A stretch of DNA of 64,000 bases from Planctomycetota bacterium (GTDB lineage Bacteria > Planctomycetota > UBA8108 > UBA1146), in the NCBI GenBank assembly GCA_965661685.1, contig CBFIET010000175.1, forward strand, positions 20,160 to 84,159, written 5' to 3'. Below the pieces are notes generated by a model. That model ran no database searches. It was not told the DNA's origin and worked only from the letters and a program-made list of their open reading frames with translations. Positions 1 through 64,000 of this stretch are shown here, one piece after another; positions within the stretch are counted from its first letter, which is position 1, and every line of letters begins with the position of its first letter. A program made the position numbers and the translations under genes.

Positions 1-1130
1 ACGTGTGCTCCCTCGCCAGCCCAGGCTTCCTGCTGGACATCCCCCCCGGAAACCACCTCGACGATGGGAAGATCGAATCGCCTGGCAAAGTCCCAGTCGC
101 GCTGGTCGTGACCGGGGACGCACATGATGGCTCCGGTTCCGTATCCCATCAGCACGTAGTCGGCGACCCAGATCGGCATCGACTCGCCGTTGCATGGATT
201 TTTCGCATGAGCACCGGTGAACACGCCGGTCTTCCCCGCATCGGAACCGGACCGCTCGATGTCACTCTTCCTCGCCGCCTCCTGGCAGTACTCGGTGACC
301 GCATCGCGATGTTCATCGTCGACCAGTTCCATGCACAGGGGATGCTCGGGAGACAGAACACAGAATGTAGCTCCGAACAGGGTGTCCGGCCTGGTCGTGA
401 AGATCTCGATCTCGTGATCCGAGTCCTCCACCGCGAAAGTTGCGTCCGCTCCCTCCGATCGTCCGATGCGATCTCGCTGCATCGACTTGATCGATTCGGG
501 AAAATCGACCTCGTCGAGTCCTTCGAGTAACCGGTCTGCGTATGCGGTGATCCGGAGCATCCACTGCTTCATCGGCTGACGCACCACCGCATGGCCGCCA
601 CGCTCACTCTTTCCGTCGATCACCTCGTCATTGGCAAGCACCGTCCCCAGTTCGGGGCACCAGTTGACCATCGCTTCTTCCTGGTAGGCGAGATCCTTCT
701 CCAGCAGCTTCAAGAAGATCCACTGGGTCCAGTGGAAGTATGATGGCTCACAGGTAGAAAACTCACGATCCCAGTCGTAGGAGTATCCCATGGCACGCAA
801 CTGCTTGCTGAAGGTCTCGATGTTCTGGCGGATCGAAACTTCCGGATGTACACCCTGCTCGATGGCGTACTGCTCCGCCGGCAAACCGAAGGCATCAAAG
901 CCCATCGGGTGCAACACATCGAAGCCCTTCATCCGGCGATGGCGTGCGACGATGTCCGTTGCGGTATAGCCTTCGGTATGTCCGACATGGAGACCACTTC
1001 CCGAGGGGTAGGGGAACATGTCGAGAACATAGTACTTGGGCCTATCGGCTCTTTCTCCAGCACGGAACAAACGATGCTGCTCCCAGTGCTGTTGCCATCT
1101 GGATTCGATTTCTTGAGGTCTGTACGCCAT
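1..1130 (-). CDS. leuS: Leucyl-tRNA synthetase, N-terminal ~376 aa. The gene continues beyond the left edge of the window.
   Basis: Not in the ORF track because it runs off the edge. Minus-strand translation from the ATG at 1130..1128 reads [22 protein letters not shown]...[19 protein letters not shown] (HIGH motif) ...[18 protein letters not shown]. It is colinear with E. coli LeuS. The listed ORF 3..530 (+) is antisense to it. Confidence 0.9.
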
Positions 1131-1272
1131 CTACTCCACCTGGCTACGGTCTCGGGTTATGCTGACTCGACTACAATGTGAGTGAGTCTGTTGCCCGGAT
1201 TCTAAGCAACTCCTCGCCATTCGACCACCATGCCTGGAGATTTTGACAACCAGGATCTGAAGGAAAATACAC

Positions 1273-2262
1273 ATGCTGCGCAACATCGCCATGCTTGCAT
1301 CACTTCTGGTCGTGATACCCGGATGCTTGACCCCTGACGAACGAAGTACCGCAACCCGGGACACCTGGGCCATCGCCATCCATGGTGGAGCCGGTGCCAT
1401 CTCCGAGGACGCACCCGCTGAGATCCGCAACGCCTATCTCGAATCCCTTCGATCCGCTCTCACCATCGGCTCCGGAATCTTGCAGAGTGGTGGCTCCGGC
1501 CTCGATGCCGTGGAGCAGGTAATTCGCTACCTCGAGGACGATCCTCTCTTCAATGCCGGGCACGGAGCAGTCTTCAATTCCAAGGGGAATCATGAGCTGG
1601 ACGCATCCATCATGGATGGATCCGATCTTTCCTGCGGTGCTGTTGCGGGAGTTCGAACGGTGCGACACCCCATCACCCTGGCCAGAAAGGTGATGACAGA
1701 CACTCGCCACGTGCTCTTTGCAGGAGAGGGAGCCGAGACCTTTGCGAGTCAGAGCGGTGTCGAGCTGGTCGAGAACTCCTTCTTCTCCACCGATCGCCGT
1801 CGGCAGCAGTGGATCAAGAAGACCCAGCAGAAGAAGGGGACGGTCGGAGTGGCAGTGCTCGATCGCCACGGCCACCTGGCGGCGGGTACCTCTACCGGCG
1901 GCATGACTGACAAGCGCTGGGGACGAGTTGGCGACTCCCCCATCGTCGGAGCCGGTACCTACGCGGATGATCGTGCCTGCGCAGTCTCCTGCACAGGCAC
2001 CGGCGAGGAGTACATTCGACACGCCGTCGCTCATTCCGTCGCCGCTCGCATGATGCTGGCGGGCCAGGATCTACAATCTGCCTGCGATGCGTTGATTCAT
2101 CAGGTACTGCAACCCGATGACGGTGGACTCATCGCCGTCGACCGGTCGGGAAACATCGCGTTTTCCTACAGCACAGGAGGAATGTATCGTGCCGCCGCCA
2201 ATTCGAGCGGACGCTTCGAGGTTGGCATCCATGATGAAATGATGGGAGATCCTGGCTCCTAG
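1273..2262 (+). CDS. iaaA: Plant-type (Ntn-hydrolase) isoaspartyl peptidase / L-asparaginase, predicted lipoprotein
   Basis: 329 aa. Signal peptide with lipobox (LLVVIPGC). Ntn autoprocessing and nucleophile motif KGTVGVAVLD, also GAGTYADD and AVSCTGTGEEYIR, all typical of IaaA / asparaginase 2. Confidence 0.85.
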   Translation: MLRNIAMLASLLVVIPGCLTPDERSTATRDTWAIAIHGGAGAISEDAPAEIRNAYLESLRSALTIGSGILQSGGSGLDAVEQVIRYLEDDPLFNAGHGAVFNSKGNHELDASIMDGSDLSCGAVAGVRTVRHPITLARKVMTDTRHVLFAGEGAETFASQSGVELVENSFFSTDRRRQQWIKKTQQKKGTVGVAVLDRHGHLAAGTSTGGMTDKRWGRVGDSPIVGAGTYADDRACAVSCTGTGEEYIRHAVAHSVAARMMLAGQDLQSACDALIHQVLQPDDGGLIAVDRSGNIAFSYSTGGMYRAAANSSGRFEVGIHDEMMGDPGS

Positions 2263-2362
2263 TTTTCCGCAGCGGTTCTGGAATGGTCGTCAGGATTCCA
2301 TCGATCTCCACTTGCGATGAAGTGAACTCTAAAATCGGCTGTCGTCTCCTTGGTTGAGAGCC
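2259..2362 (-). pseudogene. Relic 3-prime end of a cyanophycinase (S51) gene; only the C-terminal ~33 codons remain
   Basis: Minus-strand frame reads ...HRLSTKETTADFRVHFIASGDRWNPDDHSRTAAEN*. This parallels the C-terminus of the intact S51 gene at 3758..4588 (KETTADFRIHLIGSGQSWKTT...). It contains the 32-nt repeat at 2322..2353. There is no upstream coding continuation. Confidence 0.45.
2322..2353. repeat. 32-nt direct repeat, copy A (gtgaactctaaaatcggctgtcgtctccttgg)
   Basis: Matches 3821..3852 at 31 of 32 positions in the same orientation. Flanks are diverged. Confidence 0.8.
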
Positions 2363-2590
2363 GGTGCCCTCATGTGAGAGATGATCATTGCTGCAGGTGC
2401 TTTGGCATTGACGGCTTGGAGTCCCTGCGCATGCTTCTATAGTAGAGTGTTGCCGTCGGAGTCGCAGGGCCGATTCGCTGCCACCGCCCGACCAAGAATT
2501 GCACGATCAAGAATTGTACAGACTCGAAACGTCAACTCCGTCAGATATGGAGGCCGCAGCATGCGACGCCTTCAAGTAGGGATACATCCC

Positions 2591-3688
2591 ATGAAGCATC
2601 TCAGCTTGGGCTTCTTGATACTTCTCTTCGCAACCTCCTGCGCCGGCCCGCCCGTCGCAGAGCTCTCACACCCTGAGTCCAGCCAACTCTTCGACTTGCT
2701 CGACACCGGTCGGGATGGCTCCCTCTCCCCCTTCGAGGCGCTCGACGCCCTGCTCGTGATCTCGGAGGAGGGCCCCTTGACCCGCGAGACTCTCGGAGCT
2801 TTTTTGAGCGAGTACGCTGAAGAGGAGTTCGCCGACCGCAGGGACTTCTTCGAGATGGGGGACTCGGACGGCGACGGGAGGCTGCTGCTGGACGATCTCC
2901 CCAGTGGATCTACCTCCATGATGTCGAGCCTGGACACCGACGGTGACGGTGCCCTCAGTTGGAGCGAGTTCAGGCTGGCCAATATCGAGACCTCCGAACT
3001 GATGGCGAGAGGTGAGGGAGCGGAGCTCTATGCCGAGCTCGTCGAGGAGATCGGGGAGCCAGTGCGGCTGGAAGGAGCTCCCCTTGACCTCGTCGAGGAG
3101 CTGCGGGAGTTGGATCTCGACGGAAACGGGATCGTCACTCAAGAAGAGACCGTGCAGTTGATCCGTGAGGAGATCGCTGGGGCGACCTTCGAGGTCACAG
3201 GCGAGCTCGCTTTCATGCAAGGAGTGATCGGTGCAACTACTCCTTCGAGTGTGCTTGAGCTCGCTTTCATGAACCCTGAGGTTCGGACCATTGTCCTCAC
3301 CAATATGCCAGGTTCGATGGACGACGTGGCCAACATGCGGGCCGGACGATACATCCGGCAGCTTGGCCTGAACACGCACGTACCGGCGGATAGCGAAGTG
3401 GCCTCTGGCGCAACCGACCTGTTTCTAGCCGGTAGGCATCGCTCCTGTGAGCCGGGCGCACGCTTCGGCATCCACTCTTGGGGTGGAGGTCCTGTGGTAG
3501 CCACGGACCTGCCAAGAGATCATGAAGATCACCTCCTCTACCTGGACTACTACGAGGAGATGGGCATCCCTGCGGAGTTCTACTGGCGAACTCTCTCGGC
3601 GGCCCCAGCTGAGGACATCCACTGGATGACGGAGGAGGAGCTCGAGCGCTTTGGTTTCTTCACGGACGAGAGGCCTGACCTGAAGTAA
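2591..3688 (+). CDS. Secreted lipoprotein with three to four EF-hand Ca-binding loops and a C-terminal domain with possible ClpP/crotonase-like fold
   Basis: Start chosen at MKHLSLGFLILLFATSC (lipobox) rather than the track ORF start 2381. EF-hand loops: DTGRDGSLSPFE, DSDGDGRLLLDD, DTDGDGALSWSE, DLDGNGIVTQEE. The C-terminal segment LTNMPGSMDDVANMRAGRYIRQLG...ASGATDLFLAG resembles the ClpP/SppA fold (low confidence). Confidence 0.7.
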   Translation: MKHLSLGFLILLFATSCAGPPVAELSHPESSQLFDLLDTGRDGSLSPFEALDALLVISEEGPLTRETLGAFLSEYAEEEFADRRDFFEMGDSDGDGRLLLDDLPSGSTSMMSSLDTDGDGALSWSEFRLANIETSELMARGEGAELYAELVEEIGEPVRLEGAPLDLVEELRELDLDGNGIVTQEETVQLIREEIAGATFEVTGELAFMQGVIGATTPSSVLELAFMNPEVRTIVLTNMPGSMDDVANMRAGRYIRQLGLNTHVPADSEVASGATDLFLAGRHRSCEPGARFGIHSWGGGPVVATDLPRDHEDHLLYLDYYEEMGIPAEFYWRTLSAAPAEDIHWMTEEELERFGFFTDERPDLK

Positions 3689-3757
3689 GGCTCCGAGCGG
3701 GGTCGGAGGTTTGCCTCAGAGTTCACATACGAGGCTTGTTGGAGCTTGATCCCATCA

Positions 3758-4588
3758 TTAGTGGTCTCGAACAGAGGACGCAAGCGGAGTCGTTTTCCAG
3801 GACTGGCCGCTACCGATCAGGTGAATTCTAAAATCGGCTGTCGTCTCCTTGGCGGATGATTCCGTCTTTGACTTGCGACCATCGATCACCACCACCGGCC
3901 CCCGGCCGATCACTTGCCAGGAACCATCGGGATCGACGATGACGGCGGTCTGCTCATCGATGCCGACTCCGATCTGATCTGGATGATCGGCGACGGCGGT
4001 GAAGAGGCGCGCCCAGCGCCTTCTGGCGAGGAAATGCTGATCGACGATGACACCGGGCCACAGCCCCAGTCCCTCGACCAGTTCCGTGGTCGATTTGAGC
4101 AACGCCTCCAGTTCTGCCTTGCCGGTGATCATGTGGCGAGACATCACCGCAGCACCGGCGCTGGTTCCGGCAACGATCGTCCCGGCGGCGTGGCTTTTTC
4201 TCATCACCTCGATGAGGCCTCGCTGACGGAACGCCTCCATCAATCGGCTCTGGTCACCACCGACCAGCCAGATCAGGTCTGCCTTCTCCACGGCGATTCG
4301 TGCCGCCTCTGCGTCCTCGGGGATGATCGATACCTGCTCTGCTCCCGATTCGATCCATGCATCTCTGGTCGAAGAGCCGGCATTTTCTCGGGCTGAAGCC
4401 CACGGAACGATGAGGATTCTGGCATCACTTCCCCCCGCCATCTGCAGGGCACGGGGACGAAGGTCTGGCGGAATCGACCCCCCTCCTGCGACGATGAGGA
4501 CTCCTGCGGTGGTAGTTGAAGGAACTGGCTCTTCATGGGGATGCAGGGAAAGAGTAGTGACAAGAATCGACATCATGATCATCTTCAT
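3758..4588 (-). CDS. cphB: Cyanophycinase (peptidase S51, CphB/CphE-like), secreted
   Basis: Start at MKMIMMSILVTTLSL with a GGAGG RBS 5 nt upstream. GTSAGAAVMS serine motif, VIVDQHFLARRRW, IGVGIDEQTAVIVDP...VVVIDGR and C-terminal FRIHLIGSG are all colinear with Synechocystis CphB. An N-terminal signal peptide suggests an extracellular (CphE-type) enzyme. Confidence 0.8.
   Translation of the reverse strand: MKMIMMSILVTTLSLHPHEEPVPSTTTAGVLIVAGGGSIPPDLRPRALQMAGGSDARILIVPWASARENAGSSTRDAWIESGAEQVSIIPEDAEAARIAVEKADLIWLVGGDQSRLMEAFRQRGLIEVMRKSHAAGTIVAGTSAGAAVMSRHMITGKAELEALLKSTTELVEGLGLWPGVIVDQHFLARRRWARLFTAVADHPDQIGVGIDEQTAVIVDPDGSWQVIGRGPVVVIDGRKSKTESSAKETTADFRIHLIGSGQSWKTTPLASSVRDH
3821..3852. 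repeat. 32-nt direct repeat, copy B (gtgaattctaaaatcggctgtcgtctccttgg)
   Basis: Lies inside the 3-prime coding end of the cyanophycinase gene, encoding ...KETTADFRIH... on the minus strand. Confidence 0.8.
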
Positions 4589-4678
4589 CGGGACCTCCAA
4601 GGCGGTATTCTCACCCGTTGACTCACTCCTGTCAGCAGGAGACCTTCATTCAGACCGATGAAGATCAACGGAGGCTCC

Positions 4679-5428
4679 ATGTCGAGAAATATCATCTTTC
4701 TTCTCTCTTCGACGCTGCTACTCCTGACCTGCTGTTCCGGCCCCATCCCGAGGACCGCCATCGCTCAACCGAGTCAGGAGACGCGGGCAGCAGCGGCGGG
4801 CTGGCACGGAGGTCGTCCGTGGATCGATCAACACCTCGACGGAGTGAAGATCGCTGCAGAAGGATCACTCGATCTGATGCTGCTGGGAGATTCCATCACC
4901 CAGTCGTGGGGAGGACCCGGTCGCCAGGTCGGCTCCGCAGCCGCTGCTGTGTTCGAGAAGTGGTTTGGACAGCTGAAGGTAGGAAACCTGGGAATCTCCG
5001 GAGATCGCACCCAGCATCTTCTGTGGCGCATCGAGAATGGCACCCTGCAAGGAGCCGATCCTGCGGTGATCGTCATCCTGATCGGAACCAATAACATCAC
5101 CCATGATCCGCCCGCGCAGATCGCGCAGGGCATCGAGGCAGTGGTACACGCCACCCGACGAGCGGCACCCACTGCCAAGATCCTCCTGCATCCCGTCTTT
5201 CCCCGTGGAAAGACCCCCGAGGATCGTGGCCGCCAGGATGTCGAGGAGACCAATAAACGGATCCAGCAGCTGGCTCGGCTCGACAACCTCGAGATCATCG
5301 ACATGACGGCAGTTTTCCTGGACGCCGACGGCAGCGCCCGCACCGACCTCTACAGGGGAGATTTTCTGCACCTGTCCACCGCAGGATACGAGGCGTGGGC
5401 TGCCGCTCTTGCTCCGCATCTGCAATAA
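4679..5428 (+). CDS. SGNH/GDSL-family hydrolase (lipase/esterase), secreted
   Basis: Start at MSRNIIFLLSSTLLLLTCC with GGAGG 5 nt upstream. The GDSL block is LLGDSITQSWGG. GTNN appears in block III and a DxxH-like motif at the C-terminus. Confidence 0.8.
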   Translation: MSRNIIFLLSSTLLLLTCCSGPIPRTAIAQPSQETRAAAAGWHGGRPWIDQHLDGVKIAAEGSLDLMLLGDSITQSWGGPGRQVGSAAAAVFEKWFGQLKVGNLGISGDRTQHLLWRIENGTLQGADPAVIVILIGTNNITHDPPAQIAQGIEAVVHATRRAAPTAKILLHPVFPRGKTPEDRGRQDVEETNKRIQQLARLDNLEIIDMTAVFLDADGSARTDLYRGDFLHLSTAGYEAWAAALAPHLQ

Positions 5429-5476
5429 CTCTCGGTCCCCAGCGGCAGCAGCAATGACTGACGATGTTTCAAAAAA

Positions 5477-5516
5477 ATAACGCCCCCTCCGGATCGTTCC
5501 GGGGGGGGCGTTATTG
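5477..5516. terminator. Bidirectional rho-independent terminator between convergent genes
   Basis: AATAACGCCCCCTCCGGA-tcgt-TCCGGGGGGGGCGTTATT. This is an 18-bp GC-rich stem with one mismatch and a 4-nt loop, with an A-run on the left and a T-rich run on the right. Confidence 0.8.
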
Positions 5517-5534
5517 AATCAAGCCAGCTGTGGG

Positions 5535-6608
5535 TTAGAGCGGTTGTGGCTCGGGACGAGGCTCGGGACGGGGATTATCTCCTCCGCGTCCTCCACGGCC
5601 ATCGGGACGAGGACGGGGAGGTCTGTCACCACCCTGACCACCACCCTGGCCACCACCGGGCTGAGGTCCAACCTCTTCTCCACCACCACGGCCTCCGCGA
5701 CCACCACCACGTCTACGACGCGGCTGATCGCCACCCTCGCCACCACCGGGCTGGGGTCCGATCTCTTCTCCACCACCACGGCCTCCACGTCTGCGGCGTG
5801 GCTGGTCGCCATCCTGGCCACCACGACCTCGTCGACCCTGGCTCATCTCTTCACGATCGATGATTCCATCTCCGTTGCGATCGAGTGGGCCAAGACGGCG
5901 GCGAAGCCCTTCCGGCAACCCTTCCATCTCTTCACGATCGATGACTCCGTCACCGTTCGGATCGAGTCGTCCGAGTCCGCCACGACCACGCTCAGGAGGT
6001 CCATTCCCATCTCCTGGAGGAGGTCCTCCTTCCGGTGCCGGGCGACGGCGATTCAGCCCCTCGAGCTCTTCCGGAGAGATCACTCCATCGCCATTGCGAT
6101 CGAGTCGACGGCGCATTCCTTCCGGAATGCCCTCGATCTCTTCCTTGTCGATGATTCCATCGCCATTGCGATCAAATCGATCGATCAATCCGCCTCCGCG
6201 ACGACGGTCGGGAGCAGGATTATCTCCTCCCTCTCCACCGGGTTGCGGCCGATTACCACCGCGTCCGAGAACGCCATCGAGTTCTTCTCCAGAGATGATT
6301 CCATCTCCGTTGGTATCAGCACCACCCAGTCGACGGCGCATACTCTCGGGGAGTCCTTCCAGTTCTTCCTTGTCGAGAACCCCATCACCGTTGCGATCGA
6401 GGCGATCGATCAGACTGGAACCACCACGACCACGGCGCCGTGGCGCGGGAGGTGTCGGAGCAGGAGCAGGATCATCGCCTGGAGTAACATCCGGGGGCGT
6501 AGGATGGTCCTCACCGGGAGTAGGGCGAGGTGAGGGAGTGGGTTGAGGATCCTGTGCCAGAACGATGGCTGGCATCAAGATCACCAGGAACAGGGAGAGA
6601 AGACGCAT
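5535..6608 (-). CDS. Secreted repetitive EF-hand-like calcium-binding protein rich in Pro and Gly
   Basis: Start MRLLSLFLVILMPAIVLAQD, with a GGAGG RBS. At least six tandem units of DRNGDG(V/I)(I/L)DxEE(L/M/I)EG(L/I)PExhRRRL are separated by Gly/Pro/Arg-rich linkers. The long plus-strand ORFs across this region are antisense artefacts of the repeats. Confidence 0.75.
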   Translation of the reverse strand: MRLLSLFLVILMPAIVLAQDPQPTPSPRPTPGEDHPTPPDVTPGDDPAPAPTPPAPRRRGRGGSSLIDRLDRNGDGVLDKEELEGLPESMRRRLGGADTNGDGIISGEELDGVLGRGGNRPQPGGEGGDNPAPDRRRGGGLIDRFDRNGDGIIDKEEIEGIPEGMRRRLDRNGDGVISPEELEGLNRRRPAPEGGPPPGDGNGPPERGRGGLGRLDPNGDGVIDREEMEGLPEGLRRRLGPLDRNGDGIIDREEMSQGRRGRGGQDGDQPRRRRGGRGGGEEIGPQPGGGEGGDQPRRRRGGGRGGRGGGEEVGPQPGGGQGGGQGGDRPPRPRPDGRGGRGGDNPRPEPRPEPQPL

Positions 6609-6803
6609 TGTGACCTCCACAAATCGGGGAGTTGATTCAAATGAAACGACTGCAAAAGTCTCCCGATTTCTGATCGCTAATCAGAGCGGATGAGAGATTC
6701 GCCGCCAATGAAGTACTATACACGATCAACCCCGCTCCCCCCTAGTAGTTGCATGCAACCCTGAAAACCCGTGGATTGCAGCAGGATGGACGATTACCGG
6801 CAG

Positions 6804-7793
6804 TTACTGACGGGGTTCTCGGGGCGCCACTTCACAGTCAGCCCATTCGAAGAGAGCCGCCGTCGTCGCCCGGGTCACCGCCGCGAGAAACTCGAAGTCG
6901 ATGGTCTCGATGGTATCGCTGCTGCGATGGTAATGAGGATTTCGAAAATTGGCGGTATCGGTCAACATGATGCCTCTCAATCCCGCCTGCCAGTAAGGGT
7001 AGTGATCGCTCCTGGCCGCATCACCAAAGAAGCCGGCAATCCTGTTGGCGCTGAAGTACTTCAGTTCCGGGACATGTCGATCGGCGCTTCCCTCGAAGAG
7101 ATTTCCGAGTCCACCGGAGCGCATATTTCCGGCGACCAGGATGAAATCTCCAACGTGCGGTATCGAAGCGATGATGGGAATCCTGATCGGAGCATCCTGA
7201 CTATCATCCTCGAAACTCCGGTACCCGATCATCTCCAGATCCAGAATTCCATCGACCTTACGGTCGGGGTCAGCAAGGATGTGCTGAACGTGAGCCTCGC
7301 TGCCGACGAGACCAACCTCTTCCGCAGCGAAGAAACACAATCGGATGGTCCGTTCAGGACGCTGGGCCTGCATCACCCTGGCGATCTCCAGCAATCCCAC
7401 CACACCGGATCCGTTGTCGTCAGCCCCTGGACAATTTCTGACCGAATCGAAGTGCGCGCCTACCTCCACCACGGTGGATCGATCCCGTTGTCCCTCGATC
7501 TCGACGATCAGGTTGAACTGCTCCACACCACGCCATGGTCCCACCGGCTCGCGGATCACCTCGTATCCCATTCCCTGTAGTTGTTCCTCGAGGTAGTTGA
7601 TCGCTCGCACCGTTTGCTGCTGATCTCCGGCATATCTCGGTCCCAGTTCCAGCAACGATTTCAGCTGCTGTTCACAACTACTCGCAGAGATCTCAACGAT
7701 GATCGAATCGATCGCCTCGCGGGTGACAGGAGAGACTGTACAGCCACAGAGAAGCAACAGGCTGAGGACGAATACTCTCGGGCCAGTTCTCAT
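6804..7793 (-). CDS. M28-family zinc aminopeptidase, lipoprotein
   Basis: Start MRTGPRVFVLSLLLLCGC. HFDSV...PGADDNGSGVVGLLEIARV is the M28 metal-binding signature. Its ATG overlaps the folA stop (ATGA). Confidence 0.8.
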   Translation of the reverse strand: MRTGPRVFVLSLLLLCGCTVSPVTREAIDSIIVEISASSCEQQLKSLLELGPRYAGDQQQTVRAINYLEEQLQGMGYEVIREPVGPWRGVEQFNLIVEIEGQRDRSTVVEVGAHFDSVRNCPGADDNGSGVVGLLEIARVMQAQRPERTIRLCFFAAEEVGLVGSEAHVQHILADPDRKVDGILDLEMIGYRSFEDDSQDAPIRIPIIASIPHVGDFILVAGNMRSGGLGNLFEGSADRHVPELKYFSANRIAGFFGDAARSDHYPYWQAGLRGIMLTDTANFRNPHYHRSSDTIETIDFEFLAAVTRATTAALFEWADCEVAPREPRQ

Positions 7794-8290
7794 CGATCGA
7801 TCCCAGCCCGTCTCTCCAGCACCTTGAACACGCAACGGTGGGGATTCTTTTCGTCTGGCGCTCTTTCCTCGCTGGAGATGACCTGCCACTCGAGAGGATC
7901 GAGGGGAGGGAAGAACGTATCTCCTTCAAAATCTCCATCCACCTCGGTGAGGTGACAACGAGTCGCTTCTGACTGGAAGAGAAGATAGATCTCGGCACCA
8001 CCGATGATGAAGATCTCCTCCTCGTTGGCACAAGCCTTCAGCGCATCACTGGATGATCCGAAGCCTTCCACTCCATCCGGCAACATCTCCGGTGTGCGTG
8101 TCAGTACCAGATTACGGCGACCCGGGAGTGGCTTTCCGATGGAATAAAATGTGCGTCGGCCCATGACGATGGGGGAGCCCATCGTTGTTTTCTTGAAGTG
8201 CATCAGGTCCGCAGGAAGATGCCAGGGGATCGTGCCCTGCCGTCCGATGACTCCTCCGGTACCCACAGCAACGATCAGCGTCACTCGCAT
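7790..8290 (-). CDS. folA: Dihydrofolate reductase
   Basis: MRVTLIVAVGTGGVIGRQGTIPWHLPADLMHFKKTTMG...IGGAEIY. This is the classic DHFR N-terminus. The gene sits 1 nt downstream of the thyA stop. Confidence 0.9.
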   Translation of the reverse strand: MRVTLIVAVGTGGVIGRQGTIPWHLPADLMHFKKTTMGSPIVMGRRTFYSIGKPLPGRRNLVLTRTPEMLPDGVEGFGSSSDALKACANEEEIFIIGGAEIYLLFQSEATRCHLTEVDGDFEGDTFFPPLDPLEWQVISSEERAPDEKNPHRCVFKVLERRAGIDR

Positions 8291-8291
8291 A

Positions 8292-9089
8292 TCACACCGC
8301 CACGGGAGCAGGGATTCCTGGCTGCGGATCGTATCCCACCACCTGGATATCTTCGTAACGGAATTGATCCACCTCGGTGATGTCCGGATTGAGAGAAATC
8401 GTTGGAAGATCTCCCGGCTGTCGGGCCAGCTGTTTCTTCGCCTGCTGGAGATGATTGTCGTACAGATGGAGATCTCCAAAGGTGTGGATGAACTCTCCCG
8501 CCTTGAGGCCAGTCACCTGTGCAATCATGTGCGTCAACAGCGCATAGCTGGCGATGTTGAAGGGAACTCCGAGGAAGATGTCGGCACTACGCTGATACAA
8601 CTGGCAGTGAAGCCGATCCCCCATCACCTGAAATTGAAAGAGACAGTGGCAGGGCGGAAGCGCCATCTCTTCGATGACCGCAGCATTCCAGGCGCACACG
8701 ATCAGACGACGAGAGTCCGGATTCTCTCGGATCTGCTCGACGACACCTCGCAGCTGATCAACAACTCTACCTTCAGGACCGGGCCAGCGTCTCCACTGTG
8801 CGCCGTACACAGGTCCCAGGTCTCCAGTTTCTGGGTCTGCCCACTCGTTCCAGATGGAGACCCCTGCATCCTGCAGCGGCTTCACATTGGTCTCTCCTGA
8901 GATGAACCAGAGCAGTTCATGAATCACCGACTTGAGATGGATCTTCTTGGTGGTCAGGAGCGGAAATCCGCTAGCGAGGTCGAATCGGATCTGTCTTCCG
9001 AAGAGAGCTCTCGTTCCTGTCCCGGTGCGATCTGACTTCCGGATCCCGTTCTCGAGGACATCGATGAGGAGATCCTGGTACTGAAGCAT
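8292..9089 (-). CDS. thyA: Thymidylate synthase
   Basis: 265 aa, colinear with ThyA. The active-site region is ...[13 protein letters not shown] and the start is [15 protein letters not shown]. Confidence 0.92.
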
Positions 9090-9205
9090 ACATCCCCCGC
9101 AATTGTAGCGATCCCTACGACCACCAGCGGTCAGTGTCTCCGATGGTCGACCGCTGTGCCAGATCTCGTCCTGGAAGATCGGACTCAGTAGCGGCTAGCA
9201 GCTAA

Positions 9206-10726
9206 TCAGGGACAGGGATCTTCAAAAATAGTGAAGTCGCAATCGAGGAGATCCGGTGTCTGGTCGTTGCCACACCCAAGGAATGGGGGTGGCAATGGAT
9301 CGCCTGAACCGAAGAGGAAGGCGAGCAGTGAAATAGGGTCGGAAAGATCCAGAAGTGCGTCGTCGTTACAATCTGCGGTATCGAGGCAGGATGGGAGAGT
9401 CGAACCTGGATTGAAGAACCCCCCGAGAATCTCGATCACATCCGCGAGGTTGATCATCGAGTCGCCGTTCGCATCCCCTCGTCCAAAGTCTGGCCGGAAG
9501 GGCTCACCCTGGAAGTATTCGATGGAGTTGCTGCCTACACAGGAAATGACTGCATCCAGTACTCCGTCATTGTTGATATCCGTCACCTTCAAGCAAGTGG
9601 GATCATCAGGCAGCGAATAGGAACTGATTCCATCGAAGGGGATCCCATCGAGACCGTACCCTTTCAACACACTGAAGGTGGCACTGGAGGGATTGGAGAG
9701 GAAGAGCAGGTCCGCGGATCCTTCGCTCTCTGCATCTAACTTTGCGACGGTCAGGTCCAGGGCATTCACCACTTCATCTTCGTATCCCGTCACCGGATCC
9801 ATGAAAAGACCGGTATCTGTCCCCTGGAAAAAGACCAACGAATCTCCAGCAGTGGGAATACAGACCATATCCAGAATCTCAACCCCATCGGGTGTTTCCT
9901 GTAAGATGTCGACCAGTATCAACTCCTCTGCCACGTAGGAAATCGCTGTCTCCTGAATCAGCACCATTCCATCAATTCCCTCGTTGGAATAGACTCGCAC
10001 GCTGTCTCCTGCCAGGACCATATCGATGTCTGAATCGCCATTCAAATCACCGAAAGCTGCTGCGTTTGCTGGCGGGAACAAGGTGCTACTCAGATTGTAA
10101 TTTCCCGATCCATCCGAGAGCATCAGCCTCGTCTCTCCACCTCCAACGAACCCCGCAAGGGTCAAGATAATCAGATCCTCATACTGATCTCCATTGAGGT
10201 CAGCCATTTCCACTGAGGTGACAAAACCCACGCCCAGAAGTAATGCTTCTGGAGGAGCGAAGGTGCCGTCGCCAAGTCCCTGAATCAAATCAACCGTGCC
10301 GTCAACGTATGTCACGATCACATCGAATACATCGTCCTGGTCGAACTTGATCAGGAGGCCACCGGCTGGCTCGCTCGACAGCGCCATCGAACTTATCGGG
10401 GTCGTAGAAAACGTCTCCCCAGGATTCCCCAGAAACACCTCGAAGCGATACGGATCGAGGGACAGGACGATCAGATCCTGCTCTCCATCCAGGTTGGTGT
10501 CACAGACCATCATGTCCAACGGTTCAGCAGACACGGGCACGCTTTGAATCGGGAGGAAGTAACCCGAACCCAGTCCTTCTGGAACCTGGGAACTGGCAAC
10601 GGAATCAAAAGAACTAACAAAGAGTAGTACCACGGCAAGATGGAAGATCCTCGACACCGAGAATTTCTCCACCCACCAACGGTGCGAGTTTGAATACTTC
10701 ACGAAGTTGTACGAATTCGATCTCAT
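9206..10726 (-). CDS. Secreted FG-GAP/VCBS beta-propeller protein with a C-terminal dockerin-like Cys-rich module
   Basis: FG-GAP-type loops DLNGDQYEDLII, DLNGDSDIDMVLAG, DINNDGVLDAV. C-terminus DANGDSMINLADVIEILGGFF...CLDTADCNDDALLDLSDPISLLAFLFGSG...CGNDQTPDLLDC. The exact start is uncertain; a GTG (VEKFSV...) just before the signal peptide is possible. Confidence 0.75.
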   Translation of the reverse strand: MRSNSYNFVKYSNSHRWWVEKFSVSRIFHLAVVLLFVSSFDSVASSQVPEGLGSGYFLPIQSVPVSAEPLDMMVCDTNLDGEQDLIVLSLDPYRFEVFLGNPGETFSTTPISSMALSSEPAGGLLIKFDQDDVFDVIVTYVDGTVDLIQGLGDGTFAPPEALLLGVGFVTSVEMADLNGDQYEDLIILTLAGFVGGGETRLMLSDGSGNYNLSSTLFPPANAAAFGDLNGDSDIDMVLAGDSVRVYSNEGIDGMVLIQETAISYVAEELILVDILQETPDGVEILDMVCIPTAGDSLVFFQGTDTGLFMDPVTGYEDEVVNALDLTVAKLDAESEGSADLLFLSNPSSATFSVLKGYGLDGIPFDGISSYSLPDDPTCLKVTDINNDGVLDAVISCVGSNSIEYFQGEPFRPDFGRGDANGDSMINLADVIEILGGFFNPGSTLPSCLDTADCNDDALLDLSDPISLLAFLFGSGDPLPPPFLGCGNDQTPDLLDCDFTIFEDPCP

Positions 10727-10912
10727 AGTTTCTGCGCTCCTAGACGATCCTCGAATAATAGTGTCAATATTTCAAACCTACATAGGTCAACTGTCGCTGC
10801 CTGATACACATGTTCGTATTGATCCTAATGATCATAGGATCCAAAATTACAGTCCTTACCGGTTCAATACGACACTTTGTGATAAGCGTCATATTGTTTA
10901 TACTCCACAAGA
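10727..10912. promoter_or_regulatory. AT-rich divergent promoter region
   Basis: About 186 bp with a marked GC drop (runs such as tgtcaatatttcaaacc and tattgtttatactccacaag) between the divergently transcribed genes at 9206..10726 (-) and 11018..12466 (+). Confidence 0.5.
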
Positions 10913-11017
10913 ATGACAGGAAAGTCAGGTCAGGAGGAAATCACTTCGCCCTTGACCCCTCACGAACGACTTCACAAAGTGTCCTTACGTTTTGCTCCTC
11001 TTTCAGTTAGGAACCCC

Positions 11018-12466
11018 GTGATCCAGATCAACAAGGTCAATTTCCCTGGCTCAGCGCTTGTCCTTCTTCTCGTAAGCCTGCTCGGCTGTGGAGGTGGGGA
11101 AGATCCTCTACCCCCCATCAGCTCCATCTTTGCCCTGAATCCTGGAGACGAGGCCACAGTCGATGGCTGGGTCACGGTTCTCCCGGGAGCCTTCGAGAGC
11201 AGCACCGCAGATGCGGGGTTCGCCCTCCAGGACGAAACGGGAGCGGTCTTCATCCAGGTCGATCCGGCCCTTGCACTCGACCTCAGTACTCTGAATCTGG
11301 GGAATTCGATCCGGGTTCGAGGAATCGTCAGCGAGTTCAACCAGATGGTGACGCTGACCATCGATGAGATCGGCGATTTGACCTTCAACGGAGGTGGCGG
11401 ATTCATCTTCTTCCCCATCGATCTGAGCACCGGAGACATCGACAACACCGCAACAACTCCCGAGAACATCGCCAGCATCGTCCGGTTGAATGGATTCATC
11501 CAGGTGGATCCCGTTGGTGGGGTCGACACCGTGGTCAGGGAGGAGTCGGTCGGAGGAGATCTATTCGGCTGGAAGATCCTCCTCGATGATAGCAGCGGTA
11601 TAGGTCAAACCTACTGGCATCCGACCGCCAATCTCGACCCTGAGATTCTCACCTTTCTCGATGCCGGTAGAAATCTAGAGGTGAGCGGATTTCTCAATCG
11701 TAATGTCGACACTTTCGAGGTGTTTCCTCGGGGAAACTATGACATCTCCATCTCGATTCCCGATGCAAGGGCGATGACTGCCGGGCAAACCGGGTTCGTG
11801 CGAGGTGTCGTCGGTCTCCCTGCCGATTCCCTCTACCCCACGGGAGAGTACGGTTTTTCCCTGCACGAGGAAAATGGCACCGGCATCTTTGTCCAGATCA
11901 GCGACCCCAACCTCAGCATGAAGAACTTCGAGGGGGGATTGATGACTGCATCTGAACTGGGGTACATCGTCAACCTCCACTCCATCGGTCTCTATCCTCC
12001 GGTGAGAGTGCATGTCGAGGGTGTGATCACCGAGACCACCGGTGGCGATCGCGTGATCGTGCCAGGGGACGGCCAGGTTCGCCTCGTCTCCCTACCGCTG
12101 GCCTTTCCTCCGTCGGCGGCGTACGCCACCGGAGCCTTGACCCCGGCGGAGTTCGGGCGGCTGGTGAGTGTTTCAGGAATTCTGGATCCTCCTCCCCCTG
12201 GTGGTAACAGTGGAACGAATGGATGGACGTCGGTTCTGGGTGGCTTCCGTGCTCGCCTCGACGATGGCTCGGGGGGAGTCAATGTCTTCCTGCCCAGCGC
12301 GGTAATCGATCCATTCGGCTCAGGAGCGGATTTCCTCACCGACGTCATCACATATCCGATCGGAGTCACCATCGGCGCACCACTGTCGGTGACAGGATTC
12401 CTGCGCCACTTCGACGGAGATTACGAGATCGTGGTTCTCTACAACCAGACCGGATTCATCGACTGA
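11018..12466 (+). CDS. Lipoprotein with three internal OB-fold-like repeats; function unknown
   Basis: Proposed GTG start with AGGAA 6 nt upstream, giving M-IQINKVNFPGSALVLLLVSLLGC (lipobox). Three roughly 150-aa repeats begin GFALQDETGAVFIQVD, GFSLHEENGTGIFVQISD and GFRARLDDGSGGVNVFLPS. The track ORF start 10913 would add 35 non-signal residues. Confidence 0.6.
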   Translation: MIQINKVNFPGSALVLLLVSLLGCGGGEDPLPPISSIFALNPGDEATVDGWVTVLPGAFESSTADAGFALQDETGAVFIQVDPALALDLSTLNLGNSIRVRGIVSEFNQMVTLTIDEIGDLTFNGGGGFIFFPIDLSTGDIDNTATTPENIASIVRLNGFIQVDPVGGVDTVVREESVGGDLFGWKILLDDSSGIGQTYWHPTANLDPEILTFLDAGRNLEVSGFLNRNVDTFEVFPRGNYDISISIPDARAMTAGQTGFVRGVVGLPADSLYPTGEYGFSLHEENGTGIFVQISDPNLSMKNFEGGLMTASELGYIVNLHSIGLYPPVRVHVEGVITETTGGDRVIVPGDGQVRLVSLPLAFPPSAAYATGALTPAEFGRLVSVSGILDPPPPGGNSGTNGWTSVLGGFRARLDDGSGGVNVFLPSAVIDPFGSGADFLTDVITYPIGVTIGAPLSVTGFLRHFDGDYEIVVLYNQTGFID

Positions 12467-12507
12467 CGACGCTGGAGATTCTCTGGCACACTACTCTTTC
12501 GACCGTT

Positions 12508-12549
12508 GGAGATGATTTCTCGTGATTTTCCCATGGAGAGATCATCTCC
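12508..12549. promoter_or_regulatory. Inverted repeat (14-bp arms, one mismatch, 14-nt spacer) 30 nt upstream of the 1005-aa gene
   Basis: ggagatgatttctc-gtgattttcccatg-gagagatcatctcc. This is a candidate operator or 5-prime-UTR hairpin. Confidence 0.45.
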
Positions 12550-12579
12550 CTTCACCTGTACTCGGCTGGAGGTGTTCTG

Positions 12580-15500
12580 ATGACCCCTGCATTTCTGATC
12601 CCCATCCTCCTTTCCGCTCACATGATGCAATCCGACCCACCCGATCTCGTTCCTGGAAAACAGATCCCCCAGTGGGAAGTCCTTCACTACCAGAAGGATG
12701 GTGAGAAGCAGCAGGCGACAGTGCATTACCAGATGTTTCTTCCATCCTTCTTCGAGAAGGGTGAACCGTTACCCCTGATGTTGTTTCTTCACGGAGCAGG
12801 GGAACGCGGCAAGGATCTCGATGATGTCAAGAAGTGGGGACCTCCTCGATTTCTCGCCGATCGCCCTGATTTTCCATTCATCGTCGTTTCACCCCAGTGC
12901 CCCCGAGGGCAGTGGTGGGATATCGAAGTACTCGTCGCGCTGCTCGATAAGTTGGAGAGTACCTTCGCCATCGATCCCGACGCGATCGTGGTGACCGGAC
13001 TGAGCATGGGTGGCTACGGAGCCTGGAGCCTGGCGGCGGCGCAACCCGATCGATTTGCCGCCATCGCTCCCATCTGCGGAGGAGGCGATCCGGCCACTGC
13101 TGGACGGTTGGTCGATCTTCCCATCTGGAACTTTCACGGATCCGATGATCGTGTCGTTCCTGAGCGGAAGTCCCTCGATATCGTCGAGGCGATCCGCGCT
13201 GCCGGCGGGACCCGGATCAAGCACACATCCTACGCGGGGGTCGCCCACGAGTCGTGGCGGATCGCCTACCAATCGGATGCGCTGTGGAGGTGGCTCCTCG
13301 CCCAGCGAAGGGGCTCCGATGCGGAGCCGATGGTGTCGGAACAGCGACTCGCCGAGGCGGGAACCAATCGACCGCAGATGGAGAGGGCCCTCAGCAGCGG
13401 ATCGGCGGATCAGCGCAAGGCGATGCGGTGGCTCGTCGAGCAGATGCCAGTCACCGACCTCCAGCTCCTCGACAGCGAGTTCCTCATCGAGAACGTGAAT
13501 CTGGCGGTGAAATCGAGAGATTCCTCGCCGTGGGATCTCGAGATCCCCGAGGAGATCTTCCTCGATGGGGTCCTTCCCTATGCCAGCATCAACGAGAGGC
13601 GCGATCGCTGGAGAGCGGATTTCCGCAACAGGTTTCTACCCCTGATAGAGGATACCGACTCCCCCTCGGAGGCGGCAGCCAGGTTGAATCAAAAGGTGTT
13701 TGGCCTGGTCGGCGTGAAGTACTCGACGAAACGTCCCAAGGCGGATCAGAGTCCCTACGAATCGATGGAATCGGGTCTCGCTTCCTGCACCGGTCTGTCG
13801 GTGATTCTGGTCGACGCCTGTCGGTCGGTCGGGATCCCCGCCAGATTCGTCGGGACTCCGCTGTGGTCCGATGGCTCGGGCAATCACTCGTGGGTAGAGA
13901 TCTGGGATGACGGCTGGCACTTCACCGGCGCTGCAGAGCCGACGGGAGACGAACTGAACCGTGCATGGTTCACGGGCCGGGCGTCGGGGGCTTCCCGTGA
14001 AGATCCTCGCAACGCCGTCTATGCCGTGACCTGGAACGACTCCCCCATCACCTTTCCGATGATATGGGCACCAAACAACTCAACGGTCGGTGCCACCGAT
14101 GTGACGGACCGCTACGCCACCCCACCGGAGCCTGCGAAGGACGTCAGTGCAGCGGTTCGATTCCGTATCACCGAGGGGAAGGAAGGGGCGCGTTGTGTCG
14201 CCACGATCCGGGTACTCGGTGGCGGCGGGGAGGTTCTCTTCGAGGGTGAGAGTCGGGATGAGAGTTTTGATGCCAATGATCATGTCACCGCCGAGTTGAA
14301 GGCCGATCAGAAGGTGATCGTCGTCGCTCAGAACGAAACCTCGAGTCTGGTGGTATCGATCCAGGTGAACAAGGGTGAGCAACTGGTCGAACTCGACCTG
14401 ACTCCGCGCTCTTCTGAAGATCACTCCGCAGAAGTGATCGCATCACTGGGGGCGATCTATTCCATCTGTGGTGCCGAGGTCGATCTGGAGCAGTTTCCCA
14501 TCAGTTCGGTGCCGCTGACGAAGATCGATGCTCAGGTTGCGGCTTCGATGGTCTGGCACTCCCACGCCAGCGTCATCGCCAGCGGTCGCATCGAGGAGAT
14601 GACCAGTCGTGTACTCACCCTGGGCGAGCTGAAGATGCCATTCTGGTACGAGGTGAAGGGTCCTGCTCCACAGAAGGGACGAAGCCTGTGGATCTCGATG
14701 CACGGTGGAGGAGGTGCGCCCGCCGAGGTCAACGATCAGCAGTGGGACAATCAGAAGCGACTCTACCGCCCGGAAGAGGGGGTCTACCTCGCTCCTCGGG
14801 CACCGACCAACAGCTGGAACATGTGGCACCAGGGGCACATCGATCAGTTCTTTGACCGACTGATCGAGAACCTCATCGTTTTCGAGGGTGTCGATCCTGA
14901 CCGCGTTTACATCCTGGGTTACTCGGCGGGAGGAGATGGAACCTATCAGATCGGTCCCCGCATGGCGGACCGTTGGGGTGCCGTCGCAATGATGGCGGGG
15001 CATCCAAACGATGCTCGCCCAGACAGTCTCCGCAACACTCCGTTCACCCTGCACATGGGAGGCAAGGACGAACCTTACAACCGCAACGGTCAGGCAGTGA
15101 TCTGGCAAGAAAAACTCCACAAGTTGCAGGAAGAGGATCCGGCCGGTTACCCCCACTGGGTCAAGATCTACCCCGACAAGGGGCACTGGATGGATCGCGA
15201 GGATCGAGCCGCCATTCCATGGATGGCGAAGAACTCACGCAATCTGCGACCAAGTCGAGTCGTCTGGCAACAAGACGACGTGACCACCAAACGTTTCTAC
15301 TGGCTCCAAGATGACGAACCGGTCGGTAGAAGTCGAATCGTCGCCGAGATCGACGGTCAGAAGATCAACATCGTCGAAGCTCCTGCCGGGACTCGACTCA
15401 CCCTTCGTCTCGACGATTCGATGATCGACCTCGATGCACCGATCATCGTCGAGCATGGAGACCGCGTACTCTTTGAAGGATCGATCGATCGGACCATCTC

Positions 15501-15597
15501 GACGATTGCCCGGACGATGGGGGAACGGGGGGATCCGGTCGGGATCTTCCATGCCGAGATCACCGTCGAGTTTCCGTCGAAGGAAACCTCGCAGTAG
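12580..15597 (+). CDS. Large secreted multidomain protein: N-terminal alpha/beta-hydrolase esterase, central transglutaminase-like cysteine-protease core, C-terminal second alpha/beta-hydrolase esterase
   Basis: N-terminal domain LMLFLHGAGERG...GLSMGGYGAWSL...FHGSDD. Central domain GLASCTGLSVILVDACRSVGIPARFVG...GNHSWVEIWDDGWHF (Cys/His of the transglutaminase-like fold). C-terminal domain LWISMHGGGG...ILGYSAGGDG...AMMAGHPND. Confidence 0.75.
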   Translation: MTPAFLIPILLSAHMMQSDPPDLVPGKQIPQWEVLHYQKDGEKQQATVHYQMFLPSFFEKGEPLPLMLFLHGAGERGKDLDDVKKWGPPRFLADRPDFPFIVVSPQCPRGQWWDIEVLVALLDKLESTFAIDPDAIVVTGLSMGGYGAWSLAAAQPDRFAAIAPICGGGDPATAGRLVDLPIWNFHGSDDRVVPERKSLDIVEAIRAAGGTRIKHTSYAGVAHESWRIAYQSDALWRWLLAQRRGSDAEPMVSEQRLAEAGTNRPQMERALSSGSADQRKAMRWLVEQMPVTDLQLLDSEFLIENVNLAVKSRDSSPWDLEIPEEIFLDGVLPYASINERRDRWRADFRNRFLPLIEDTDSPSEAAARLNQKVFGLVGVKYSTKRPKADQSPYESMESGLASCTGLSVILVDACRSVGIPARFVGTPLWSDGSGNHSWVEIWDDGWHFTGAAEPTGDELNRAWFTGRASGASREDPRNAVYAVTWNDSPITFPMIWAPNNSTVGATDVTDRYATPPEPAKDVSAAVRFRITEGKEGARCVATIRVLGGGGEVLFEGESRDESFDANDHVTAELKADQKVIVVAQNETSSLVVSIQVNKGEQLVELDLTPRSSEDHSAEVIASLGAIYSICGAEVDLEQFPISSVPLTKIDAQVAASMVWHSHASVIASGRIEEMTSRVLTLGELKMPFWYEVKGPAPQKGRSLWISMHGGGGAPAEVNDQQWDNQKRLYRPEEGVYLAPRAPTNSWNMWHQGHIDQFFDRLIENLIVFEGVDPDRVYILGYSAGGDGTYQIGPRMADRWGAVAMMAGHPNDARPDSLRNTPFTLHMGGKDEPYNRNGQAVIWQEKLHKLQEEDPAGYPHWVKIYPDKGHWMDREDRAAIPWMAKNSRNLRPSRVVWQQDDVTTKRFYWLQDDEPVGRSRIVAEIDGQKINIVEAPAGTRLTLRLDDSMIDLDAPIIVEHGDRVLFEGSIDRTISTIARTMGERGDPVGIFHAEITVEFPSKETSQ

Positions 15598-15607
15598 GAA
15601 GGCCACC

Positions 15608-16033
15608 ATGAACGCTCCTTATCTAGAACACCTCAACATCACGGTTCTCGATGTTGACGCTGCGATCCGGTTCCTCAAGACGGCGATGCCGCAGTTCGAG
15701 GTCAGAGGAGGTGGAACCGGGGAGAAGTGCAAGCGTTGGGTCCACATCGGCACCGAGGATTCCTACCTGGCCATCGAGGATCGTGGTGCCCAAGAACCCG
15801 GGCCTCACCAGCCATACATTCATCCGGGGATGAACCACATCGGATTCGTCACGGATGATCTCGACGCTGTGGCGGGCCGCTTGAGGGAGGCCGGATATCG
15901 GGAGGGGATGAGTGCCATGGAGCATCCCCATCGCAGGCGCATCTACTTCTTCGATGATGACGGAAACGAGTACGAATTCGTCGAGTACCTGTCGACCAGT
16001 CCTTCAGAGCGCAACGACTACAACATCGAGTAG
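15608..16033 (+). CDS. Glyoxalase/bleomycin-resistance/dioxygenase (VOC) family protein
   Basis: Start MNAPYLEHLNITVLDVDAAIRFL (beta-alpha-beta-beta-beta module), then HIGFVTDDLDAVAGRLREAG. The track ORF start 15434 overlaps the upstream gene and is rejected. Confidence 0.75.
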   Translation: MNAPYLEHLNITVLDVDAAIRFLKTAMPQFEVRGGGTGEKCKRWVHIGTEDSYLAIEDRGAQEPGPHQPYIHPGMNHIGFVTDDLDAVAGRLREAGYREGMSAMEHPHRRRIYFFDDDGNEYEFVEYLSTSPSERNDYNIE

Positions 16034-16136
16034 TCCCCCATTCGCCCGCTGAGGAGGTGAGATTGGCTTCTATCGGCGTAGAAACCCCGTACCATCAGCG
16101 ATCGATGGAGGCATCTCAGCCAACAGGGAGGTTTCG

Positions 16137-16832
16137 ATGAGCTCTTTGAATCAATTCCAGCAGCAGTTCATCGAATTCCTGGTGCGCTGCGAAGTCCTGA
16201 CCTTTGGCGACTTCACCACCAAGAGTGGTCGCAAGACCCCCTACTTCGTCAATACCGGCAAGGTGCGTACCGGTTCTCAGATCGATCAGTTCGCTACTTA
16301 CTATGCACACACCATCACCGACAAGATCGGTTCAAACTTCGAGTTGATCTTCGGTCCTGCATACAAGGGGATACCGCTGGCCACGGCAATTGCCACATCA
16401 CTGGCAAGGGATCACCAGATCGATCGCGGGTTCTGCTTCGATCGCAAGGAGATCAAGGATCATGGTGAGGGCGGTAGCCTTGTCGGGTCGATTCCTGGTG
16501 ACGGAGACCGGGTTCTCATCGTTGAAGATGTGACCACCGCTGGTACCAGCATCCGGGAGACGGTGCCAAAACTGATGGCAACGGCGAAGGTCCAGCTTGC
16601 AGGCCTGGTGATTTCAGTGGATCGACGAGAACGAGGTACAGGGGATCAAGCGGCTCTCGATCAACTCTCCGAGGAGTTCGAGATGCCATGCCTGGCTGTC
16701 GTCACCGTCCACGACGTCATCGAGTACCTGCATCTTCGAGAAGTCGATGGGCGTATCATCATCGATGATGAAATTCGTGGGAAGATGCTCGATTATCTCG
16801 CCGAACATGGTCCGCGAAATCGCGCGGTCTGA
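16137..16832 (+). CDS. pyrE: Orotate phosphoribosyltransferase
   Basis: FIEFLVRCEVLTFGDFTTKSGRKTPYFVN, GPAYKGIPLATA, and the PRPP-binding loop VLIVEDVTTAGTS. Confidence 0.88.
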   Translation: MSSLNQFQQQFIEFLVRCEVLTFGDFTTKSGRKTPYFVNTGKVRTGSQIDQFATYYAHTITDKIGSNFELIFGPAYKGIPLATAIATSLARDHQIDRGFCFDRKEIKDHGEGGSLVGSIPGDGDRVLIVEDVTTAGTSIRETVPKLMATAKVQLAGLVISVDRRERGTGDQAALDQLSEEFEMPCLAVVTVHDVIEYLHLREVDGRIIIDDEIRGKMLDYLAEHGPRNRAV

Positions 16833-16836
16833 TCGA

Positions 16837-18258
16837 TCAGTCGACCCTCTGAAGAGTCAGTTGCCCATCGATCGCCAGCGGGACGATTCCCTGTGCGGGA
16901 TCCGCCACCACCAGTAGATCATTGGAAGTGTTGGTGACCGGAGTATCCTCGACCCATGTCAACGGAGTCACCACCGGTCCAGCGACACCGATGAACGCCG
17001 ACTCGACGGTGTTGTAATCTACCGATACCAGCTCCGTCTCCACCGGGAACTGCAAGATCGTCAACTCGGTGAAGGAGAAGATCGCTCCCACGATGATCTC
17101 ATCGCTCTCCAGTTGGGTAGTCCAGAAGGTCGGACCGGTTCCTGAATTGAGTCCCTGGATGATGGGTGCAGCGGTGACGGCAGACGCTTCGAGAAGCAGC
17201 GGATCGTGGGCCATTGCAAAGTTGAATCCTGCCAGCCAGGTGGGATAGGTCGGGTTTCCTGAATCCTCTTCCAGGGACAGCCCTACCTGCGCCTGCCCGA
17301 TTCCTGTGATTCCGGAAAAGGTGCCCGTTGCCGAACTCACGCTGTAGGTAAAGACCGGATCAATTCGGATCCGTAGATCGAATGCGGTTGATCCCGAGAC
17401 ATTGGAGGCAGTGATGGTGTGAGTGGCATCGTAACCCTCCTCCGTTGCCATTCCCGAGATGACTCCGCTCGATGCATCGATCTGTATTCCCGTTGGAAGT
17501 GGAGGAGTGATTTGCCACAGAGCAACGGGTCCACAGTTGACCGAGGGTGACAGCGGAGTGAGAGAAACATTCGCCGGTACGATGACGAAATCCACCGCAT
17601 AAGTCAGGTTACATGGAGCCTGTGGATTGATCAGGATGTTGATGGTGAAGGTGGTCGAGCCGAACGCACTGGAAGCCGTGATGATATGGTCGGTGGCGGC
17701 AGTGGCCAGGGTGGGTGTGCCTGAGATGGTGCCATCCGCCGGAGAAATCGATAGCCCCGTCGGAAGTGCCGGAGCGACAGCCCAGTCGCTGACCACACCA
17801 CAACCGGTAGTGGGAACCAACGGGGTCAGAACCTCTCCTACCGTCAATACGAGGGCGGAGGAGGAATACTGCAGATCACAGGGTCCCTCCGGATTGATCA
17901 AGATGTTGATGGTGAAGGTGGTCGATCCGGTGACGTTGGAGGCAGTGATGATGTAGTCAGTGGCGGCAGTGGAGGTGGTAGGGATTCCAGAGATGGTGCC
18001 ATCCGCCGGAGAAATCGACAGCCCAGCCGGAAGTGCTGGATCGACGGCCCAGTCGCTGGCCACGCCGCAACCGGTGGTGGGGACCAGCGGAATCAGACTC
18101 TCCCCGACCGTCAAGACGACGACCGCAGAGGAATACAGAAGATCACATGGAGCTTCCGCCGTGGAGGACGAACCACCGCTGCCACAGCCACTCAACAGAA
18201 GCAAACTCAACACGATTCCCGAAGTTCGACGGATCAAGACAACACCTCCAACCACCAC
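16837..18258 (-). CDS. Cell-surface lipoprotein with three tandem putative-Ig (dystroglycan/cadherin-like) domains and a C-terminal domain
   Basis: Lipobox LLLLSGCGSG. Three 89-aa units each contain TGLSISPADGTISGTPT and end INILINP. Confidence 0.7.
   Translation of the reverse strand: MVVGGVVLIRRTSGIVLSLLLLSGCGSGGSSSTAEAPCDLLYSSAVVVLTVGESLIPLVPTTGCGVASDWAVDPALPAGLSISPADGTISGIPTTSTAATDYIITASNVTGSTTFTINILINPEGPCDLQYSSSALVLTVGEVLTPLVPTTGCGVVSDWAVAPALPTGLSISPADGTISGTPTLATAATDHIITASSAFGSTTFTINILINPQAPCNLTYAVDFVIVPANVSLTPLSPSVNCGPVALWQITPPLPTGIQIDASSGVISGMATEEGYDATHTITASNVSGSTAFDLRIRIDPVFTYSVSSATGTFSGITGIGQAQVGLSLEEDSGNPTYPTWLAGFNFAMAHDPLLLEASAVTAAPIIQGLNSGTGPTFWTTQLESDEIIVGAIFSFTELTILQFPVETELVSVDYNTVESAFIGVAGPVVTPLTWVEDTPVTNTSNDLLVVADPAQGIVPLAIDGQLTLQRVD
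17350..18150. repeat. 267-bp tandem repeat array (three copies) inside the Ig-domain gene
   Basis: Copies 1 and 2 are about 80% identical at the protein level; copy 3 is more diverged. The plus-strand ORFs 17627..17956 and 17960..18616 are near-duplicates of each other, reflecting the same DNA repeat. Confidence 0.7.
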
Positions 18259-18310
18259 TATTTCACATCTAGGGAGTCTCGGCGAGACCTACTTAGAGAA
18301 CAGGCCTCGA

Positions 18311-19351
18311 CTATTCTTGTCCGGAGCACTCGAGAATCGGCTTGAGAACCTCCTGGCGCTCCGCCTCCTCGAATGCTGCGATCCCCGCTTCCAGAGGATA
18401 GGAGCGAATCAAGTCAGCGACCGGAATCTCACCTCCGTGCAATGCATCGATGGCTCGCTGATAGTTTGGCTTCGCCGAGGCGTAACTGGTACGGATGTCG
18501 ATCTGGTTTCTGACCAGGATGTTGAAATCGATCGTCACTTCCTGCGGGTAGAGAGCAACGACGCAAATCGTTCCATCCGGACGCACGATACCGGTCGCCT
18601 CCTCCAGTACCCGTGAGGATCCGGAAGCATCGACGATCACATCCACCTGCTGGCCACCGAGCTGATCGGTGAGGGTTCGATGATTCCCCCCCACCGTCAT
18701 CGTCTCGAATCCGATCTTGTTTGCGATGGCAAGTCTCACCGGTTCATCCGCTTCCAGTCCGGTGACGACTACATCTGCACCGCGTTGTCTGGCCATCAAC
18801 GCACACAGGATACCGATCACTCCTGGACCACAGACCACTACACGGTCACCAGTCTCGATCTCCGAACAGTCGTGGATGCAATGATCCGCAACCGAGAGAG
18901 GTTCCGTCAGTGAAGCTGCTGTGGTGGCGAGGCCTTCAGGGAGGGGCAACAGGTAGTGATCATCGACGACCACCTTTTCCGCCATTCCTCCATCGAGGTG
19001 CAGGCCTTGTACTCGTCGATCTGGACACAACTGCGTCAGTCCCTGGGAGCAATATCTACACCCCTGGGCCAGGCATCCCTGCAATGCGATCATGGTGGCG
19101 GTTTGCCCCTTACTCCAGCGATCGACTCCCTCTCCCCACTCGACAACCACTCCGGCCCACTCGTGACCGAGCGTCACCTGCGGCAGTACCGACTCGTACC
19201 CCTTGTGATTGAGATAGACGTGAAGATCGCTGCCACAGACCCCGCAATGTCGCACCTCGAGCAGAACCTGCCCCGGCCCTGGCGTCGGATCTTCGATTTC
19301 TTCCAGTGCTACCGCTCGCTCCGCCCGTGACTGTCTCCGAAGTGCCTTCAT
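18311..19351 (-). CDS. Zn-dependent alcohol/polyol dehydrogenase (MDR family, sorbitol/threonine-DH-like)
   Basis: CGVCGSDLHVY, GHEWAGVVVEWGEGV, NAD-binding VCGPGVIGILCALMA. Confidence 0.85.
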   Translation of the reverse strand: MKALRRQSRAERAVALEEIEDPTPGPGQVLLEVRHCGVCGSDLHVYLNHKGYESVLPQVTLGHEWAGVVVEWGEGVDRWSKGQTATMIALQGCLAQGCRYCSQGLTQLCPDRRVQGLHLDGGMAEKVVVDDHYLLPLPEGLATTAASLTEPLSVADHCIHDCSEIETGDRVVVCGPGVIGILCALMARQRGADVVVTGLEADEPVRLAIANKIGFETMTVGGNHRTLTDQLGGQQVDVIVDASGSSRVLEEATGIVRPDGTICVVALYPQEVTIDFNILVRNQIDIRTSYASAKPNYQRAIDALHGGEIPVADLIRSYPLEAGIAAFEEAERQEVLKPILECSGQE

Positions 19352-19531
19352 CGTCTCCTCCAGTACATATGTGGGTTACCCGCTTGAAGATATCGCCTAC
19401 TCCCCTTGCCGCAATCGAGTCCCTTCGAAGTCGAAGACTTGAAGATAGCATTTGACCCCTATTGTCCTGCGGTTTACGAAGGAATACGGAGTGAGAGACT
19501 CGAGGCAAACCTACATCAAGAGAGGTGTCAC

Positions 19532-20461
19532 ATGAAAAGAATTTCCATCGGATCCTGGGCCTACACCATCGGTCCTTATGAAAAAGAACCGGTCGATTTT
19601 TTCACCGTGTGCGAGAAGCTCAAGGACCTCGGTTTTGATGGGGTGGAGTTAGGTGGCTTTCCACCACATCCCAATCCAGATGACATCAAGGACTGCACCG
19701 TCAGGCAGGAGATCGCAGCCAGGGTCAGGGGAATGGGGCTCGATTTCAGCGGACTTGCTGCGAACCTCTGGGGTGAGCATCTCATCGATACCGATGATCC
19801 CGGTGGATATATCTCGGAGTTCACCAAGAACTGTGATTTCTGCACAGACATGGGAATCAAGACGATCCGTGTCGACACGGTGCAACCTCCAACCATCTTC
19901 GACAGCGTTGACCGGGAGACCGCCTTGCGCCGGGTCGTTTCTACGTGGAAAGAATGCTGCACCGTTGCGGCTGGCCATGGCTTACAGGTCACCTGGGAAT
20001 TTGAACCCGGGTTCGCCTTCAACAAGCCAAGCGATGTGGTCGAGATCCTGGATGCCATTCCCGCAGAGAACTTCGGAGTGATGTACGACACCTGCCACGG
20101 CCAGATGGTTGCCGTCGTGGGCGCCAGACAACCCGGTGAAAAAGAAGTGCTTGAGGGTGGGCAACTGGAACTTATCCAGATGCTCAGCGGTCGGATCAAC
20201 CATATCCATCTCATCGATTCCGACAACAGTTGCCACAAGGCTGCCGACGGCTCCGATGAAACATCAAGCCATCCTCCGTTCGGTCTCGGCATCCTCGATT
20301 TCGATTCGATCATGCCTGCACTCACCAGGGAGAAACTCCCTCATGACTGGTGGACCATCGATCTGTGTTTCTGGCCCGATGCCTGGCAAGCAACTGCCAG
20401 CTGCAAGGCGTCCATCGATGAGCTGAACTCCCGATACGGGATGAAAGAGGAGGCGCGATGA
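19532..20461 (+). CDS. Sugar phosphate isomerase/epimerase (xylose-isomerase-like TIM barrel)
   Basis: Start [40 protein letters not shown]. Its stop overlaps the next start (ATGA). Confidence 0.8.
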
Positions 20462-21615
20462 AGGACCTCAGGATCGGCATGATCGGGTACGGATTCATGG
20501 GTAAGGCGCACTCCAACGCCTACCAGAAGGTAAACAGGTTCTTTGAACTCCAGACTCGACCGGTCCTCCAGGCCCTCTGTGCAAGAGATCAGGAAATCGC
20601 CGGCCAGTTCGCCAGCAACTGGGGATACCAGTCGGTTGAATCGGACTGGCGTGCGCTCATCGAGAGAGATGACATCGATGCCATCGATATCTGCGTCCCG
20701 AACCACCTGCACAGGGAGATCGCTGTCGCCGCTGCCGAGGCGGGGAAGTGGGTTCTGTGCGAGAAACCTCTCTCGATGAATGTAGAGGAAGCCGTCGAGA
20801 TGACGGAGGCGGTCGAGAAAGCCGGCGTTCCAAACATGGTGTGGTTCAACTACCGGAGAGTTCCCTCCATCGCACTGGCCAAGCAAATGGTCGATGAAAA
20901 CCGTATCGGAAAACCATTTCATTACCGTGCCACTTACTTGCAAGACTGGACCATCGCCGAAGATGTTCCGCAGGGTGGTGCCACCCTCTGGCGACTTGAC
21001 GTCGATGCAGCGGGATCAGGAGTCACCGGTGATCTTCTCGCTCATTCCATCGATACTGCGATGTGGCTCAATGGTCCCATCACCCGGGTCGTGGCAGATA
21101 CCGAGACCTTCGTTCGACAGCGAGTCCATCAGGAGACCGGTGATGTGCAGCCTGTCGGAATCGATGATGCATGCATGTTCCTGGCCCGATTCCAGAACGG
21201 ATCGATGGGTACCTTTGAATCGACTCGATACGCCCGTGGTCGAAAGAACTTCAACACCTTTGAACTGAACGGTCAGGACGGTTCAGTTCACTTCGACCTT
21301 GAGGATCCCCAGTATCTCGATTTCTTCGAGCACAGCAGGCCATCGGATGGGGAAAAGGTCGAGGACCATCTGACCGGTTGGAGAAGGATCCACACTACAA
21401 ACTTCGAGCACCCCTACATGGATCGGTGGTGGGTGCCCGGCTGCACCATTGGTTACGAGCACACCTTCATCAATGCCCTTGCGGACTTCCTGCAGGGAGT
21501 GGAGAAGGGCGAGGCGAGTCAGCCAGACTTCCGCTGTGCCCTGCAGACACAGAAGGTCTGCGATGCAGTGCTGGAATCGGCTCGAAGCGGCCAGTGGTGC
21601 GAAATTTCCAGCTGA
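20458..21615 (+). CDS. Gfo/Idh/MocA-family NAD(P)-dependent oxidoreductase
   Basis: [22 protein letters not shown]...[28 protein letters not shown]. Confidence 0.85.
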
Positions 21616-21618
21616 ACT

Positions 21619-22560
21619 CTATCCGCGAACATCGCAGATGCGGACCGCTTCGGCGAGACTGGTAAGGGGATCCCCGGTGGGAAGAAATTCTTGCCCCACG
21701 TACCCCGAGTAGCCGATCTCGACGAGCGCTTCCATCACTGCCTTGTAATAGATCTCCTGCCCCTGGCCGATCTCGTTTCGCCCGGGATTTCCCGCAACGT
21801 GAACATGGCCCAGTAGATCCTTGTACTGTCGTAATCGTCGAATCACATCACCGTTCATGATCTGGATGTGATACACATCGAATAGCAGTTTCAGATTCTT
21901 GGAGTCTACCTTTCGGATGATGTCGACAACATACTCGGTGTCATCCCCCATGTAGCCCGGGTGACCTTTCATCGGATGGGTATCATCACGAGTGTTTAGC
22001 ACTTCAAGACAGAGCGTGACGTTTTTCTTCTCGGCATGATCGATGATCTTCTTGAAGCCCTCGACGCAATTTTTTGCGCCTTCTTCCTTCGACATCCCAT
22101 CATTCATCCCGGTGAATGCGATGACATTCGGGAAACCGTACTCAGAACAGGCATCGATACTGTCTCGAGTCGCCTTCAGGAGTTTCTCGTGGTGCTTCGG
22201 ATTGTTCCAGCCCTTGACGAAGGGTGGATCAGGGGCCATGTCGATCTGGCCGATGGCACACACCAGGCCTTTTTCCTTGAGAAGAGGGAAGTACTTCGGA
22301 TCGATCAATTCGACACTGGTGCAGCCATGGATCGACAGATCCACTGCGTACTCGATGGTTTGCTCGACGCTCCAGTACTCGGAGAAACACCAGTGGGCGA
22401 TCGATTGCTGAATACTACTGCCGTCACCCCGGGACAAAGGTGCTGCGGCCGCTTCCTTGCTCCACGGAACCGAGGACAGGACCGCTGCTGCGGCAGCCCC
22501 CTTGAGAAGTTGTCGACGGTCCACCATTTCGCGACCGGGTGTGTGATCCTGTTGATTCAT
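21619..22560 (-). CDS. Tat-exported xylose-isomerase-like TIM-barrel protein (hydroxypyruvate-isomerase-like)
   Basis: Start MNQQDHTPGREMVDRRQLLKGAAAAAVLSS (twin-arginine signal). The TIM-barrel core is LCLEVLN...FDVYHIQIMNGD...HVHVAG. Confidence 0.75.
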   Translation of the reverse strand: MNQQDHTPGREMVDRRQLLKGAAAAAVLSSVPWSKEAAAAPLSRGDGSSIQQSIAHWCFSEYWSVEQTIEYAVDLSIHGCTSVELIDPKYFPLLKEKGLVCAIGQIDMAPDPPFVKGWNNPKHHEKLLKATRDSIDACSEYGFPNVIAFTGMNDGMSKEEGAKNCVEGFKKIIDHAEKKNVTLCLEVLNTRDDTHPMKGHPGYMGDDTEYVVDIIRKVDSKNLKLLFDVYHIQIMNGDVIRRLRQYKDLLGHVHVAGNPGRNEIGQGQEIYYKAVMEALVEIGYSGYVGQEFLPTGDPLTSLAEAVRICDVRG

Positions 22561-22728
22561 CCGGGGCTCCTTCCTGTTGGGGTCAAGTACCTTCCCCTTC
22601 AACATAGGAGTCGATGCGCCCCTCGGCAATGAGGATCCTCTCAGGTGACATTTCCATGCCTTCCCATCCCTCGATATACTGACCGCTCGTCACGATTCAG
22701 TCTTCTCGAGCAGATAGGTACTCTTTCC

Positions 22729-24300
22729 ATGACCAATTCACAGCAGGCTCGATCTTTCGATGAACTCGCGATTCGCGTCCACCCCGACGACAATGTTGCG
22801 GTGATCAAGTTTGGATTCGAAGCGGAAACCACTCTTTCAATACCGGGTGCTGAAGATCTCAAGGTTACGGGAACACCCACCGCTGGACATCGATTCGCGC
22901 TGACCGACATCGGCGAGGATGCGCCGGTGATTCAGTACGGCCAACCCATCGGAAAATCCCGAGGAATCCAGGCCGGAGAGGTCGTCACTCCATCGAACAT
23001 GAGTAATGACGTTCCTGTTGTGAGGGTGATTCCGGATGAATTCTCGGGATCCGAAACCGAATACCTGGCGAAAGAGGATGTCCCGACCTTTCAAGGCTTC
23101 CGAAGAGCCGATGGAAGGGTCGGAACCAGAAATCACATTCTCATCGTTCCGACCAGCATGTGTGCCAGCCATGAAGCTCAACAGATCTCGATCATCGCTG
23201 AACACACTCTTCACGACAGGGAGAAGTTTCCCAATGTCGATGGAGTCGTTGGAATTCCGCACAACAAAGGCTGTGGTTGTTCCGATGGTAGCAATCTCGA
23301 GGTAACCCTTCGCACCCTTGCCAACTATGCAGCTCATCCCAATGTCGGTGCTGTCGTCATGATCGAACTCGGTTGTGAAAAAACGAATCTATCCAAGATG
23401 GAAGAATATCTGAGCCAGAGAGGTATGGAGGGATTCGGAAAGCCAATTCACTGGCTAGGAGTCCAGGCTGCAGGAGGCACCGCACAGGTGGTCAGCCAGG
23501 GGCTCGCTGCAGTGAAGGAGTTACTGCCTCAGGTGAATGAAGCTCAACGCGAGGAGATTCCTGCCAGCGAGATCGTGCTGGCACTCGAGTGTGGTGGTTC
23601 TGACGGATTTTCCGGACTCTCGGCAAATCCGGCACTGGGCCACGCTGCCGACCAGATCGTCCGCTGCGGAGGAACCGTGATCCTCAGTGAAGTACCGGAG
23701 TTCTGCGGTGCTGAGCACGTCCTTGCGCACCGATCGAAAGATGCCGAGATCGCTCGGGAAGTCTACGATCTGGTCGACTGGTACAAGCAGTACGCAGCGA
23801 CGGTCGGTACTCTCCTCGACGACAATCCTAGCCCGGGCAATATCGAGGGCGGCTTGCTCAACATCACCATCAAGTCGCTGGGAGCCATCGCCAAGGGGGG
23901 AACCACCCGGGTCGAGGGGACCACCGGATACTCGGAACCACCCGGTGGACGTGGACTGCAGTTGATGCAAGGTCCTGGCTATGACCAGGAATCGGTTCCT
24001 GGCATGGTCGCAGGCGGTGCCAACATGGTCGTCTTCACCACCGGAAGGGGAACCACCATCGGCAACGCCATCTGTCCTGTGCTGAAACTGGCCTCCAACA
24101 CACCTGTGTTTGAACGGATGCCAGGTGACATCGATCTGAATGCAGGATCCATCATCGATGGAACCGAATCGATTCCTGAAGTGGGCCAGAGAGTCTTCGA
24201 TAAAGTCCTCGAGGTTGCAGGTGGAAAGTCACTCGCCCATGCTGAGGTTCATAAGCACAGAGAATTCCAGATCTGGGCGGAGCAATCGGTCTCACTTTGA
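22729..24300 (+). CDS. uxaA: Altronate/galactarate dehydratase family (UxaA-like; SAF domain plus GD_AH_C)
   Basis: The start MTNSQQARSFDELAIRVHPDDNVAV aligns with UxaA MQYIKIHALDNVAVAL. About 520 aa, colinear with altronate hydrolase. Confidence 0.75.
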   Translation: MTNSQQARSFDELAIRVHPDDNVAVIKFGFEAETTLSIPGAEDLKVTGTPTAGHRFALTDIGEDAPVIQYGQPIGKSRGIQAGEVVTPSNMSNDVPVVRVIPDEFSGSETEYLAKEDVPTFQGFRRADGRVGTRNHILIVPTSMCASHEAQQISIIAEHTLHDREKFPNVDGVVGIPHNKGCGCSDGSNLEVTLRTLANYAAHPNVGAVVMIELGCEKTNLSKMEEYLSQRGMEGFGKPIHWLGVQAAGGTAQVVSQGLAAVKELLPQVNEAQREEIPASEIVLALECGGSDGFSGLSANPALGHAADQIVRCGGTVILSEVPEFCGAEHVLAHRSKDAEIAREVYDLVDWYKQYAATVGTLLDDNPSPGNIEGGLLNITIKSLGAIAKGGTTRVEGTTGYSEPPGGRGLQLMQGPGYDQESVPGMVAGGANMVVFTTGRGTTIGNAICPVLKLASNTPVFERMPGDIDLNAGSIIDGTESIPEVGQRVFDKVLEVAGGKSLAHAEVHKHREFQIWAEQSVSL

Positions 24301-24342
24301 GATGTAATCTATAAACGACGTACTGAAGAAACAAAGGGGTCG

Positions 24343-25506
24343 ATGAGCAATTCAAAGATGATGAGAGCCAGCGTCCTTGAAGCGACCAGGACGATGAAGA
24401 TCAGGGACGTCCCGCTTCCCGTCATGGGCCACGGAGATGCGATGATCCGCGTAGATGCCGTCGGACTCTGTGGATCTGACTATCACATCTATACCGGCGA
24501 GGCGAACTATCACGTCGACGAACGAGGGCTACCTGTCTCCCTGGAGGATCACCCACAAATTCTCGGACACGAGGTGACCGGGACCATCGTCGATGTCGGG
24601 CACGAGGTCTCCGATCTCGAAGTTGGCGACCGGGTCGTCATCGACCAGGGGCTCAGTTGTGTCAGCGATGGGAAAGAACACCTCTGTGAGTACTGTGCCA
24701 GCGGATTCTCCCACCAGTGCGAATGGTACCGGGAATTCGGTATCACCGGACTTCCAGGAGGCCTTGCAGAGTTCATCTCCGTACCATCTGTGAATCTCAT
24801 CAAGGTGTTGTCAGATCGACCTGCCATCGAAACCGTGATGACGGAGCCTCTTGCTTGTGTTCTTCATTCACTTGAAACGGTAATCAATACCAATAGCCGC
24901 TACCGGATCGATGCAAAAGATCCCGCCGACCGAGTGCGTTGTGTTCTGATCTGCGGAGCGGGCCCTGCAGGACTTCTTTTCATCCAGACATTGCGAAACC
25001 ATTACGGCTACCAGGGTGATCTCGTGGTTAGCGAACCCGACCCCGCCAAACGTGAGATGGCCAGAAGGTATGGTGCCGAGACGGTGGATCCCACCGGTTG
25101 TGATCTCATCGATGAAATACTGACGCGTACTGGTGGACGACGGGTAGAACTCTTCATCGATGCTGCAGGAGTAGGTGTGATCTTCACACAGATCCCTGCG
25201 TTGATTCGCACTCAGGCTACCGTCTTGATGTATGCGCACGGTCACGCCGGAGTCAGCTTGGAGGTGATGAATGCGGTTCAATTTCGCGTTCCAACGTTGC
25301 TCTGTCCCTGCGGAGCTTCCGGTGGATTCGATGCAGATGGTCGCCCCACCATCTATCGCAAATCACTGAGGCTGATCGAGGATGGCTCCATCGACGTGGC
25401 CAGTCTCGTCACCCATGTCGAAGATGGTCTCGAGTCAGTCCCCGGGAGTTTCGATCAGAGCTACGGATCTCCTGGATACATCAAGGCGGTGACGAGGATT
25501 CGGTGA
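24343..25506 (+). CDS. Zn-dependent alcohol dehydrogenase (MDR family)
   Basis: GLCGSDYHIYTG, GHEVTGTIVDVGHEV, C-x-x-C-x-x-C structural zinc site (EHLCEYCASGFSHQCEW), and LICGAGPAGL. Confidence 0.85.
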   Translation: MSNSKMMRASVLEATRTMKIRDVPLPVMGHGDAMIRVDAVGLCGSDYHIYTGEANYHVDERGLPVSLEDHPQILGHEVTGTIVDVGHEVSDLEVGDRVVIDQGLSCVSDGKEHLCEYCASGFSHQCEWYREFGITGLPGGLAEFISVPSVNLIKVLSDRPAIETVMTEPLACVLHSLETVINTNSRYRIDAKDPADRVRCVLICGAGPAGLLFIQTLRNHYGYQGDLVVSEPDPAKREMARRYGAETVDPTGCDLIDEILTRTGGRRVELFIDAAGVGVIFTQIPALIRTQATVLMYAHGHAGVSLEVMNAVQFRVPTLLCPCGASGGFDADGRPTIYRKSLRLIEDGSIDVASLVTHVEDGLESVPGSFDQSYGSPGYIKAVTRIR

Positions 25507-25662
25507 GACCAACCACTCCCTGAAATTCAACCAAAACAACTATCGAATTTGATTCAATTCGCTCAATGTTTTGAACTGGGTCTCCCTAAGTGCCTTTTTT
25601 TGATAACTTTATGATTTCAATCAAATCCTATCATCCTCTTATTTCGCCTATATTATTGGGGC
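25507..25662. promoter_or_regulatory. AT-rich promoter/operator region upstream of the MerR/B12-domain regulator
   Basis: 156 bp with a sharp GC drop (ttgattcaattcgctcaatgttttgaac...tttgataactttatgatttcaatcaaatcc). MerR-type regulators usually autoregulate from such sites. Confidence 0.45.
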
Positions 25663-26535
25663 ATGAATATGTACGTGAACCCGAGAACTCTCTCCGATGC
25701 GTTTGGTGTCAGCACCTCGACCCTGCGGCGCTGGTCCGACAGTGGCATCCTCAAGGCTGGCAGAACCGCCGGCGGACATCGTCGCTACACCATCTCCGAG
25801 GCAGTGAACCTTGCGCGCACCCAGAAGATCTCCATCAAGAACCCTGCTCTTCTCGGGTTGCCCGAAAGTTTGCCCCCCTCTGGTGATTCCTCGAATGTGC
25901 AGATCAACCAGTTGATGGAAGCACTCGACAAGGACGACTTCCAACCGGTCAGAGATCTGATTCTCGGTTCCTACATCAGTGGAACCTCACTGGTAGACCT
26001 CTTCTCTGACCTGATCGTACCGGTCCTGGCGAAACTGGGAATGGAATGGGAATACATCGGAGATTCCGTGATCGCCAAGGAACACGCCTTTACACAGGTT
26101 CTCCTCGAATCTCTTGGTGCCCTCAAAACACTGATCAAGCCACCGGTGAGCATGAACTTCGCAGCGGGAGGTTCGCCCCCTGGCGATCCTTACCGGATTC
26201 CGACGACTCTTGTTTCACTCACCTTGCAGGACATGGGCTTTCAAGCGATCAATCTCGGCCCTGACTATCCGCTTGAATCGTTTCTCGATTACGCAAATAA
26301 ACACCGCCCGAAACTGATGTGGCTATCAGTGACATCAGAGAGCACGGTTCCGCTGGTGAAGAGAAAGATCTATCCACTGGCTGAGGCGCTGAAAGAAATC
26401 GATGTCCTCCTGGTCGTTGGGGGAAGGCATGCCTTGAGAATCACGAGGAAACCCATCGAAAACGTGGTCGGCTTTCATTCACTCGATAACTTCTGCCAGT
26501 TCATCAAGGGAATGAATCAAGGCATAAAGCGATGA
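25663..26535 (+). CDS. MerR-family HTH regulator with a C-terminal cobalamin-binding-like domain (LitR/CarH-like)
   Basis: N-terminal LSDAFGVSTSTLRRWSDSGILKAGRTAGGHRRY (MerR HTH). The helical-bundle W-x10-EH (WEYIGDSVIAKEH) resembles the CarH Wx9EH motif. The Rossmann-like part ...SPPGDPYRIPTTLVSLTLQDMG shows Tyr where the canonical DxHxxG His would be. Confidence 0.7.
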   Translation: MNMYVNPRTLSDAFGVSTSTLRRWSDSGILKAGRTAGGHRRYTISEAVNLARTQKISIKNPALLGLPESLPPSGDSSNVQINQLMEALDKDDFQPVRDLILGSYISGTSLVDLFSDLIVPVLAKLGMEWEYIGDSVIAKEHAFTQVLLESLGALKTLIKPPVSMNFAAGGSPPGDPYRIPTTLVSLTLQDMGFQAINLGPDYPLESFLDYANKHRPKLMWLSVTSESTVPLVKRKIYPLAEALKEIDVLLVVGGRHALRITRKPIENVVGFHSLDNFCQFIKGMNQGIKR

Positions 26536-27497
26536 AGGAAGCCGAGGCTTCTTTCGGTTCTCCGACTGGTGATGTCGCATCCTCGATTCTGATCACGGGA
26601 TCCTCTGGCATGGTTGGTTCCGCCGTGATCCGGCACCTCGGTTCGACAGATTTTCGCATCATGAAAGCGGTCAGAAGGCCTCCCCGGGCACCTGATGAGG
26701 TTCTCTGGCGACCACTGTCTCCTCCGGAGCAACTTCCCGACGAAGAAATCGCTGCCTTCGAAGGAATCGATCATGTCTTGCACCTGGCGGGAGAAAATCT
26801 CGCCCAGGGTCGCTGGACGACCTCGAGAAAGAAGAGGTTCCGGTCGAGCCGGATCGACGCAACCCGCAATCTCACCTCACTCCTCCAGCGGCTCCAGCGA
26901 CCACCCAGGTCCTTTGTCTCGGCGAGTGCGATCGGTGGATACCCAGCGACCTCCGATGACATCATTACCGAGTCCACTCCATTCACCGGTGGATTTCTTG
27001 GTGATCTTTGTCGCGACTGGGAGTCCGCCGCAAGTGCCCTCGATAACCGGAAGACCCGCGTCGCACATCTTCGAATCGGTCTCGTCCTGTCCCCATCGGG
27101 AGGAGTCCTGAAGAAGTTGCTACCTCTGTTTCGCTGCTTTCTTGGTAGCCGACTGGGATCAGGTAAGCAGTGGATGAGCTGGATAGACCTGGAAGATCTG
27201 GTGCAGATCATCCTGCTGGCAATCGCCGATGATTCGATTTCCGGAGCCATCAATTGCGTGGCCCCAGAACCTGTGAGGAACAGGGAATTTACCAGGCAAC
27301 TGGCGGCAGCCGTTCACCGACCGACCGCCCCCCCCATCCCTGACGCGCTGATCCGGCTCCTTTACGGCGAGATGGGACAGGCGCTGCTCCTTCAAGGGCC
27401 AAAGGTGCTCCCGACCAAACTCCTGGAGAGCGGTTACAGGTTTTTACGTCCTTCCCTGAAGGCAGCACTGCAACATCAGGTGAACTCCAACCGCTGA
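26532..27497 (+). CDS. YfcH-type (TIGR01777) NAD-dependent epimerase/dehydratase with C-terminal DUF1731
   Basis: ILITGSSGMVGSAVIRHL Rossmann motif. About 310 aa. Its start overlaps the upstream stop. Confidence 0.8.
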   Translation: MKEAEASFGSPTGDVASSILITGSSGMVGSAVIRHLGSTDFRIMKAVRRPPRAPDEVLWRPLSPPEQLPDEEIAAFEGIDHVLHLAGENLAQGRWTTSRKKRFRSSRIDATRNLTSLLQRLQRPPRSFVSASAIGGYPATSDDIITESTPFTGGFLGDLCRDWESAASALDNRKTRVAHLRIGLVLSPSGGVLKKLLPLFRCFLGSRLGSGKQWMSWIDLEDLVQIILLAIADDSISGAINCVAPEPVRNREFTRQLAAAVHRPTAPPIPDALIRLLYGEMGQALLLQGPKVLPTKLLESGYRFLRPSLKAALQHQVNSNR

Positions 27498-27630
27498 TCC
27501 TCATGCCAGAATCAATGCGACAGGAACCGTGCTCTCGCTTCGATGGCACATCGGATCTCGCTAGATACCGTCTCCGATCAAACTTATCATTCGTGGGCCT
27601 GGGTGGAGGGCCGTTCGCAAGGGGGATGAT

Positions 27631-30600
27631 TTGAGATCTGTTTGCTTCGTACTGGTGATGGCGTTTCTCACCGTACTACCCATCGGGTGTACCGGTCCTG
27701 ACGATTCACCATCGAAACAGATGCTGGATCTCCATCTTCTCGGCTTGAATTTTCTCTCTCAGCACAAGTTTGAAGATGCAGAGAAGACCCTTCAGCAACT
27801 GGTGAATGAAGCGCCTTCCGCCTTCGTCCCCCGCTTCAACCTGGCGATTGCGCAGTTGAATCAAGCGGAAAAAGGTGTCAAAAATGCGCTGCTGAACCTG
27901 CAGGCCGCAGATCGACTGAAGCCAGACTCTGCCCGCGTTCACTACTGCATCGGCATCATCGAACGATTCAATGGAAACGAAGAAGCCGCTCTGAGCTCCT
28001 TCCAGCGGGCACTTCATCTGGCAGCGCGCGACGCAGACTGCCATTACCAGGTTGCCATCGGACTGCTGAGAAGCGGCAAGAACTCGGAAGCACTTCCCCA
28101 TTTCGAGATGGCGGTACAACTCGATCCAACAATTCGAGGCGCATGGAACAACCTGCAACTTGCCTGGCGGCGGACTGGACAGAAAGAAAAAGCAGACGAA
28201 GCACTGGCTACCTTTCGAGAACTGGAATCAACCGGCAGGGGAAGAGCTCACAGCACCAAGTACACCGAGCAGGGAAAGATCGCCGAAGCAATTCGAGACT
28301 GGTCTCCAGCGAGGACCATCGGACCGGCTCCGAAGTGCAAGATGATGGAACCGGTTCTGATTTCAGGTGCAGTGGATGGCGAATTTCCGCCGTATTCCCT
28401 CGTTGATCTCGACCTCGACTGTATTGCTGATCTGTGGATCGCCGGCTCGAAGCCAGTGGTCTACGATCTCACCGAGGCCCCGAAAATCATCGAGTCCACC
28501 CTCCCCCTTCATGACTCCACCTGCTTCGCCGTCGGGGATGTCGATGAGGATGGAATCCCCGATCTGGCCGTCTCTGATCCCTCGTCGGTGAAAATCTACC
28601 GTGGCAAGGAGGGGCGTAATCCTGATTTCTCTGAACTGATCTCAACGGTCGATGTCAGTTGCTCCGATCTGATGCTCGCGGATATCGACATGGAGGGAGA
28701 CCTCGACCTACTGCTAGCGGGTTCCCGATCGGTGAGTCTGGCCCTCAATGAGGGAAGGCAGTTTCGATCACTGGCTGACTCCCCTTCCCTTTCCAGCAGC
28801 AGCACTGCACACACCATCGTCGCTGTTCGAGATCTCGATGGAGATCATGACCCCGATCTACTGGTAAACGGGGAGACCCTCTTGTGGATTGCCGGGGCTC
28901 CACAGTGGAAATTCGAGGAAAGTCCGGCCGACCGCCCACTGATCGGTAGCGGAGAACTGAAGCCTCAATCGGTAGTGCTCGTCGACCTGGTCGGCGACAA
29001 CCGTTCCGAACTTGTCGCGCTGGAGAACTCCAGGGTGAAAATCTATCGACGCTCCGCTTCCAGCACTTCGGAAGCCGGCAAGGCCATCTTCGAGGGTTCA
29101 GTGCCAGTGCCCTCCGAGATACTCGGCCAATCCTACTCTCAGCTTGCCGCAGTGGATCTCGATCTCGACGGCCAGCAGGAACTCCTGCTTCTGAACCCAG
29201 ATCGTACCTCGATCCTCTACAACAGCGCAGGAGTCCTCGAGCTGTCAACTTCCACCCTTCCGGGTGCGGTGAATGTTCTCGCTGCTGATGTCGATGGAGA
29301 TGGTGACCTCGATCTTGTCTTTCAGAAACAAGACGGTTCTCTGTGGCTCTCCAGAAATCAACTGGAGAAGGAAACGAACCAGCCACACTCGTTTCGTGCT
29401 CACCTCGGTGGGCGCAGGGATGGTGACGACCGTCGTACCAACCTTCTCGGTTTCGGTGCTCGACTGGAATTGAGGAATTCAAATCACTCGGTGCTGGCAT
29501 TCCAGGAGGGAAGCCGGGGCCACCGTTCCCGTGGCTTGCTACCGGTGATTGTCGGTACAGGATCCGCCACCCTGCTCAGCAGCCTCATCATCGACTGGCC
29601 CGATGGAGTTCTTCAGGGGGAGATCGATGTGGAACTCGATCGATGCCAGCAGATCGAAGAGGTGCAACGAAAGTCCTCCTCATGTCCGGTTCTCTTCACC
29701 TTTGACGGTCAGAGCTGGAACTTCATCACCGATTTCATGGGTGGAGGAGGGCTCGGTTTCTGGGTCGGACCCGACGAATATGCCCCTCCGGAACCGACCG
29801 AGGTGGTGCGCATCGCCCCCGAGTCTCTGAGACCTGTGGGAGATCGGCTGTTGCTCAGCATCATGGAACCGATGCAGGAGATCTGCTACGCCGATCGCCT
29901 GGCACTGCTGGCGGTCGATCATCCCGGCGAGACATCCTGCTACCCCGAGGAGTTCTTCCCCATCCAGGCGGCCCCCCCTTCGGGAGATCCGATGTTGCTA
30001 CAGCGAAGTTCACGAATCTTTCCTGCGTCGATTCGAGATGCTAGCAGTGAACTGGCGGTGGAGACGATTCTCGAGGTCGATCGCAAGTACGCAGGGCCCC
30101 GGGCGTTGGTTCCCGATCATGTAGGGTACTGTGAAGACCAGGTTTGGGAGTTCTCTTTCGATGAGGTGCCGACAGGGGATCAGATTGCACTGTTTCTCGA
30201 TGGCTGGGTGGAGTATCCGTACTCCCGCATCAACTTTGCAGCATGGCAGGGCGACAAGAGGTTACAGGCTCCAACATTTCGCTACCGAGGCTCCGATGAC
30301 GAACCGTGGCAACTACTCTGCCAGGAGCTGGGATACCCAGCGGGGATGCCCAAGACGATGGTTCTCGATGTCTCCGATATCATCTCTCGTGGAGCTCGTC
30401 AGATTCGAATCGAATCAAACCTGGAGCTCTACTGGGATCGGATCTTTCTGGCACCAGTCGCCGCTCCGTCACCACGCCAGATCCATTCCATCCCCATCCA
30501 CTCCGCAACGATGCGAGATGGAGGCTATCCGAGGGAGTACAGCGATGACGGCGAACTACCCGCCACCTACCACTACGAGGAGCGAGATCCAACTCTTGAT

Positions 30601-30933
30601 TACCGCCCGATGGAACGAGGTCATGTCACTAGCTACGGCGAGGTGAAAGAACTTCTTGAAACTGCCGATGATCGTTTCGTCATCATCGGCGGAGGAGATG
30701 AATTGCTGATCGAGTTCGATGCTTCGCAACTTCCGGAACTTCCGGCCGGATGGCAGCGGACCTGGCTCCTCGACACCTTTGGCTGGTGCAAGGATCTCGA
30801 TCCGTTGACGGGGGCTCGCAGTAGCGTCGGTCCGCTACCCTTCCGCGGCATGAGCCAGTATCCCCCGGCTGCTGACGATCGTGCTCCAGACAGAAGCCGC
30901 TACCAGAACCAGTGGAACACCCGGCGCGACTAG
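27631..30933 (+). CDS. 1100-aa secreted protein: N-terminal TPR repeats, FG-GAP/VCBS propeller repeats, large conserved C-terminal domain (possibly CRTAC1 / ASPIC-UnbV-like)
   Basis: Signal MRSVCFVLVMAFLTVLPIGC. TPR-like helices in the first ~180 aa. Loops DVDEDGIPDLAVSD, DIDMEGDLDLLLAG, DLDGDHDPDLLVNG, DVDGDGDLDLVF. Confidence 0.7.
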   Translation: MRSVCFVLVMAFLTVLPIGCTGPDDSPSKQMLDLHLLGLNFLSQHKFEDAEKTLQQLVNEAPSAFVPRFNLAIAQLNQAEKGVKNALLNLQAADRLKPDSARVHYCIGIIERFNGNEEAALSSFQRALHLAARDADCHYQVAIGLLRSGKNSEALPHFEMAVQLDPTIRGAWNNLQLAWRRTGQKEKADEALATFRELESTGRGRAHSTKYTEQGKIAEAIRDWSPARTIGPAPKCKMMEPVLISGAVDGEFPPYSLVDLDLDCIADLWIAGSKPVVYDLTEAPKIIESTLPLHDSTCFAVGDVDEDGIPDLAVSDPSSVKIYRGKEGRNPDFSELISTVDVSCSDLMLADIDMEGDLDLLLAGSRSVSLALNEGRQFRSLADSPSLSSSSTAHTIVAVRDLDGDHDPDLLVNGETLLWIAGAPQWKFEESPADRPLIGSGELKPQSVVLVDLVGDNRSELVALENSRVKIYRRSASSTSEAGKAIFEGSVPVPSEILGQSYSQLAAVDLDLDGQQELLLLNPDRTSILYNSAGVLELSTSTLPGAVNVLAADVDGDGDLDLVFQKQDGSLWLSRNQLEKETNQPHSFRAHLGGRRDGDDRRTNLLGFGARLELRNSNHSVLAFQEGSRGHRSRGLLPVIVGTGSATLLSSLIIDWPDGVLQGEIDVELDRCQQIEEVQRKSSSCPVLFTFDGQSWNFITDFMGGGGLGFWVGPDEYAPPEPTEVVRIAPESLRPVGDRLLLSIMEPMQEICYADRLALLAVDHPGETSCYPEEFFPIQAAPPSGDPMLLQRSSRIFPASIRDASSELAVETILEVDRKYAGPRALVPDHVGYCEDQVWEFSFDEVPTGDQIALFLDGWVEYPYSRINFAAWQGDKRLQAPTFRYRGSDDEPWQLLCQELGYPAGMPKTMVLDVSDIISRGARQIRIESNLELYWDRIFLAPVAAPSPRQIHSIPIHSATMRDGGYPREYSDDGELPATYHYEERDPTLDYRPMERGHVTSYGEVKELLETADDRFVIIGGGDELLIEFDASQLPELPAGWQRTWLLDTFGWCKDLDPLTGARSSVGPLPFRGMSQYPPAADDRAPDRSRYQNQWNTRRD

Positions 30934-30934
30934 T

Positions 30935-32620
<1,686 letters not shown>

Positions 32621-32653
32621 CTCGAGATACGCTCCATCTGCACGGTGATTTGT

Positions 32654-32881
<228 letters not shown>

Positions 32882-32964
32882 GATCACCCTTCTCCAATCT
32901 CTCGAGTTGGCTCCAACAGAGCTTCCAGGTCGTATATGGTAAAGACTCAGGAGCGTGTCTACCA

Positions 32965-34353
32965 GTGGACCTGGAAAGGTTTGGAGGAGAGATGGAAGAT
33001 GTCATCAAGCGGCTCGCTGGAAGCCGGCAGGAGCACATCGATAGACTGATTGATTGGCTGAAGATTCCAAGCATTTCGACCGATAGCCACAGAACAGATG
33101 AAGTCCGCAGGGCAGCATCCTGGATCGAGGAGGAACTGACCAGTGCTGGTTTCGAGGCTCGAATCGACGAAACCGATGGCCACCCGGTCTGTTTCGCCTC
33201 CTGGACCGGCGCCCCGGGGGCCCCGACGGTACTGATCTACGGGCACTATGACGTGCAACCGCCCGAACCGCTGGAACTGTGGCGACATGGAGCCTTCGAA
33301 CCAACGCTTGAAGGGGACGACCTCATCGCGCGAGGAGCCACCGACGACAAGGGACAGGTTCTGGCCCTGGTGAGGGGGATCGGAGGAGCACTTCAGGAGA
33401 GAGGGTCCCTGCCGGTAAATGTGAAGTTTCTCATCGAGGGAGAAGAGGAGATCGGATCGCCAAACCTGGCTCCATATATCGAGAGACACAAGGAGGAGTT
33501 GACCGCAGATGTTGCAGTGATCTCCGACTGCTCTCAGTTCGCTCCGGGAATTCCAGCCATCACCGTTGCTCTCAAGGGTCTCGTCTACCTGGAGATTCAT
33601 CTTCAGGGTCCGAATCGTGACCTTCATTCCGGGTCGTTCGGTGGTTCGGTGGAAAATCCAGCAAACGCCCTGACGAGAATCCTCGGATCGCTCCGGGATG
33701 AAGAGGGGCGCATCACCATCCCGGGTTTCTACGACACCGTTCGAGACCTGACACCTGCGGAGAGAAGCGATTTCGCCGCCCTCCCCTTCGACGAGGTCGG
33801 ATTCACGAAAGATCTCGGAGTGCCCCACGTCCACGGCGAACAGGGCTGGACGACGCTGGAGAGAAAAGGCGCCCGACCGACACTCGATATCAACGGATTA
33901 CTGAGCGGGTGGACGGGAGAGGGAGCCAAGACGGTACTCCCCGCCCATGCCAGTGCCAAACTCTCGATGCGACTGGTCCCTGACCAGGATCCACTGGAGA
34001 TCGAGAAGCTGGTTTCCGACCACCTTCGATCTCTCTGTCCCTCCAGTTGCACCATCGAGGTGAGTACTCACCACGGAGCGGAACCGGTCCTGGTGGAACG
34101 TGACAGTCCCTGGCTGGAAGCGGCAGCACGCGCGGTGGAAAAGGGATTCGGTAAATCGCCGGTGTATATCCGCGAAGGTGGATCGATCCCGGTGGTCAGC
34201 GATCTCAAGAGGATTCTCGACATCGATACCATCCTGCTCGGTCTCGGGTTGCCAGATGACAACGCACATTCTCCCAATGAGAAGTTCAACATGCCCGACT
34301 ACCAGCGAGGTATTGAAACTGCTGCCTGGCTACTCGAGGAGATCTCCAGGTGA
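32965..34353 (+). CDS. M20-family dipeptidase (ArgE/DapE/PepV-like)
   Basis: VLIYGHYDVQPPEP...ARGATDDKGQV...FLIEGEEEIGS. M20 metal-binding blocks plus a dimerisation domain. Confidence 0.85.
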   Translation: MDLERFGGEMEDVIKRLAGSRQEHIDRLIDWLKIPSISTDSHRTDEVRRAASWIEEELTSAGFEARIDETDGHPVCFASWTGAPGAPTVLIYGHYDVQPPEPLELWRHGAFEPTLEGDDLIARGATDDKGQVLALVRGIGGALQERGSLPVNVKFLIEGEEEIGSPNLAPYIERHKEELTADVAVISDCSQFAPGIPAITVALKGLVYLEIHLQGPNRDLHSGSFGGSVENPANALTRILGSLRDEEGRITIPGFYDTVRDLTPAERSDFAALPFDEVGFTKDLGVPHVHGEQGWTTLERKGARPTLDINGLLSGWTGEGAKTVLPAHASAKLSMRLVPDQDPLEIEKLVSDHLRSLCPSSCTIEVSTHHGAEPVLVERDSPWLEAAARAVEKGFGKSPVYIREGGSIPVVSDLKRILDIDTILLGLGLPDDNAHSPNEKFNMPDYQRGIETAAWLLEEISR

Positions 34354-35045
34354 TCCAGTTCAGGCCAGCGAAGGATCGAGGCGCTGCAGACCACGGTTGG
34401 CTCCGAAGTCTCCATGCGTTCAGTTTCGCCGAGTATCACGACAGCGACTGGATGGGCTGGAGAACTCTCCGGGTGATGAACGAGGACTGGATCGCCGGTG
34501 GTACCGGCTTCCCCTCTCATCCCCATCGAGAGATGGAGATCATCACCGTCGTGCTCTCTGGAGCCATCGCCCATGAAGACTCGATGGGCAATTCGGGAAT
34601 CCTCACAGCTGGAGAAGTTCAGGTGATGAGTGCTGGAGGGGGCATCGTCCACAGCGAAAAGAACCCCTACTCGGAAGAACTTCATCTCTACCAGATCTGG
34701 ATCTTTCCTCGGCAACAGGGGATCGATTCCCGCTACGATCAAAAATCCTTCGATCCACAACAACGGCGTGATCGCTGGCAGTTACTCGTCTCTTCTGATG
34801 GGGAAGCTGACTCCCTCACCATCTGCCAGAACGCCAGGTTGTCTCGCCGACTGCAACGGGGAGGATCGACGATCGAGAACTCCATCGACGAAACGGAGGG
34901 CCACTGGATCCAGGTGATCTCCGGGTCGGTACAGCTGGAAGGCAAGACGATGACCGCCGGTGATGGTGTGGGAATCGAATCCGTTTCCAGATACCAGCTG
35001 GATGTGATCGACGAAGCCGATCTGCTGCTGTTCGAACTGCGCTGA
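34350..35045 (+). CDS. Pirin-family cupin protein
   Basis: GFPSHPHREMEIITVVLSGAIAHEDSMGN...VQVMSAGGGIVHSEKN. The start overlaps the M20 stop. Confidence 0.85.
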   Translation: MIQFRPAKDRGAADHGWLRSLHAFSFAEYHDSDWMGWRTLRVMNEDWIAGGTGFPSHPHREMEIITVVLSGAIAHEDSMGNSGILTAGEVQVMSAGGGIVHSEKNPYSEELHLYQIWIFPRQQGIDSRYDQKSFDPQQRRDRWQLLVSSDGEADSLTICQNARLSRRLQRGGSTIENSIDETEGHWIQVISGSVQLEGKTMTAGDGVGIESVSRYQLDVIDEADLLLFELR

Positions 35046-35046
35046 A

Positions 35047-36600
35047 TCAGCGTCGCCAGGTCATCGGCAAGAAGATCAGTAGAACGGCGTAGATTTCCAG
35101 CCTACCGATCAGCATCAGCAGGATCATCAGCACCTTCCCCGCCGTGGGAATATCTGCATAGTTCTCCAGGGGTCCGACTCCAGCGATACCGGGACCGATG
35201 TTTCCCAGAGTTGCGAGGGAAGCTCCCACCGCGGTCAAAAGATGATCATCTTCAAGGGAACCAGGAACCTGCGACGACTCGACACTCTCGAGACTTCCCG
35301 CTCCATGTGACCAACCCGGATCAAGGATGAAGGAGAAGGAGAGAATCGCGATGAAGAACAGCAGGAACCACAGGGCCAGAATTCCCACGACCCTCGATAT
35401 CACTTCCCGCTCGACCGCTTCGCCACCGATCTTGATGGGTAGTACGGCGTTAGGATGGATCAGAAGTGCAATTTCCCGCATACCAAACTTGATCAACGTG
35501 AGCACCCTGAAGATCTTCACTCCCCCGACTGTACTTCCAGCACACCCTCCGACCACCATCAATACCATGAGCACAACTCTACACGCGTTTGGCCAGTGAT
35601 CGTAATCTGCAGTCACGAACCCTGAGGTGGTTCCGATCGATGCCACCTGAAAACTGGCGTATCGGAAGCACTCACCGAGAGTGTCGTACTTCTCGGGGTG
35701 GATCACTCGATCGGGATAGGATCCGAGGTGCAGCATGAAGGTCATGAAAAGGATCACGCTGATCATCATGATCGCGAAGAACTTGAACTCACTGTCCTTG
35801 AAGTACAGGTTTCTTCCCTGAAACAACGCCCGGTAGTGCAACACGAAGTTGATTCCTGCCAGGAGCATGAAGACGGTGATCACGGAATCGACATACCAGC
35901 TGTCAAAAGCAGCAATACTTTCATTGCGGGTGGAAAAGCCCGCTGTTGCCATGGTGCAGAAGGCATGGTTCACCGCATCGAACCAATCCATCACCGGTAG
36001 TAGTAACAGGAACTCGAGAAGGGTGAGGAGCGTGTACAACCCCCACAACATCAGGGCTGTTTGCGCCATCCTCGGGGCGAGTTTCTCGGTCGTTGGACCG
36101 GGAAGTTCCGCTCGCATCATCTGGATGCTGCCGGAACCGAGCAGGGGCAGTACCGCCACCGTCAACACGACGATTCCCATGCCACCGAGCCACTGTGTCA
36201 GTGATCTCCAGAAGAGCAGGCCCGCCGGCAATGCTTCGATGTCTCCGAGAATGGTTGCTCCGGTTGTAGTGAATCCACTCATCGTCTCGAAGTACGCATC
36301 GAGGAGACTGGGGATTCCTCCAGGTGCCAACCAGAAGGGTAGCGATCCGAAGAAACTGAGAACTCCCCAACCGAGAGCGACCACTGCAAATGCTTCGCGT
36401 GATCGGAGTTCTTTCTGATGGCCACGATTGAATCCCCACAGTAGCACTCCGCAGGCGACGCAAATTCCCATCGTCTTGATGAATGCTGGAATCTCGAGGC
36501 TGGAATCGCATCCGAACGCAACCAGCGTCGGAACCAACAGGATCGCTGCCAGCGTCAAGATCAGGAGGCCGAGTACCGCCAGCAGAGGACGGTATCTCAC
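35047..36600 (-). CDS. trkH: Trk/Ktr-family K+ transporter membrane subunit
   Basis: 517 aa, polytopic. Repeated pore-like segments GFTTTGATI, GFSTRNES and TTSGFVTAD. Confidence 0.85.
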   Translation of the reverse strand: MRYRPLLAVLGLLILTLAAILLVPTLVAFGCDSSLEIPAFIKTMGICVACGVLLWGFNRGHQKELRSREAFAVVALGWGVLSFFGSLPFWLAPGGIPSLLDAYFETMSGFTTTGATILGDIEALPAGLLFWRSLTQWLGGMGIVVLTVAVLPLLGSGSIQMMRAELPGPTTEKLAPRMAQTALMLWGLYTLLTLLEFLLLLPVMDWFDAVNHAFCTMATAGFSTRNESIAAFDSWYVDSVITVFMLLAGINFVLHYRALFQGRNLYFKDSEFKFFAIMMISVILFMTFMLHLGSYPDRVIHPEKYDTLGECFRYASFQVASIGTTSGFVTADYDHWPNACRVVLMVLMVVGGCAGSTVGGVKIFRVLTLIKFGMREIALLIHPNAVLPIKIGGEAVEREVISRVVGILALWFLLFFIAILSFSFILDPGWSHGAGSLESVESSQVPGSLEDDHLLTAVGASLATLGNIGPGIAGVGPLENYADIPTAGKVLMILLMLIGRLEIYAVLLIFLPMTWRR

Positions 36601-37961
36601 TTCAGAAGACCCTTCTTGCGAGTGAACAGGTTTTCCATCTTTGCAACAGCTTCGGGCAAGGCGAAGACGATGATGTGATCTCCCGCCTGGATCATTGACT
36701 CTCCGGTGGCGATGGTGACCTCATCACCCCTCTGTATCGCTCCTATGATGCTTCCACTTGGCACCTTCAGATCCTTGACCTGCTTCCCGCAGACCCACAT
36801 CGCCTCGTCGATTTCGTACTCCCTGGCTTCGGCTCCGGAGTCTCCCACCTGGGATACATTGACCACTCTTCCCCGGCGCAAGGCCCGCAAGATCACGCTG
36901 ACGGTAATCCTGCGCGGGTTGATCGCCTCTCCCACAGCTGCCTGCTTGAGAATCGGCAAGAACTGACTCTGCTCGGTTCGAATCATGACCCGTTTGACGC
37001 CTAGCTTGTTGACCAGCAAAGCGTTGGTCAGATTCTCTGCATCTTCTTTTTCCAGCGAGAGGAAAAAGTCGGCTTCTCCGATTCGATTTTCTTCTGCAAA
37101 AGCTGGATCGGTGATGTTGCCGTGCAGAACCAAAGTTTTTCCTAGTTTTTCGGAAGCGACCTCTGCTGCAACTCTATCTTTTTCTACCATCACGATTGAA
37201 CGTACCATTCCCTCCAACCGACTGGCAGTCTCGATACCAAGGGGGGTCGCTCCAGCGATGATCACCTGATCGACCAGTTCCAGTTCGGGATGAACCAGTT
37301 TCCTGAAGTCGTCCATCAGCGCCTTCTGGAGAAGAACGTAGATCTGGTCCCCCGCTCGAAGTTGATCGTCTCCCCTCGGGATGACGAGACCCTCGTCACG
37401 AGAGATGGCCACGATCAATCCGGGAATTCGATCGTACTTCTGCTGGAGCTCTTTCAGCACGAGGCCGTCGAGAGTCGATCCTTTCGATACTCCGTACCCC
37501 CACAGTTCGATTTCCCCGTGAGCAAACTCGAAGACATCAAATGAACCCGGATTTTTGACGAGCCGGACCAGCTTCTCAGCTGCAGCAAGAACCGGATTGA
37601 CGGTGAGGTCTGCTCCGTAGTCTTCCTTCTGCAGTGGAGAAGCATCGGAGGAGAGTTCGGCATTACGAAGCCTCACGACGATTTTCTTTGCGCCGAGGCT
37701 CTTGGCAAGATGGCTGACAACGATGTTGGTCTCATCGCGATCGGTCACCGCGATGACGAGATTTGCGCTATCGGCTTTTGCTTTTCTCAGGATTCTCGGG
37801 CTAGCAGCATTTCCCTGGATGGCCTGTACGTTGAGTCGCTCATCGATTCGATGAACCAGATCGGAGTTCGAATCGATGATGGTGATCTGATGTCCTTCGG
37901 CAGAAAGCCGCTCAGCCAGGTGAAACCCGACCACACCTGCACCCACGATAACGATACGCAT
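36597..37961 (-). CDS. trkA: Trk system NAD-binding regulatory subunit
   Basis: MRIVIVGAGVVGFHLAERL plus a second Rossmann motif VIIAGATPLGIETA and two RCK_C domains. Overlaps the trkH start. Confidence 0.88.
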   Translation of the reverse strand: MRIVIVGAGVVGFHLAERLSAEGHQITIIDSNSDLVHRIDERLNVQAIQGNAASPRILRKAKADSANLVIAVTDRDETNIVVSHLAKSLGAKKIVVRLRNAELSSDASPLQKEDYGADLTVNPVLAAAEKLVRLVKNPGSFDVFEFAHGEIELWGYGVSKGSTLDGLVLKELQQKYDRIPGLIVAISRDEGLVIPRGDDQLRAGDQIYVLLQKALMDDFRKLVHPELELVDQVIIAGATPLGIETASRLEGMVRSIVMVEKDRVAAEVASEKLGKTLVLHGNITDPAFAEENRIGEADFFLSLEKEDAENLTNALLVNKLGVKRVMIRTEQSQFLPILKQAAVGEAINPRRITVSVILRALRRGRVVNVSQVGDSGAEAREYEIDEAMWVCGKQVKDLKVPSGSIIGAIQRGDEVTIATGESMIQAGDHIIVFALPEAVAKMENLFTRKKGLLK

Positions 37962-38220
37962 TACTTCTCCTGGCCGTTGTACTGGTCACTTCGAGGTCGA
38001 CTTTGTTCGCCACGGGCCACTCCTGCTAGATGATAGTCCTGTCGCAATTATTCGCCACCATTGCTAACTGACTGGATCCCACGACCAGAACGGATATCCT
38101 GCTCTGGAGCGACCCTGTACCTCTCTGACGGCATTTTCGAGGAAAGGAAACAGACTGATGTTTCTGGCGATGAAGCCTCCTGGTATCGGGGTCGATGGGC
38201 AACCATTGTACAATTTGGCG

Positions 38221-39240
38221 ATGAGATCAGCGGCTATCCTGGGCCTCCTGTGGCTCACCTCTCTGTGGTTGACCTGCTCCCCGGCGACCGCTCAGGAACT
38301 ACCCCTGGTGAATGGATTTGCTGCTCGGATCAACGGCAAGGTGATCACTCTCGCCGAACTCGACATGGCAGTGAATCGTCAGTTATCCGCAAGAAGGGAT
38401 CAGATTCCGCCAGAGGATATGCAGGTGGCCAAGAATCAACTTCGCCCTCTGATGCTGAAGAGTCTCATCGAACGGGAACTACTTCTTGGTCGCGCCCTCC
38501 AGGATGAAATTCGATTGCCCGCGGGCGCCGTTGATCAATACCTTCAAAAAACCGTCGACAACCTGAGCAGGGTCGAAGGAACTCGTTACTCCGTCGATGA
38601 TTATCTTTCCATCTGGGAGAGACAATTTGGCGAGGGGGAAGCCGATCTTCGCAAACGGCTGTCGGAAGAACTCAAGATCGATGCCCTACGCCATGAAAAC
38701 ATTCGCGTCACGAGGACCATCTCCCCGAAAGCACTCCGGGAATACTATCTTTCCAACCAGGAAGAATTCACCGGCGAAAGCCACCTGTTGTTCCGACAGA
38801 TACTGATCGCCTCGGATGATCCTGACTCGAACAAGATGATGACCGAAATCAATCGCTCCATCGATTCCGATGCTTCCTTTGAAGAACTTGTCAAGGAATG
38901 GTCGATGGGGCCTCGTAAAGATATCGGTGGACTCTATTCGGTAACTGAAGAAGAACTCGATCAGAGATTTCCACCGGTCCCTGAAGTGGTCAGAGAACTG
39001 AAGCCAAACGAGATCTCCGATTGGTTCATGTGCCGCGGCTATAACCACAAGATCCTGCTGGTCGAAAAGAAGCCGGGGATTCCCCTGGAGTTTTCCAGGG
39101 CTCAGGGTCAGATCCGCATGATCCTGATCAACAAACTCGAGTCGAAACGAAAAATCGAATTCGAGCGGGAACTGTGGGAGGAAGCGACCATCGAGGTCTT
39201 CATCCCTGGCGTTCAGTTACCGAAAAAGTTCGAGCAATAA
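38221..39240 (+). CDS. Periplasmic peptidyl-prolyl isomerase/chaperone (SurA N-terminal domain plus parvulin/PpiC domain)
   Basis: Signal MRSAAILGLLWLTSLWLTCSPATAQE. SurA_N-like INGKVITLAELD. PpiC-type domain around HLLFRQILIASD. Confidence 0.7.
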   Translation: MRSAAILGLLWLTSLWLTCSPATAQELPLVNGFAARINGKVITLAELDMAVNRQLSARRDQIPPEDMQVAKNQLRPLMLKSLIERELLLGRALQDEIRLPAGAVDQYLQKTVDNLSRVEGTRYSVDDYLSIWERQFGEGEADLRKRLSEELKIDALRHENIRVTRTISPKALREYYLSNQEEFTGESHLLFRQILIASDDPDSNKMMTEINRSIDSDASFEELVKEWSMGPRKDIGGLYSVTEEELDQRFPPVPEVVRELKPNEISDWFMCRGYNHKILLVEKKPGIPLEFSRAQGQIRMILINKLESKRKIEFERELWEEATIEVFIPGVQLPKKFEQ

Positions 39241-39255
39241 CAAGTCAGCAGGTTC

Positions 39256-40119
39256 CTATCCCTTTTCGGGATCGGAAACTTCTTCGCCTTCCTTCTTGTC
39301 GCTCGCTTCCTTCTCCTTGGCTTTCTTGCGCTCGATCAACTTCTGAACCGGATCCGGAATGGTGATCTCGATCTCCTGTGGTTCGACGTCATGCTCGATC
39401 TTCTCGACAGTCATTTCCATCTTCTGGATACCTTGTTTGATGTTCATCTGATACGGGTACCAGACCCCATCGACCTGCTTGAAGTCACTCATCTTCAGAC
39501 TCATGGGGATCTTACCCATCGGTGAATCCACCACCAGGCTGATCTGGATCAAGCGGTGGCTCTCGTTGGAGATCCACCACTTTTCCTCGGTATCGGTCTG
39601 CGTCGTGAAGAGATATAGCGTGCACTCTTCATCATCAATTTTCTCTTCAGCAAGCAGGGTTGCAGATTTGTAATCGGTCTCGAAGAACAGTTCAGGAAAG
39701 ACTCTAGAACTTCGTCGGATCTGATCCGCCATCGGCCCCGTGAGAAGTGACGGGCCATTGATGGGATCATTGGACCAGGCGGTGTCATCGTGAAAACCCT
39801 GGACAAAATCTCCGTAATCATCGATCGATAACGATTCGAACATGACTCTCTTCTGAGAGATGTATCCCTGGTTACTTGCCTCGATACCGGCATCGGGAAT
39901 CATGACAGTGGAGATGATTCGACGATTCTTGATCTTTTCGAGGACAGCCTTGTCACCGCGTCCTTCGATCATCTTCGCCTGAATCTCAAGGAGTACATTC
40001 TCATTGGTCTCGACATCGGTTTTCTCCGATGCCTCCTGGGCCTCCAGTACTCCGGCACCCAGAACAGCAATCAGCACGATGGCTAACCAGCTGGTGATTC
40101 GTTTCACTTGATACTCCAT
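39256..40119 (-). CDS. Hypothetical secreted protein with acidic and Lys-rich tail
   Basis: Start MEYQVKRITSWLAIVLIAVLGAGVLEAQE (signal peptide) with GGAGAGG upstream. No recognisable domain. Confidence 0.55.
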   Translation of the reverse strand: MEYQVKRITSWLAIVLIAVLGAGVLEAQEASEKTDVETNENVLLEIQAKMIEGRGDKAVLEKIKNRRIISTVMIPDAGIEASNQGYISQKRVMFESLSIDDYGDFVQGFHDDTAWSNDPINGPSLLTGPMADQIRRSSRVFPELFFETDYKSATLLAEEKIDDEECTLYLFTTQTDTEEKWWISNESHRLIQISLVVDSPMGKIPMSLKMSDFKQVDGVWYPYQMNIKQGIQKMEMTVEKIEHDVEPQEIEITIPDPVQKLIERKKAKEKEASDKKEGEEVSDPEKG

Positions 40120-40196
40120 GTCAAATGTCCTCTCCAATGGACTCACATCTGTTCGTTTCATCGAACTACGATGGCACCCGATCAGTACCCATGTCA

Positions 40197-41582
40197 TCAC
40201 TGTCCCGCAGCTTGTTCGTCACTCGCAGTAGTTCGTATCCAGCGAAGCGCCGCTTGCAGGGCTGGATCGCCCTCCTCGCGAATTCGATCCGGATCGACCA
40301 GAATGATCTCGTCAGGCACCACACCATCGCCCTCGAGTACCCTGCCAGACATCGAACGGTATCCGGCGATGGCATACTGCAGCAGATCCCCACAGGGTAG
40401 GCTCTCTATCATGGATGGCAATGCTGCTCCGGCAGTTGTTCTTCCGAATAATCGCGCCCTCTGCAGGTCCTGGAGACCCTGGGCGAAGATCTCCGCCGTC
40501 GATGCGCTTCCTTCGTCGATCAGTACCGCAACAGGCTTCTTCCACGGGTCGAGTCGCGGATTCACCACGAAGTGCATGTCATGATCACGCAACTTCATCA
40601 CACCCAGTTCCAGGTTTTCTGTTTCCAGGAGCCAACCGGCGATCCCGCAAGCCATCAGCCCCAGGCCACCTGGATTGCCACGGAGGTCGATGATCAAACC
40701 GCGGGCATCTCGGTTCTTCTGGAGGCCTTTCTGGAACCAGGGCATCAGGTATTGAGGACCGAGAAAGATGTTGAAGTGCATGTACAGCACCTCGTCATCG
40801 ATCAATCGATCCTCCAGAACCAGGGGAACTGGCCCGAGATGGCCAAGCTTGACCGGCTGCCCTTTTCCAACTGGTACCACCAGGGGGATTTCTATCTGGC
40901 GAACTTTTCCATGCTCATCTTCAACCGAGTAGGTTCGAGTCTCGCCGGCACTGCCCAGCATCGCCGAGGCGAGTCCTTGTACAGGAAGGTAACGGTTTCC
41001 CACTTCCAACCACGTCTCGATGAGAGGACCCAGTTGCCTTTCTCCCACCGAATGAACGATTTCTCCGGGAAGTAATCCCGCCCCCTGTGCGGGGCTACCT
41101 TCCTTGACCTTGACCACCACGGCACGGCCATCGCCGACTCGAAGGATTGCACCTGTCTCCGCATCTCCCCCATCACCGACACCAGCCGCTGCATTGCGCG
41201 GGAAGATTCCGAAGTGAGAGAGTTCCAGACCTCGCAACAGGCCACGCAACGCCCTGCGCGCATCCCGCACCGTGGATGCTGCCTCCATCGTCTGTCTCCA
41301 GTGGATTTTCGCTTCTTCCCACTCTTCCCCGAGCTCCTCCGGCTCCCAGTAGGTGCTGTCAATTTTCTCACAGACCTGGTCGAAGGACTGAAGGTACAGA
41401 TCCATCTGATCCTGGCTGAGAAGCGGGGAGCGCTTCTCCATACCTCCACAGCCACCGATGAAGATGACTGCGAGCAAGAGCAGCAGGCGAGCCTCGAGCT
41501 TGGTGTGTAACAAGTGTTCCGCTCCTTCCGAGAACTCAATTTGCGGGTCTGGATTGTAGGGTGTCCGATAGGCAAATCCCAT
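40197..41582 (-). CDS. S41-family C-terminal-processing (tail-specific) peptidase with PDZ domain
   Basis: PDZ VKVKEGSPAQGAGLLPGEIVHSVG. S41 core LIIDLRGNPGGLGLMACGIAG. Start uncertain: the ATG at 41582, or a TTG near 41522 giving MLHTKLEARLLLLLAVIFIGGC, a lipoprotein signal. Confidence 0.75.
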   Translation of the reverse strand: MGFAYRTPYNPDPQIEFSEGAEHLLHTKLEARLLLLLAVIFIGGCGGMEKRSPLLSQDQMDLYLQSFDQVCEKIDSTYWEPEELGEEWEEAKIHWRQTMEAASTVRDARRALRGLLRGLELSHFGIFPRNAAAGVGDGGDAETGAILRVGDGRAVVVKVKEGSPAQGAGLLPGEIVHSVGERQLGPLIETWLEVGNRYLPVQGLASAMLGSAGETRTYSVEDEHGKVRQIEIPLVVPVGKGQPVKLGHLGPVPLVLEDRLIDDEVLYMHFNIFLGPQYLMPWFQKGLQKNRDARGLIIDLRGNPGGLGLMACGIAGWLLETENLELGVMKLRDHDMHFVVNPRLDPWKKPVAVLIDEGSASTAEIFAQGLQDLQRARLFGRTTAGAALPSMIESLPCGDLLQYAIAGYRSMSGRVLEGDGVVPDEIILVDPDRIREEGDPALQAALRWIRTTASDEQAAGQ

Positions 41583-41706
41583 CGATCTCCCGGCACCCAC
41601 ATGACAGATCTCAAGGCTCCTGTGATTGCAAACCAGCGAAGTTGGCTCCATCATTCGTTTTTTGGAGGCCCCATGTAGGGGACAGCGATCAGAAAGTCGA
41701 GAGAGC

Positions 41707-42474
41707 ATGGCCAGCAAGATCTCCATCGAAGTCTGCATCGACGACCCAGGCTTCGCCGTCGAGGTTGCTGAAGCAGGGGCGCAGCGCATCGAGATGTGCA
41801 GTGCACTCGATGTCGGCGGCCTCACCCCGACAAGATCGGCCCTCGAACGATGCCAACGCTCCGGGATTCCGGTCACCGCCATGACACGGATCCGTCCTGG
41901 AGATTTCATCCTCGATGAAAACGACATCGCCTGGATGCGCGATGAAATCGCCTCCCATGTCGAGGCGGGGGTGCAGGGGATCGTTCTCGGCGCGCTGACT
42001 GCAGAGGGAGAGATCGATACCGGCGCACTACGCTGGCTGATGGATGGTTGTAATGGACTCCCCGTGACCTTCCATCGCGCTTTCGATCACTGCAACGACC
42101 TGCAGCGAGGACTGGAGCAGATCATCGATAGCGGTTGCCAGCGATTGCTCACTTCCGGGGGTGCCCCCACCGTCCACGATGGCATCGAGGAACTGATTCG
42201 CATCAACGAGGCTGCGGGAGATCGAATCGAGATCATCGCAGGAGGCGGCGTGAGAGCAGAGGAAGTGAAGAATCTCGTTTCCCGCAGTGGGATCAGTTGG
42301 GTTCATCTGAGCGGACGAAGTAGTTCCAGTGGCGGTCAAGACTCCACAGCCACCTCCCGGAAAAGTGACCAGATCCCGCTTGGCCGCCTCGAGTCAGGGG
42401 GCTCCAGGGCGAGATTCAGCACCGATCCCTCCATCATCCGGCGGGTCAGAGCAGTTCTTGACGGTGAGGAATGA
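41707..42474 (+). CDS. cutC: Copper homeostasis protein CutC family
   Basis: MASKISIEVCIDDPGFAVEVAEAGAQRIEMC...PVTFHRAFDHCNDL...RLLTSGG. Colinear with E. coli CutC. Confidence 0.85.
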   Translation: MASKISIEVCIDDPGFAVEVAEAGAQRIEMCSALDVGGLTPTRSALERCQRSGIPVTAMTRIRPGDFILDENDIAWMRDEIASHVEAGVQGIVLGALTAEGEIDTGALRWLMDGCNGLPVTFHRAFDHCNDLQRGLEQIIDSGCQRLLTSGGAPTVHDGIEELIRINEAAGDRIEIIAGGGVRAEEVKNLVSRSGISWVHLSGRSSSSGGQDSTATSRKSDQIPLGRLESGGSRARFSTDPSIIRRVRAVLDGEE

Positions 42475-42534
42475 TGACCTTTTTTCCCTGCTCGTGGTAA
42501 TCTGCCCTCCTGTGCGAAAGGACAGTGAATCACC

Positions 42535-43608
42535 TTGGATAAGGTCGAACCAGACAACTTCAACGTGAAGTACGGTGGATTCGGACGCGTCTCCTGGCAG
42601 GTTCGCTGGGAGGGTGGTCAGTTGATCTGGCGTCGCTTCGATCCCGAGTGGACCGAGGTCGCCAGCACCGAGATCCAGCCGGAGCCACAGCAGTGGATCG
42701 ACTTCTGGAGCGCTCTCGACGCCAGCCGTATCTGGGACTGGAACGAGGTCTACTACCGTTCAGCACAGAGGATCCAGGTTCCCGATGATTCCCACAAACT
42801 GGAATCTCCGGAAGAGGCCGATGAGGTGACTTCCTGGGCGGTGGAAATCCTCCTCAAGGATGGCCGCCTCATCGATTCCAGTGGATCCAATGCAGTCCCG
42901 GGTGAAACCCGTCGCTCCAGAAGAGGGCGAGGTCGCCGCAGAGGTGGCCGAAACCGCAACTCCCAGCCCGACCAGAAGCCGCAGGAACAACCACAGGCTC
43001 CCCCCGCAGCCGCGGAGGAGGTCTCCACACAGGTCCAGGAAGAGGGAGACAATCTGGGGATCCCTGCAGACACCTTCGATCAGTTCATCGCTGCCGTGAA
43101 AATCCTGATCGGCGGGAAAGAGTTTGCGGAGGAGCAGCCTCCCGAGGCGTTGTTCACACAATTTCGAACCCGAACCGTCGAGCGCACCGATCGTCCCGAC
43201 CCCTTTGCAGAGGAAGAGAAACGTTCCCCTGGAAGTTCTAAGCGGCGAAAGCGAGTGCGAAAGCCGGGAAGTCGTTCCAGTTCTTCCACTTCGCGTACCG
43301 AGGGATCCTCGACCCGCAAGAAGCGATCGCGCCGGGGCAATAGACGAACAGAGGGGACCGCGGAAGCAGCTGCGGGGGAGACGGGACAGCCGAAGAAGCG
43401 TCGACGTCGTCGCCGCAAGAAGGCCGGCAGCGGCGCCGCTGCTCCGGGTCAGGCTCCTGCCGACAAGAATCGTTCCACCCAGGGTGAGAACACCTCTGGA
43501 CAAGGGGATGGTACCCAGCGAAAGAAACGAAGAAGGCGCCGCCGCAGGAGAAAACCGGGCGGAGGCGGCGATTCCGGTGGAGCGTCTCCAGCACCATCCG
43601 GAGGCTAG
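42535..43608 (+). CDS. Hypothetical protein: ~140-aa Trp-rich N-terminal domain plus ~210-aa extremely basic Arg/Lys/Gly/Ser-rich disordered tail
   Basis: Tail with RRSRRGRGRRRGGRNRN ... KKRRRRRRKKAG ... RKKRRRRRRRRKPGGGGDSGG. No catalytic motifs. Confidence 0.6.
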   Translation: MDKVEPDNFNVKYGGFGRVSWQVRWEGGQLIWRRFDPEWTEVASTEIQPEPQQWIDFWSALDASRIWDWNEVYYRSAQRIQVPDDSHKLESPEEADEVTSWAVEILLKDGRLIDSSGSNAVPGETRRSRRGRGRRRGGRNRNSQPDQKPQEQPQAPPAAAEEVSTQVQEEGDNLGIPADTFDQFIAAVKILIGGKEFAEEQPPEALFTQFRTRTVERTDRPDPFAEEEKRSPGSSKRRKRVRKPGSRSSSSTSRTEGSSTRKKRSRRGNRRTEGTAEAAAGETGQPKKRRRRRRKKAGSGAAAPGQAPADKNRSTQGENTSGQGDGTQRKKRRRRRRRRKPGGGGDSGGASPAPSGG

Positions 43609-44675
43609 AGCCTGCCAAACTTGGCAGCCATCTGCAGCGTCCGCTGTGGAAGTCGAGCATCGTTGGTCTTGATGATCAACTGCCCGCGAAGAAGCGCTTC
43701 CTTCCGGTACTCCAGTAACGTCACACCGATCCTGAACTGTCTTCCTGCCACGAGATGCTCCACCTCAACCTCGAACAGCTCTTCAGGAAATCCATCGAGG
43801 CGAACCTCCTCGATGCTGAGTGGTTTCTCATCATCGAGATTCAGGATCTGGATGTACTTGGTCACCACCGGGTCCCCGTCTCCCAGAAGCCGATCGGTAT
43901 CCCTGTTCCCGAACTGAAACACTCTCGATGGATTGATCTGGATCGGATCGAGGTGTTCGATCTCGACGTATCGACCGACCACGACCTCTCGCCCGTCCTT
44001 GACGCGGATCAACAGATCGAGTGGATCCTTGAGATTGCGCGGCGCAGGGGACGATGCCACGGTGACCTCGATCTCGTACAGCCTGTCCTTCTCGACCTCG
44101 TTGAAATCAGTGATCTCGAACTCACCATTTCTCGATCTGGCACCCGCCACCTCGAAGCCGAGGTCGGTGGTAGCCAGGAGCTGAACCCTGGTCGATTTCG
44201 ATCTTCCCATCAGGCCGGAGACCTTGATCGGATCGGGGGCTGTCCTGAAGAGGGCGATCACCTCGACGGTGAAGATGAATCGTATTCTTGGTTGCTCCGG
44301 ATCATCGGTCTCGAAGGACACTCCCTTGCGGGTGTCTCCTGGCTTGATCTTCTTTGAATCCACACTCACCCGGATAGCCGCCGTTTCTCCGGCAGCAATC
44401 GAGGAGGGTTTTGAGATCACCTTCGTGCAACCACACGAGGGGATTGCCCTCCACAGGTTGAGAGGCGCATCACCTTCATTCCTGATCAAGATGTCTCTCT
44501 CGATCACCTCGCCCTGCAGTAATTTTCCGTAATCGGTTTCCGTCTCGACCAGGACGATTCTTGGAGTCCCCGTTTCGAGGGTTGTAGCCGATCCAGCCAC
44601 GGACCAGCCCACAAGGGTCGCCAGGGTAAATGTAAGCATCAAGAATCCTCGGCCAGTCATGTATCGATCCATCAT
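43605..44675 (-). CDS. DUF1573-domain secreted protein
   Basis: Signal peptide. RNEGDAPLNLWRAIPSCGCT matches the DUF1573 hallmark (N.G..PL.I...SCGCT). The first domain is followed by two further beta-rich repeats. Confidence 0.7.
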   Translation of the reverse strand: MMDRYMTGRGFLMLTFTLATLVGWSVAGSATTLETGTPRIVLVETETDYGKLLQGEVIERDILIRNEGDAPLNLWRAIPSCGCTKVISKPSSIAAGETAAIRVSVDSKKIKPGDTRKGVSFETDDPEQPRIRFIFTVEVIALFRTAPDPIKVSGLMGRSKSTRVQLLATTDLGFEVAGARSRNGEFEITDFNEVEKDRLYEIEVTVASSPAPRNLKDPLDLLIRVKDGREVVVGRYVEIEHLDPIQINPSRVFQFGNRDTDRLLGDGDPVVTKYIQILNLDDEKPLSIEEVRLDGFPEELFEVEVEHLVAGRQFRIGVTLLEYRKEALLRGQLIIKTNDARLPQRTLQMAAKFGRL

Positions 44676-44743
44676 CGCAAAGCACCTGGTCTTCTTTTAG
44701 AGTGTGCAAGAGTTCATCATCCAGGACGAAGCGGAGGCATATC

Positions 44744-46168
44744 ATGCAAGACCCCATGCAACACCCTGCGGCTACCAGAATCTTACTGCTAATTCTCCCG
44801 TGGCTACTGTTAGTTTCCTGTGGAGCCACCGCTTCGGAACAGTTTCCCCTCGGAATTCTCGGTGGGCAAGGGAAGGTTGAAGCAGGAAGCAACCTGTTGA
44901 CCATCGTCAAGGTTCATCAGGGCTCTCCGGCACAATCTGGTGGATTGCTGGCGGGGGATCGAATCCAGGGAATCGGCTCCGCCACCTTCAGCAAGCACTC
45001 TGCAAAGGTAGATGTGGGAGGTACGGGGCCGCAACGATCGCTGGGGGAAGCTCTCGACCAGATCGCCTCTCACACCGATGAAGAGCGAAGAACGATCAAC
45101 CTCTCCCTGCTCAGGGGAGAGGAAACGCTGACGATCGACGTCTCTCTCCCTCACAGGCCCACCGTCCTGTCTCCGGAAGGGCGGGCTCTCCTCGTAAAGA
45201 ATTGCGCACAGCAACTACTCTCCAGCCAGAGCAAGGGGGGACTGTGGAATGCTCCCGTCGGCTTGACCGGTGATCGCGTGCTGACCGCCTGGGCAGTGGT
45301 CGCATTGATGTCCACAGGAAACGAGGAATACCGCGAGGCCATCGATCGCGGAATCCAGTGGCTCCGTGGACCCGATGGAAATTGCTGGATCCAGGACGAC
45401 CCGCTGATCAAGGGACCGGATAACCTGGGAAACTGGGCGATCACTGCCACCGTGATGGCCCTCACCGAACACCATCTACTCAGCGGGGATCCTCTCGACC
45501 GTAGCGTCATCGAGAGGTGCTGCAAGGCGTTGAGTGCACGCATCACCGACGACGGTTTGTTTGGCCACGATGTTGTTCCCGGCTACAGCCGGAAGGGATT
45601 CAATGTCATCAACACCCTCTCCCATATGGCCTGGGCAGCCGCTTCCCAGGTGGGCATCACGCTCGATGAGAAGTCCTGGAACAGCAGTCTCGAACAGATC
45701 CGCAACTCCCTCGACAGCAATGGCGGCATCCGTTACTGGACGATGAAGGGAACCGGAACCCAGGACGCCTCACTGCGCACATCCTCCATGGCGCTCGGAC
45801 TCTCCATCGCCAGCACGGAGCAGGAACTCGCCAATACACTCGCCAAGTATCTCGCCACCCACCCGCAACGGACCAGGGAAGCTCACGCTGTAGGATCGAT
45901 GGGGATGATCCTGACACCTTCTGCATTGTGGCGACTCGATCGAGATGGTTATCAGACATTTCTCGATGAGTGGCGCTGGTACCTGGCCCTCACCCAGCAA
46001 CACGATGGTTCGATCCGCTACATCGGAGGCAAGCGGAACAACGGCGGAGATTCCTACCTGGGATTTCACAAGATCGGATGCATCATCGCGACGATGATCG
46101 TCACACCGCAACGACAGCACCTGCTGATGAATGGAAAAGCCCTGAATTCCAGCGGGAATCAGGACTAA
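44744..46168 (+). CDS. Secreted PDZ-domain protein with prenyltransferase / squalene-oxidase-like (alpha/alpha-toroid) repeats
   Basis: Signal ILLLILPWLLLVSC. PDZ VKVHQGSPAQSGGLLAGDRIQGIG. Toroid repeats GGLWNAPVGLTGDRVLTAWAVVALMSTG and NGGIRYWTMKGTG. Confidence 0.55.
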   Translation: MQDPMQHPAATRILLLILPWLLLVSCGATASEQFPLGILGGQGKVEAGSNLLTIVKVHQGSPAQSGGLLAGDRIQGIGSATFSKHSAKVDVGGTGPQRSLGEALDQIASHTDEERRTINLSLLRGEETLTIDVSLPHRPTVLSPEGRALLVKNCAQQLLSSQSKGGLWNAPVGLTGDRVLTAWAVVALMSTGNEEYREAIDRGIQWLRGPDGNCWIQDDPLIKGPDNLGNWAITATVMALTEHHLLSGDPLDRSVIERCCKALSARITDDGLFGHDVVPGYSRKGFNVINTLSHMAWAAASQVGITLDEKSWNSSLEQIRNSLDSNGGIRYWTMKGTGTQDASLRTSSMALGLSIASTEQELANTLAKYLATHPQRTREAHAVGSMGMILTPSALWRLDRDGYQTFLDEWRWYLALTQQHDGSIRYIGGKRNNGGDSYLGFHKIGCIIATMIVTPQRQHLLMNGKALNSSGNQD

Positions 46169-46284
46169 TCAGCCGATCCTGCCGAGTGGGATCGCTCCTT
46201 GGATTCCACCCTCTGAACCCTATGATGGAGTGTAATTGCCTCGATGTGTGAAGCCACGATTCGAGGCCTGAGAAGAGACTGGTC

Positions 46285-47028
46285 ATGAAACCATGGTTGA
46301 TCCTGATCGCCATCTTCACCGCCTCACTCTCCTGTTCGGCACAGGATCCGATCTTCCTTGAACTTGGAACGATCGAGTTCGATGAGATCACCGGTGAAGG
46401 CTCGGTAGAGATGATGATGACGAGCACCGTTCCCATCGCCGGATTCCAGTTCGATCTGACCTTTGACCCTACCTCGGTACAGTTGACCAGCGCTGTCGGT
46501 GGGCTTGCAGATACCTACGGATACACCGTCGGCTGGGGACCCACCACCGGAACCGTCATCGGCTACTCCCTGACACTGGTAGAGATCCCAGCCACCCTGG
46601 TTCCTGCACAACTGCTCACCGTCACCTTTACCTGCTCCTCCTGCTCCGGAACCGCTCCCGAGATCTGCATCGAAGCCCCGGTCTTTGCGGATGTGAATGC
46701 CAATGGCATCCCCACATCGATTGGTCCCTGCGATACGGCGAGTGCCCTACCTCTGTTCCTGCGAGGCGATTGCAACACCGATAGCAATGCGAACCTTGCA
46801 GATGCGATCTTCTTGCTGGCGAATCTCTTCTCTGGAGGCCCAGAAAGTGACTGCGTGGATGGGTGTGACTGTAATGACGACAACTCGCTGAATATCGCGG
46901 ATGCCATCTACTTCCTCAGTTACCTCTTCAATGGAGGTGCTCCGCCTGCACCGCCAGGAATCATCGAATGTGGACTCGACCCGACCGATGATTCCCTCGA
47001 CTGTTTGCTACCTGCGGCGTGCCCCTGA
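46285..47028 (+). CDS. Small secreted protein with an N-terminal cohesin-like domain and a C-terminal dockerin-like Cys-rich module
   Basis: Signal MKPWLILIAIFTASLSCSAQD. Cohesin-like blocks VPIAGFQFDLTFDPTSVQLTSA (compare GIANCDFVYSYDPNVLEI) and VFADVNANGI (compare GGFADNDLV). C-terminus DCNTDSNANLADAIFLLANLFSGG...CVDGCDCNDDNSLNIADAIYFLSYLFNGG...CGLDPTDDSLDC. Confidence 0.55.
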   Translation: MKPWLILIAIFTASLSCSAQDPIFLELGTIEFDEITGEGSVEMMMTSTVPIAGFQFDLTFDPTSVQLTSAVGGLADTYGYTVGWGPTTGTVIGYSLTLVEIPATLVPAQLLTVTFTCSSCSGTAPEICIEAPVFADVNANGIPTSIGPCDTASALPLFLRGDCNTDSNANLADAIFLLANLFSGGPESDCVDGCDCNDDNSLNIADAIYFLSYLFNGGAPPAPPGIIECGLDPTDDSLDCLLPAACP

Positions 47029-47050
47029 TCTCGAGCTGATCATCTGGTAG

Positions 47051-47935
47051 TCACTCGGGACGAGGATTGGCCTTGTAGGCCTCTTCCATTCCATCGGCCC
47101 ACCGAAACTCCGGCAATGTCGTGCGATCCAGTCGCTTCAGGTGCGGCTCACCGCTTCTAAGTGTCGGATGGATGTATTTCCAGTCTCCATCTCCGAACAC
47201 CTCCTGGCACAGTGCTGCCACTGGCGCATCGTATTCCAGTAGTTCTTCTCGGGTGTCGATATGATTGTGCTGATTATCATTTTCCCGGTTGGTATCGAAC
47301 CAGCACTGCACCGCTTCTGCCCAGTACTCCATCCGGTTGGTGGAAGCGTAGGCCCCCTCCCACAACCCCTTGTCGATGGCGGATTGATAACTGGCCTTCA
47401 AGCGATCGTCAAAGGTCGGGTCGGTGTAGCGAAGTCCCATCTCGTGGATGGCGTGGGCGAACTCGTGGATGAGGATGTTCTCGGTAGAATACGGATCTCC
47501 CACCATCGCCAGCAGGTTTTCCTCTCCACAGGAAACCGATGGACGAGCGGAGGTTGCGCCGAGTCCCCGTGCTCGACGATCCCAGTACTCCGGCGGTGTC
47601 AGATCCGAGTGCTCAGGAACATCAGTGGTCCACTCATCGTGGGCCATGACAGTAAACCTCGTCTTGCTTTCTGTCATCGCCTGTAAGATCTCCGGACGGT
47701 GCCCGATCATCTTGAGGATCAGGTATCTCGCTTCAACCAGCGATACGGGGTTGACCCTTTCGCTGGCAAGCACGGGGAACCCCATTGCGTCCGCATGCTG
47801 CTGGTAATAGGTGGGCAGGTTCAATTCGGCCCGCAAACCATCTGGAACCGGGCGAACCACCTCTGCCACTTCATCTCGCGGATGGAATGGCAAGCAGCCG
47901 CTCACGATCAAACCGATCCACAGGAATCTCTTCAC
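47051..47935 (-). CDS. HExxH zincin-like metallopeptidase lipoprotein
   Basis: Lipobox LIVSGC. ENILIHEFAHAIHEMG (HExxH) and a downstream EYWAE glutamate. Overlaps the rmuC stop. Confidence 0.65.
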   Translation of the reverse strand: MKRFLWIGLIVSGCLPFHPRDEVAEVVRPVPDGLRAELNLPTYYQQHADAMGFPVLASERVNPVSLVEARYLILKMIGHRPEILQAMTESKTRFTVMAHDEWTTDVPEHSDLTPPEYWDRRARGLGATSARPSVSCGEENLLAMVGDPYSTENILIHEFAHAIHEMGLRYTDPTFDDRLKASYQSAIDKGLWEGAYASTNRMEYWAEAVQCWFDTNRENDNQHNHIDTREELLEYDAPVAALCQEVFGDGDWKYIHPTLRSGEPHLKRLDRTTLPEFRWADGMEEAYKANPRPE

Positions 47936-49323
47936 AGCGTCTCCTCCTTCGGGGTATCTCCCGAGTCCTCCTCGACAAAGGTATCCGCATCTTCAAACTC
48001 GATCGCATCCTGTATCTCTTCGGAATCTACGTCAGGGACCACTGCCTCGCGGACCTCCGTCTCCACCCTCTTGAGATCTGGCAGACTGTCGTTGACGGTG
48101 AGTTGTTCGATCACCCTGGTCTTGGGTAACACGCGACCCTCGAAAGATGCCACGGAACTGTTGTATGCCTTTACTGCCGTGTTGAGCCCTCTACCCACCC
48201 CGGAAAGGTGATTGTGAAAGGTCGTCAACCGCTTGTGTAATTGCACCGTTTCATCCCAGATTTTCTGGGCATTCTCCGCCAGCTTTTCCTGTTGCCAGTA
48301 AAGGCCGACCGTCTTCAGAAGTGCGATCAATGTCACTGGTGTCGTGATCAGAATCTTGTTCTTGATCGCTTCCTCTTGGAGATCTGGTTGAGCCGCAAAT
48401 GCGGCGGCAGCGACGCTTTCAATCGGAATAAACATCACGGTGAAGTCGACACGTCCTCCTACCTGACCGGGATAGTCCCTCTTCGCGAGGTCGAGCATCG
48501 TCTTTCGAACTGTTTTTCCATGAGCGTCAAACCAGCGATCTCTTTCTTCCGGATCATTACTCTCGATGGCTCTCTCGTAGTCAGAGTAAGGAACCTTTGC
48601 ATCGACGGGGATCTTCCCTTCTCCAGGGACCCGAACGACAAGGTCCGGTCGCTTATCACCGGAATCCTGATCCTGACGGGCAAAGTCACAGTGCTCCGTC
48701 ATTCCGGCCATCTCGCAGATATTCTCGAGGGCCATCTCCCCCCACTTGCCCCGCTTCTGACTGGAACCCTTGAGTGCGGTGGAGAGGGACCGAGCTTCTT
48801 CTCCAACCTTCACGGTTTGATCTGATAACTGCTTCACGTGCTCATCGAGAGAGGTAAATGCTTCTGTCCGGGATTTTTCTATCTTCTGATGCTGATCCTG
48901 GAATCGCTCCATCTGATCCTTGAATGCCAGAAATTGCTTCTCGATCGACTCATGTCGCTTTTCCAGTTCTGAAGTATGCTTCTCTTCAGAAACTCCCAAT
49001 CTTTGCTCTGCATGATCGAGAAATTGTTTTCGATTCTTCTCCATCTGTTCCGCTGAGAAGGCCTGAAAGCTCTCCTTCATCGTCTCTCGGTCTTCTTGAA
49101 CCTGGCGCAGTTGATCCGCGGCAGCGTCCCTTTCCGCCTCGGTCCGCACGAGACTTTCTCTGGCTCGATGCGATTCGGCGAGGTGTTCTTCTGAGGTCGC
49201 CTTTTGCTGGTCCAGATCCTTCTGTAGATCACGGATGTTTCGACGAGAGAAGACGATCCCTGATACGAAACCGATGACGCTCGCCAGCAAGGTGAAGAAT
49301 GGCCAGTACTGTTCCATATTCAT
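47932..49323 (-). CDS. rmuC: DNA recombination protein RmuC
   Basis: N-terminal transmembrane helix, long coiled-coil, and C-terminal RmuC nuclease-like domain (...KRGKWGEMALENICEMAGMTEHCDFARQ...). Confidence 0.85.
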   Translation of the reverse strand: MNMEQYWPFFTLLASVIGFVSGIVFSRRNIRDLQKDLDQQKATSEEHLAESHRARESLVRTEAERDAAADQLRQVQEDRETMKESFQAFSAEQMEKNRKQFLDHAEQRLGVSEEKHTSELEKRHESIEKQFLAFKDQMERFQDQHQKIEKSRTEAFTSLDEHVKQLSDQTVKVGEEARSLSTALKGSSQKRGKWGEMALENICEMAGMTEHCDFARQDQDSGDKRPDLVVRVPGEGKIPVDAKVPYSDYERAIESNDPEERDRWFDAHGKTVRKTMLDLAKRDYPGQVGGRVDFTVMFIPIESVAAAAFAAQPDLQEEAIKNKILITTPVTLIALLKTVGLYWQQEKLAENAQKIWDETVQLHKRLTTFHNHLSGVGRGLNTAVKAYNSSVASFEGRVLPKTRVIEQLTVNDSLPDLKRVETEVREAVVPDVDSEEIQDAIEFEDADTFVEEDSGDTPKEETL

Positions 49324-49464
49324 ACTCTTCCATATTCAATTCTTGAACTTACCGTTCATTGACAGGATAAGTGGAGAAAGCAACCGGAGCCACATCGTGA
49401 TGAAAGAACTTCTTCACGAGACCAGGTCTCAGCGGATCGAGCCGAACAAGAAAACTTTTTCAGT

Positions 49465-49902
49465 TCAAGAATCCACGCCTCGTCTTGTTCTCTTTTTCGA
49501 TGCATCTTGAAAAGCGGCGATCAGAGCACCGGTTGAAATTCCTATCATCAAGGCGCCATTTACCGCTTCCAGTGGTCCCAAAAGCTTGTGCTTTGCCGAC
49601 ATCACCATATCTCCGTACCCCAGAGTGGCGAAGTTGACCGCAGAGTGATAAAAGGCCGCCTCGAACTTCTGGAACTCACCGAGAACGACAAAGAGTTGCG
49701 CCCACACTGCAATCTGGAGGATGTTCCCCACCAGTAACAGGGTCATGACTCCCTGCATGATGGCAATTCCTGACCAGATGGACGGGTTCACCAGCTTGCT
49801 GTTCCTTTTGCGATAAAAGCGCAACACCCAGACCAGTACGCTGAGCTGAAGAAACAGACACACCAATATGGTGCAGAATCCCAGGGCAAGGTTGCTTAGC
49901 AT
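49465..49902 (-). CDS. Small potassium channel (pore-loop with TLGYGD selectivity filter)
   Basis: FYHSAVNFATLGYGDMVM flanked by transmembrane helices. 145 aa. Overlaps the upstream gene's end. Confidence 0.8.
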   Translation of the reverse strand: MLSNLALGFCTILVCLFLQLSVLVWVLRFYRKRNSKLVNPSIWSGIAIMQGVMTLLLVGNILQIAVWAQLFVVLGEFQKFEAAFYHSAVNFATLGYGDMVMSAKHKLLGPLEAVNGALMIGISTGALIAAFQDASKKRTRRGVDS

Positions 49903-50966
49903 GGCATCGAATCCAATTCCTTCTCATCCGGAGTTCTCTTGGCATGAATAAAATCCAGAATGCGGACCGATAGCCATGCGTAAAGAGTCACTGCCACGAA
50001 CAAGCTGATCCTGGTGAAAAAGGCCTGGTAAACATCATTCCCATTTTCACTGTCCATGACAGCGGCCCCCAACAACAGGATGAGCGTCATCGTCACAGCT
50101 TGCCAAAATGAGGGAGGAAAACGGCTCTCCAGTACCCCGTAGATCTTGCCAGCAATGTAGGTGACGAAAATCAATGTCCACAGAAAAAACATCCACAGGT
50201 TTACCGAGAGGCCCAGTAACCACCAGAAGAAAACAGCAAAGCCTCCTCCCAACACAGTAGCCCCCAGCAATTCACGACCTGCTACCTTGATGTCGATGAG
50301 CGAACTTTGCTGCCCCAGAGCGATCGACTTCAACACCAGGGGCAAGTAAAGCCCCGGGTTTGTCAGAACCACCATGTAAGCGGGCATGACAATCAGTGTC
50401 GCTTTGAGAGCCTCCCAGTTCGATTCCGAACGAGCCTCCTCTGGATCTTTTTCTTTCCTGGTGACCACCGGGTCTTCTGGAAAAAAGGGATAAACCAACC
50501 ACTGGCAAACAACGGCGACAGCGACCCCGACCACCAATGACTCGATGACCAGGGTTGCAAGAACCGAACTGACTGACCCTGCGATGGGAACCAACGCGAT
50601 TCCTGAGGCGATGAAGTGCCCCAGGATCTCTTTTCCGCGAATCACTGACAGATAAAAACTCATGTACATGACAAGCCCAACCACCAATATTGCGGCGATT
50701 GGATAGAACTCCAGCCATGGAATGAGTAGCAGGCCACTGGCCATGGTCAGGGTGATCGCAATCAACAAGACGATCAGCTTCACGGGACCAGGTGGTGGAG
50801 CAGGATTGATCGTCAACAAGACGCCAAAGAATGGAACGATGTAAGGCAATTGAAGTTGAAGTGCATAACCACAGGCTAGCGACAGGGCAGTCGTCAAACT
50901 CAATCTAAAAACACGCCGAGCCTGAATTCCCATATCAACCGATCTCCCCGATGGTTTCATGCTCAA
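49896..50966 (-). CDS. DUF2955/FUSC-like inner-membrane protein (putative efflux component)
   Basis: Polytopic 356-aa protein that is co-operonic with the HlyD-family adaptor. Weak resemblance to FUSC/ArAE exporters. Confidence 0.6.
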   Translation of the reverse strand: MSMKPSGRSVDMGIQARRVFRLSLTTALSLACGYALQLQLPYIVPFFGVLLTINPAPPPGPVKLIVLLIAITLTMASGLLLIPWLEFYPIAAILVVGLVMYMSFYLSVIRGKEILGHFIASGIALVPIAGSVSSVLATLVIESLVVGVAVAVVCQWLVYPFFPEDPVVTRKEKDPEEARSESNWEALKATLIVMPAYMVVLTNPGLYLPLVLKSIALGQQSSLIDIKVAGRELLGATVLGGGFAVFFWWLLGLSVNLWMFFLWTLIFVTYIAGKIYGVLESRFPPSFWQAVTMTLILLLGAAVMDSENGNDVYQAFFTRISLFVAVTLYAWLSVRILDFIHAKRTPDEKELDSMPC

Positions 50967-52198
50967 TAGGCAAAACTGATCCAGCTAAGGAAACGGATGT
51001 AGATCTCACCGAGCATCTTCAAGAGAGGACGCCCTTCAGTATAGGCGATCACATCTGCCTGCCCGCCGATTCGCAACTGGGGGTATATTTTTGTGATCTG
51101 ATCGGCTTCAAAACTGATCACCACCGGAAATCTCTGCGTCTGACGCAACCAATCGCGATTGTTCTGGATGCTCGGTAGGCTCCCCGCTGGAGGTGGCTTG
51201 GTCGCAGTCACCCCCAGCCCTATACTCCGAACCTCTCCTCGAAAAACCTGGCCAGGAAGAGCGTCCAGAATGATCTCAACCGGGCAGCCCACTTCAAGAT
51301 GTCCAAGGTTGTTTTCTGTAAACTCCGCACTGATCCAGACCTCATGCATTGCTATCAGCGTCATCACGGGCGCACCCGTTCCCGCAAACTGCCCCACGTC
51401 AGCTCGCAAATCGGTGATCATTCCTCTCGAGGAAGCGCGAACTACGGTGCTTTCGAGATCCAGTTGTGCCTTCTCCACTGCACTGACAGCAGCCTTCACC
51501 TGAGCATTGTCAGTCTCTTCTCCACCTCTCTGGCCAATCGCACGTTGAATCTCAGCTTCTGCGCCTGTAACCATCGCTCGAGCTTGCTCCAGAGTGGCAC
51601 GAGCAATCTCAAGCCGGCGAACAGAAATGGTTCCTGAATCCTGTTGATACAAACGCTCCTGACGGTTTGCGTCCTGCTCCGCCTTGAGTTCATTTGCCTG
51701 TGCAGCTCTGAGGTTGGCGCGAGCGGATTCGATTCCTGCACTGCCTGCTCCAAGCTGACTATTGGCTTTTTGTAGATCCGAATTCGCCTTGCGTAGTGCG
51801 ATTTCATAATTTGATTTGTCGATCTCGAACAAGGGTTGGCCCTTAACCACCTCCTGGTTGTTCTCTACCAACACCTTTGTCACAACTCCCGAAACCTTTG
51901 GGGAAACCCCGACAACAAATCCCTGTACGCGGGCCTGACTCGTATAGGGGGTGAAACGGTCTGCCAGTAGATTCCACAGCAAGCTGACCAGAATCACGGC
52001 GATAATCAACTTCATACCCTTGCCGAGGGTAGCCCTCGACTTCGTCACCGTTTCATCGGCAGTATCTGCTACATCTTCTTCGTCTTGCTGCTCCGCTGGG
52101 GAATGCTCAACTTGAGGTTCTTCCCCCTCGCCTGGTGAAGTCTCAACGACAGGTGCATTCTCTTGATTTTCTTCGCTCGCCTTTTTGTCTTCACTCAT
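50963..52198 (-). CDS. HlyD-family membrane-fusion (periplasmic adaptor) protein, EmrA-like
   Basis: Transmembrane anchor, long coiled-coil (ALRKANSDLQKANSQL...), and beta-barrel/lipoyl segments. Confidence 0.85.
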   Translation of the reverse strand: MSEDKKASEENQENAPVVETSPGEGEEPQVEHSPAEQQDEEDVADTADETVTKSRATLGKGMKLIIAVILVSLLWNLLADRFTPYTSQARVQGFVVGVSPKVSGVVTKVLVENNQEVVKGQPLFEIDKSNYEIALRKANSDLQKANSQLGAGSAGIESARANLRAAQANELKAEQDANRQERLYQQDSGTISVRRLEIARATLEQARAMVTGAEAEIQRAIGQRGGEETDNAQVKAAVSAVEKAQLDLESTVVRASSRGMITDLRADVGQFAGTGAPVMTLIAMHEVWISAEFTENNLGHLEVGCPVEIILDALPGQVFRGEVRSIGLGVTATKPPPAGSLPSIQNNRDWLRQTQRFPVVISFEADQITKIYPQLRIGGQADVIAYTEGRPLLKMLGEIYIRFLSWISFAY

Positions 52199-53741
52199 TT
52201 TGCGAATCCTTGTTACCTGTTTGCGGCCTGTCGATTAGAGGAGCCTCGATCAGATCTCCCCAGTCAGTTCTCTCACTCATCTGGTCGTGGGTTTCTGCGG
52301 CAATCATTTCATCAAGACTTGAAGGATTCCAACCTCCACCGAGACTTTTGTACAGGCTGACAACTGCATCGAGATGGCCTCCTCGATTGAGTATCTGCCT
52401 TTCAACCTGGCTAAAGAAAGCCCGCTGCGCTGAAAGAACTCTCTGGAAATCGCAGTAACCCTCTCGATAACGGGTATTTGCAATCTCAAGAGCACGCTTG
52501 GCTGCGTCGACAGATTCGTCGAGAATTATCTGCTGTTCAGCAGTCTTCAGAAGCTCGAATGTCGCATTATCGACTTCCCTTGCTGCCTCCAGAACTGTTG
52601 CCTGAAACCCTTCGATCAACTGCTGTAGTCTGGCATCTTGAATTCTTACATTGTTGGCGATCGCACCATGATCAAACAGGTTCCAGCGAAATGCCGGTCC
52701 TGCAGAAAGACTGCTCGCATCCGGGATGCTGTTCAAGTTACTACTGGACCACCCCAGGGACCCGAGCAATGAAATCGCTGGATAGTAATCCGCCTGCGCG
52801 ATTCCAATTCGTGCCGATTGTGCGGCCACCTGCCACGCTGCGACTCGAATGTCTGGCCGTCGTGTCAGCAACCGAGCGGGGAAATTACCGATCATCTCCG
52901 GTTTCACTGACGGTAACCCGAACTCAATATCCGACAGTTCTGGAATCGAATCTGGCGGTCTTCCTAAAAGGATACAAATCGCATTCCGGGTGTTCCGAAG
53001 AGCTAGTTCCAGTTGAGGTATTGCCGACAAAGTCGCCAGGTACTGAGTTCTGGCCTGCTGGAAATCCAGTTCTGATTCATCGCCCTCGGTAAATCTCTCT
53101 TCGGTGATATCAAAACTACGCTTCTGAATCCTTGCGTTGTTCCGGGTTATCGCGATGCGAGCCCCGGTAACCCTGTAGGAGAAGTACAAACTCGCTACTT
53201 GCGAAGCAATCAACACCTGCAAATCACGCTGCTGAGAAACAGACGCGAAAAAACCTGCATCTGCGGATTCAACTGCTCGCTGAAATCGCCCCCAAAAATC
53301 CAGTTCCCAGCCCACAACGCCCTGTGCTTGCGTTACGACCTGATCGGTAGTTCCGCCCCCATCTAGGTGGCTAGAGACCGCCTCCGTAGCACCGCTCACT
53401 TGCTGGACCTGTGGAAAGAGGGAACTTCCTGCAAGACCCTGAACCGCACGGCTTTCTAAAATTCGCAGGCCTGCAATACGCAGTGACAGATTGTCTTCAT
53501 GAGCAGTTTCGATCAGTGATACGAGGACAGGATCTTCAAACTGTAACCACCATGACTGGATCCGAGTGGGATCCAGACTGGACGAGTTGACCTCGGAATA
53601 TGATTCGGGTTGCCATTCTTCAAGCCAGCTGACTTCAGGTTCCTGAAACTCCGGGCCGAGTGTGGTGCACGCACTGAGTGTCACTACCACAAGGAGCAAG
53701 GCAGTCCTCTTGACCCGTCGCTTGAGTTGGACCTTGGTCAT
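52191..53741 (-). CDS. Outer-membrane efflux lipoprotein (NodT/OprM-type OMF)
   Basis: Lipobox LLLVVVTLSAC. Two TolC-like repeats with the conserved ...LF.QG...LD.. helices. Confidence 0.85.
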   Translation of the reverse strand: MTKVQLKRRVKRTALLLVVVTLSACTTLGPEFQEPEVSWLEEWQPESYSEVNSSSLDPTRIQSWWLQFEDPVLVSLIETAHEDNLSLRIAGLRILESRAVQGLAGSSLFPQVQQVSGATEAVSSHLDGGGTTDQVVTQAQGVVGWELDFWGRFQRAVESADAGFFASVSQQRDLQVLIASQVASLYFSYRVTGARIAITRNNARIQKRSFDITEERFTEGDESELDFQQARTQYLATLSAIPQLELALRNTRNAICILLGRPPDSIPELSDIEFGLPSVKPEMIGNFPARLLTRRPDIRVAAWQVAAQSARIGIAQADYYPAISLLGSLGWSSSNLNSIPDASSLSAGPAFRWNLFDHGAIANNVRIQDARLQQLIEGFQATVLEAAREVDNATFELLKTAEQQIILDESVDAAKRALEIANTRYREGYCDFQRVLSAQRAFFSQVERQILNRGGHLDAVVSLYKSLGGGWNPSSLDEMIAAETHDQMSERTDWGDLIEAPLIDRPQTGNKDSQNE

Positions 53742-53745
53742 CAAC

Positions 53746-54858
53746 TTACTCGCTAACCGCCAGGCTGTCCCCCTGCTCCTCGGGGTTTCCATTTTCGACC
53801 CAGTCCATGAAAACCTGATATCCCAGGGCCAACAGGACCGCTCCCAGAAACAAACCGATCAATCCGTATGAAAACATTCCACCCAACGCCCCCAGCAAGA
53901 TGATGGGCATGGGTACCTCGACACCCCGACCCAGAAGGAGCGGCTTGAGAAATCCATCTGACATTCCGGTAACCACCAGATAAACCGTCACCATGATATT
54001 GTGCGTGGTGGAAGTATCTCCGCTCATCCAGATGTAAATGATGACCGGCAGTGTGAGCACCAACGCAGGAAGTTGAGCGATTCCCATCAACAAGGCCAGC
54101 AGTGCCAGGATTCCGGCGGCGGGTATGCCAGCCCAGACGAAGCCAACACCCAGGAAAAGTGACTGGAGAAAGGCAACTCCCACGACTCCCATCGCCACGG
54201 AACGAATCGTCATCGTCGATAAATTATGCAGACCCGGTCCTTTTTCCACTGACGTCAATCGACTCAAGATTTTTAACATTGCTGCGCTACCTGACTTACC
54301 GTAAGCCATCATGATTCCTGCGATGATCAACGAACCGAGAAATTGAAGGAGTGAACTGGCGGTACTGGCAATGGTGCCCAGCGCAGTTTTCGCCATCTGT
54401 TCCAGTTGCGGCTTCATGCTGATCATGAACGCAGGCAGATCTTCTGAAGCCTGGGTCCATAGCGACGACAAGGTCTTTCCTATCAAAGGCCACTGGGCGA
54501 CTGAAGCCGGTGGAGGATCGAGCGCAAAGGACTCGGAAGAAAATGTCTCGTACTTCTCGTGCAGGAACTCTGAAAACGATGTTCCCAGCAGAATTGTCGG
54601 GAGTCCAACCAGTAACAAACCTGACAGCACCAGTAACGTTGCTGCTCTCCCCTGTTTGTCATTCAGTTTCCTGGCAAGGATTTGATGGAGCGGATACAGG
54701 ACCACTGCCAGGACCAATCCCCACAGCATCAATCCCATAAAAGGTGAGAAAATTCGCAGGCAGATAATCACCAGTAACCCGATGAGACCCACAGTGACAA
54801 ATGCATCGTTCAGATCACTGAACAATCTCTTTCGGATCGAACTATATTCTGATTGCAT
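53746..54858 (-). CDS. AI-2E family transporter (PerM/YhhT-like, UPF0118)
   Basis: Start MQSEYSSIRKRLF. Eight predicted transmembrane helices. The 3-prime end abuts the OMF start. Confidence 0.75.
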   Translation of the reverse strand: MQSEYSSIRKRLFSDLNDAFVTVGLIGLLVIICLRIFSPFMGLMLWGLVLAVVLYPLHQILARKLNDKQGRAATLLVLSGLLLVGLPTILLGTSFSEFLHEKYETFSSESFALDPPPASVAQWPLIGKTLSSLWTQASEDLPAFMISMKPQLEQMAKTALGTIASTASSLLQFLGSLIIAGIMMAYGKSGSAAMLKILSRLTSVEKGPGLHNLSTMTIRSVAMGVVGVAFLQSLFLGVGFVWAGIPAAGILALLALLMGIAQLPALVLTLPVIIYIWMSGDTSTTHNIMVTVYLVVTGMSDGFLKPLLLGRGVEVPMPIILLGALGGMFSYGLIGLFLGAVLLALGYQVFMDWVENGNPEEQGDSLAVSE

Positions 54859-54978
54859 GGCAACGCCTCCCCATCCTTTTTCACTATAATCGATGAGGCC
54901 GGGTATTGTATCCCGAATTGATATCATCCCTCGTCAGCGCCAGGATCCTGATTCAGACTTCATCATCGAGAAAGATGA

Positions 54979-56808
54979 TCACGTGGTGATGATGTCGAGA
55001 AAACCCTGTCCCCACTTTTCCAGTTTCTTCTGTCCCACGCCGGAAATCATCGCCATCTGCCCCAGTGTCTGGGGCATCAACTGAGACATTTCTACAAGAG
55101 TGGAATCGTGGAAGATGGTGTAGGGGGGTACTTCCAGTTGCCTGGAAATCTCGAGGCGATGTTGTCGCAGTTTTTCGAAGAGGCTCGACTCGACCGCATC
55201 GAGCCCGGCCAACTTCTTCTTCTTCCTGCGGGTGCTCGCCTTCCTGGTGATGGCATCCTTTCGGAACTGGATCTGTTCCGTTCCTTGCAGGACACCGCGA
55301 CTCGCCCCGGTCACCGAGATCCCTCCATGTCCCTCGAGATCGATCTGGATCATGCCGCGGGAAGCGAGTTGCCTGAAGATGGAGTGCCACCCCGGTCCGT
55401 CCAGTTCCTCGCCGATCCCGTAGACACTGAGCCGATCATGGCCAAAGCGAGCGATCTTCTGTGAGGCGGATCCTCGAAGAACATCGATGACATGCCCCTT
55501 GCCGAATCGCTGCCCCGTCTTGACCACGGCAGAGAGTGCTTTCTGAGCCATTACGGTTCCATCCATCACCTCAGGAGAAGTGCGACAGTTATCGCAAGAA
55601 CCGTCAGCTCCGCTACAGGCGATCTCCTCATCCCCGAAAAATCTCAGCAACGTACTCCTGCGGCAACCGGATGATTCACAGTAGGCAAGCATCGCCTCGA
55701 TCTGATGATGGCAAATCCTGCGCTGGGTTTGATCTAGATCGGAATCGGCAAGTCTACGCTGAGCGAGTACCACGTCGCTCCAGCCAAAGCAGAGCCATGC
55801 CTCGGCGGGCAATCCATCTCTTCCTGCTCTTCCCGATTCCTGACTGTAGTGCTGTGGGCTGGCGGGCATGTCCAGGTGCGCCACGAAACGAACGTTGGGC
55901 TTGTCGATTCCCATACCGAAGGCGACCGTCGCCACCACCACCATCCCTTCCTCTCTCAGGAACAGCTGCTGGTTGACGGAGCGTTGCTGAGATGACATCC
56001 CGGCATGATAGGGAACTGCACGGATCCCTTCTCCCCTCAGCCACTCTGCCGTGTCATCGACCTTCTTGCGGCTGGCACAGTAGACGATCCCGGCCCCCCC
56101 TGAATGTCGGTCGCGGATCAGCTTCAACAGCTGCCGCCTCGGTTGATCCTTCGGCTCCACGCTGTATCGGATGTTGGGCCGATCAAAGGATGAGATGAAG
56201 AGATCCTCATCGGTGAATCCCAGCCCCTTGATGATGTCCTTGCGTGTGGGTCCGTCGGCAGTGGCGGTCAGTGCGATGATCGGCACATCCGGGTAAACCT
56301 TGCGCACGATGCCCAGCTTCTGGTACTCGGGACGAAAATCGTGTCCCCACTGGCTGATGCAGTGGGCTTCATCGATGGCAAAGAGGGTCGGATTGAACGC
56401 GTCGAGCTCCTCCAGGAAGCCGTCGAGGAGGAGCCTCTCCGGTGCCAGGTAGAGCAACTTGATCTGGCCCGAACGAAGCCGTTGCCACACTTCACTACGT
56501 TGCTTCGAGTCCATCGAGGAGTTCAGGGCTGCCGCCCCCACTCCCGCCTGGGTCAGCGCTTCCACCTGATCCTGCATCAGGGCAATCAATGGAGAGATCA
56601 CCACCGTGATTCCATCGCCGAGGATCGCTGGAATCTGATAGCAGAGCGATTTCCCTCCGCCGGTGGGCATCAGAACGAGCGCATCATCGCCGGCGAGGAT
56701 TCGGTGGATGATCTGTTCCTGATCGGTGCGAAATTGATCGAACCCGAATACATCGCTGAGGACCTGATTGGCCCTGGCATGAACGGCTTCTCCCCCACGA
56801 GTCGACAA
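54979..56808 (-). CDS. recQ: ATP-dependent DNA helicase RecQ
   Basis: [40 protein letters not shown], a Zn-binding RQC region (CDNC) and C-terminal HRDC. Confidence 0.92.
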
Positions 56809-56921
56809 TAGTGCTCCTGTCCGGCGAATCCTGCGGCAACGATCCAGACCCGGAGATATCCGACACTCCGTGCATCATCAAGGGAGCAGGCCAGAAGCGG
56901 TACAGGAAGACCGATGCTTTC

Positions 56922-57434
56922 CTAGCAGGCGGGAACCAGGCCACCCGGCATGAAGGGGGGACGGGCTGGAAGAGGTGCACGAACCCAGCCGAAGCGAGTC
57001 TCTTTCGAGCCGGCAGATTCCAGGAGGACAAGGTTGTTGCGATTCCATTCCCAGATCGACTCCTGCCCCCAGCGCCGACCCACATCGAGTGCCTGCTGGC
57101 GGGAGAGACCTACCAGGGCGAATCCCTCCTGCCGCCACGATCCGTCGCTGGCAAAACCGGTGCCCTCCCAGATGGGCAGATCGTGATCATGGATCCAGTC
57201 GTCCAGTTGCTGGTGGAGAGTCCTGTTGGCGAGGGGATGTAAATGCTGGTTTCGTGGATTCCAGGCAGAGATGAAATGGATCGGATCATTGCCGAGAAAC
57301 TGACCCTCTGTCATACCATCTCGGGTCGGTTCCACCGAAGAAGCCTGGTGACGATCGGTGACTATTCTCAACCAGGTATTTTGCCACGAGTCTCGACCCA
57401 ACCGGAGGTCTCGGATTCCCAGATGATGGGTCAT
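56922..57434 (-). CDS. Hypothetical protein, possibly DUF3293 family
   Basis: 170-aa ORF. The ISAWNP motif resembles the DUF3293 signature (from memory; low confidence). Confidence 0.4.
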   Translation of the reverse strand: MTHHLGIRDLRLGRDSWQNTWLRIVTDRHQASSVEPTRDGMTEGQFLGNDPIHFISAWNPRNQHLHPLANRTLHQQLDDWIHDHDLPIWEGTGFASDGSWRQEGFALVGLSRQQALDVGRRWGQESIWEWNRNNLVLLESAGSKETRFGWVRAPLPARPPFMPGGLVPAC

Positions 57435-57443
57435 CGCTTTCTC

Positions 57444-59279
57444 CTACATGCAACTCCCCTGTGTCTCTTCGCAGGAGAGCGGATCGTCGGTCGGGTCCGA
57501 ACCACAGTCGAAGGGTTCCGGCGGTGCGGCCCCCGATTGAAACAAGTAATCGAGGAGCGAAACCACATCCGAGATATCGTTCGTACCGTCGTCGTTACAA
57601 TCCACGGAATCGAGACAATCAGGTGCGGTGCCCCCTCCGAACAAGTAGAGGAGCGCCCCCACCGCATCTGCAACATCTCTATTGCCATCGTCATTGACAT
57701 CACCGCGTCGAAAACTCGATTGCGGAATGCCGACAACATAGGAACGCTCGGAGGTGGTCATGGAGTTCCCGGCGAAATCAGTAACTCGAATTCGGTAGAT
57801 GACCGTTGTGGAAAACCCGGGATCAGGAACAAGACCTCGATATAAATCGTGTCCGGACCAAGACATCGGAACGGGAGCAAACTGGGCTCCCGTCGACCAC
57901 TCCAGGATGACGGACTGAAAAAAGGCACCGTGATCGGAAGTCATGTCATCTCGAACCACGGCTCTGACGATGCTAGAGCCGCTTCCCACGAGGATATCAG
58001 GGAGTTCTTCCCAGAAAGGAACGGTCGGTGGCCGGGTATCGGCGGGTCCCTGGTTGAGATACAGGCGGTTCCTGAAGGCTCCGCTCTCCCCCTGGGCGGT
58101 TATCATGTCGAGATCGCCATCCGCATCCAGATCCCCCACCTCGACATCGAGCGAACTGTCAGACACCGACGAGATGACCCCGCCAACCAGTGTCAGGAAT
58201 CCGTTGCCGTTGTTATTCAGCATCCTCTCCGGCCCGCCGATGGCGCAGATCACCACATCGAGGTCTCCATCGTTGTCATAATCGAGAAACTTGCTGTCGT
58301 TGTCATCGATGTTCGGATTCGAGGAGTTTGGAAGCAGCGTCGAGGTCACGTTCGTGAAGGAGGCGGATCCATCATTCTGGAAGATGGCCTCCCTCGACCC
58401 CACTCCCGAGTTTGCTCCCACCACATCCAGATCTCCATCCCCGTCGAGATCACCAAGATCATAGGAATAGGTGTTGGAATCTGGAGGAAGGTTGCCGGAG
58501 GTCTCATCGGTGAAGATTCCACCCTCGTTGATGTAGAGCTTTGAATTTCCATCTCGATGTCCCTCGATCATGTCGAGGTCGAGATCTCCGTCGAGGTCTC
58601 CAAAGATGCAATCCATCGGTGCTGAAACATTTTGTAATGGCAGCCGTTGATTGGTTCCGTTGCTGTATACACCGTTTCCATCATTGACCCACAGTTGCGC
58701 CTGGCCCGATCCGAACCGGGTCGATCCGCCACGTGTATACCAGAGGTCAAGATCGCCATCGTTGTCGATGTCTCCAAAGGCGCAATGTGAACTCGACATG
58801 TTGAACTGGGGAATGCGTGTCGCAGATTCATCGGTGAAAAAACCGTTGCCATCATTGATGAGAAGTTTTTGCGGAGTGAGGAAATCATTCGCCACGGCCA
58901 TGTCGAGGTCGCCATCGCCATCGACATCACCCAGTTCTACATCTCTTCCGTATCCGATCAGGTTTCCCAGACGATTCACCGACTCGTCGGTGAATACCGC
59001 ATTACCATCGTTGATGTACAGTCGAACTCGCTGCGCCTGACCGGGCGAGGCGAATCCACTGCCGTTGGCAAAGCACAGGTCGAGATCTCCATCACCGTCC
59101 ACGTCACCGATGGCTACCTGGCTGGAATATTCGTTAAAGACCGGTAATCGGCCGTTACTCGATTCCAGAAATTGCTGCGCCTCGACGCCGCTGGATGCGC
59201 TGAATCCGATCAATACCGTCAAGAAGCAAACTGGCAGGCAATACCTCACCACACTCTCCTCCCCGATACTCCACGTCAT
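57444..59279 (-). CDS. Secreted seven-bladed FG-GAP/VCBS beta-propeller protein with Ig-like domain and C-terminal dockerin-like Cys-rich module
   Basis: Signal peptide. Seven DxDxDGDLD loops (DVDGDGDLDLCF, DVDGDGDLDMAV, DIDNDGDLDLWY, DLDGDLDLDMIE, DLDGDGDLDVVG, DYDNDGDLDVVI, DLDADGDLDMIT). C-terminus DVNDDGNRDVADAVGALLYLFGGG...CLDSVDCNDDGTNDISDVVSLLDYLF...CGSDPTDDPLSC. Confidence 0.75.
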   Translation of the reverse strand: MTWSIGEESVVRYCLPVCFLTVLIGFSASSGVEAQQFLESSNGRLPVFNEYSSQVAIGDVDGDGDLDLCFANGSGFASPGQAQRVRLYINDGNAVFTDESVNRLGNLIGYGRDVELGDVDGDGDLDMAVANDFLTPQKLLINDGNGFFTDESATRIPQFNMSSSHCAFGDIDNDGDLDLWYTRGGSTRFGSGQAQLWVNDGNGVYSNGTNQRLPLQNVSAPMDCIFGDLDGDLDLDMIEGHRDGNSKLYINEGGIFTDETSGNLPPDSNTYSYDLGDLDGDGDLDVVGANSGVGSREAIFQNDGSASFTNVTSTLLPNSSNPNIDDNDSKFLDYDNDGDLDVVICAIGGPERMLNNNGNGFLTLVGGVISSVSDSSLDVEVGDLDADGDLDMITAQGESGAFRNRLYLNQGPADTRPPTVPFWEELPDILVGSGSSIVRAVVRDDMTSDHGAFFQSVILEWSTGAQFAPVPMSWSGHDLYRGLVPDPGFSTTVIYRIRVTDFAGNSMTTSERSYVVGIPQSSFRRGDVNDDGNRDVADAVGALLYLFGGGTAPDCLDSVDCNDDGTNDISDVVSLLDYLFQSGAAPPEPFDCGSDPTDDPLSCEETQGSCM

Positions 59280-59446
59280 TCAGGACCGGAAGTATCAGAA
59301 TATAGACCCCTCAAGTGTACTGCCTCGATTGCCACCCGTGAACCGAGGTCGACCCATCGGGTCTGCTATCGTGGCCACGGCTCAAGCGTTATCCTCGTCC
59401 CCTCTTCGATCAATCGACACCTGAATAGATGTTTTGGAGGACACCG

Positions 59447-60673
59447 ATGGCAGACAGCAAGCACCCCTGGGAAACACCGATGCCCGATGATCAGTTCTCC
59501 CGCATGCAAGAGATCCTCTCCGCTCCCAGTCCCATCGGACTGGAAGCTGCGATGACCGAGGGTGTTCTGGCTCCGATGCTGGAAGAGTTCATCCCGGAAG
59601 GCTGGAAGATTCATCGTTTCCGGGGAAATGCTGGAATCGTTCTCGACACGATGCCCGATGCTCCCGAAGGAACTCTCACCGTCATGGCCATCGGTCATGC
59701 AGACAAGATCCGCATGCAGGTTCGAAGCATCGGCGAAGATGGCAAGATATGGATCAATAGCGATTCCTTCCTCCCCACGACATTGATCGGCCACGAGGTC
59801 ACCCTCTTCTCCGAGAATCCCGAGAAGCCCGGTGAGTACCGAAGTATCTCCGGTGGAACGGTTGAAGCACTTGGCGCGATTCACTTTGCCGAGCCTCCGC
59901 TTCGAGACGGTTCCAAGGGCATCAAGCCAAACCAGCTCTACCTCGAGTTACAGCTGAGTGGAGACGAGCGAAAGAAACAGGTCGAGGCACTTGGAATCCG
60001 CGCAGGAGATCCCTTGCTCCTCGATCGCCCCATCCGCCGAGGATTCGGTCCCGATAGTTTTGTCGGCGCCTATCTCGACAACGGACTGGGTTGTTTCGTG
60101 GTCGAGGAAGCCGCACGCATCATCGCTGGCGGCGATTCACTGAAGAATGTCCGCTACCTCGGTGCATTTGCTGCATACGAGGAGATCGGTCGATTTGGAA
60201 GTCGGGTGATGGCGGGAGTGATGAAGCCGGATGTCATCATCGGTGTCGATGTAAACCACGACTACGAAGCGGCACCGGGGATCGGAGACCGCCGATATGC
60301 TCCACTCAAGATGGGGCAGGGGATGACACTGGCTGTCGGTGCCATCGTCACTGCCGGTCTCAATGTGATCATTCAGGACTCATGCCAGGCAAACGACATC
60401 CCTTATCAGGTCGATGTCTGCGGCCGCGATACCGGCACCGATGCCATGGCAGGGGTTCTTGCCAGCGTCGACTCTGCAGCAACCAGCATCGGGTTCCCGA
60501 TACGTAACATGCATACAATTTCAGAGAGCGCTCACACCGGAGATGTCATCGCCGCAGTTCATGCGCTGGTCGCAACCTTGAGACGAATGGATGAGCAGGG
60601 AACTACTACAGCAGATCTATGTGGCGCACATCCACGCCTGGATGAAATTGAGTCTCTCTCCCACGGAGAGTGA
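59447..60673 (+). CDS. M42-family (FrvX/YsdC-like) glutamyl/tetrahedral aminopeptidase
   Basis: MADSKHPWE...MAIGHADKI, YLDNGLGCFVV, DVNHDYE. Colinear with M42 peptidases. Confidence 0.8.
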   Translation: MADSKHPWETPMPDDQFSRMQEILSAPSPIGLEAAMTEGVLAPMLEEFIPEGWKIHRFRGNAGIVLDTMPDAPEGTLTVMAIGHADKIRMQVRSIGEDGKIWINSDSFLPTTLIGHEVTLFSENPEKPGEYRSISGGTVEALGAIHFAEPPLRDGSKGIKPNQLYLELQLSGDERKKQVEALGIRAGDPLLLDRPIRRGFGPDSFVGAYLDNGLGCFVVEEAARIIAGGDSLKNVRYLGAFAAYEEIGRFGSRVMAGVMKPDVIIGVDVNHDYEAAPGIGDRRYAPLKMGQGMTLAVGAIVTAGLNVIIQDSCQANDIPYQVDVCGRDTGTDAMAGVLASVDSAATSIGFPIRNMHTISESAHTGDVIAAVHALVATLRRMDEQGTTTADLCGAHPRLDEIESLSHGE

Positions 60674-61983
60674 TCTGGAATCGGAGTTCGATGTCGTCCA
60701 CCTGGATCTTACTGGCGGTGATTTCGGTCTTTCCATCAGTTCAACAGGCGGATGTCTCCGATCAAGACCGACCACTGGAACTCCTCGCTGATCTGAAGTA
60801 TCCCGACCACTGGCGATGGATCCCAGAGGACCGGATGCCGGAGGGCAACCTGCTCGACAGGGTGATGATCTCCTCCTTCATCACCCCCATGGTCTTCTTC
60901 GAGGGAGATGTCGGTGCCGGCGGTGGAATCGGCATCACTGACATCGATTTCAGGAACAAGCGTCGATCTCAGTTTGCAAATATGTGGGCGACCTACACCA
61001 CCGAAGGACAGACTCAGTTTTCCTTCTACTGGAGAAAGTGGCTATCTCATCGCGATTACCCCTCTCGAGGTGTGCTACAGGGAGACAGGGATTTCCTGGG
61101 AGTATTCGTGAATCACTCCAACACCCTGACCTCCCGTTTCTTCGGGCTGGGAGCAGACACGACTCTTCTCGATGAGGGTTCCTACAGTCGGGCATCGAAC
61201 TCCATCGGTGCCGGGATTCAGCGATCTTTCACCAAGGAGAGCGACAACTGGATCTGGAACCTCGACGCAACGCTCCAGTCCGATGAGCTTGGCACCGGAA
61301 AGGTGACTGGAGCCCTCGATGTGGAGACCACTCATCCACTGCTATTTGCACAGGGAGATGACCACGAAGCGTTGTGGATTCGAGCTGGCATTCGTCACGA
61401 CACGCGCGACGCCCAGCATCTTCCTTACAGGGGTCACTCGGTAGGATTCTCTCTCAACACGATGCCGCTGGTTCGCGATGGACAAGCAGGCGCAATTGCA
61501 TCCTTCATGTCCAGCTGGGTCAGTCCGGTAGATCCCCTGTTCCATTCGGGAGGAGATCCTTCGCACGAGCATCCACCCACCGATTCGTTTGCGACTTACT
61601 TTTCTCTCTCGAGTTCAATCGGAGATGTACCCTTCTGGGCTCTCCCATCTCTAGGTGGAGACAACTCTCTTCGCGGAACGATACGTGGGCGCCTTCGTGA
61701 TCGTTGCGCCTGGGCTTCAGGTATCGAGTGGAGACCATGGGTTCTTGCAGAGGGGATACCTCTGACTGGAGACATCCGCATCGAAAGAGCAGGGCTAGCG
61801 TTGTTCGCCGACGCCGGATCAGTTGCAGAAACTCTGGGAAGGCTGAACACGTCGGAAGTTTATTCTTCGATGGGAATAGGGCTGCGATTCACATTCGAAA
61901 GACAGGCGCTGTTCCGGACCGACATCGGATGGTCCAACGAGGGAGATTCAAACCTGTCCATCTCCTATGGACTGCCCTTTTGA
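60670..61983 (+). CDS. Omp85-superfamily outer-membrane beta-barrel protein (bacterial surface antigen domain only; no POTRA detected)
   Basis: Signal peptide. C-terminal LGGDNSLRGT motif and a C-terminal aromatic residue (...SYGLPF). The start overlaps the M42 stop. Confidence 0.65.
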   Translation: MIWNRSSMSSTWILLAVISVFPSVQQADVSDQDRPLELLADLKYPDHWRWIPEDRMPEGNLLDRVMISSFITPMVFFEGDVGAGGGIGITDIDFRNKRRSQFANMWATYTTEGQTQFSFYWRKWLSHRDYPSRGVLQGDRDFLGVFVNHSNTLTSRFFGLGADTTLLDEGSYSRASNSIGAGIQRSFTKESDNWIWNLDATLQSDELGTGKVTGALDVETTHPLLFAQGDDHEALWIRAGIRHDTRDAQHLPYRGHSVGFSLNTMPLVRDGQAGAIASFMSSWVSPVDPLFHSGGDPSHEHPPTDSFATYFSLSSSIGDVPFWALPSLGGDNSLRGTIRGRLRDRCAWASGIEWRPWVLAEGIPLTGDIRIERAGLALFADAGSVAETLGRLNTSEVYSSMGIGLRFTFERQALFRTDIGWSNEGDSNLSISYGLPF

Positions 61984-61992
61984 CTTCTCGCT

Positions 61993-62628
61993 TCAGCTTC
62001 CCCCGGGAAACGGAAGATCAAGCCAACCAGCCGGCGGAGTACTGCTAGCCATCATCATGGCATACACATCATCTCGAATCACATGGGCACCGAACATCTC
62101 CATGTGTGGAGTCTGCTGCTGACAATCGAGAGCACTGTATCCAAGGCCTTGCAGGTGCTCGATGAGAGAAATCACGCACATCTTTCCTGCGCCGGTCTTC
62201 AGGTGAAACATACTCTCACCTGCAAAAATTCCTCCGACCGCCAGTCCGTAGATTCCTCCGACCAGTTTGCCTTCCTCATCCCATGCTTCCACCGAATGAG
62301 CGATCCCCAGCGAATGCAGCTGGATGAACAATTCCTCGATATCACGGGAAATCCACGTCTCGTGGCGAGCGGCACACGCTTCCACCACTGCACCAAATGC
62401 CACATCGGTGGTGAAGCGAAGATTCGATTTCTTCAGCAGCCTGCGCAGTGATCGTGGAATTCGATAGGTATCCCAGGAGATGATCGCTCGCTCCGATGGC
62501 CGGACCCAGAAGATCTTGCCTTCCCGATGATCCGCCATCGGGAAACACCGTTCCATGTAGGCTCGGATCACCCTTGCCGGGCTTACCGGGATACCATCTT
62601 CATCTCGTATTCTCTCGATCGGGCGCAA
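61993..62628 (-). CDS. aat: Leucyl/phenylalanyl-tRNA--protein transferase
   Basis: GKIFWVRPSERAIISWDTYRIPRSLRRLLKKS...GKLVGGIYGLAVGGIFAGESMFH. Colinear with E. coli Aat. Confidence 0.88.
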   Translation of the reverse strand: MRPIERIRDEDGIPVSPARVIRAYMERCFPMADHREGKIFWVRPSERAIISWDTYRIPRSLRRLLKKSNLRFTTDVAFGAVVEACAARHETWISRDIEELFIQLHSLGIAHSVEAWDEEGKLVGGIYGLAVGGIFAGESMFHLKTGAGKMCVISLIEHLQGLGYSALDCQQQTPHMEMFGAHVIRDDVYAMMMASSTPPAGWLDLPFPGGS

Positions 62629-62822
62629 GATACCCTCCTCTTGCAGCGATTGTACCTCATCAACCGAACCACTTCTCGTTGGTTTTATCTCACCGCTTTT
62701 TTCTGTTCGAGATCAGCATGATGAGTTCAAGAAAGAGAAGTCAAATCCTGACCAACTTGTCACTCACTACAGTCAGGTCAAAAAATAAAACAACTACTTG
62801 TATTCCGAACAGAGGAACCGAC

Positions 62823-63215
62823 CTATCCCTGAATCTCTTTGAGATGAAGAGCGGCCATGAACAACAAGGTTGCAACGGAGCAGATGAGAACTCCGAACCA
62901 CCATCGGATCTTTCCATAGATTTTTTTCCTTGCACTGACAACTCTTGCGGGCCACCAGCAAAGAAAGACGCACTTGATCAGGGTTCCCCATGCCAGCAAG
63001 CCAACGAGCCCTTCGACATCGGTCCCCACCGAGGGATTCTTCACGAGAACCAGTACCGCCATCATGCTCCAGAAATACCCGACGACCCTGAGTAGTTCTG
63101 TCTCCTCTTGGATCTTCTCGAGCCACTGTTCCACCGACGACGGCCTGAACAGTGCAGGAATCCCGATGAGCAGTGCATGGGGAACGACAATCATGCAGAA
63201 GATCCACGAATCCAT
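62823..63215 (-). CDS. Small hypothetical membrane protein (3-4 TM)
   Basis: 130-aa hydrophobic ORF with no recognisable family. Confidence 0.45.
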   Translation of the reverse strand: MDSWIFCMIVVPHALLIGIPALFRPSSVEQWLEKIQEETELLRVVGYFWSMMAVLVLVKNPSVGTDVEGLVGLLAWGTLIKCVFLCWWPARVVSARKKIYGKIRWWFGVLICSVATLLFMAALHLKEIQG

Positions 63216-63366
63216 CTTTCAACTCCTCTTCCCCCGCAATCGATGAACGGTAGATGAAATCCAGCTCGTAGTCACCGATCACCGCCGCTCAGACAGGGAC
63301 AAGATGCACCTGATCGGCGTTCGTTTCAGTAGATTTCCACCACTTCCCTGTCACGATACGGCCGTC

Positions 63367-64000
63367 ATGAGCAATATTGACCCCTCACAGCCTACCAACC
63401 AGGCCACCGTCGGAGTGATCGAAGGAGTCGTCGCATACCTCTGGTGGGGGTTGATCACGACCCTCTACTTCCGCTGGATGAGCGACACCGATCACCTCGA
63501 ACTTCTGGCGTGGAGGGTACTCGGTGGGTTGCCGGTGATGATCATCGTCCTGGCGATCCGCGGAGATCTTTCAGCAATGCTTTCCGTGTTTCGAGATATA
63601 CGTTCCGTAATTGCGTTACTCGCTTCCGCAATTCTCATCATGCTCAACTGGCTCACCTTCATCTATTCGGTACTGGAAGAACGAATCACCGAAGCGAGCC
63701 TCGGTTACTACATCAATCCGCTGGTATCTGTGGCTCTCGGATTCATCTTCCTCGGTGAACGTCTTCGACCTCTGCAATGGGTTTCCGTAGCACTCGCCTC
63801 GATGGCAGTGGTTCAACTGACCATCTCAGGAGGAAGCTTGCCGTGGATCAGTCTGGTGCTGGCCGTTTCTTTCGGTGCATATGGTTTGATCCGAAAACAG
63901 GTCAAAGCATCATCAGAGGTCGGATTGTGTATCGAGATGATACTCCTGCTGATCCCGATGCTGATCCTTGAAGCGTGGTTGTTCTCCAGCGATAGAACGA
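63367..64000 (+). CDS. rarD: EamA-family transporter RarD, N-terminal ~211 aa. The gene runs off the right edge.
   Basis: Not in the ORF track. Translation MSNIDPSQPTNQATVGVIEGVVAYLWWGLITTLYFRW...LGYYINPLVSVALGFIFLGERL contains the RarD hallmark YYINPL. Confidence 0.8.
   Translation, partial: MSNIDPSQPTNQATVGVIEGVVAYLWWGLITTLYFRWMSDTDHLELLAWRVLGGLPVMIIVLAIRGDLSAMLSVFRDIRSVIALLASAILIMLNWLTFIYSVLEERITEASLGYYINPLVSVALGFIFLGERLRPLQWVSVALASMAVVQLTISGGSLPWISLVLAVSFGAYGLIRKQVKASSEVGLCIEMILLLIPMLILEAWLFSSDRT

Follow-up and report, generated by a model that had tools for sequence, protein, structure and literature searches.

The closest described systems are the scavenging clusters of Sharon and Schmeing (2023; PMC10206079), in which a cyanophycinase gene lies at most 5 kb from an isoaspartyl dipeptidase gene (iaaA or iadA) and the genome has no cphA1. 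The genes cluster in 30 of the 32 cphA1-less genomes that carry a cyanophycinase gene and iaaA, often but not always with an amino-acid or dipeptide transporter, and their function was read as the use of environmental cyanophycin. Of the genomes that have both cphA1 and a cyanophycinase gene, 81% have the two clustered; the IaaA enzymes of cyanophycin clusters are promiscuous (PMC10206079). A "cyanophycin utilization locus" of strain L21-Spi-D4 is also cited in that paper. In the stated model, beta-Asp-Arg is imported and then hydrolysed intracellularly (PMC9974463). CphB of Synechocystis PCC 6803 (3EN0, 7UQW) is an intracellular cyanophycinase with a single S51 domain of ~27-29 kDa, while CphE of the heterotrophs Pseudomonas anguilliseptica and P. 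alcaligenes is an exported serine-type enzyme for external cyanophycin (about 420 aa, 43-45 kDa) that bears a Sec signal of 24 aa and has a threonine in the place of Gln173 of CphB (PMC3235067). In sediment MAGs, cyanophycinases that bear a Sec signal and occur without cphA were read as scavenging too; for Ca. Sulfomarinibacter (Acidobacteriota) the signal peptide, the lack of a synthetase and the genome's isoaspartyl dipeptidase were the grounds for this (PMC8528874).

The locus described here is a probable scavenging gene pair of this published kind; what is new is its occurrence in marine Planctomycetota and the predicted export of the dipeptidase. It resembles the published clusters in the spacing of the two genes (1.5 kb), in the absence of cphA from the 64 kb analysed and in its probable function, and differs from them in that the window holds no amino-acid or dipeptide transporter, the genes are convergent rather than in an operon and the dipeptidase is predicted to be an exported lipoprotein. 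It shares with Ca. Sulfomarinibacter the grounds on which scavenging was inferred, but belongs to another phylum, and neither gene adjacency nor dipeptidase export was reported there.

Organization of the locus

The window is a stretch of 64,000 nt from a Planctomycetota bacterium (GCA_965661685.1, contig CBFIET010000175.1, positions 20,160-84,159, forward strand). Its relevant features are as follows.

1273..2262, + strand: IaaA/EcAIII-type isoaspartyl peptidase/L-asparaginase (Ntn hydrolase), predicted lipoprotein, 329 aa (PF01112)
2100..4200, no strand: recombinant block in which the inserted gene is flanked by the 3' end of the IaaA gene and by the 3' half of the S51 gene (sliding-window identity, blastn)
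2259..2351, - strand: relic of an earlier 3' end of the S51 gene (tblastn, translation, blastn)
2561..3688, + strand: inserted EF-hand/ClpP-fold lipoprotein gene, 375 aa (EF-hand Pfam, AF2 and Foldseek)
3758..4588, - strand: CphB-type cyanophycinase (S51) with an N-terminal hydrophobic export segment, 276 aa (TIGR02069)
4658..5428, + strand: SGNH/GDSL hydrolase with a signal-like N-terminus (PF13472, 111 bits)

The ORFs and the Pfam and TIGR02069 matches bore out the coordinates and families that the initial annotation had given to the S51 and Asparaginase_2 genes, and also their convergent orientation. It had not mentioned that 1,495 bp separate the two genes, which are hence non-adjacent in the window, or that the 375-aa gene and the S51 relic lie between them. 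The SGNH/GDSL gene is divergent from the S51 gene and is its neighbour in about 9-10 of the 12 related loci that bear the pair (synteny was seen in L002, L004, L005 and L010-L015); it is missing in L008, and the contigs of L006 and L016 are too short to assess.

Pfam scans of 44 ORFs of 200 aa or more, a set comprising all apparent genes of such size in the window, showed that exported peptidases are abundant (M28, S9/transglutaminase, M20, S41 and M42). The scans found neither Mur-ligase nor ATP-grasp proteins, and likewise no transporter for amino acids or dipeptides and no gene for Arg/Asp catabolism. Searches by tblastn with CphA1 (Deinococcus, Ruegeria), CphA2-like (Ruegeria, Legionella) and E. 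coli IadA queries detected no CphA1, CphA2 or IadA in the 64 kb at E ≤ 1e-3, in agreement with the earlier statement that the window has no cphA.

The S51 protein

The S51 protein (276 aa, 29.5 kDa) matched Peptidase_S51 (PF03575, 91 bits) and passed the TIGR02069 cyanophycinase model (181.4 bits, cutoff 126.6). Dipeptidase E (PepE), which the initial annotation had named as the alternative that would refute its reading, was rejected on profile score (NF003642, 40.8 bits against a cutoff of 156). The phmmer alignment with CphB (3EN0) was full-length (119 bits, E 2e-33). The triad Ser143, His185 and Glu212 aligned with S132, H174 and E201 of CphB, and the pocket residues Gln113, Asp183, Gln184, Arg189, Arg191 and Arg194 with Q101, D172, Q173, R178, R180 and R183; all of these are invariant across 16 diverse homologues. 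The roles of these residues in CphB are those of Law et al. 2009, as quoted in PMC3235067. By homology, the protein would cut cyanophycin into beta-Asp-Arg.

The N-terminus is ~20 residues longer than that of CphB and has a hydrophobic core (best 11-residue Kyte-Doolittle mean 2.21), with the hydrophobic export segment at residues 1-15 (4544-4588). An alternative TTG start at 4600 had no orthologue support. A similar segment is present in 112 of the 120 best S51 homologues, which supports predicted export of the protein. This N-terminus is short, with little positive charge and no clear AXA cleavage site, and it could thus be an uncleaved membrane anchor.

The protein is like CphB in its single domain, size, triad and pocket and unlike it in the export segment and the absence of cphA linkage. 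It is like CphE in its predicted export, its heterotrophic host, its presumed external substrate, its serine-type mechanism and its triad glutamate. The label "CphB/CphE-like" was accurate for the CphB half; the protein has 276 aa and keeps Gln184, where the 43-kDa CphE has a threonine (PMC3235067), so it is a signal-bearing CphB-type enzyme and not a CphE orthologue.

The IaaA-like protein

The product of the gene at 1273-2262 matched Asparaginase_2 (PF01112) with 349.6 bits over profile positions 1-306 of 309. Its best solved relative was EcAIII (2ZAK, 250 bits, 2.5e-73); glycosylasparaginase (133 bits, 1e-37) and taspase (90 bits) scored lower and were rejected as identities. With EcAIII/IaaA of E. 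coli (2ZAK, 1K2X) and the cyanophycin-cluster isoaspartyl aminopeptidase 8DQM it shares the Ntn-hydrolase fold, Gly|Thr autoprocessing, the nucleophile and the substrate-binding residues: N94, T190, R218, D221, T241 and G242 correspond to N67, T179, R207, D210, T230 and G231 of EcAIII. The self-cleavage site Gly189|Thr190 (1837-1842) is intact, and PDB beta-subunit chains align from residue 190. The score against NF007589, the E. coli beta-aspartyl-peptidase equivalog, was 278.6 bits (cutoff 567); by profile score the protein is a family member and not a strict E. coli IaaA equivalog. It probably hydrolyses beta-Asp-Arg.

The protein starts MLRNIAMLASLLVVIPGC, in which the signal and a lipobox-like VIPGC end at Cys18 (1273-1326). 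The hydrophobic stretch followed by a cysteine is kept in 10 of 10 paired IaaA orthologues and is missing from the cphA-linked IaaAs of Deinococcus and Legionella plasmids; EcAIII likewise differs in bearing no lipoprotein signal. The IaaA-like protein is therefore predicted to be exported as a membrane-anchored lipoprotein. Signal-like N-termini were found in 90 of its 97 assessable top homologues, and one homologue, P0306, has no S51 gene nearby. The conserved N-termini of the two proteins agree with the signal peptides that both had been assigned. Of the description "secreted/extracellular", predicted export across the cytoplasmic membrane stands, while the dipeptidase would be membrane-anchored and not a free enzyme.

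Conservation of the gene pair

Comparison of 12 distinct related loci showed that the S51 and IaaA genes are convergent in all 12, with S51 identities of 51-79%, and either abut or, in L010 and L011, have just the same inserted gene between them. This agrees with the published scavenging clusters and with the earlier description of the pairing as a known functional unit. No amino-acid or dipeptide transporter adjoins the pair in the related loci. The whole block of leuS, thyA, folA, M28 and SGNH genes is syntenic within the close family and only L008 breaks it, so that synteny alone could account for much of the conserved adjacency. L008 keeps the convergent pair in a wholly different neighbourhood (S51 51% and IaaA 67% identical), and L005 and L006 keep it though their flanks changed. 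Plasmids of Deinococcus, Legionella and Rhizobium carry the same pairing, and the arrangement in which both proteins are predicted to be exported appears independently in L008 and L079. Among 72 more distant cyanophycinase loci, an Asparaginase_2 gene adjoins only three.

The S51 relic and recombination

The 93-bp relic at 2259..2351 (- strand) reads KETTADFRVHFIASGDRWNPDDHSRTAAEN*, and the palindrome CTAG (2259-2262) is common to its stop codon and that of the IaaA gene. Positions 2322-2353 are a 31/32 direct repeat of 3821-3852 within the live S51 gene, and S51 residues 245-265 matched 2357-2295 in tblastn. In relatives without the insert, the IaaA and S51 genes lie tail to tail with a 4-bp overlap. 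The relic thus indicates that the pair was formerly contiguous here too, and both reading frames were preserved because the insertion duplicated the S51 3' end.

The inserted gene is missing in the closest relative, L002, and present in L010 and L011. The block 2100-4200 is 80-99% identical to L011, and likewise to L010 up to about 4050, whereas L002 matches it at only 64-78%; elsewhere the window is 83-99% identical to L002. Two independent Logan assemblies, L001 and L107, give exactly the same Asp2, inserted-gene and S51 products, which span both junctions. As part of the explanation that we favour as the most probable overall, the ancestral state was a tail-to-tail pair with overlapping stops; an unrelated lipoprotein gene then entered the 3' end of the S51 gene, and recombination spread it later.

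Linkage to cphA

No cphA1, cphA2 or iadA was found in the annotated flanks of any of the 12 related loci. In the 72 metagenomic loci, 53 of the 55 cyanophycinases with a hydrophobic N-terminus had no adjacent cphA, whereas 13 of the 17 without one did (Fisher p = 3e-9, a test that ignores phylogenetic relatedness). The two exceptions among the 55, L019 and L022, are signal-type cyanophycinases with an adjacent cphA-like gene. This suggests that export status separates scavengers from storers, and for the annotation of MAGs we suggest the rule that hydrophobic-N-terminus cyanophycinases almost never adjoin cphA while the others usually do.

Proposed pathway and alternative explanations

The pair is probably a two-enzyme system for the degradation of exogenous cyanophycin outside the cytoplasm of an uncultured marine planctomycete, as far as sequence evidence goes. 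The S51 protein would be exported via its N-terminal hydrophobic segment, and its Ser143-His185-Glu212 triad and CphB-type Gln/Asp/Arg pocket would convert cyanophycin to beta-Asp-Arg dipeptides. The IaaA-like protein would be exported and lipid-anchored at Cys18, cleave itself at Gly189|Thr190 into subunits of ~18 and ~14 kDa and, with Thr190 as nucleophile, release Asp and Arg from beta-Asp-Arg by hydrolysis at the membrane surface. The free amino acids would then be imported by putative transporters encoded elsewhere. Scavenging over storage, as initially proposed, is supported by the conservation of the pair and by the anti-correlation of the exported type with adjacent cphA. The accompanying claim that only IaaA and IadA enzymes hydrolyse beta-Asp-Arg is outdated, as CphZ (M14 family) does so too (PMC9974463).

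A stricter version, in which breakdown is wholly extracytoplasmic, with the exported CphB-type cut and the lipid-anchored IaaA on the same membrane side and only Asp and Arg imported, is a tentative proposal that we hold to be somewhat doubtful; it would make a dipeptide transporter unneeded. Such breakdown might be coupled to polymer uptake into the enlarged planctomycete periplasm. Cyanophycin is a large, poorly soluble polymer, and a merely periplasmic enzyme would need it to cross the outer membrane, which counts against the two-enzyme explanation. So does the convergent orientation, since genes so placed cannot share a transcript, and we also counted against it the lack of an amino-acid or dipeptide transporter or Arg/Asp catabolic gene in the window.

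The same two genes could instead be a general periplasmic nitrogen or peptide scavenging pair, with the IaaA-like protein acting on isoaspartyl dipeptides of aged proteins or on asparagine and the S51 protein on some other Asp-containing oligomer or polymer. Several observations fit this reading and also count against the two-enzyme explanation: IaaA enzymes are promiscuous even in cyanophycin clusters (PMC10206079), exported IaaA-like proteins are widespread also without S51, and most exported cyanophycinase-like genes, all but 3 of the 72 distant loci being without an adjoining Asparaginase_2 gene, have no dipeptidase neighbour. The exported peptidases of the window point the same way. We nevertheless consider it unlikely, given that the S51 protein keeps all residues reported critical for cyanophycinase, including the three-Arg pocket, and scores well over the curated cyanophycinase cutoff and far under that of PepE. 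We know of no alternative substrate for the S51 clade. No better chance is given to the view that the genes are neighbours merely by conserved synteny in one planctomycete family and act independently. Their convergence implies separate transcripts, the block that holds them also contains conserved housekeeping genes (leuS, thyA, folA), an unrelated gene was inserted between the two without apparent harm, and more distant homologues of each are found alone; against this stand the changed surroundings of L008, L005 and L006, the recurrence in Deinococcus, Legionella and Rhizobium plasmids, the clustering in 30/32 cphA-less genomes (PMC10206079) and the duplication that spared both frames. Turnover of an intracellular store, with cphA elsewhere in the genome and the cell degrading its own cyanophycin, is very improbable: L019 and L022 offer a precedent, but both proteins carry predicted export signals that cphA-linked homologues lack, cphA was found neither in the 64 kb nor beside the 12 related loci, and cphA1 and cyanophycinase genes cluster in 81% of the genomes that have both (PMC10206079).

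On the two-enzyme explanation, pelagic marine Planctomycetota would join the heterotrophs apparently equipped to use cyanophycin from cyanobacterial necromass, a nitrogen-rich resource. By its predicted export, the dipeptidase deviates slightly from the accepted scheme of import followed by hydrolysis; current understanding stands.

The inserted gene

The protein encoded at 2561..3688 has a FATSC lipobox (Cys27) and EF-hand loops at residues 101, 125 and 185 (Pfam); its C-terminal domain had no Pfam match. The AF2 model (pLDDT 88) matched ClpP in Foldseek with probability 1.0 and a target-normalised TM-score (TMt) of 0.57, and on this model the C-terminal domain is ClpP-fold, with Ser282 and His305 invariant. 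Homologues of the gene were found in unrelated contexts; it is a passenger and not demonstrably in the cyanophycin pathway.

Organization of the locus

The S51 and Asparaginase_2 genes of the window are convergent and lie exactly where the initial annotation placed them; they are not adjacent, however, as a complete gene lies in the 1,495 bp between them.

Features around the S51 and Asparaginase_2 genes
start near 1135, running off the window, minus strand: leuS
1273-2262, plus strand: Asparaginase_2 gene (IaaA-like protein)
2561-3688, plus strand: EF-hand gene (inserted gene)
3758-4588, minus strand: S51 peptidase gene
4658-5428, plus strand: SGNH hydrolase gene
5535-6620, minus strand: gene of a repetitive EF-hand protein
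6804-7889, minus strand: M28 peptidase gene
beyond the M28 gene: folA and thyA

The SGNH/GDSL hydrolase gene is divergent from the S51 gene, and its product has a signal-like N-terminus. Among 12 related loci that carry the pair, it adjoins the S51 gene in 10, in which S51 identity falls as low as 57%; it is missing at locus L008, and the contigs of L006 and L016 are too short to judge. The next gene (5535-6620) encodes an exported protein of 361 aa with many EF-hand loops spaced by Pro/Gly/Arg-rich repeats, which gave weak matches to the XopAW and lanmodulin models, while an antisense ORF of 339 aa (5514-6533) looks like a compositional artefact. A scan of positions 1000-4800 for promoters and terminators returned counts no higher than those of shuffled sequence.

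Assignment of the two enzymes

The S51 protein scored 181.4 bits with the TIGR02069 cyanophycinase equivalog (cutoff of 126.6), and its best solved relatives were CphB of Synechocystis (3EN0, E = 2e-33; 7UQW, E = 1.5e-32) and a second cyanophycinase, 7UQV. Alignment to 3EN0 showed that the triad Ser143, His185 and Glu212 corresponds to S132, H174 and E201 of CphB, and that residues Gln113, Asp183, Gln184, Arg189, Arg191 and Arg194 match the six pocket residues that Law et al. (2009; quoted in PMC3235067) reported to be critical to the activity of cyanophycinase. The triad and these six residues are invariant among 16 aligned S51 homologues, down to 42% identity. A dipeptidase E identity was rejected because the PepE score was only 40.8 bits (cutoff of 156) and the pocket residues of a cyanophycinase are all in place. 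The initial annotation had called the protein CphB/CphE-like, and only the first half of this designation was retained. The characterised extracellular CphE has about 420 aa (43-45 kDa) and a threonine at the position of CphB residue 173 (PMC3235067), whereas the window protein has 276 aa and a glutamine at this position, which rules out CphE orthology and argues for a CphB-type cyanophycinase core, to which, in comparison with CphB, an N-terminal segment is added.

The IaaA-like protein matched PF01112 from end to end (350 bits), and its best solved relative was EcAIII of E. coli (2ZAK, 250 bits); glycosylasparaginase and taspase identities were rejected, with scores of 133 and 90 bits, respectively. 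The protein keeps the self-cleavage site Gly189|Thr190, and its residues N94, R218, D221, T241 and G242 are the equivalents of the EcAIII residues. Because its score with the strict NCBI equivalog of E. coli IaaA was 278.6 bits against a cutoff of 567, we classify the protein, from its sequence, as a member of the EcAIII/IaaA-type isoaspartyl peptidase family rather than as a one-to-one orthologue. The initial annotation had held that only isoaspartyl dipeptidases of the IaaA and IadA types hydrolyse beta-Asp-Arg; this was incorrect, as the M14-family enzyme CphZ does so too (PMC9974463).

Export signals

Export of both enzymes was judged by comparing N-termini among orthologues. The IaaA-like protein begins with MLRNIAMLASLLVVIPGC, and in all IaaA orthologues whose gene is paired with S51 a hydrophobic stretch runs up to a cysteine at the same position (LISGC, LLCGC, VLGC or SLGC, for example), with about 15-20 linker residues between this cysteine and the first conserved strand; the IaaAs encoded in the cphA operons of Deinococcus and Legionella plasmids begin directly at that strand. 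The N-terminus of the paired proteins thus reads as a lipoprotein pattern. Exported IaaA-like lipoproteins form a large and widespread group, which accounted for 90 of the 97 assessable top homologues.

The N-terminus of the S51 protein is about 20 residues longer than that of CphB and has the hydrophobic core MIMMSILVTTLSL. A comparable segment was found in 112 of the 120 best S51 homologues, and in some of these it includes a clear AXA site or lipobox. The segment of the window protein is short, with little positive charge and no obvious cleavage site, and could be an uncleaved anchor. In either case, an extracytoplasmic location is predicted for the catalytic domains of both enzymes. The signal peptides assigned initially to both proteins are supported as export signals by orthologue comparison, but the term "secreted" is overstated if taken to mean beyond the outer membrane. 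Both enzymes also appear to be exported at loci L008 and L079, while L058 and L094 encode an exported cyanophycinase beside an apparently cytoplasmic IaaA.

Absence of cphA from the window and proposed role of the pair

The window was searched by tblastn with CphA1 and CphA2-like queries from annotated plasmid records and with IadA from E. coli K-12, and no match was obtained over the 64 kb at E<=1e-3. No Mur-ligase or ATP-grasp protein was detected by Pfam in the 44 window ORFs of at least 200 aa, which comprise every apparent gene of that size. Both scans thus agree with the earlier statement that the window has no cphA, and no cphA-type gene stands beside the pair in its relatives.

We then scored 80 metagenomic cyanophycinase loci (L019-L098) by whether the N-terminus of the enzyme has a hydrophobic segment and whether cphA lies next to its gene. 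Adjacent cphA was absent from 53 of the 55 loci whose enzyme has the segment and present in 13 of the 17 whose enzyme lacks it (Fisher p = 3e-9, a value that overstates independence, the loci being interrelated). The split held when both flanks were at least 1.5 kb, cphA being absent and present at 18 and 0 loci, respectively, with the segment, and at 2 and 10 without it. Hydrophobic N-terminus and adjacent cphA are clearly close to mutually exclusive among the surveyed loci, and the window enzyme, judging by its N-terminus and surroundings, falls in the predicted exported, cphA-unlinked class. At the exceptions, L019 and L022, a signal-type enzyme lies beside a convergent cphA-like gene.

Both genes are present and convergent in each of the 12 distinct related loci compared (S51 identity of 51-79%), and where the insert is missing their 3' ends share 4 bp. 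The source is an uncultured Planctomycetota MAG, and its close relatives are marine Planctomycetota MAGs (e.g. UBA1146, NAT2 and SI037S4_bin26); a contig scan with a single protein query returned nine close relatives only, too few for broad statistics. The pair also occurs, together with cphA, on plasmids of Deinococcus, Legionella and Rhizobium. The link fades at greater distance: S51 homologues at 46% identity (L007 and L009) have no IaaA neighbour, such a neighbour is present in only 3 of the 72 assessable metagenomic cyanophycinase loci, and an exported IaaA homologue of 61% identity stands alone. The planctomycete block (M28, EF-hand, SGNH, S51 and IaaA, at 66-92% protein identity) is also found on contig L013 (QNYK01000050.1), whose title is 'Bacillota bacterium MAG 7' and which is probably mis-binned.

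The adjacency could reflect mere synteny, since leuS, SGNH, M28, folA and thyA travel with the pair in much of the block, and adjacency within the family is on that account weak evidence when taken alone. However, L005 and L006 retain the pair although their flanks changed, and L008 retains it among enoyl-CoA hydratase genes, an entirely different neighbourhood; these two observations strengthen the case for the pairing. The main rival readings, mere synteny and a general role of the pair in isoaspartyl or asparagine scavenging, are given equally small chances, and a role in intracellular turnover seems very improbable. We favour, with fair though far from full confidence, an extracytoplasmic two-step cyanophycin degradation by the S51 and IaaA-like proteins; the scavenging proposed initially was right in substance and went too far on secretion.

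The pairing had also been presented as a known functional unit, and this is upheld by the literature. Among 32 complete genomes that encode a cyanophycinase and iaaA and lack cphA1, 30 have the two genes in a cluster, and such clusters, often with transporters, were named cyanophycin-scavenging (Sharon and Schmeing, PMC10206079, in which an earlier 'cyanophycin utilization locus' is cited). Flieder et al. (PMC8528874) reached the same conclusion from cyanophycinases with Sec signals in cphA-less Acidobacteriota MAGs, and cyanophycinase genes were already mentioned in a planctomycete species description. The window pair is therefore another example of a published pattern, with three mild peculiarities: the predicted export of the dipeptidase as well, the lack of a nearby transporter and the convergence of the genes. 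Genes for amino-acid transport or Arg/Asp catabolism were not seen in the window, and the limited literature collection searched held no report of a cyanophycinase whose partner IaaA is exported or a lipoprotein.

The inserted gene

The product of the inserted gene has 375 aa, a lipoprotein-type N-terminus (FATSC) and three clear EF-hand loops. Its C-terminal domain had no Pfam match; a confident AF2 model (pLDDT 88, pTM 0.81) retrieved ClpP in Foldseek (probability 1.0, TMt about 0.57). Ser282 and His305, invariant in the family, were aligned to Ser97 and His122 of ClpP by a statistically weak hhalign of the family against E. coli ClpP (E = 0.1), used only to see which residues align. The product is possibly an exported serine peptidase that depends on calcium and belongs to a family not yet described. 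This family is rare (74 proteins in a collection of 5.8 billion sequences), and homologues P0183-P0191 lack the EF-hand half. Since other members are found in unrelated genomic contexts and the gene is absent from the closest relative, it was rejected as a third component of the pathway and is treated as a passenger.

On the minus strand, directly after the IaaA stop, positions 2259-2351 encode KETTADFRVHFIASGDRWNPDDHSRTAAEN*, the relic, 30 codons long, of an S51 C-terminus. The relic stop and the IaaA stop share the palindrome CTAG (2259-2262), the same overlap as in relatives without the insert. A 32-bp part of the relic (2322-2353) is repeated in the live S51 gene (3821-3852) with 31/32 identity, which shows that the 3' end of S51 was copied during the insertion and that neither reading frame was disrupted.

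Comparison with L002, a related locus without the insert, gave 83-99% identity over 1-2100 and from about 4200 onwards, but only 64-78% between about 2100 and 4200, where the window is 80-99% identical to L011 and, up to about 4050, to L010, both of which carry the insert. This mosaic shows that homologous recombination has carried the insert from one lineage to another, the breakpoints lying inside both flanking enzyme genes. A chimeric assembly is unlikely to be the cause, as two independent Logan assemblies reproduce exactly the Asparaginase_2, inserted-gene and S51 products across both junctions. A similar shared C-terminal half was seen in proteins P0003, P0007 and P0010.

Other genes of the window

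The window is dense in peptidase genes, with, besides the M28 gene, a 1005-aa alpha/beta-hydrolase(S9/DLH)-transglutaminase fusion (12580-15597) and M20 (32965-34353), S41 (40197-41927) and M42 (59429-60673) peptidases. Several proteins of the FG-GAP/ASPIC type are also encoded.

Follow-up and report, generated by a model that had tools for sequence, protein, structure and literature searches.

Here, we show that in a 64-kb stretch of DNA from an uncultured planctomycete, hereafter the window, a gene for a predicted EF-hand lipoprotein has been inserted into the 3' end of a cyanophycinase gene (cphB) that converged on its partner iaaA, and that the severed cphB end persists beside iaaA as a 95-nt relic. 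The near-perfect 32-nt repeat bracketing the inserted gene, here termed the core, is probably a recombination scar and not a functional element, as judged from the sequence comparisons below. Taken as a whole, we consider an account that comprises insertion, relic, scar core, a chimeric relic, and spread by homologous recombination to be likely. The locus contains the following features.

1273..2262, plus strand: iaaA-type isoaspartyl peptidase (Asparaginase_2) gene with a lipoprotein-like signal, from PF01112
2073-2232: additional patch that matches every sampled lineage poorly
2233..4152, no strand assigned: recently imported tract with the relic, the EF-hand gene, and the 3' ~400 nt of cphB, from 80-nt identity windows
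2259..2353, minus strand: relic (pseudogene fragment) of the cphB 3' end, 95 nt, from translation, tail match, and stop geometry
2259-2294, minus strand: relic tail, 11 codons (NPDDHSRTAAEN) plus stop
2295-2321, minus strand: relic post-core, 27 nt
2322..2353, no strand assigned: core copy A, in the relic; its plus-strand 3' edge (2352-2354) is the insertion junction
2354..3705, plus strand: EF-hand module, from its homology limits in other contexts, Pfam EF-hand matches, and an AlphaFold2 model
2354-2590: 5' non-coding region of the module, with a 15-nt tandem duplication at 2486-2515
2591-3688, plus strand: gene for the EF-hand and ClpP-fold lipoprotein (database start call, 2561)
3706..3793, no strand assigned: 88 nt travelling with the cassette, 94-100% identical among cassette loci
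3758..4600, minus strand: CphE/CphB-like cyanophycinase gene, 280 aa with a signal peptide, from TIGR02069, PF03575, and 3en0
3794-3820: post-core of the intact copy, within the intact cphB 3' end
3821-3852: core copy B, within the intact cphB 3' end

The repeat pair described in the original prediction is real. Its copies, GTGAACTCTAAAATCGGCTGTCGTCTCCTTGG at 2322-2353 and GTGAATTCTAAAATCGGCTGTCGTCTCCTTGG at 3821-3852, are identical at 31 of 32 positions, and a search of the 64 kb allowing up to 3 mismatches returned just these two (0 expected from 100 shuffles). A repeat search lengthened the pair to 46 nt at 87% identity (2308-2353 and 3807-3852, spacing 1499). Both copies derive from cphB. 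Copy B reads in frame as SSAKETTADFRIHLIGSGQSWKTTPLASSVRDH followed by a stop, the C-terminus of the 280-aa Peptidase_S51/TIGR02069 cyanophycinase, and around copy A the minus strand gives, in frame, GHRLSTKETTADFRVHFIASGDRWNPDDHSRTAAEN between two stops. As had been claimed, the relic frame reaches the iaaA stop codon: within the palindrome CTAG, the TAG of the relic (2261-2259, minus strand) overlaps the TAG of iaaA (2260-2262), an overlap mirrored in the uninterrupted loci L003, L004, L005, L006, L008, and L040. The relic has no start codon and is directly preceded by in-frame stops; in one group of loci (L002 group) a 1-nt deletion shifts its frame, which further supports its non-coding status. 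Its tail resembles those of uninterrupted alleles (PGDQSRTAAGN in L003 and PGDHSGTAAGN in L039, each followed by a stop), with 3-4 differences in 36 nt, and its core is identical to that of L003 at 32 of 32 positions. Flanks diverged at about 50%, as first reported, were recovered for 2300-2321 (50% identical in register in this window) but not for other stretches: in relatives the intact copy and the relic are identical at 19 of 27 positions of 2295-2321, while in the window 2259-2299 is 41% identical in register to the tail of the intact gene, and 2354-2420 is 27% identical, that is, unrelated sequence. Because the intact tail is inserted DNA, 2259-2299 is not homologous to it, and true homology is therefore confined to ~59 nt, the core plus the 27-nt post-core.

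The intact gene at 3758-4600 scores 181.4 bits against TIGR02069, above the curated equivalog cutoff of 126.6, and matches PF03575 (E=1e-25) and the PDB cyanophycinase 3en0 (phmmer E=2.1e-33), with an identical nucleophile motif, AGTSAGAAVM. The alignment to 3en0 stops at residue 250, directly before the core. Neither the family model nor the PDB alignment reaches the core, which makes the last 30 residues the least conserved part of the protein, and tolerance of a new tail would fit this low conservation. The tail of the working enzyme, 11 codons (TTPLASSVRDH) plus stop, comes from 3758-3793 (minus strand). When the source of 3706-3793 was sought by blastn-short, cassette-bearing loci were the only matches. 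Old and new tails both comprise 11 codons plus stop after TGGAAx; homology between them was rejected, with 12 of 36 nt matching in a hand count of L001 sequences and the 41% in register given above for the window, and with so few matches we take the equal length as a coincidence. The partner gene at 1273-2262 matches PF01112 at E=1.9e-104 (349.6 bits); its 278.6 bits against the NCBIfam beta-aspartyl-peptidase model fall below the equivalog cutoff of 567, so the iaaA assignment holds at family level only. It adjoins cphB in synteny across all relatives and is the ancestral convergent partner of this gene.

Comparison of related loci substantiated the proposal that iaaA and cphB were an ancestral convergent pair into which the EF-hand gene was inserted, with both empty sites and relic-like native tails in its favor. 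The two genes are directly convergent with no gene between them in seven related loci (L003-L008 and L040), and their stops overlap in all but L007, in which the genes are 12 nt apart. The EF-hand gene is present in about a dozen loci, and it lies between the pair together with both core copies in the window allele (W), L001, L002, L018-20, L035, L037, and L038. Relatives with the three-gene arrangement but no relic were sought among the 10 cassette loci covering the site, and none was found; the relic is present in 10 of 10. The insert is absent from the closest empty-site relative, L008, whose flanks are 95-97% identical to W at the nucleotide level, and presence and absence occur even within one lineage, as the flanks of occupied L038 and empty L003 are 98.2-98.5% identical. 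An origin of L003 by simple deletion from an L038-like occupied allele was rejected: over the post-core, the tail, and the last ~130 nt of iaaA these alleles diverge by ~10-20%, in contrast to 98-100% identity elsewhere.

The inserted module recurs at 79-90% nucleotide identity in at least five other contexts, all lacking cphB and iaaA, and its homology limits there are W2352/2426/2570..3701-3705. In the different genomic context of L022 and L023, homology to the window begins at W2352 (GGTTGAGAGC and onward) and is preceded by unrelated sequence. Recurrence in at least five unrelated contexts and a homology start exactly at the core edge argue for mobility of the module, whose end (3705) falls within the EF-hand gene's own terminator hairpin. 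AlphaFold2 modelled the lipoprotein at pLDDT 89, and its C-terminal domain resembles ClpP (Foldseek E~1e-5, target-normalised TM-score 0.55-0.60). Pfam and NCBIfam peptidase models gave no match to this domain; Ser272 (ASG) and His295 are invariant in 38 homologues. The product is predicted to be a calcium-binding, protease-like lipoprotein. Its putative peptidase domain matches the fold of ClpP and NfeD(1510-N)-type serine peptidases but, unlike these, is joined to a calmodulin-like EF-hand domain at the N-terminus, which itself follows a lipoprotein signal.

Identity of W to its relatives, mapped in 80-nt windows, revealed a mosaic. Identity to L008 is 95-97% over 1353-2072 and 93-96% over 4153-4392. 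Across 2233-4152, W is 96-100% identical to L037 and 95-100% to L035, with most of the tract at 99-100%, whereas outside it these two loci are only 52-90% identical to W. Such identity (99-100%) over ~2 kb to a lineage whose flanks differ greatly implies that the cassette spreads by homologous recombination. Likewise, L001 and L002 share every position between mid-iaaA and the cphB 3' end (100% identity) and are 61-76% identical in the remainder of cphB.

The relic itself appears to be composite. The ancestral cphB 3' end that had been proposed is borne out by the similar uninterrupted tails of L003 and L039, but a simple history of duplication followed by neutral decay is rejected: differences between relic and intact copy are non-uniform (0/32 in the core, 8/27 in the post-core; Fisher p=0.001) and codon-aware, those of the post-core being conservative or synonymous (L to F, G to A, E to D, K to N). 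From the relic post-core, the natural alleles L040 and L039 differ at 4/27 and 5/27 positions, fewer than the intact copy does (8/27). This likeness to functional alleles, together with the codon-aware differences, suggests that the relic is an allelic mosaic, and the other allele behind its post-core and tail would have resembled L039 and L040; among the loci sampled, no uninterrupted allele with the exact post-core of the relic was found. With the post-core like other alleles and the core like the intact copy, the core is probably a leftover of shared ancestry, bounded by the insertion junction on one side and a recombination breakpoint on the other. Among natural alleles the core is in fact the most variable segment, L003 and L039 differing at 6/32 core, 3/27 post-core, and 3/36 tail positions.

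Homogenisation of the relic and intact cores by gene conversion, in a tract that on one side would stop where homology ends at the junction, would also produce the abrupt change between a core identical at 32/32 positions and a post-core with 8/27 differences. Short patches are exchanged at this site: L003 differs from its 99.2%-identical sibling L041 by a patch of ~55 nt that holds the KETTADF core, which indicates that such exchange around the core took place more than once, and a one-off conversion between relic and intact copy may have occurred. However, differences private to single lineages persist, namely C to T in the intact copy of W (C/T at 3827), T to C in the relic of L035, and the L002-group deletion, so conversion is not ongoing, and the gene conversion raised in the original prediction would have been an old, one-off event. 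The relic cannot have been the donor of the L003 patch, since this patch in the intact copy spans 10 nt upstream and 9-12 nt downstream of the core and both differ from the relic. RecA recombination needs a stretch of identity, and a core as diverged as the post-core would have offered no identical stretch at which to start. We therefore regard homogenisation as an unlikely origin of the identical cores.

We give still less credence to the core being the att crossover site of a small non-autonomous cassette, mobilised by a recombinase encoded elsewhere and supplying the replacement cphB 3' end. The insert is bracketed by direct repeats (~59 nt with the 32-nt near-identical core) with sharp core edges, and elsewhere the EF-hand gene is bracketed by direct repeats of a tRNA-Ser 3' half (55 nt at 98% in L022, 89 nt at 92% in L026, 51 nt at 80% in L021) or, in L013, by a 40-nt repeat; moreover, L041 holds a second, different insertion at nearly the same point of cphB. 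Against this, the EF-hand/ClpP-fold gene is the one gene in the insert, and no integrase lies in the cassette or in the ~5 kb around it, where housekeeping genes neighbour it (leuS, iaaA, cphB, a GDSL gene, an M28 peptidase gene, folA, and thyA). At cphB the module ends at W2352 and W3705, neither of which coincides with a repeat-bounded end in the tRNA contexts, none of the module's contexts other than cphB holds the core sequence, and the post-core that would have to belong to the element is already present in the empty site of L003. The long, variable homologous arms of the observed transfers likewise point to homologous recombination. A related scenario, in which an integrase-less minimal cassette repeatedly enters gene 3' ends (cphB, tRNA-Ser, and another site) to leave target 3'-end repeats, with crossover at the core through a recombinase in trans or RecA-inserted circles, seems to us similarly improbable.

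Purifying selection on the core, as an RNA or protein-binding element downstream of both iaaA and the EF-hand gene, would explain why the copies are near-identical while adjoining sequence has diverged. A scan of 2100-4000 with Rfam gave no match at E<=1, folding of 101-nt windows on both strands of both copies gave z scores of +0.30, -0.42, -0.88, and -0.06, no sigma-70-like promoter was found at the core, and the sole terminator-like site there (3851-3866) is within chance expectation. Further copies of the 32-mer were found neither elsewhere in the window nor, beyond the two cphB-derived positions, in the 41 fetched loci, nor in viral contigs. On these null searches, an RNA element, a promoter or terminator, and a dispersed repeat were each rejected. 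Among the 10 relics, variable sites number 2/32 in the core, 1/27 in the post-core, 5/36 in the tail, and 9/74 in the adjacent module, so conservation of the core does not exceed that of its neighbours; its changes are the frameshifting 1-nt deletion (L002 and L018-20) and the T to C of L035. This sample is small and non-independent (about five lineages) and may be statistically compatible with weak constraint. The empty-site loci L004-L008, L039, and L040 keep the gene pair with very different sequence at the core position, and core differences amount to 6-14 in 32 nt for L039-L041. The selection initially suggested for the core is thus not supported, and we consider it very improbable.

The comparisons above show the insertion and its relic, empty sites, mosaic tracts, and a lack of constraint on the core; the sequence of events and a chimeric relic are inferred. 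In the history that we favour, the ancestral locus would have comprised a cyanophycinase gene (cphB/cphE-like) and iaaA, convergent with overlapping stops, as a cyanophycin-scavenging pair. A DNA piece of ~1.44 kb, made up of the single-gene EF-hand and ClpP-fold lipoprotein module plus 88 nt, would have entered the last 11 codons of cphB through illegitimate recombination, the module having been excised from another context within its own terminator. From then on cphB would have read into inserted DNA, acquiring a new 11-residue tail, and its old 3' end (core, post-core, and old tail) would have persisted as a dead 95-nt fragment abutting iaaA. Later, diverged Planctomycetota lineages would have exchanged the cassette and its arms through homologous recombination within cphB and iaaA; the copy in the window would be a very recent arrival. 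Past the breakpoint, the post-core and tail of the relic would come from another cphB allele that was once functional.

Among genomes that have both genes but lack cphA1, cyanophycinase and iaaA were clustered in 30 of 32 (Sharon et al. 2023, Sci Rep, PMC10206079). As in these cyanophycin-scavenging clusters, cyanophycinase adjoins iaaA here, and the export signals on both products would fit scavenging; in contrast to them, in some lineages here an unrelated gene splits the pair and the cyanophycinase tail has been exchanged. The locus resembles flexible genomic islets in its presence or absence within one lineage (L003 versus L038), single-gene cargo, mosaic identity tracts, and variable breakpoints in flanking core genes. 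It differs from them in that the insertion lies inside a coding region, leaving a duplicated or relic 3' end and a new protein tail, and in that donor and recipient flanks are 20-40% different in nucleotide sequence. With integrative islands at tRNA genes and gene 3' ends it shares target 3'-end direct repeats and a substitute end that keeps the target gene intact, and in other genomes the same cargo gene sits beside tRNA-Ser with half-tRNA repeats. Unlike such islands, it has no integrase and no att sequence common to its contexts, its module ends lie off the repeats, and its transfers proceed by homologous recombination.

The locus is a product of ordinary genome evolution, with no new mechanism or class of element. 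It offers a clean, datable case of an accessory gene entering a conserved two-gene catabolic unit, in which the insertion rewrote the C-terminus of one enzyme without killing it, and cyanophycinase tolerates the exchange of its last 11 residues. Annotators should treat the 95-nt fragment as a pseudogene remnant, neither a small open reading frame nor a regulatory repeat. The cassette has been passed among quite diverged uncultured marine Planctomycetota via homologous recombination.

The 32-nt repeat and the relic reading frame of the original prediction are borne out in the window, where copy A (2322-2353) and copy B (3821-3852) are identical at 31 of 32 positions and the frame around copy A ends on the iaaA stop codon. 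With up to 3 mismatches allowed, the 32-mer matches nowhere else in the 64-kb window (0 matches expected by chance), and ungapped extension of the pair yields 46 nt at 87% identity with a spacing of 1499 nt. The gene that contains copy B, at its 3' end, is on the minus strand and encodes 280 aa. Translated in the same frame, the surroundings of copy A read GHRLSTKETTADFRVHFIASGDRWNPDDHSRTAAEN between two stops, with in-frame stops just upstream of the copy and no start codon.

Features of the cphB-iaaA region in the window
1273-2262, plus strand: putative isoaspartyl peptidase gene iaaA (Asparaginase_2), whose TAG overlaps the relic TAG in the palindrome CTAG
2259-2353, minus strand: relic of a cphB 3' end, comprising tail (2259-2294), post-core (2295-2321) and core copy A (2322-2353)
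2354-3705: EF-hand module, including the EF-hand gene (2591-3688)
3706-3793: 88 nt that complete the cassette
3758-4600, minus strand: cyanophycinase gene cphB, including core copy B (3821-3852)

Read in register, the copies are 97% identical in the core, 50% in the 22 nt next to it, 41% over the final 41 nt through the stop and 27%, the random level, beyond the opposite edge of the core; true homology is confined to about 59 nt, the core and the 27-nt post-core.

The product of 3758-4600 scores 181 bits against the NCBIfam cyanophycinase equivalog model, above its cutoff of 126.6, aligns to the solved cyanophycinase 3en0 and conserves the GTSAGAAVM nucleophile motif. Clusters of cyanophycinase and iaaA in genomes without cphA1 have been described as cyanophycin-scavenging loci (PMC10206079). 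Uninterrupted cphB ends in KETTADFRVHLIGSGERWKPGDQSRTAAGN at locus L003 and in RWKPGDHSGTAAGN at L039; the relic tail NPDDHSRTAAEN differs from these at 3-4 of 36 nt and is clearly the same tail, and that of the working gene, KTTPLASSVRDH, is non-homologous to it. This identifies the relic as the old cphB 3' end, the last 11 codons of the working gene now reading into inserted DNA. A swapped tail is tolerated because neither the family model nor the structure-based alignment extends quite as far as the core, and because C-termini are highly variable among homologues.

Related loci came from a one-genome-per-species scan, which gave 8 Planctomycetota loci, and from protein look-ups and a metagenome scan, which added more. 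At the empty sites (L003-L008 and L040), cphB and iaaA converge directly and no gene separates them, and their stops overlap in all but L007 (12 nt apart), exactly like the relic and iaaA stops in the window. At the occupied sites (the window, L001, L002, L018-20, L035, L037, and L038), the EF-hand gene stands between cphB and iaaA and both core copies are present; one side of an occupied site is visible in each of the truncated contigs L024, L032, and L036. Synteny thus provides cphB-iaaA pairs lacking the intervening gene, and the main evolutionary claim of the original prediction, insertion of the EF-hand gene into an ancestral convergent pair, was correct. One empty site, L004 (QNYK01000050.1), belongs to a MAG titled "Bacillota bacterium," yet its gene order (M28, EF-hand repeat protein, GDSL, cphB, iaaA) is that of the Planctomycetota loci and it encodes proteins 66-92% identical to those of the window; the title is therefore probably a binning or labelling error.

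The EF-hand gene occurs in at least 5 other genomic contexts lacking both cphB and iaaA, at 73-90% amino-acid identity: there it adjoins ZnuA/ABC-3 transport genes, DUF2959 and sulfatase genes, FG-GAP genes or a sulfatase gene, or lies between an ABC-3 and a Peptidase_M24 gene. Nucleotide homology of these contexts to the window starts at 2352, 2426 or 2570 and ends at 3701-3705. In L022 and L023 it starts exactly at 2352 (GGTTGAGAGC), preceded by unrelated sequence, which marks the plus-strand 3' edge of core copy A as the true insertion junction, with a 2-nt ambiguity. The other end of the module is cut inside the EF-hand gene's own terminator hairpin, which is whole in L021 and L022, and the 88 nt at 3706-3793, including the new cphB tail, are present only in cassette loci. 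A 15-nt tandem duplication (GCCCGACCAAGAATT / GCACGATCAAGAATT; 2486-2515) in the 5' region of the gene is shared by the window, L035, L037, and L038; L001, L002, L018-20, and L024 lack it.

The product of this gene carries a lipoprotein-type signal followed by a calmodulin-like EF-hand domain. Its C-terminal half (residues ~200-365) has no Pfam or NCBIfam domain match; the structure predicted for this domain, at high confidence (pLDDT 89), has a ClpP-like fold (ClpP/NfeD-like; Foldseek E~1e-5), and Ser272 (ASG) and His295 are invariant across 38 homologues. The protein may represent an uncharacterised family of Ca2+-linked extracytoplasmic serine peptidases.

Identity along the occupied loci is mosaic. 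Compared with L008, its closest empty-site relative, which has no insert, the window is 95-97% identical in 1353-2072 and 93-96% in 4153-4392. Compared with L037 and L035, it is 99-100% identical over most of 2233-4152 (lowest 80-nt window, 95-96%) and only 52-90% over the remaining sequence. Identity between L001 and L002 is 100% from the middle of iaaA as far as the 3' end of cphB and only 61-76% in the rest of cphB, and occupied L038 shares flanks of 98.2-98.5% identity with empty L003, a 10-20% difference being confined to the stretch from the relic post-core to ~130 nt into iaaA. These patterns indicate that the cassette is a presence/absence polymorphism traded among diverged lineages through homologous recombination, whose breakpoints in cphB and iaaA vary; the window's copy is a very recent arrival. 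The last ~190 nt of iaaA (2073-2232) are 74-89% identical to L008, L001, L037, L035, and L038, with 95-100% partners on both sides, and may be a recombination patch from a third source.

Differences between relic and intact copy step from 0/32 in the core to 8/27 in the post-core (Fisher p=0.001); the step is common to all cassettes and therefore old. Changes in the post-core are codon-aware (L>F, G>A, E>D, and K>N, as well as synonymous ones), and the relic post-core is nearer the natural functional alleles L040 (4/27) and L039 (5/27) than the intact copy. When natural alleles are compared, variability is greatest in the core (L003 versus L039: core 6/32, post-core 3/27, tail 3/36), so an independent allele would not match perfectly there. 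The most economical reading is that the relic is an allelic mosaic. Its core would be the same ancestral sequence as the intact copy, via the original duplication or overlap at insertion, and its post-core and tail would come from another cphB allele through a crossover at the core's edge in an early transfer. Short-patch exchange at the core is real: L003 and its sibling L041 (99.2% nt identity) match throughout cphB until 10 nt short of the core, after which L003 has a ~55-nt "KETTADF" patch with 11 differences. A single ancient gene conversion as the source of the core identity therefore keeps a low probability. Ongoing conversion between relic and intact core is unlikely, given that private differences between the copies still persist.

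Selection on the core as an RNA or protein-binding element, as originally suggested, finds no support in the data. The core has no Rfam match, both strands of both copies fold no better than shuffled sequence, and no promoter or terminator was found there. Variable sites among 10 relics (core 2/32, post-core 1/27, tail 5/36, adjacent module 9/74) show it to be no more conserved than the sequence around it, and its changes are a single-nucleotide deletion in the L002/L018-20 lineage and, in L035, a T>C. The proposed search for further copies of the 32-mer covered the window, 41 loci and viral contigs and found none besides those at the two cphB-derived positions.

That the module is a site-specific cassette with an att site is very improbable: the same gene is flanked by direct repeats of the tRNA-Ser(UGA) 3' half in L022, L026, and L021 and by a 40-nt repeat in L013, and a different insertion, which is AT-rich, sits close to this cphB point in L041, but there is no integrase, the core is missing from the module's other contexts, the module ends in cphB lie inside the tRNA-context islets, the "cassette-type" post-core already occurs in empty site L003, and all transfers actually seen are homologous.

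Direct repeats flanking the EF-hand gene
L022, 2007-2061 and 4115-4169: tRNA-Ser 3' half, the full tRNA right after the gene
L026, 1409-1497 and 3326-3414: tRNA-Ser 3' half
L021, 338-388 and 4172-4222: tRNA-Ser 3' half
L013, 2788-2827 and 5193-5232: 40-nt repeat

These repeat-bracketed genes resemble tiny integrase-less islets, and in L016 the EF-hand gene is followed by a truncated tRNA-Ser fragment. The public metagenome contig of L026 ends in Illumina adapter (~3419-3480; GATCGGAAGAGCACACGTCTGAACTCCAGTCAC), an assembly artefact truncating the second tRNA-Ser copy. In L041 (3283-3420), unrelated AT-rich DNA joins cphB ~24 nt short of its stop, so that the tail becomes RVWKTGN, and the contig ends 113 nt later; this is a second, independent insertion at nearly the same point, possibly an IS element.

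Elsewhere in the window, 5535-6620 (minus strand) encodes another EF-hand-type protein, unrelated to the first, which is rich in Gly, Arg, and Pro and contains repeated DRNGDGxIDxEE loops. Between this gene and a GDSL gene lies a strong GC-rich inverted repeat (5477-5516; AATAACGCCCCC...GGGGGGCGTTATT), which looks like a bidirectional terminator.

Accessory gene insertion between convergent core genes, relic fragments, and spread via flanking homology are well-known processes. Low in general interest, the locus is a new instance of this familiar kind of event.

Follow-up and report, generated by a model that had tools for sequence, protein, structure and literature searches.

A cysteine-rich, probably dockerin-type module on three predicted secreted proteins of a Planctomycetota bacterium, and candidate cohesin-like partners

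The high-affinity pairing of cohesin and dockerin is the textbook protein "plug and socket" of cellulosomes and is commonly employed in synthetic biology. To our knowledge, the role of such pairs outside cellulolytic anaerobes is largely unknown. Dockerin-like modules are reportedly widespread outside cellulosomes, many of them without a demonstrated cohesin partner. A non-cellulosomal cohesin-dockerin assembly, the "Planctosome", was hypothesized for freshwater Planctomycetes of the Nemodlikiaceae (Andrei et al., 2019; PMC6461901); it is proposed to tether peptidases and binding domains to the cell surface and includes an adaptor that carries a dockerin as well as a cohesin. In dockerins, an "intramolecular clasp" was described, in which positions -3 to -1 before loop 1 contact C-terminal residues, often by aromatic-proline stacking; these contacts stabilize the fold in its Ca2+-bound state as well as the binding of cohesin (Slutzki et al., 2013; PMC3821032).

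The window analyzed here, a stretch of 64,000 nucleotides from a Planctomycetota bacterium (contig CBFIET010000175.1), encodes three proteins, A, B, and C, that share a C-terminal module of about 90 residues (Table 1). This module is probably a divergent type-I-like dockerin, neither a catalytic domain nor a cleaved signal, for which cohesin binding and a cellular location at the surface are inferred. Protein A starts with a hydrophobic, signal-peptide-like segment and protein C with a signal-peptide-like N-terminus, both judged by eye. Ahead of the module, protein A contains FG-GAP_3 repeats (Pfam, E 1.8e-16), and protein C contains FG-GAP/FG-GAP_3 repeats (FG-GAP_3 E 5.7e-42) and a further domain without a Pfam match. 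Protein B is conserved at about 250 aa in Planctomycetota MAGs. The three genes, and a gene for a predicted lipoprotein discussed below, are dispersed in the window without a common operon.

Table 1. Module-bearing genes and cohesin-like candidates in the window
Feature	Position	Strand	Remarks
Gene A	9206..10726	-	506 aa; C-terminal module
Dockerin-Cys module, protein A	9209..9487	-	Residues 414-506; 5 Cys; Ca2+ loops DANGDSMINLAD and DCNDDALLDLSD; tail PLPPPFLGCGNDQTPDLLDC..DPCP
Candidate receptor/anchor	16837..18258	-	473 aa; predicted lipoprotein; without dockerin module
C-terminal divergent cohesin-like domain of 16837..18258	16840..17370	-	Residues ~297-473; phmmer match to L045
Gene B	46285..47028	+	247 aa; signal peptide, N-terminal domain, then module
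N-terminal domain, protein B	46345..46749	+	Residues 21-155; about 135 aa; probably divergent cohesin ("VPIAGFQFDLTFDP")
Dockerin-Cys module, protein B	46756..47025	+	Residues 158-247; 7 Cys
Gene C	57444..59279	-	611 aa; C-terminal module
Dockerin-Cys module, protein C	57447..57713	-	Residues 523-611; 5 Cys

A sequence-only reading had proposed a single C-terminal module common to the three proteins. All three open reading frames exist, and a phmmer search with each module against all 901 six-frame ORFs of the window recovered both remaining copies, with E-values from 1e-16 to 1e-21; the next-best match had E >0.01, and a fourth copy was not found among these ORFs. A family HMM built without the window copies scored A, B, and C at 4e-31 to 1e-37 (protein C, 1.3e-37). 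Chance or low-complexity similarity among the modules is ruled out by these pairwise and HMM values. The modules measure 89-93 aa, with 47% pairwise identity and 33 invariant columns. Their alignment, described earlier as free of gaps, is nearly so, with indels of one to three residues in the tail and in the linker that joins the repeats. The boundaries given for the module needed revision: its true start, the conserved F(-3) that opens F-x-R-G-D, lies 8-19 residues further upstream, and the interval assigned in gene A had cut off the first Ca2+ loop.

Identification of the module as a dockerin is based on both sequence and predicted fold. It contains two duplicated F-hand Ca2+ loop-helix segments, the defining trait of type I dockerins, and all six loops of A, B, and C retain D1, N/D3, D5, D/N9, and D12. 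Across the family, loop 1 keeps D1 in 606, N/D3 in 608, D5 in 559, and D12 in 626 of 628 modules, and loop 2 is similar. A comparison with Pfam Dockerin_1 (PF00404), which had been recommended earlier, gave matches at E <0.01 for 65 of 100 family members (best E 3e-9); the window copies A and B scored 15.8 and 15.9 bits, below the gathering threshold of 22.9 bits, and copy C had no match at E <=1. When the family profile was searched against the PDB, cellulosomal dockerins were recovered (2y3n_B, 6.8e-7; 1daq, 1.4e-6), over profile positions 28-84 only.

An AlphaFold2 (AF2) model of the copy B module (pLDDT 94.9, pTM 0.85) places helices at residues 15-27, 35-38, and 48-60 and shows the dockerin fold, in which a short helix connects two antiparallel ones, with the two Ca2+ loops in place. 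In a Foldseek search of the PDB with this model, ranks 1-31 were all dockerins, with probabilities up to 1.00, TM-scores by target of 0.64-0.79, and rmsd of 1.6-3.8 Å over 55-73 columns; the small size of the domain kept the E-values to a modest 0.01-0.5. The module is predicted to bind Ca2+. The two dockerin-like repeats recognized in the sequence-only reading are thus upheld by family-level Pfam matches, PDB matches to type I dockerins, and the predicted fold.

The cysteine pattern differs in several points from the one first drawn. About six conserved Cys had been counted, all after the repeats; four are conserved family-wide (C1 in 122/123, C2 in 108/122, C3 in 119/121, and C4 in 107/111), to which some copies add an optional pair and a lone Cys, and C1 is located in the linker between the two repeats. 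The seven Cys of protein B correspond to the four core residues, the optional third pair (GDC..DGC), and the "DCNDD" Cys. C2, C3, and C4 belong to a proline-rich family tail of about 30 residues, PPxP[F/G]PxC-G-x-D-P-T-x-D-x-L-x-C-x5-C-P, for which no match was found in Pfam, NCBIfam, or the PDB. Both C1 and C3 occur in 361 instances, neither in 14, and one without the other in 28; the corresponding figures for C2 and C4 are 163, 215, and 25. These counts were taken over related sequences, and Fisher p-values therefore overstate their independence. The co-occurrence leads to the prediction of two disulfides, C1-C3 and C2-C4, which would form within the module. For protein B, a further bridge is predicted between Cys163 and Cys194. 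In the copy B model, DSSP assigns isolated bridge residues at exactly F2, C34 (C1), G74 (beside C2), and C84 (C3). The earlier concern that the module might prove to be a canonical dockerin whose Cys pattern dissolves once more sequences are aligned was not realized, the four Cys being conserved and co-varying in pairs.

Selenocysteine at the conserved Cys positions was considered because six family members matched the NCBIfam model "Omp28-related selenoprotein"; the match was absent from the ten longest members, and a scan of 121 loci for TGA read-through revealed only ordinary stop codons after C4.

The "DCNDD" Cys, which had been presented as part of the shared pattern, is rare (6/123 and 20/628 modules). 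It is an odd residue on Ca2+ loop 2 without a co-varying partner, and copies A and C each have an odd number of Cys. A covalent role might be envisaged, in which intermolecular disulfides, notably through this lone Cys of A and C, join secreted proteins in a cross-linked network outside the cell, with the dockerin fold serving only to pre-orient the partners. The unpaired residue itself and the alternating dockerin-cohesin arrays described below, which suggest polymer formation, speak for such a matrix. The four conserved Cys, however, pair inside the module according to their co-variation, and proteins A and C possess further Cys upstream of the module that could pair with the lone one. At about 3% of modules the lone Cys is rare and therefore cannot explain the family, and a matrix of this kind appears extremely unlikely.

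The family is far wider than the three proteins, a restriction to which had been named in advance as an argument against a modular system. A profile search yielded 53,963 cluster representatives at a cut-off of E <=1e-3. The stricter cut-off of E <=1e-30 left 2,372, nearly all from Planctomycetota MAGs and on diverse cargo, and about 45 MAGs carry many copies per genome. The module is also present in complete Planctomycetota genomes, such as OZ244999.1 (9.18 Mb). The cargo includes FG-GAP, subtilase, astacin, LPMO, PETase-like, Kelch, and beta-helix proteins, and mostly does not consist of glycoside hydrolases. Among 161 genomic copies, at loci located with a degenerate DNA pattern based on the tail, 125 terminate no more than 8 aa before the stop codon, often closing with "...C-P-stop".

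This position, the very diverse cargo, and a choice-of-anchor Q domain found directly upstream of the module in one family member would all suit a C-terminal sorting or processing signal, recognized by dedicated machinery and then removed or covalently attached, as with the T9SS CTD, PEP-CTERM/exosortase, or LPXTG/sortase systems. Like these sorting domains and the choice-of-anchor domains, the module is a C-terminal unit common to unrelated secreted proteins. Unlike them, it also occurs internally, directly after signal peptides, and in tandem arrays of up to seven, and this internal and N-terminal occurrence argues against a cleaved signal. It also has no transmembrane helix or basic tail and is predicted to be a compact, folded Ca2+-binding domain. 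No sortase, exosortase, or rhombosortase-like gene, or other linked processing enzyme, was seen among the scanned neighbors of the three genes; PEP-CTERM, LPXTG, and T9SS CTD models of NCBIfam and Pfam had no match in A, B, or C, and the module falls below the cut-off of the most similar NCBIfam anchoring-domain model (dockerin_GC). A sorting signal is thus very unlikely. Of the initial description as a sorting or anchoring tag rather than a catalytic domain, the anchor-like usage is retained, and the sorting option, with its sortase or exosortase, is not.

The search for a cognate receptor, also suggested earlier, led to a divergent cohesin-like family that is fused to the module or encoded near it. 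The profile of this family had cohesins as its top 14 PDB matches (5lxv_A, 2.6e-5), and matched 1g1k_A at 1.5e-4 over 130 positions. Against Pfam Cohesin (PF00963, gathering threshold 24.1 bits), member L106 reached 27.1 bits and member L067 21.1 bits. A search of 5.8 billion proteins with the same profile gave only 12 matches, none with a precomputed Pfam domain, and so provides no independent support for the cohesin assignment. At the module loci, 31 of 36 cohesin-like ORFs also carry the module. Module and cohesin-like domain are joined in 72 of the top 150 representatives, a list biased toward multi-copy proteins, most often as Doc-Coh-Doc; Coh-Doc and Coh-Coh-Doc architectures were seen as well.

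These fusions bear on a cohesin-independent reading, according to which the module is a Ca2+-stabilized, disulfide-locked stability or adhesion domain that is directed to a surface glycan, peptidoglycan, the S-layer, or a substrate, or that merely stabilizes secreted proteins in seawater. It is favored by the prevalence of non-cellulosomal dockerin-like modules without known partners, by the lack of a cohesin-like domain in about 80% of the module-bearing ORFs at the loci, and by the divergence of the window's cohesin-like domains, too great for Pfam. The strong fusion association with the cohesin-like family opposes it, as does the almost perfect internal duplication of both helices and loops, a trait of cohesin-binding dockerins. 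We consider cohesin independence rather unlikely, and a dockerin that binds divergent cohesins remains the preferred interpretation.

Two candidate sockets occur in the window. The predicted lipoprotein encoded at 16837..18258 has a lipobox (LLSG|C, residues 21-25) and three He_PIG Ig-like domains (E 1.5e-21), and phmmer aligns it with the cohesin-like domain of L045 (E 3.5e-15); searched alone against Pfam Cohesin, it gave no match at E <=0.1. The N-terminal domain of protein B is probably also a divergent cohesin, on sequence evidence that is weak to moderate. Cohesin was its top Pfam match, below significance (E 0.073, 13.7 bits), and its family (A4) aligned with the cohesin-like family (A6) in hhalign with a probability of 62.8% (E 7.1e-5, 97 columns). 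The domain joined the cohesin-like HMM only at the third iteration (9e-6). A PDB profile search with it found no cohesin, the sole match being a spurious D-aminopeptidase (E 0.11), and the AF2 model of full-length protein B, from a 10-sequence alignment, was unusable (pLDDT 31.7).

A mechanism can be proposed from these features. The proteins would be exported by Sec and oxidized outside the cytoplasm. The two duplicated F-hand segments would form the usual dockerin core, onto which the proline-rich tail would fold back, to be locked by the disulfides between the linker C1 and C3 and between C2 and C4, as a covalent version of the non-covalent clasp of cellulosomal dockerins. The module would then plug its cargo into divergent cohesins of the same genome; in the window, this cargo would be two FG-GAP beta-propellers and a small cohesin-like protein. 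The predicted lipoprotein, with its three Ig spacers, would act as a membrane anchor whose C-terminal domain is the likely socket, and the N-terminal domain of protein B would probably be a second one, making protein B a Coh-Doc adaptor.

More tentatively, these parts may belong to a large, previously undescribed cohesin-dockerin "construction kit" of Planctomycetota whose members self-assemble into a polyvalent protein network outside the cell or on its surface; we view this as a possibility with the balance still against it. Disulfide-locked dockerins and divergent cohesins, strung as Coh-Doc, Coh-Coh-Doc, or Doc-Coh-Doc-Coh-Doc, may build the network, and lipoprotein-borne cohesins may anchor it while it displays adhesins, peptidases, and polymer-degrading enzymes. 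It may constitute a counterpart to the cellulosome in a non-cellulosomal setting, one adapted to oxidizing environments, and in some copies the lone loop-2 Cys might even make docking covalent. The window offers a testable set of parts from one Planctomycetota genome: three plugs with their defined cargo, one candidate Coh-Doc adaptor, and one candidate lipoprotein-anchored socket. If the pairing is true, it would explain how peptidases and other secreted enzymes, along with FG-GAP adhesin-like proteins, are retained at the surface, and protein engineering would gain new docking pairs that are orthogonal and tolerate oxidation.

The two predicted disulfides and the proline-rich clasp are stability features absent from the literature and libraries searched, and the literature search yielded no paper on a disulfide-stapled Planctomycetota dockerin or on a "GC-type dockerin". 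The latter term derives from the NCBIfam model NF041540, "GC-type dockerin domain-anchored protein", which is a curated model of a dockerin-like anchoring domain at the C-terminus. Its positions 11-64 of 67 align with the core that the two repeats form in protein B, and the model ends before the CGxDPTxDxLxC tail. Membership in this group was rejected: protein B scores 15.9-17.7 bits against a cut-off of 29, A and C have no match, and only 5 of 100 family members match at E <0.01.

Compared by description, the "Planctosome" comprises Pfam-recognizable cohesins and dockerins in one freshwater family, with a giant LTD-anchored protein, and the available parts of its account do not mention a Cys-stapled tail, a disulfide pattern, a lipoprotein anchor, or Doc-Coh-Doc arrays (PMC6461901). 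The clasp offers a structural likeness, as the conserved F(-3) and the PPxP tail of the module are positioned analogously; the module differs in its covalent lock, predicted by co-variation only, and in an extension of 30 residues instead of a few (PMC3821032). Cellulosomal type I dockerins (PF00404; 1daq, 2ccl_B, 2y3n_B, 4uyq_B) share with the module the two tandem Ca2+ loop and helix segments of about 22 residues, the loop pattern D-x-[ND]-x-D-G-x-x-[DN]-x-x-D, the same three-helix fold as predicted by the model, a mostly C-terminal position on diverse secreted cargo, and the association with cohesin-like domains. The module departs from them in its additional Pro/Cys tail and linker Cys, with two predicted disulfides; in window copies that score under the Pfam threshold; in its hosts, which are Planctomycetota, many from seawater according to MAG names, instead of anaerobic cellulolytic Firmicutes; and in its largely non-glycoside-hydrolase cargo, often organized in Doc-Coh-Doc arrays.

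Three proteins encoded in the window, A, B and C, share a C-terminal dockerin-Cys module, and this shared module is a real feature. The ORFs are as the sequence-only reading described them, with 47% pairwise identity and 33 invariant columns over the last ~94 residues. The alignment, which had been called gapless, is nearly so, with indels of 1-3 residues found only in the linker and tail. Among the 901 six-frame ORFs that the window contains, phmmer with each module recovered its two counterparts (E 1e-16 to 1e-21) and no further ORF below E 0.01, and the three scored 4e-31 to 1e-37 against a family HMM built without window sequences. This similarity is far beyond chance; a fourth copy was found in the window by neither phmmer nor the family HMM. 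The module starts at a conserved Phe three residues ahead of the first loop (F-x-R-G-D) and so extends somewhat further than first proposed, the earlier interval for gene A omitting the first Ca2+ loop.

Coordinates of the module-bearing genes, the candidate receptor and neighbouring genes in the window
Feature	Coordinates	Strand	Description
Gene A	9206..10726	(-)	506 aa ORF
Module of A	9209..9487	(-)	starts at conserved Phe
Gene B	46285..47028	(+)	247 aa ORF
Module of B	46756..47025	(+)	starts at conserved Phe
Gene C	57444..59279	(-)	611 aa ORF
Module of C	57447..57713	(-)	starts at conserved Phe
Candidate receptor	16837..18258	(-)	predicted lipoprotein; lipobox, three He_PIG, C-terminal divergent cohesin-like domain
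Cohesin-like domain of candidate receptor	16840..17370		
PDZ + DUF6288 protein	44702..46168	(+)	directly upstream of gene B; weak squalene-hopene-cyclase-like signal
OB-fold protein	10913..12466	(+)	517 aa; adjoins gene A; tRNA_anti-codon match; no module
Hydrolase	12580..15597	(+)	1005 aa; adjoins gene A; alpha/beta-hydrolase (DLH/S9-like) fused to transglutaminase-like core; no module
TPR protein	27631..30933	(+)	1100 aa; TPR + FG-GAP (as in A and C) + UnbV_ASPIC; no module

Taken singly, the window copies are weak for curated models or missed by them. Pfam Dockerin_1 (PF00404, threshold 22.9 bits) gave 15.8 bits for A, 15.9 bits for B and no match for C, and NCBIfam dockerin_GC matched B only (15.9 bits, cut-off 29). 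At the family level, dockerin identity is clear. The three copies retrieved 174 relatives, mostly short metagenomic fragments, the named ones coming from Planctomycetota MAGs, and 65 of the 100 sequences in the family alignment (A2) matched Dockerin_1 at E<0.01. The best solved relatives of the A2 profile are cellulosomal type I dockerins (2y3n_B, 6.8e-7; 1daq, 1.4e-6), with PDB dockerin matches spanning profile positions 28-84 only. An AlphaFold2 model of copy B, built with A2 (pLDDT 94.9, pTM 0.85), has helices at 15-27, 35-38 and 48-60, and Foldseek against the PDB placed dockerins at all of ranks 1-31 (TM by target 0.64-0.79). Liganding positions 1, 3, 5, 9 and 12 are kept in all six window Ca2+ loops and likewise across the family. 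At family level, the two EF-hand-like repeats noticed at first reading read as dockerin repeats, and the module would fold round two Ca2+ ions.

What the module adds to a canonical dockerin is a tail of ~30 residues, for which no match was found in Pfam, NCBIfam or the PDB. Its consensus is PPxP[F/G]PxC-G-x-D-P-T-x-D-x-L-x-C-x5-C, often ending C-P-stop. About six conserved Cys had been claimed; four are conserved, and they persist as more sequences are aligned: C1, which lies in the inter-repeat linker (122/123), C2 (108/122), C3 (119/121) and C4 (107/111). Over 565 module instances, C1 and C3 were both present in 361, both absent in 14 and discordant in 28, and C2 and C4 were both present in 163, both absent in 215 and discordant in 25; the instances are related sequences, so p-values overstate independence, yet the pattern is stark. 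Because the Cys co-occur in these pairs, we infer two disulfides: C1-C3 would tie the tail down onto the core, C2-C4 would form a closed loop inside the tail, and together they would lock the folded module. In the copy B model, DSSP assigns isolated bridges at F2, C34 (C1), G74 (next to C2) and C84 (C3), consistent with a tail packed against the linker and N-terminal Phe. An optional third Cys pair, at position 2 of loop 1 and the residue preceding loop 2, co-occurs in 68 instances (discordant 24, absent 536) and is carried by protein B.

The Cys of the 'DCNDD' motif is common to all three window copies and rare in the family (20/628). Because it has no co-varying partner among the 628 modules, copies A and C hold an odd number of Cys. 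This lone residue, at position 2 of Ca2+ loop 2 (A Cys453, C Cys561; model position 64), might remain a free thiol or enter an intermolecular disulfide; that the module is a covalent cross-linker acting through it seems very improbable. Six of the 100 A2 members (metagenomic fragments) match NCBIfam NF045500 'Omp28-related selenoprotein' (best E 1.2e-14); no TGA read-through was seen when the conserved Cys positions were scanned for it.

The module is not confined to the three proteins. When 1.84 billion cluster representatives were searched exhaustively with the profile, 53,963 matched at E<=1e-3, 28,255 at 1e-10 and 2,372 at 1e-30, the weaker of which will include ordinary dockerins. At least 118 stretches of species-representative genomes match a degenerate DNA pattern that encodes only the tail motif CGxDPTxDxLxC; from these and three protein-B contigs, the HMM found the full-length module in 117 loci. 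Among the matches listed, these loci are spread over about 45 MAGs, almost all under a Planctomycetota, Planctomycetia or Pirellulales label and a handful under another or no phylum label; the MAG OFTM36 has at least 13. Full-length modules also occur in QNYK01, labelled Bacillota (L013, L024, L032, L089), which has cohesin-like domains as well, in JAFMMO01, labelled Proteobacteria (L010, L079, L083), and under the labels Ignavibacteria (L022, L088) and Zixiibacteriota (L052); either the labels or the binning could be at fault, or the module may truly extend past Planctomycetota.

The 64 complete ORFs carry diverse cargo (FG-GAP, subtilase, astacin, LPMO_10, PETase-like, Kelch, beta-helix, CE2, fn3, TIG), and in one fragment a choice-of-anchor Q domain immediately precedes the module. 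Among the matches listed, a stop codon lies within 8 residues of the module end in 125 of 161 genomic modules. The 4-Cys variant predominates at C-termini (128/163 there), and a 2-Cys variant that keeps just C1 and C3 predominates at internal positions. In top representatives there are 2-7 full copies, which directly follow a signal peptide, lie internally or stand in tandem, and a few proteins have up to 12 dockerin repeats without the tail. This wider placement argues against a cleaved sorting signal, and the sorting tag offered by the sequence-only reading is improbable; with this option, the Cys count and the boundaries corrected, that interpretation is essentially supported.

A cohesin-like receptor had also been envisaged, and a candidate family was found. 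A cohesin-like signature, GWSFGVxHDPxxL, occurs in the N-terminal domain of several small module-bearing proteins, three of which, used as seeds, recovered a family (alignment A6, 31 sequences) that includes the C-terminal domain of the candidate receptor (E 3.5e-15). The top 14 PDB matches of its profile are all cohesins (5lxv_A, 2.6e-5; 1g1k_A, 1.5e-4 over 130 positions). Against a Pfam Cohesin gathering score of 24.1 bits, one member scores 27.1 bits and a second 21.1 bits; because most members have no Pfam match, and no relative in a set of 5.8 billion proteins has a precomputed Pfam domain, A6 is regarded, on profile comparison, as a divergent cohesin family. Two co-conserved Cys in most members ('GWSFGVCHDP' ... 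'FCxxxGxPPV') probably form an intradomain disulfide; the window domain has neither ('FNFAMAHDP', 'LTWVEDTPV'). Lacking a dockerin but bearing a canonical lipobox (LLSG|C) and three Ig-like domains of the He_PIG type (E 1.5e-21), the candidate receptor has a layout that would fit a membrane-anchored socket. The N-terminal domain of protein B is probably a more divergent member: its top match is Pfam Cohesin (E 0.073), hhalign against A6 gave 62.8% probability (E 7.1e-5), it enters the family at the third HMM iteration (9e-6), and a PDB search with it was negative. Gene B and the PDZ + DUF6288 gene are a conserved pair, found also on independent metagenomic contigs, where the PDZ + DUF6288 gene lies at L001:33-1457 and L002:99-1004.

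In the module loci, 31 of 36 cohesin-like ORFs also carry the module (Doc), as Coh-Doc (15), Coh-Coh-Doc (9), Doc-Coh-Doc (4) or Coh3-Doc (2). Both domains are combined in 72 of the top 150 representatives, most commonly as Doc-Coh-Doc (45). Alternating proteins (P0154, P0196, P0202 and 69 other top representatives; L037, L043, L053, L080 and other loci) take the forms Doc-Coh-Doc, Doc-Coh-Doc-Coh-Doc and Coh-Coh-Doc, P0154 being a complete SP-Doc-Coh-Doc-Coh-Doc protein; they may point to self-assembling networks. We know of no such alternation in cellulosomal scaffoldins. On balance we favour a reading in which A, B and C, with N-terminal signal peptides judged by eye, would be exported by Sec, and the Ca2+-bound, disulfide-locked module would dock cargo onto cohesin-like domains of anchors (the predicted lipoprotein) and B-type Coh-Doc adaptors, the specificity and location of such docking being presumed. 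A cohesin-independent role in stability or adhesion is a less likely reading.

Dockerins and cohesins outside cellulosomes, Planctomycetes included, were reportedly catalogued by Peer et al. in 2009 (cited in PMC6461901), and a cohesin/dockerin 'planctosome' has been hypothesised for freshwater Nemodlikiaceae (PMC6461901); a Planctomycete docking system is thus already known as an idea. No description was found in Pfam, NCBIfam, the PDB or searchable literature of the Cys-stapled tail, the predicted C1-C3/C2-C4 topology, the 2-Cys and 4-Cys variants, the A6 family or alternating Doc-Coh arrays. In cellulosomal dockerins, positions -3 to -1 and the C-terminus are held together non-covalently by an 'intramolecular clasp' (PMC3821032), of which the arrangement predicted here would resemble a covalent version.

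What the first reader, a model, noticed from the sequence alone, without database searches (positions are those of the whole stretch)
46285..47028. A single small secreted protein carrying both a cohesin-like and a dockerin-like module
The 247-aa protein has a signal peptide and then a roughly 150-aa beta-rich domain whose conserved blocks (VPIAGFQFDLTFDPTSVQL; VFADVNANGI) resemble type-I cohesin signatures (GIANCDFVYSYDPNVLEI; GGFADNDLV). It ends in the same duplicated D-x-N-x-D...LL..LF..GG dockerin-like segment plus Cys-rich tail found on two FG-GAP proteins in this window. Cohesin plus dockerin in one polypeptide is the architecture of adaptor scaffoldins. Outside cellulolytic Firmicutes such modules are barely characterised. 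Here it could form a self-assembling or anchoring node for the dockerin-bearing propeller proteins.
Basis: partly seen in the sequence, partly recalled or inferred. Interest (0 to 1): 0.75.

Follow-up and report, generated by a model that had tools for sequence, protein, structure and literature searches.

The report
Small secreted cohesin–dockerin adaptor protein

Summary

Best reading: a secreted monovalent adaptor scaffoldin (ScaC-like) in a non-cellulolytic system. Binding partners, anchoring and self-assembly are untested. The concept is published (non-cellulosomal cohesin/dockerin modules, the "planctosome", Cloacimonadota scaffoldins), so this is a new variant of a known kind, of moderate interest.

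The parts
46285..46341 (+). Signal peptide (residues 1-19), with predicted signal-peptidase I cleavage after A19. The mature N-terminus Q20 is invariant in orthologues.
   Evidence: Direct reading of the sequence; A19 >=90% conserved and Q20 invariant in alignment A1; low pLDDT N-terminal helix in the model. No signal-peptide predictor was available.
46348..46734 (+). Divergent cohesin module ('FQF' clade), residues ~22-150. It has nine beta strands and the conserved motifs PIAGFQF, GGLA, (V/I)xG(Y/F)SL, IP and C128...G-P-C149.
46735..46755 (+). Short linker (residues 151-157, TASALPL) between the two modules.
   Evidence: pLDDT dips to ~73 in the residue block 151-160; this stretch varies among orthologues.
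46756..46938 (+). Dockerin module (residues 158-218). It has two 22-residue repeats, each a Ca-binding loop (D162..D173; D195..D206) followed by a helix.
46939..47025 (+). Pro-rich, Cys-rich C-terminal tail of the dockerin (residues 219-247; PPxPPG..CG.DPT.D.L.C....CP). It probably braces the dockerin through disulfides.
   Evidence: C190, C229, C240 and C246 are invariant in orthologues. C163 and C194 co-occur in 58 cargo modules, are both absent in 24 and are discordant in 4 of 86, which suggests a C163-C194 disulfide. The module ends at the protein's C-terminus in all 125 ORFs that carry it in the related loci. The disulfides are inferred, not shown.
57447..57713 (-). Same dockerin+tail module at the C-terminus of the 611-aa FG-GAP propeller protein (57444..59279). 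It is a candidate cargo or partner.
   Evidence: hmmsearch E 8e-27; 51% identity to the target's module; FG-GAP_3 E 5.7e-42. Orthologues at 76-86% identity lie 4-5 kb downstream of the adaptor gene in 8 MAGs.
9209..9487 (-). Same dockerin+tail module at the C-terminus of the 506-aa FG-GAP protein (9206..10726).
   Evidence: hmmsearch E 8e-24; 47% identity to the target's module; FG-GAP_3 E 1.8e-16 and Dockerin_1 E 0.016.

Best explanation
The gene encodes a secreted, non-catalytic monovalent adaptor scaffoldin made of a signal peptide, one cohesin and one dockerin. Shown: the two folds, their family relationships, the intact Ca-loop residues, the conservation of the gene, and the presence of the same dockerin type on other secreted proteins of the genome. 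Inferred: after Sec export and cleavage at A19|Q20, the dockerin folds around two Ca2+ ions and is braced by disulfides from the Cys-rich tail. The cohesin's 8-3-6-5 sheet carries the family's conserved motifs on strands 3, 6 and 8, and it binds the dockerin of another secreted protein. The most likely partner is a dockerin of a different subtype, such as those on the FG-GAP propellers. The protein's own dockerin plugs into a second cohesin on an anchoring or scaffolding protein encoded elsewhere in the genome. In this way the adaptor links dockerin-tagged, non-cellulolytic surface proteins (FG-GAP propellers, haem peroxidase-like and CotH-like proteins in related genomes) into an extracellular or cell-surface assembly.
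For: Cohesin fold. Sequence link to a solved, dockerin-binding cohesin: (E 3.5e-5), with weaker support. Dockerin fold and Ca loops. The same dockerin sits on exactly two other ORFs in the window and on 125 ORFs in related loci, always at the C-terminus. The N-domain clade behaves as cohesins do: tandem arrays of up to 13 copies, ends in T9SS tails, TM anchors or canonical dockerins, and 42 of 262 retrieved members are single cohesin plus C-terminal dockerin. The adaptor's dockerins differ from cargo dockerins at canonical contact positions 18 and 22 of both repeats (Ala/Ser against Asn/Gln/Leu) and in Cys pattern. That is what a type-switching adaptor would show. The architecture matches the published definition of a monovalent adaptor, with ScaC as archetype. 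The gene is found once in nearly all of the ~25 MAGs that carry it, and is conserved at 44-95% identity.
Against: No binding data exist, and no complex could be modelled with these tools. Neither module reaches Pfam's gathering score. hhalign of the family profile against two single cohesin sequences found nothing. No anchoring scaffoldin or second cohesin was found in the 64-kb window. The contact-position differences could simply reflect the fact that the adaptor dockerins are one orthologous group, while the cargo set pools paralogues. Conserved synteny with neighbours, including the FG-GAP gene, may be plain colinearity of related genomes, and one orthologue (P0049) sits in a different context.
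Confidence: 0.55

Rival explanations
1. Self-assembling unit. The cohesin binds the dockerin of another copy of the same protein, giving head-to-tail chains or a matrix to which other dockerin proteins may attach, rather than bridging two different partners.
For: No anchor motif exists in the protein and no other cohesin in the window. The one-cohesin-plus-one-dockerin small-protein design recurs across phyla (42 of 262). The linker is only ~7-10 residues, and pTM is 0.61 despite high pLDDT, which gives no sign of an intramolecular clasp and favours binding in trans. [quoted passage not shown]
Against: There is no direct evidence. In characterised adaptors such as ScaC, the cohesin and dockerin have different specificities. 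Self-polymerisation of a secreted protein would need control, and none is evident.
Confidence: 0.2
2. The N-domain has the cohesin fold but binds something other than a dockerin, such as a glycan, a surface or another protein. It would then be just another cargo domain displayed through the C-terminal dockerin.
For: Similarity to canonical cohesins is remote: Pfam sub-threshold and 9-22% identity in the structural alignments. Beta-sandwich adhesin and carbohydrate-binding domains also appear lower in the fold lists. Many clade members have no detectable dockerin in the same protein (204 of 262).
Confidence: 0.15
3. The C-terminal module is not a working dockerin. It would be a Ca-binding, disulfide-stabilised C-terminal sorting or attachment domain recognised by an export or anchoring machinery, in the way T9SS C-terminal domains are.
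For: The module lies at the extreme C-terminus in all 125 ORFs, with a conserved terminal C-P/C-N. There is a weak hit to an NCBIfam model named 'GC-type dockerin domain-anchored protein'.
Confidence: 0.1

Closest known systems
Monovalent adaptor scaffoldins of cellulosomes, archetype Ruminococcus flavefaciens ScaC (Rincon et al. 2004, as cited in PMC11557425)
   Different: The organism is a marine planctomycete, not a Firmicute. No glycoside-hydrolase cargo is seen: the dockerin-tagged proteins are FG-GAP propellers and, in relatives, haem-peroxidase-like, CotH-like and unknown proteins. The cohesin is too divergent for Pfam. The dockerin has a Cys-rich disulfide tail. The partner specificities are unknown.
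'Planctosome' hypothesis for freshwater Planctomycetes (Nemodlikiaceae), Andrei et al. 2019, PMC6461901
   Same: A non-cellulosomal cohesin/dockerin system in Planctomycetes, including a secreted adaptor that carries both a dockerin and a cohesin.
   Different: That adaptor is ordered SP-dockerin-HYR-cohesin and is proposed to bind Zn-peptidases, with an LTD-anchored giant protein. Here the order is SP-cohesin-dockerin with no HYR domain, in a marine lineage with different cargo, and no anchor protein has been identified. Both proposals are purely computational.
Ruminococcus bromii amylosome protein Amy4 (PMC4611034)
   Same: It has a cohesin and a dockerin in one polypeptide in a non-cellulolytic system, with published potential for self-aggregation.
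   Different: Amy4 is a large amylase, whereas the protein here has no catalytic domain.
Non-cellulosomal cohesins with solved structures: Archaeoglobus fulgidus cohesin (2xdh) and Clostridium perfringens cohesin-like modules (2jh2, 2vo8, 2w1n)
   Different: Only 9-16% identity; different phyla and different partner proteins.
Scaffoldin-like protein with tandem cohesins and a T9SS C-terminal domain in Cloacimonadota (PMC8542988)
   Same: The wider clade of this N-domain includes comparable giants: P0155 has 13 copies plus a T9SS tail, and P0156 has 13-14 copies plus a C-terminal TM segment.
   Different: Those cohesins were recognised by standard domain models. The clade found here is not recognised by Pfam. 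The target itself is a single-copy adaptor, not an array.

Membership tests
Cohesin domain (Pfam PF00963; cohesin superfamily) | Scores at or above Pfam's gathering threshold (24.1 bits) | tested here: not met
   There is no hit on the full-length protein. On the isolated domain, Cohesin is the only hit, in register (residues 26-100 against model positions 26-105 of 139), but at 13.9 bits and E 0.064.
Cohesin domain (Pfam PF00963; cohesin superfamily) | Nine-stranded flattened beta-sandwich (jelly-roll) superposable on solved cohesins | tested here: met
Cohesin domain (Pfam PF00963; cohesin superfamily) | Statistically significant sequence relationship to an experimentally characterised cohesin | tested here: met
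   A profile of 79 diverse domain instances hits 5n5p_A (R. flavefaciens ScaB cohesin, solved in complex with a dockerin) at E 3.5e-5 over ~100 of 117 positions, with the next hit at E 0.084. A narrower profile gave E 0.005. hhalign against two single cohesin sequences gave nothing.
Cohesin domain (Pfam PF00963; cohesin superfamily) | Occurs in scaffoldin-like contexts (tandem arrays, cell-surface anchors) and together with dockerins | tested here: met
   53 of 262 members have >=3 copies, with up to 13. T9SS tail, TM and Dockerin_1 ends occur. 58 of 262 carry a dockerin-like double loop.
Cohesin domain (Pfam PF00963; cohesin superfamily) | Binds a dockerin with high affinity | not testable with these tools
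   This needs ITC, pull-down or multimer modelling. Only single-chain models without coordinates or PAE were available.
Dockerin type I (Pfam PF00404) | Scores at or above Pfam's gathering threshold (22.9 bits) | tested here: not met
   15.9 bits, E 0.015. Homologous modules on other proteins do pass, for example P0014 at 27.3, L005 DHOR protein at 26.0 and L030 at 23.4 bits.
Dockerin type I (Pfam PF00404) | Two ~22-residue repeats, each an EF-hand-like Ca loop (D-x-N/D-x-D-x3-N/D-x-x-D) followed by a helix | tested here: met
   Direct reading gives D162/N164/D166/N170/D173 and D195/N197/D199/N203/D206. All are 100% conserved in 25 orthologous modules. Helices span 171-182 and 204-216 in the model.
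Dockerin type I (Pfam PF00404) | Dockerin fold | tested here: met
Dockerin type I (Pfam PF00404) | Ca2+-dependent folding and cohesin binding | not testable with these tools
   This is an experimental property.
Monovalent adaptor scaffoldin (ScaC-like) | Secreted protein with exactly one cohesin and one dockerin and no catalytic domain | tested here: met
   The definition is taken from PMC11557425.
Monovalent adaptor scaffoldin (ScaC-like) | Cohesin and dockerin of different specificities (type switching) | tested here: inconclusive
   Adaptor dockerins differ from cargo dockerins at contact positions 18 and 22 and in Cys pattern. Those differences may only reflect orthology against paralogy, and specificity itself was not measured.
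Monovalent adaptor scaffoldin (ScaC-like) | A cognate anchoring or primary scaffoldin in the same genome | tested here: inconclusive
   None was found in the 64-kb window, and the rest of the genome was not available. Related contigs encode other proteins with Pfam-type cohesin signals: P0017 as Doc-Coh-Doc, and L030:4387-6276 with a weak signal.
Cellulosome (functional system) | Dockerin-bearing plant-cell-wall glycoside hydrolases as cargo | tested here: not met
   The dockerin-bearing proteins seen are FG-GAP propellers, a DHOR di-haem protein, CotH-like, PPDK_N-like and unknown proteins. No GH domains were found.
NCBIfam NF041540 'GC-type dockerin domain-anchored protein' | Score at or above the curated cut-off (29 bits) | tested here: not met
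   15.9 bits, E 0.013.
'Planctosome' adaptor (PMC6461901) | SP-dockerin-HYR-cohesin order with peptidase cargo | tested here: not met
   Here the order is SP-cohesin-dockerin, with no HYR domain and no dockerin-bearing peptidase in the window.

The most novel reading that the evidence does not exclude
The target would be the smallest, most tractable member of a large cohesin clade that Pfam and NCBIfam do not annotate. The clade is marked by the PIAGFQF...GGxA...LGFSL...C...G.C signature and has 677 cluster representatives at E<=0.001. It would build non-cellulosomal extracellular assemblies in marine Planctomycetota, Neomarinimicrobiota and FCB-group bacteria, from one-cohesin adaptors up to T9SS- or membrane-anchored scaffoldins with 13-14 cohesins. 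In these planctomycetes the adaptor, with its disulfide-braced dockerin, would organise FG-GAP propellers and redox proteins at the cell surface, making a marine 'planctosome' with adhesive or redox functions rather than polysaccharide-degrading ones.
Probability: 0.3. Interest if true: 0.6.

Novelty: new variant of a known kind. Interest (0 to 1): 0.42.

Why it matters
Cohesin-dockerin pairs are the best-understood natural system for building extracellular protein machines, and they are widely reused in synthetic biology. Almost all experimental knowledge of them comes from cellulolytic Firmicutes. This protein shows that standard domain models miss a whole cohesin clade that is common in uncultured marine bacteria. 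It also offers a 228-residue mature protein, containing both halves of the interaction, as an easy entry point for testing what such systems assemble in planctomycetes. If binding is confirmed, it would supply a new orthogonal, disulfide-stabilised cohesin-dockerin pair. It would also give the first experimental handle on the 'planctosome' idea, which so far rests on annotation alone.

Tried and rejected
- Pfam and NCBIfam on the full-length protein gave no cohesin hit, and the dockerin hit was sub-threshold.
- phmmer and a narrow orthologue profile against PDB sequences gave only weak dockerin hits and noise for the N-domain.
- hhalign of the family profile against a single Pfam-recognised planctomycete cohesin (P0017) and against CipA cohesin 2 (sequence verified against 1ohz/1anu) gave probability <=2%. 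A profile against one sequence is too weak at this distance.
- The third large homology search, seeded with P0017's cohesin to build a true cohesin profile, returned nothing. No profile-to-profile test against a cohesin family alignment could therefore be run.
A2 was used instead.
- The promoter/terminator scan of 44400-48100 found nothing, so operon structure with the upstream PDZ-DUF6288 gene remains open.
- A lipoprotein signal was considered and rejected. The Cys at position 17 is not preceded by a lipobox and is absent from orthologues.
- An intramolecular cohesin-dockerin clasp is not supported. pTM is only 0.61 despite high per-domain confidence, and the linker is very short. Without coordinates this is weak evidence.
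- The 47051..47935 and 44702..46168 neighbours were considered as functional partners. Neither carries a dockerin or cohesin.

Full report
**Observation.** The ORF at 46285..47028 (+) is present as described: ATG start, 247 codons. The window has 51-62% G+C. Its closest public relative is an uncultured marine Planctomycetia MAG (L006, 95% protein identity). Full-length orthologues at 44-69% identity occur in about 25 species-level Planctomycetota MAGs, including the UBA1146 lineage, and nearly always as a single hit per genome. The gene is therefore real and under selection. Read directly, the N-terminus is a Sec signal peptide (MK, a hydrophobic core, then S-C-S-A|Q). The Ala-Gln at the predicted cleavage site is conserved in orthologues (A19 at >=90%, Q20 invariant), whereas the Cys at position 17 is not, which argues against a lipoprotein.

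**N-terminal domain.**
- Pfam and NCBIfam give no cohesin hit on the full-length protein.
- Scanned alone, the domain's only Pfam hit is Cohesin PF00963. The match is in register but below threshold (13.9 bits, E 0.064, cut-off 24.1). Cohesin is also the only family that recurs among 45 trimmed relatives.
- An AlphaFold model built on a 122-sequence alignment is confident (mean pLDDT 87.9, N-domain mostly >90) and shows nine strands between residues 23 and 146.
- With Foldseek against the PDB, the top 37 hits are all cohesins of types I, II and III, plus the non-cellulosomal A. fulgidus and C. perfringens modules. The best E-value is 8.9e-9, with TM about 0.63-0.70 normalised to the target.
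- By sequence, a profile of 45 relatives has the R. flavefaciens ScaB cohesin 5n5p_A as its best hit among 177,635 distinct PDB sequences (E 0.005). A broader profile of 79 domain instances raises this to E 3.5e-5 over about 100 of 117 positions, with the next hit at 0.084.
- hhalign against single cohesin sequences found nothing, and my attempt to build a true cohesin profile failed.

I conclude that the domain is a genuine but very divergent cohesin. It fails Pfam's membership score but meets the fold test and a profile-based homology test.

The module continues into a Pro- and Cys-rich tail that ends the protein. C190, C229, C240 and C246 are invariant in orthologues. Across 86 cargo modules, C163 and C194 are either both present (58) or both absent (24), with only 4 discordant cases, which points to a C163-C194 disulfide. 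The disulfides are inferred.

**The same module elsewhere.** In 61 related loci it occurs in 125 ORFs, always at the extreme C-terminus. The cargo includes FG-GAP propellers, a DHOR di-haem protein, CotH-like and PPDK_N-like proteins and many unknowns, but no glycoside hydrolases. Only one cohesin of this clade is present in the window, and the other large ORFs show no cohesin or obvious anchoring scaffoldin.

**The wider clade.** An exhaustive HMM search with the orthologue profile finds 677 cluster representatives at E<=0.001. Among 262 retrieved members:
- 53 have three or more tandem copies, with up to 13. P0155 has 13 copies and a T9SS sorting tail. P0156 has 13-14 copies and a C-terminal transmembrane segment.
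- 58 carry a dockerin-like double loop, C-terminal in 55 of them.
- 42 have exactly the target's design of one domain plus a C-terminal dockerin.

Pfam does not label these tandem domains as cohesins. Members occur in Neomarinimicrobiota, other marine MAGs and rumen Bacteroidaceae/Prevotella as well as Planctomycetota. This behaviour (arrays, surface anchors, dockerin partners) is what cohesins do, and it supports function as well as fold.

**Genomic context.** The order DUF1573 (-), PDZ-DUF6288 (+), target (+), a 294-aa HExxH protein (-), RmuC (-) is conserved in orthologous loci down to 44-48% identity (L001, L003, L004). It is absent around P0049. The FG-GAP-dockerin gene 57444..59279 has orthologues at 76-86% identity lying 4-5 kb downstream of the adaptor gene in eight MAGs. 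This may be simple colinearity, so I give it little weight. No sigma-70-like promoter or intrinsic terminator was detected around the gene.

**Mechanism.** The architecture is that of a monovalent adaptor scaffoldin, with R. flavefaciens ScaC as archetype. My best explanation (confidence about 0.55) has three steps, all inferred. The secreted protein uses its cohesin to capture a dockerin-tagged protein. It uses its own dockerin to attach to a second cohesin encoded elsewhere. In this way it wires non-cellulolytic surface proteins into an assembly.

Two observations fit type switching. First, the adaptor's dockerins carry small Ala/Ser at canonical contact positions 18 and 22 of both repeats, where cargo dockerins mostly have Asn, Gln or Leu. 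Second, the adaptor belongs to the C163-C194 subtype, whereas both FG-GAP dockerins in the window lack that pair and have C196 instead. These differences could also reflect comparing one orthologous group with pooled paralogues.

By strand order in the model, the family's most conserved motifs lie on strands 3 (GFQF), 6 (xLGFS) and 8 (C-x-x-x-x-V-x-S/A-D). Together with strand 5, these strands form the dockerin-binding sheet in solved type I complexes. That mapping is an inference from secondary-structure order, not a 3D superposition.

The rival explanations are:
- head-to-tail self-assembly, with the precedent of R. bromii Amy4;
- a cohesin fold that binds a ligand other than a dockerin;
- a C-terminal module that serves as a sorting or anchoring signal rather than a working dockerin.

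**Comparison with what is known, and novelty.** The following have all been published as computational inferences:
- non-cellulosomal cohesin and dockerin modules across the three domains of life (Peer et al. 2009, cited; I could not read the paper itself);
- a planctomycete 'planctosome' with a cohesin+dockerin adaptor (PMC6461901);
- dockerin expansions in kelp-associated Planctomycetes (PMC5264255);
- a T9SS-anchored multi-cohesin scaffoldin in Cloacimonadota (PMC8542988).

Three things are new here: the recognition of a large cohesin clade that Pfam and NCBIfam do not annotate, the disulfide-braced dockerin subtype, and the specific SP-cohesin-dockerin adaptor conserved in a marine planctomycete lineage with FG-GAP cargo. 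I rate it a new variant of a known kind, with interest about 0.4. It is a solid, well-supported annotation and a good experimental entry point, but not a conceptual surprise.

Noticed in passing
Proteins P0155 (3321 aa), P0156 (2104 aa), P0159, P0160, P0161, P0164: Giant proteins carry 6-13 tandem copies of the same divergent cohesin-like domain, and Pfam does not annotate those copies. P0155 also has RGI-lyase beta-sheet domains and a T9SS sorting tail, and P0156 ends in a transmembrane segment. They look like unrecognised scaffoldins of marine FCB/Marinimicrobia-type bacteria.
   Followed up: partly
L030:1-7641 (+), and likewise L031, L035, L037, L040-L042, L044, L046-L048: Related Planctomycetota MAGs share a conserved cluster of four consecutive same-strand genes (about 510, 611, 630 and 454 aa), each ending in the Cys-rich dockerin module. 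The third gene has a weak Pfam Cohesin signal (E 4.4e-4, residues 70-103). This may be another part of the same interaction network. No such cluster is present in the window.
   Followed up: partly
window 44702..46168 (+): The gene immediately upstream lies on the same strand after a 116-nt gap. It encodes a secreted PDZ + DUF6288 protein with a weak squalene-hopene-cyclase-like repeat hit. Its adjacency to the adaptor gene is conserved in orthologous loci down to 44-48% identity. It has no dockerin or cohesin.
   Followed up: partly
window 47051..47935 (-): A convergent 294-aa gene starts only 22 nt beyond the adaptor's stop codon. It contains an HEFAH motif and has weak hits to Peptidase_M90 and anthrax lethal-factor-like Zn-metallopeptidase models (E 7e-4 and 4e-3). 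It is conserved next to the adaptor in the orthologous loci examined (L001-L004).
   Followed up: no
window 49896..54927 (-): A DUF2955 / HlyD-type membrane-fusion / outer-membrane efflux (OEP) gene set lies between RmuC and RecQ. The same block is present in L003 and L004 but absent in L001, so it is an indel that moves the FG-GAP-dockerin gene from about 4 kb to about 10 kb away from the adaptor.
   Followed up: no
window 27631..30933 (+): A 1100-aa TPR + FG-GAP + ASPIC/UnbV protein is a third FG-GAP protein in the window, but it lacks the dockerin module.
   Followed up: no
L012 (QNYK01000046.1): A contig carrying a 69%-identical orthologue of this planctomycete gene is deposited as a 'Bacillota bacterium' MAG, which is probably a mis-binned or mislabelled contig.
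   Followed up: no
P0017 (390 aa), P0014, P0015: These metagenomic proteins have a Cys-tail dockerin at both ends and a central domain that is a Pfam-recognised or near-threshold cohesin (P0017 at 28 bits, P0015 at 19.4 bits). They are a Doc-Coh-Doc design distinct from the target and could be partners for dockerins of this type.
   Followed up: partly
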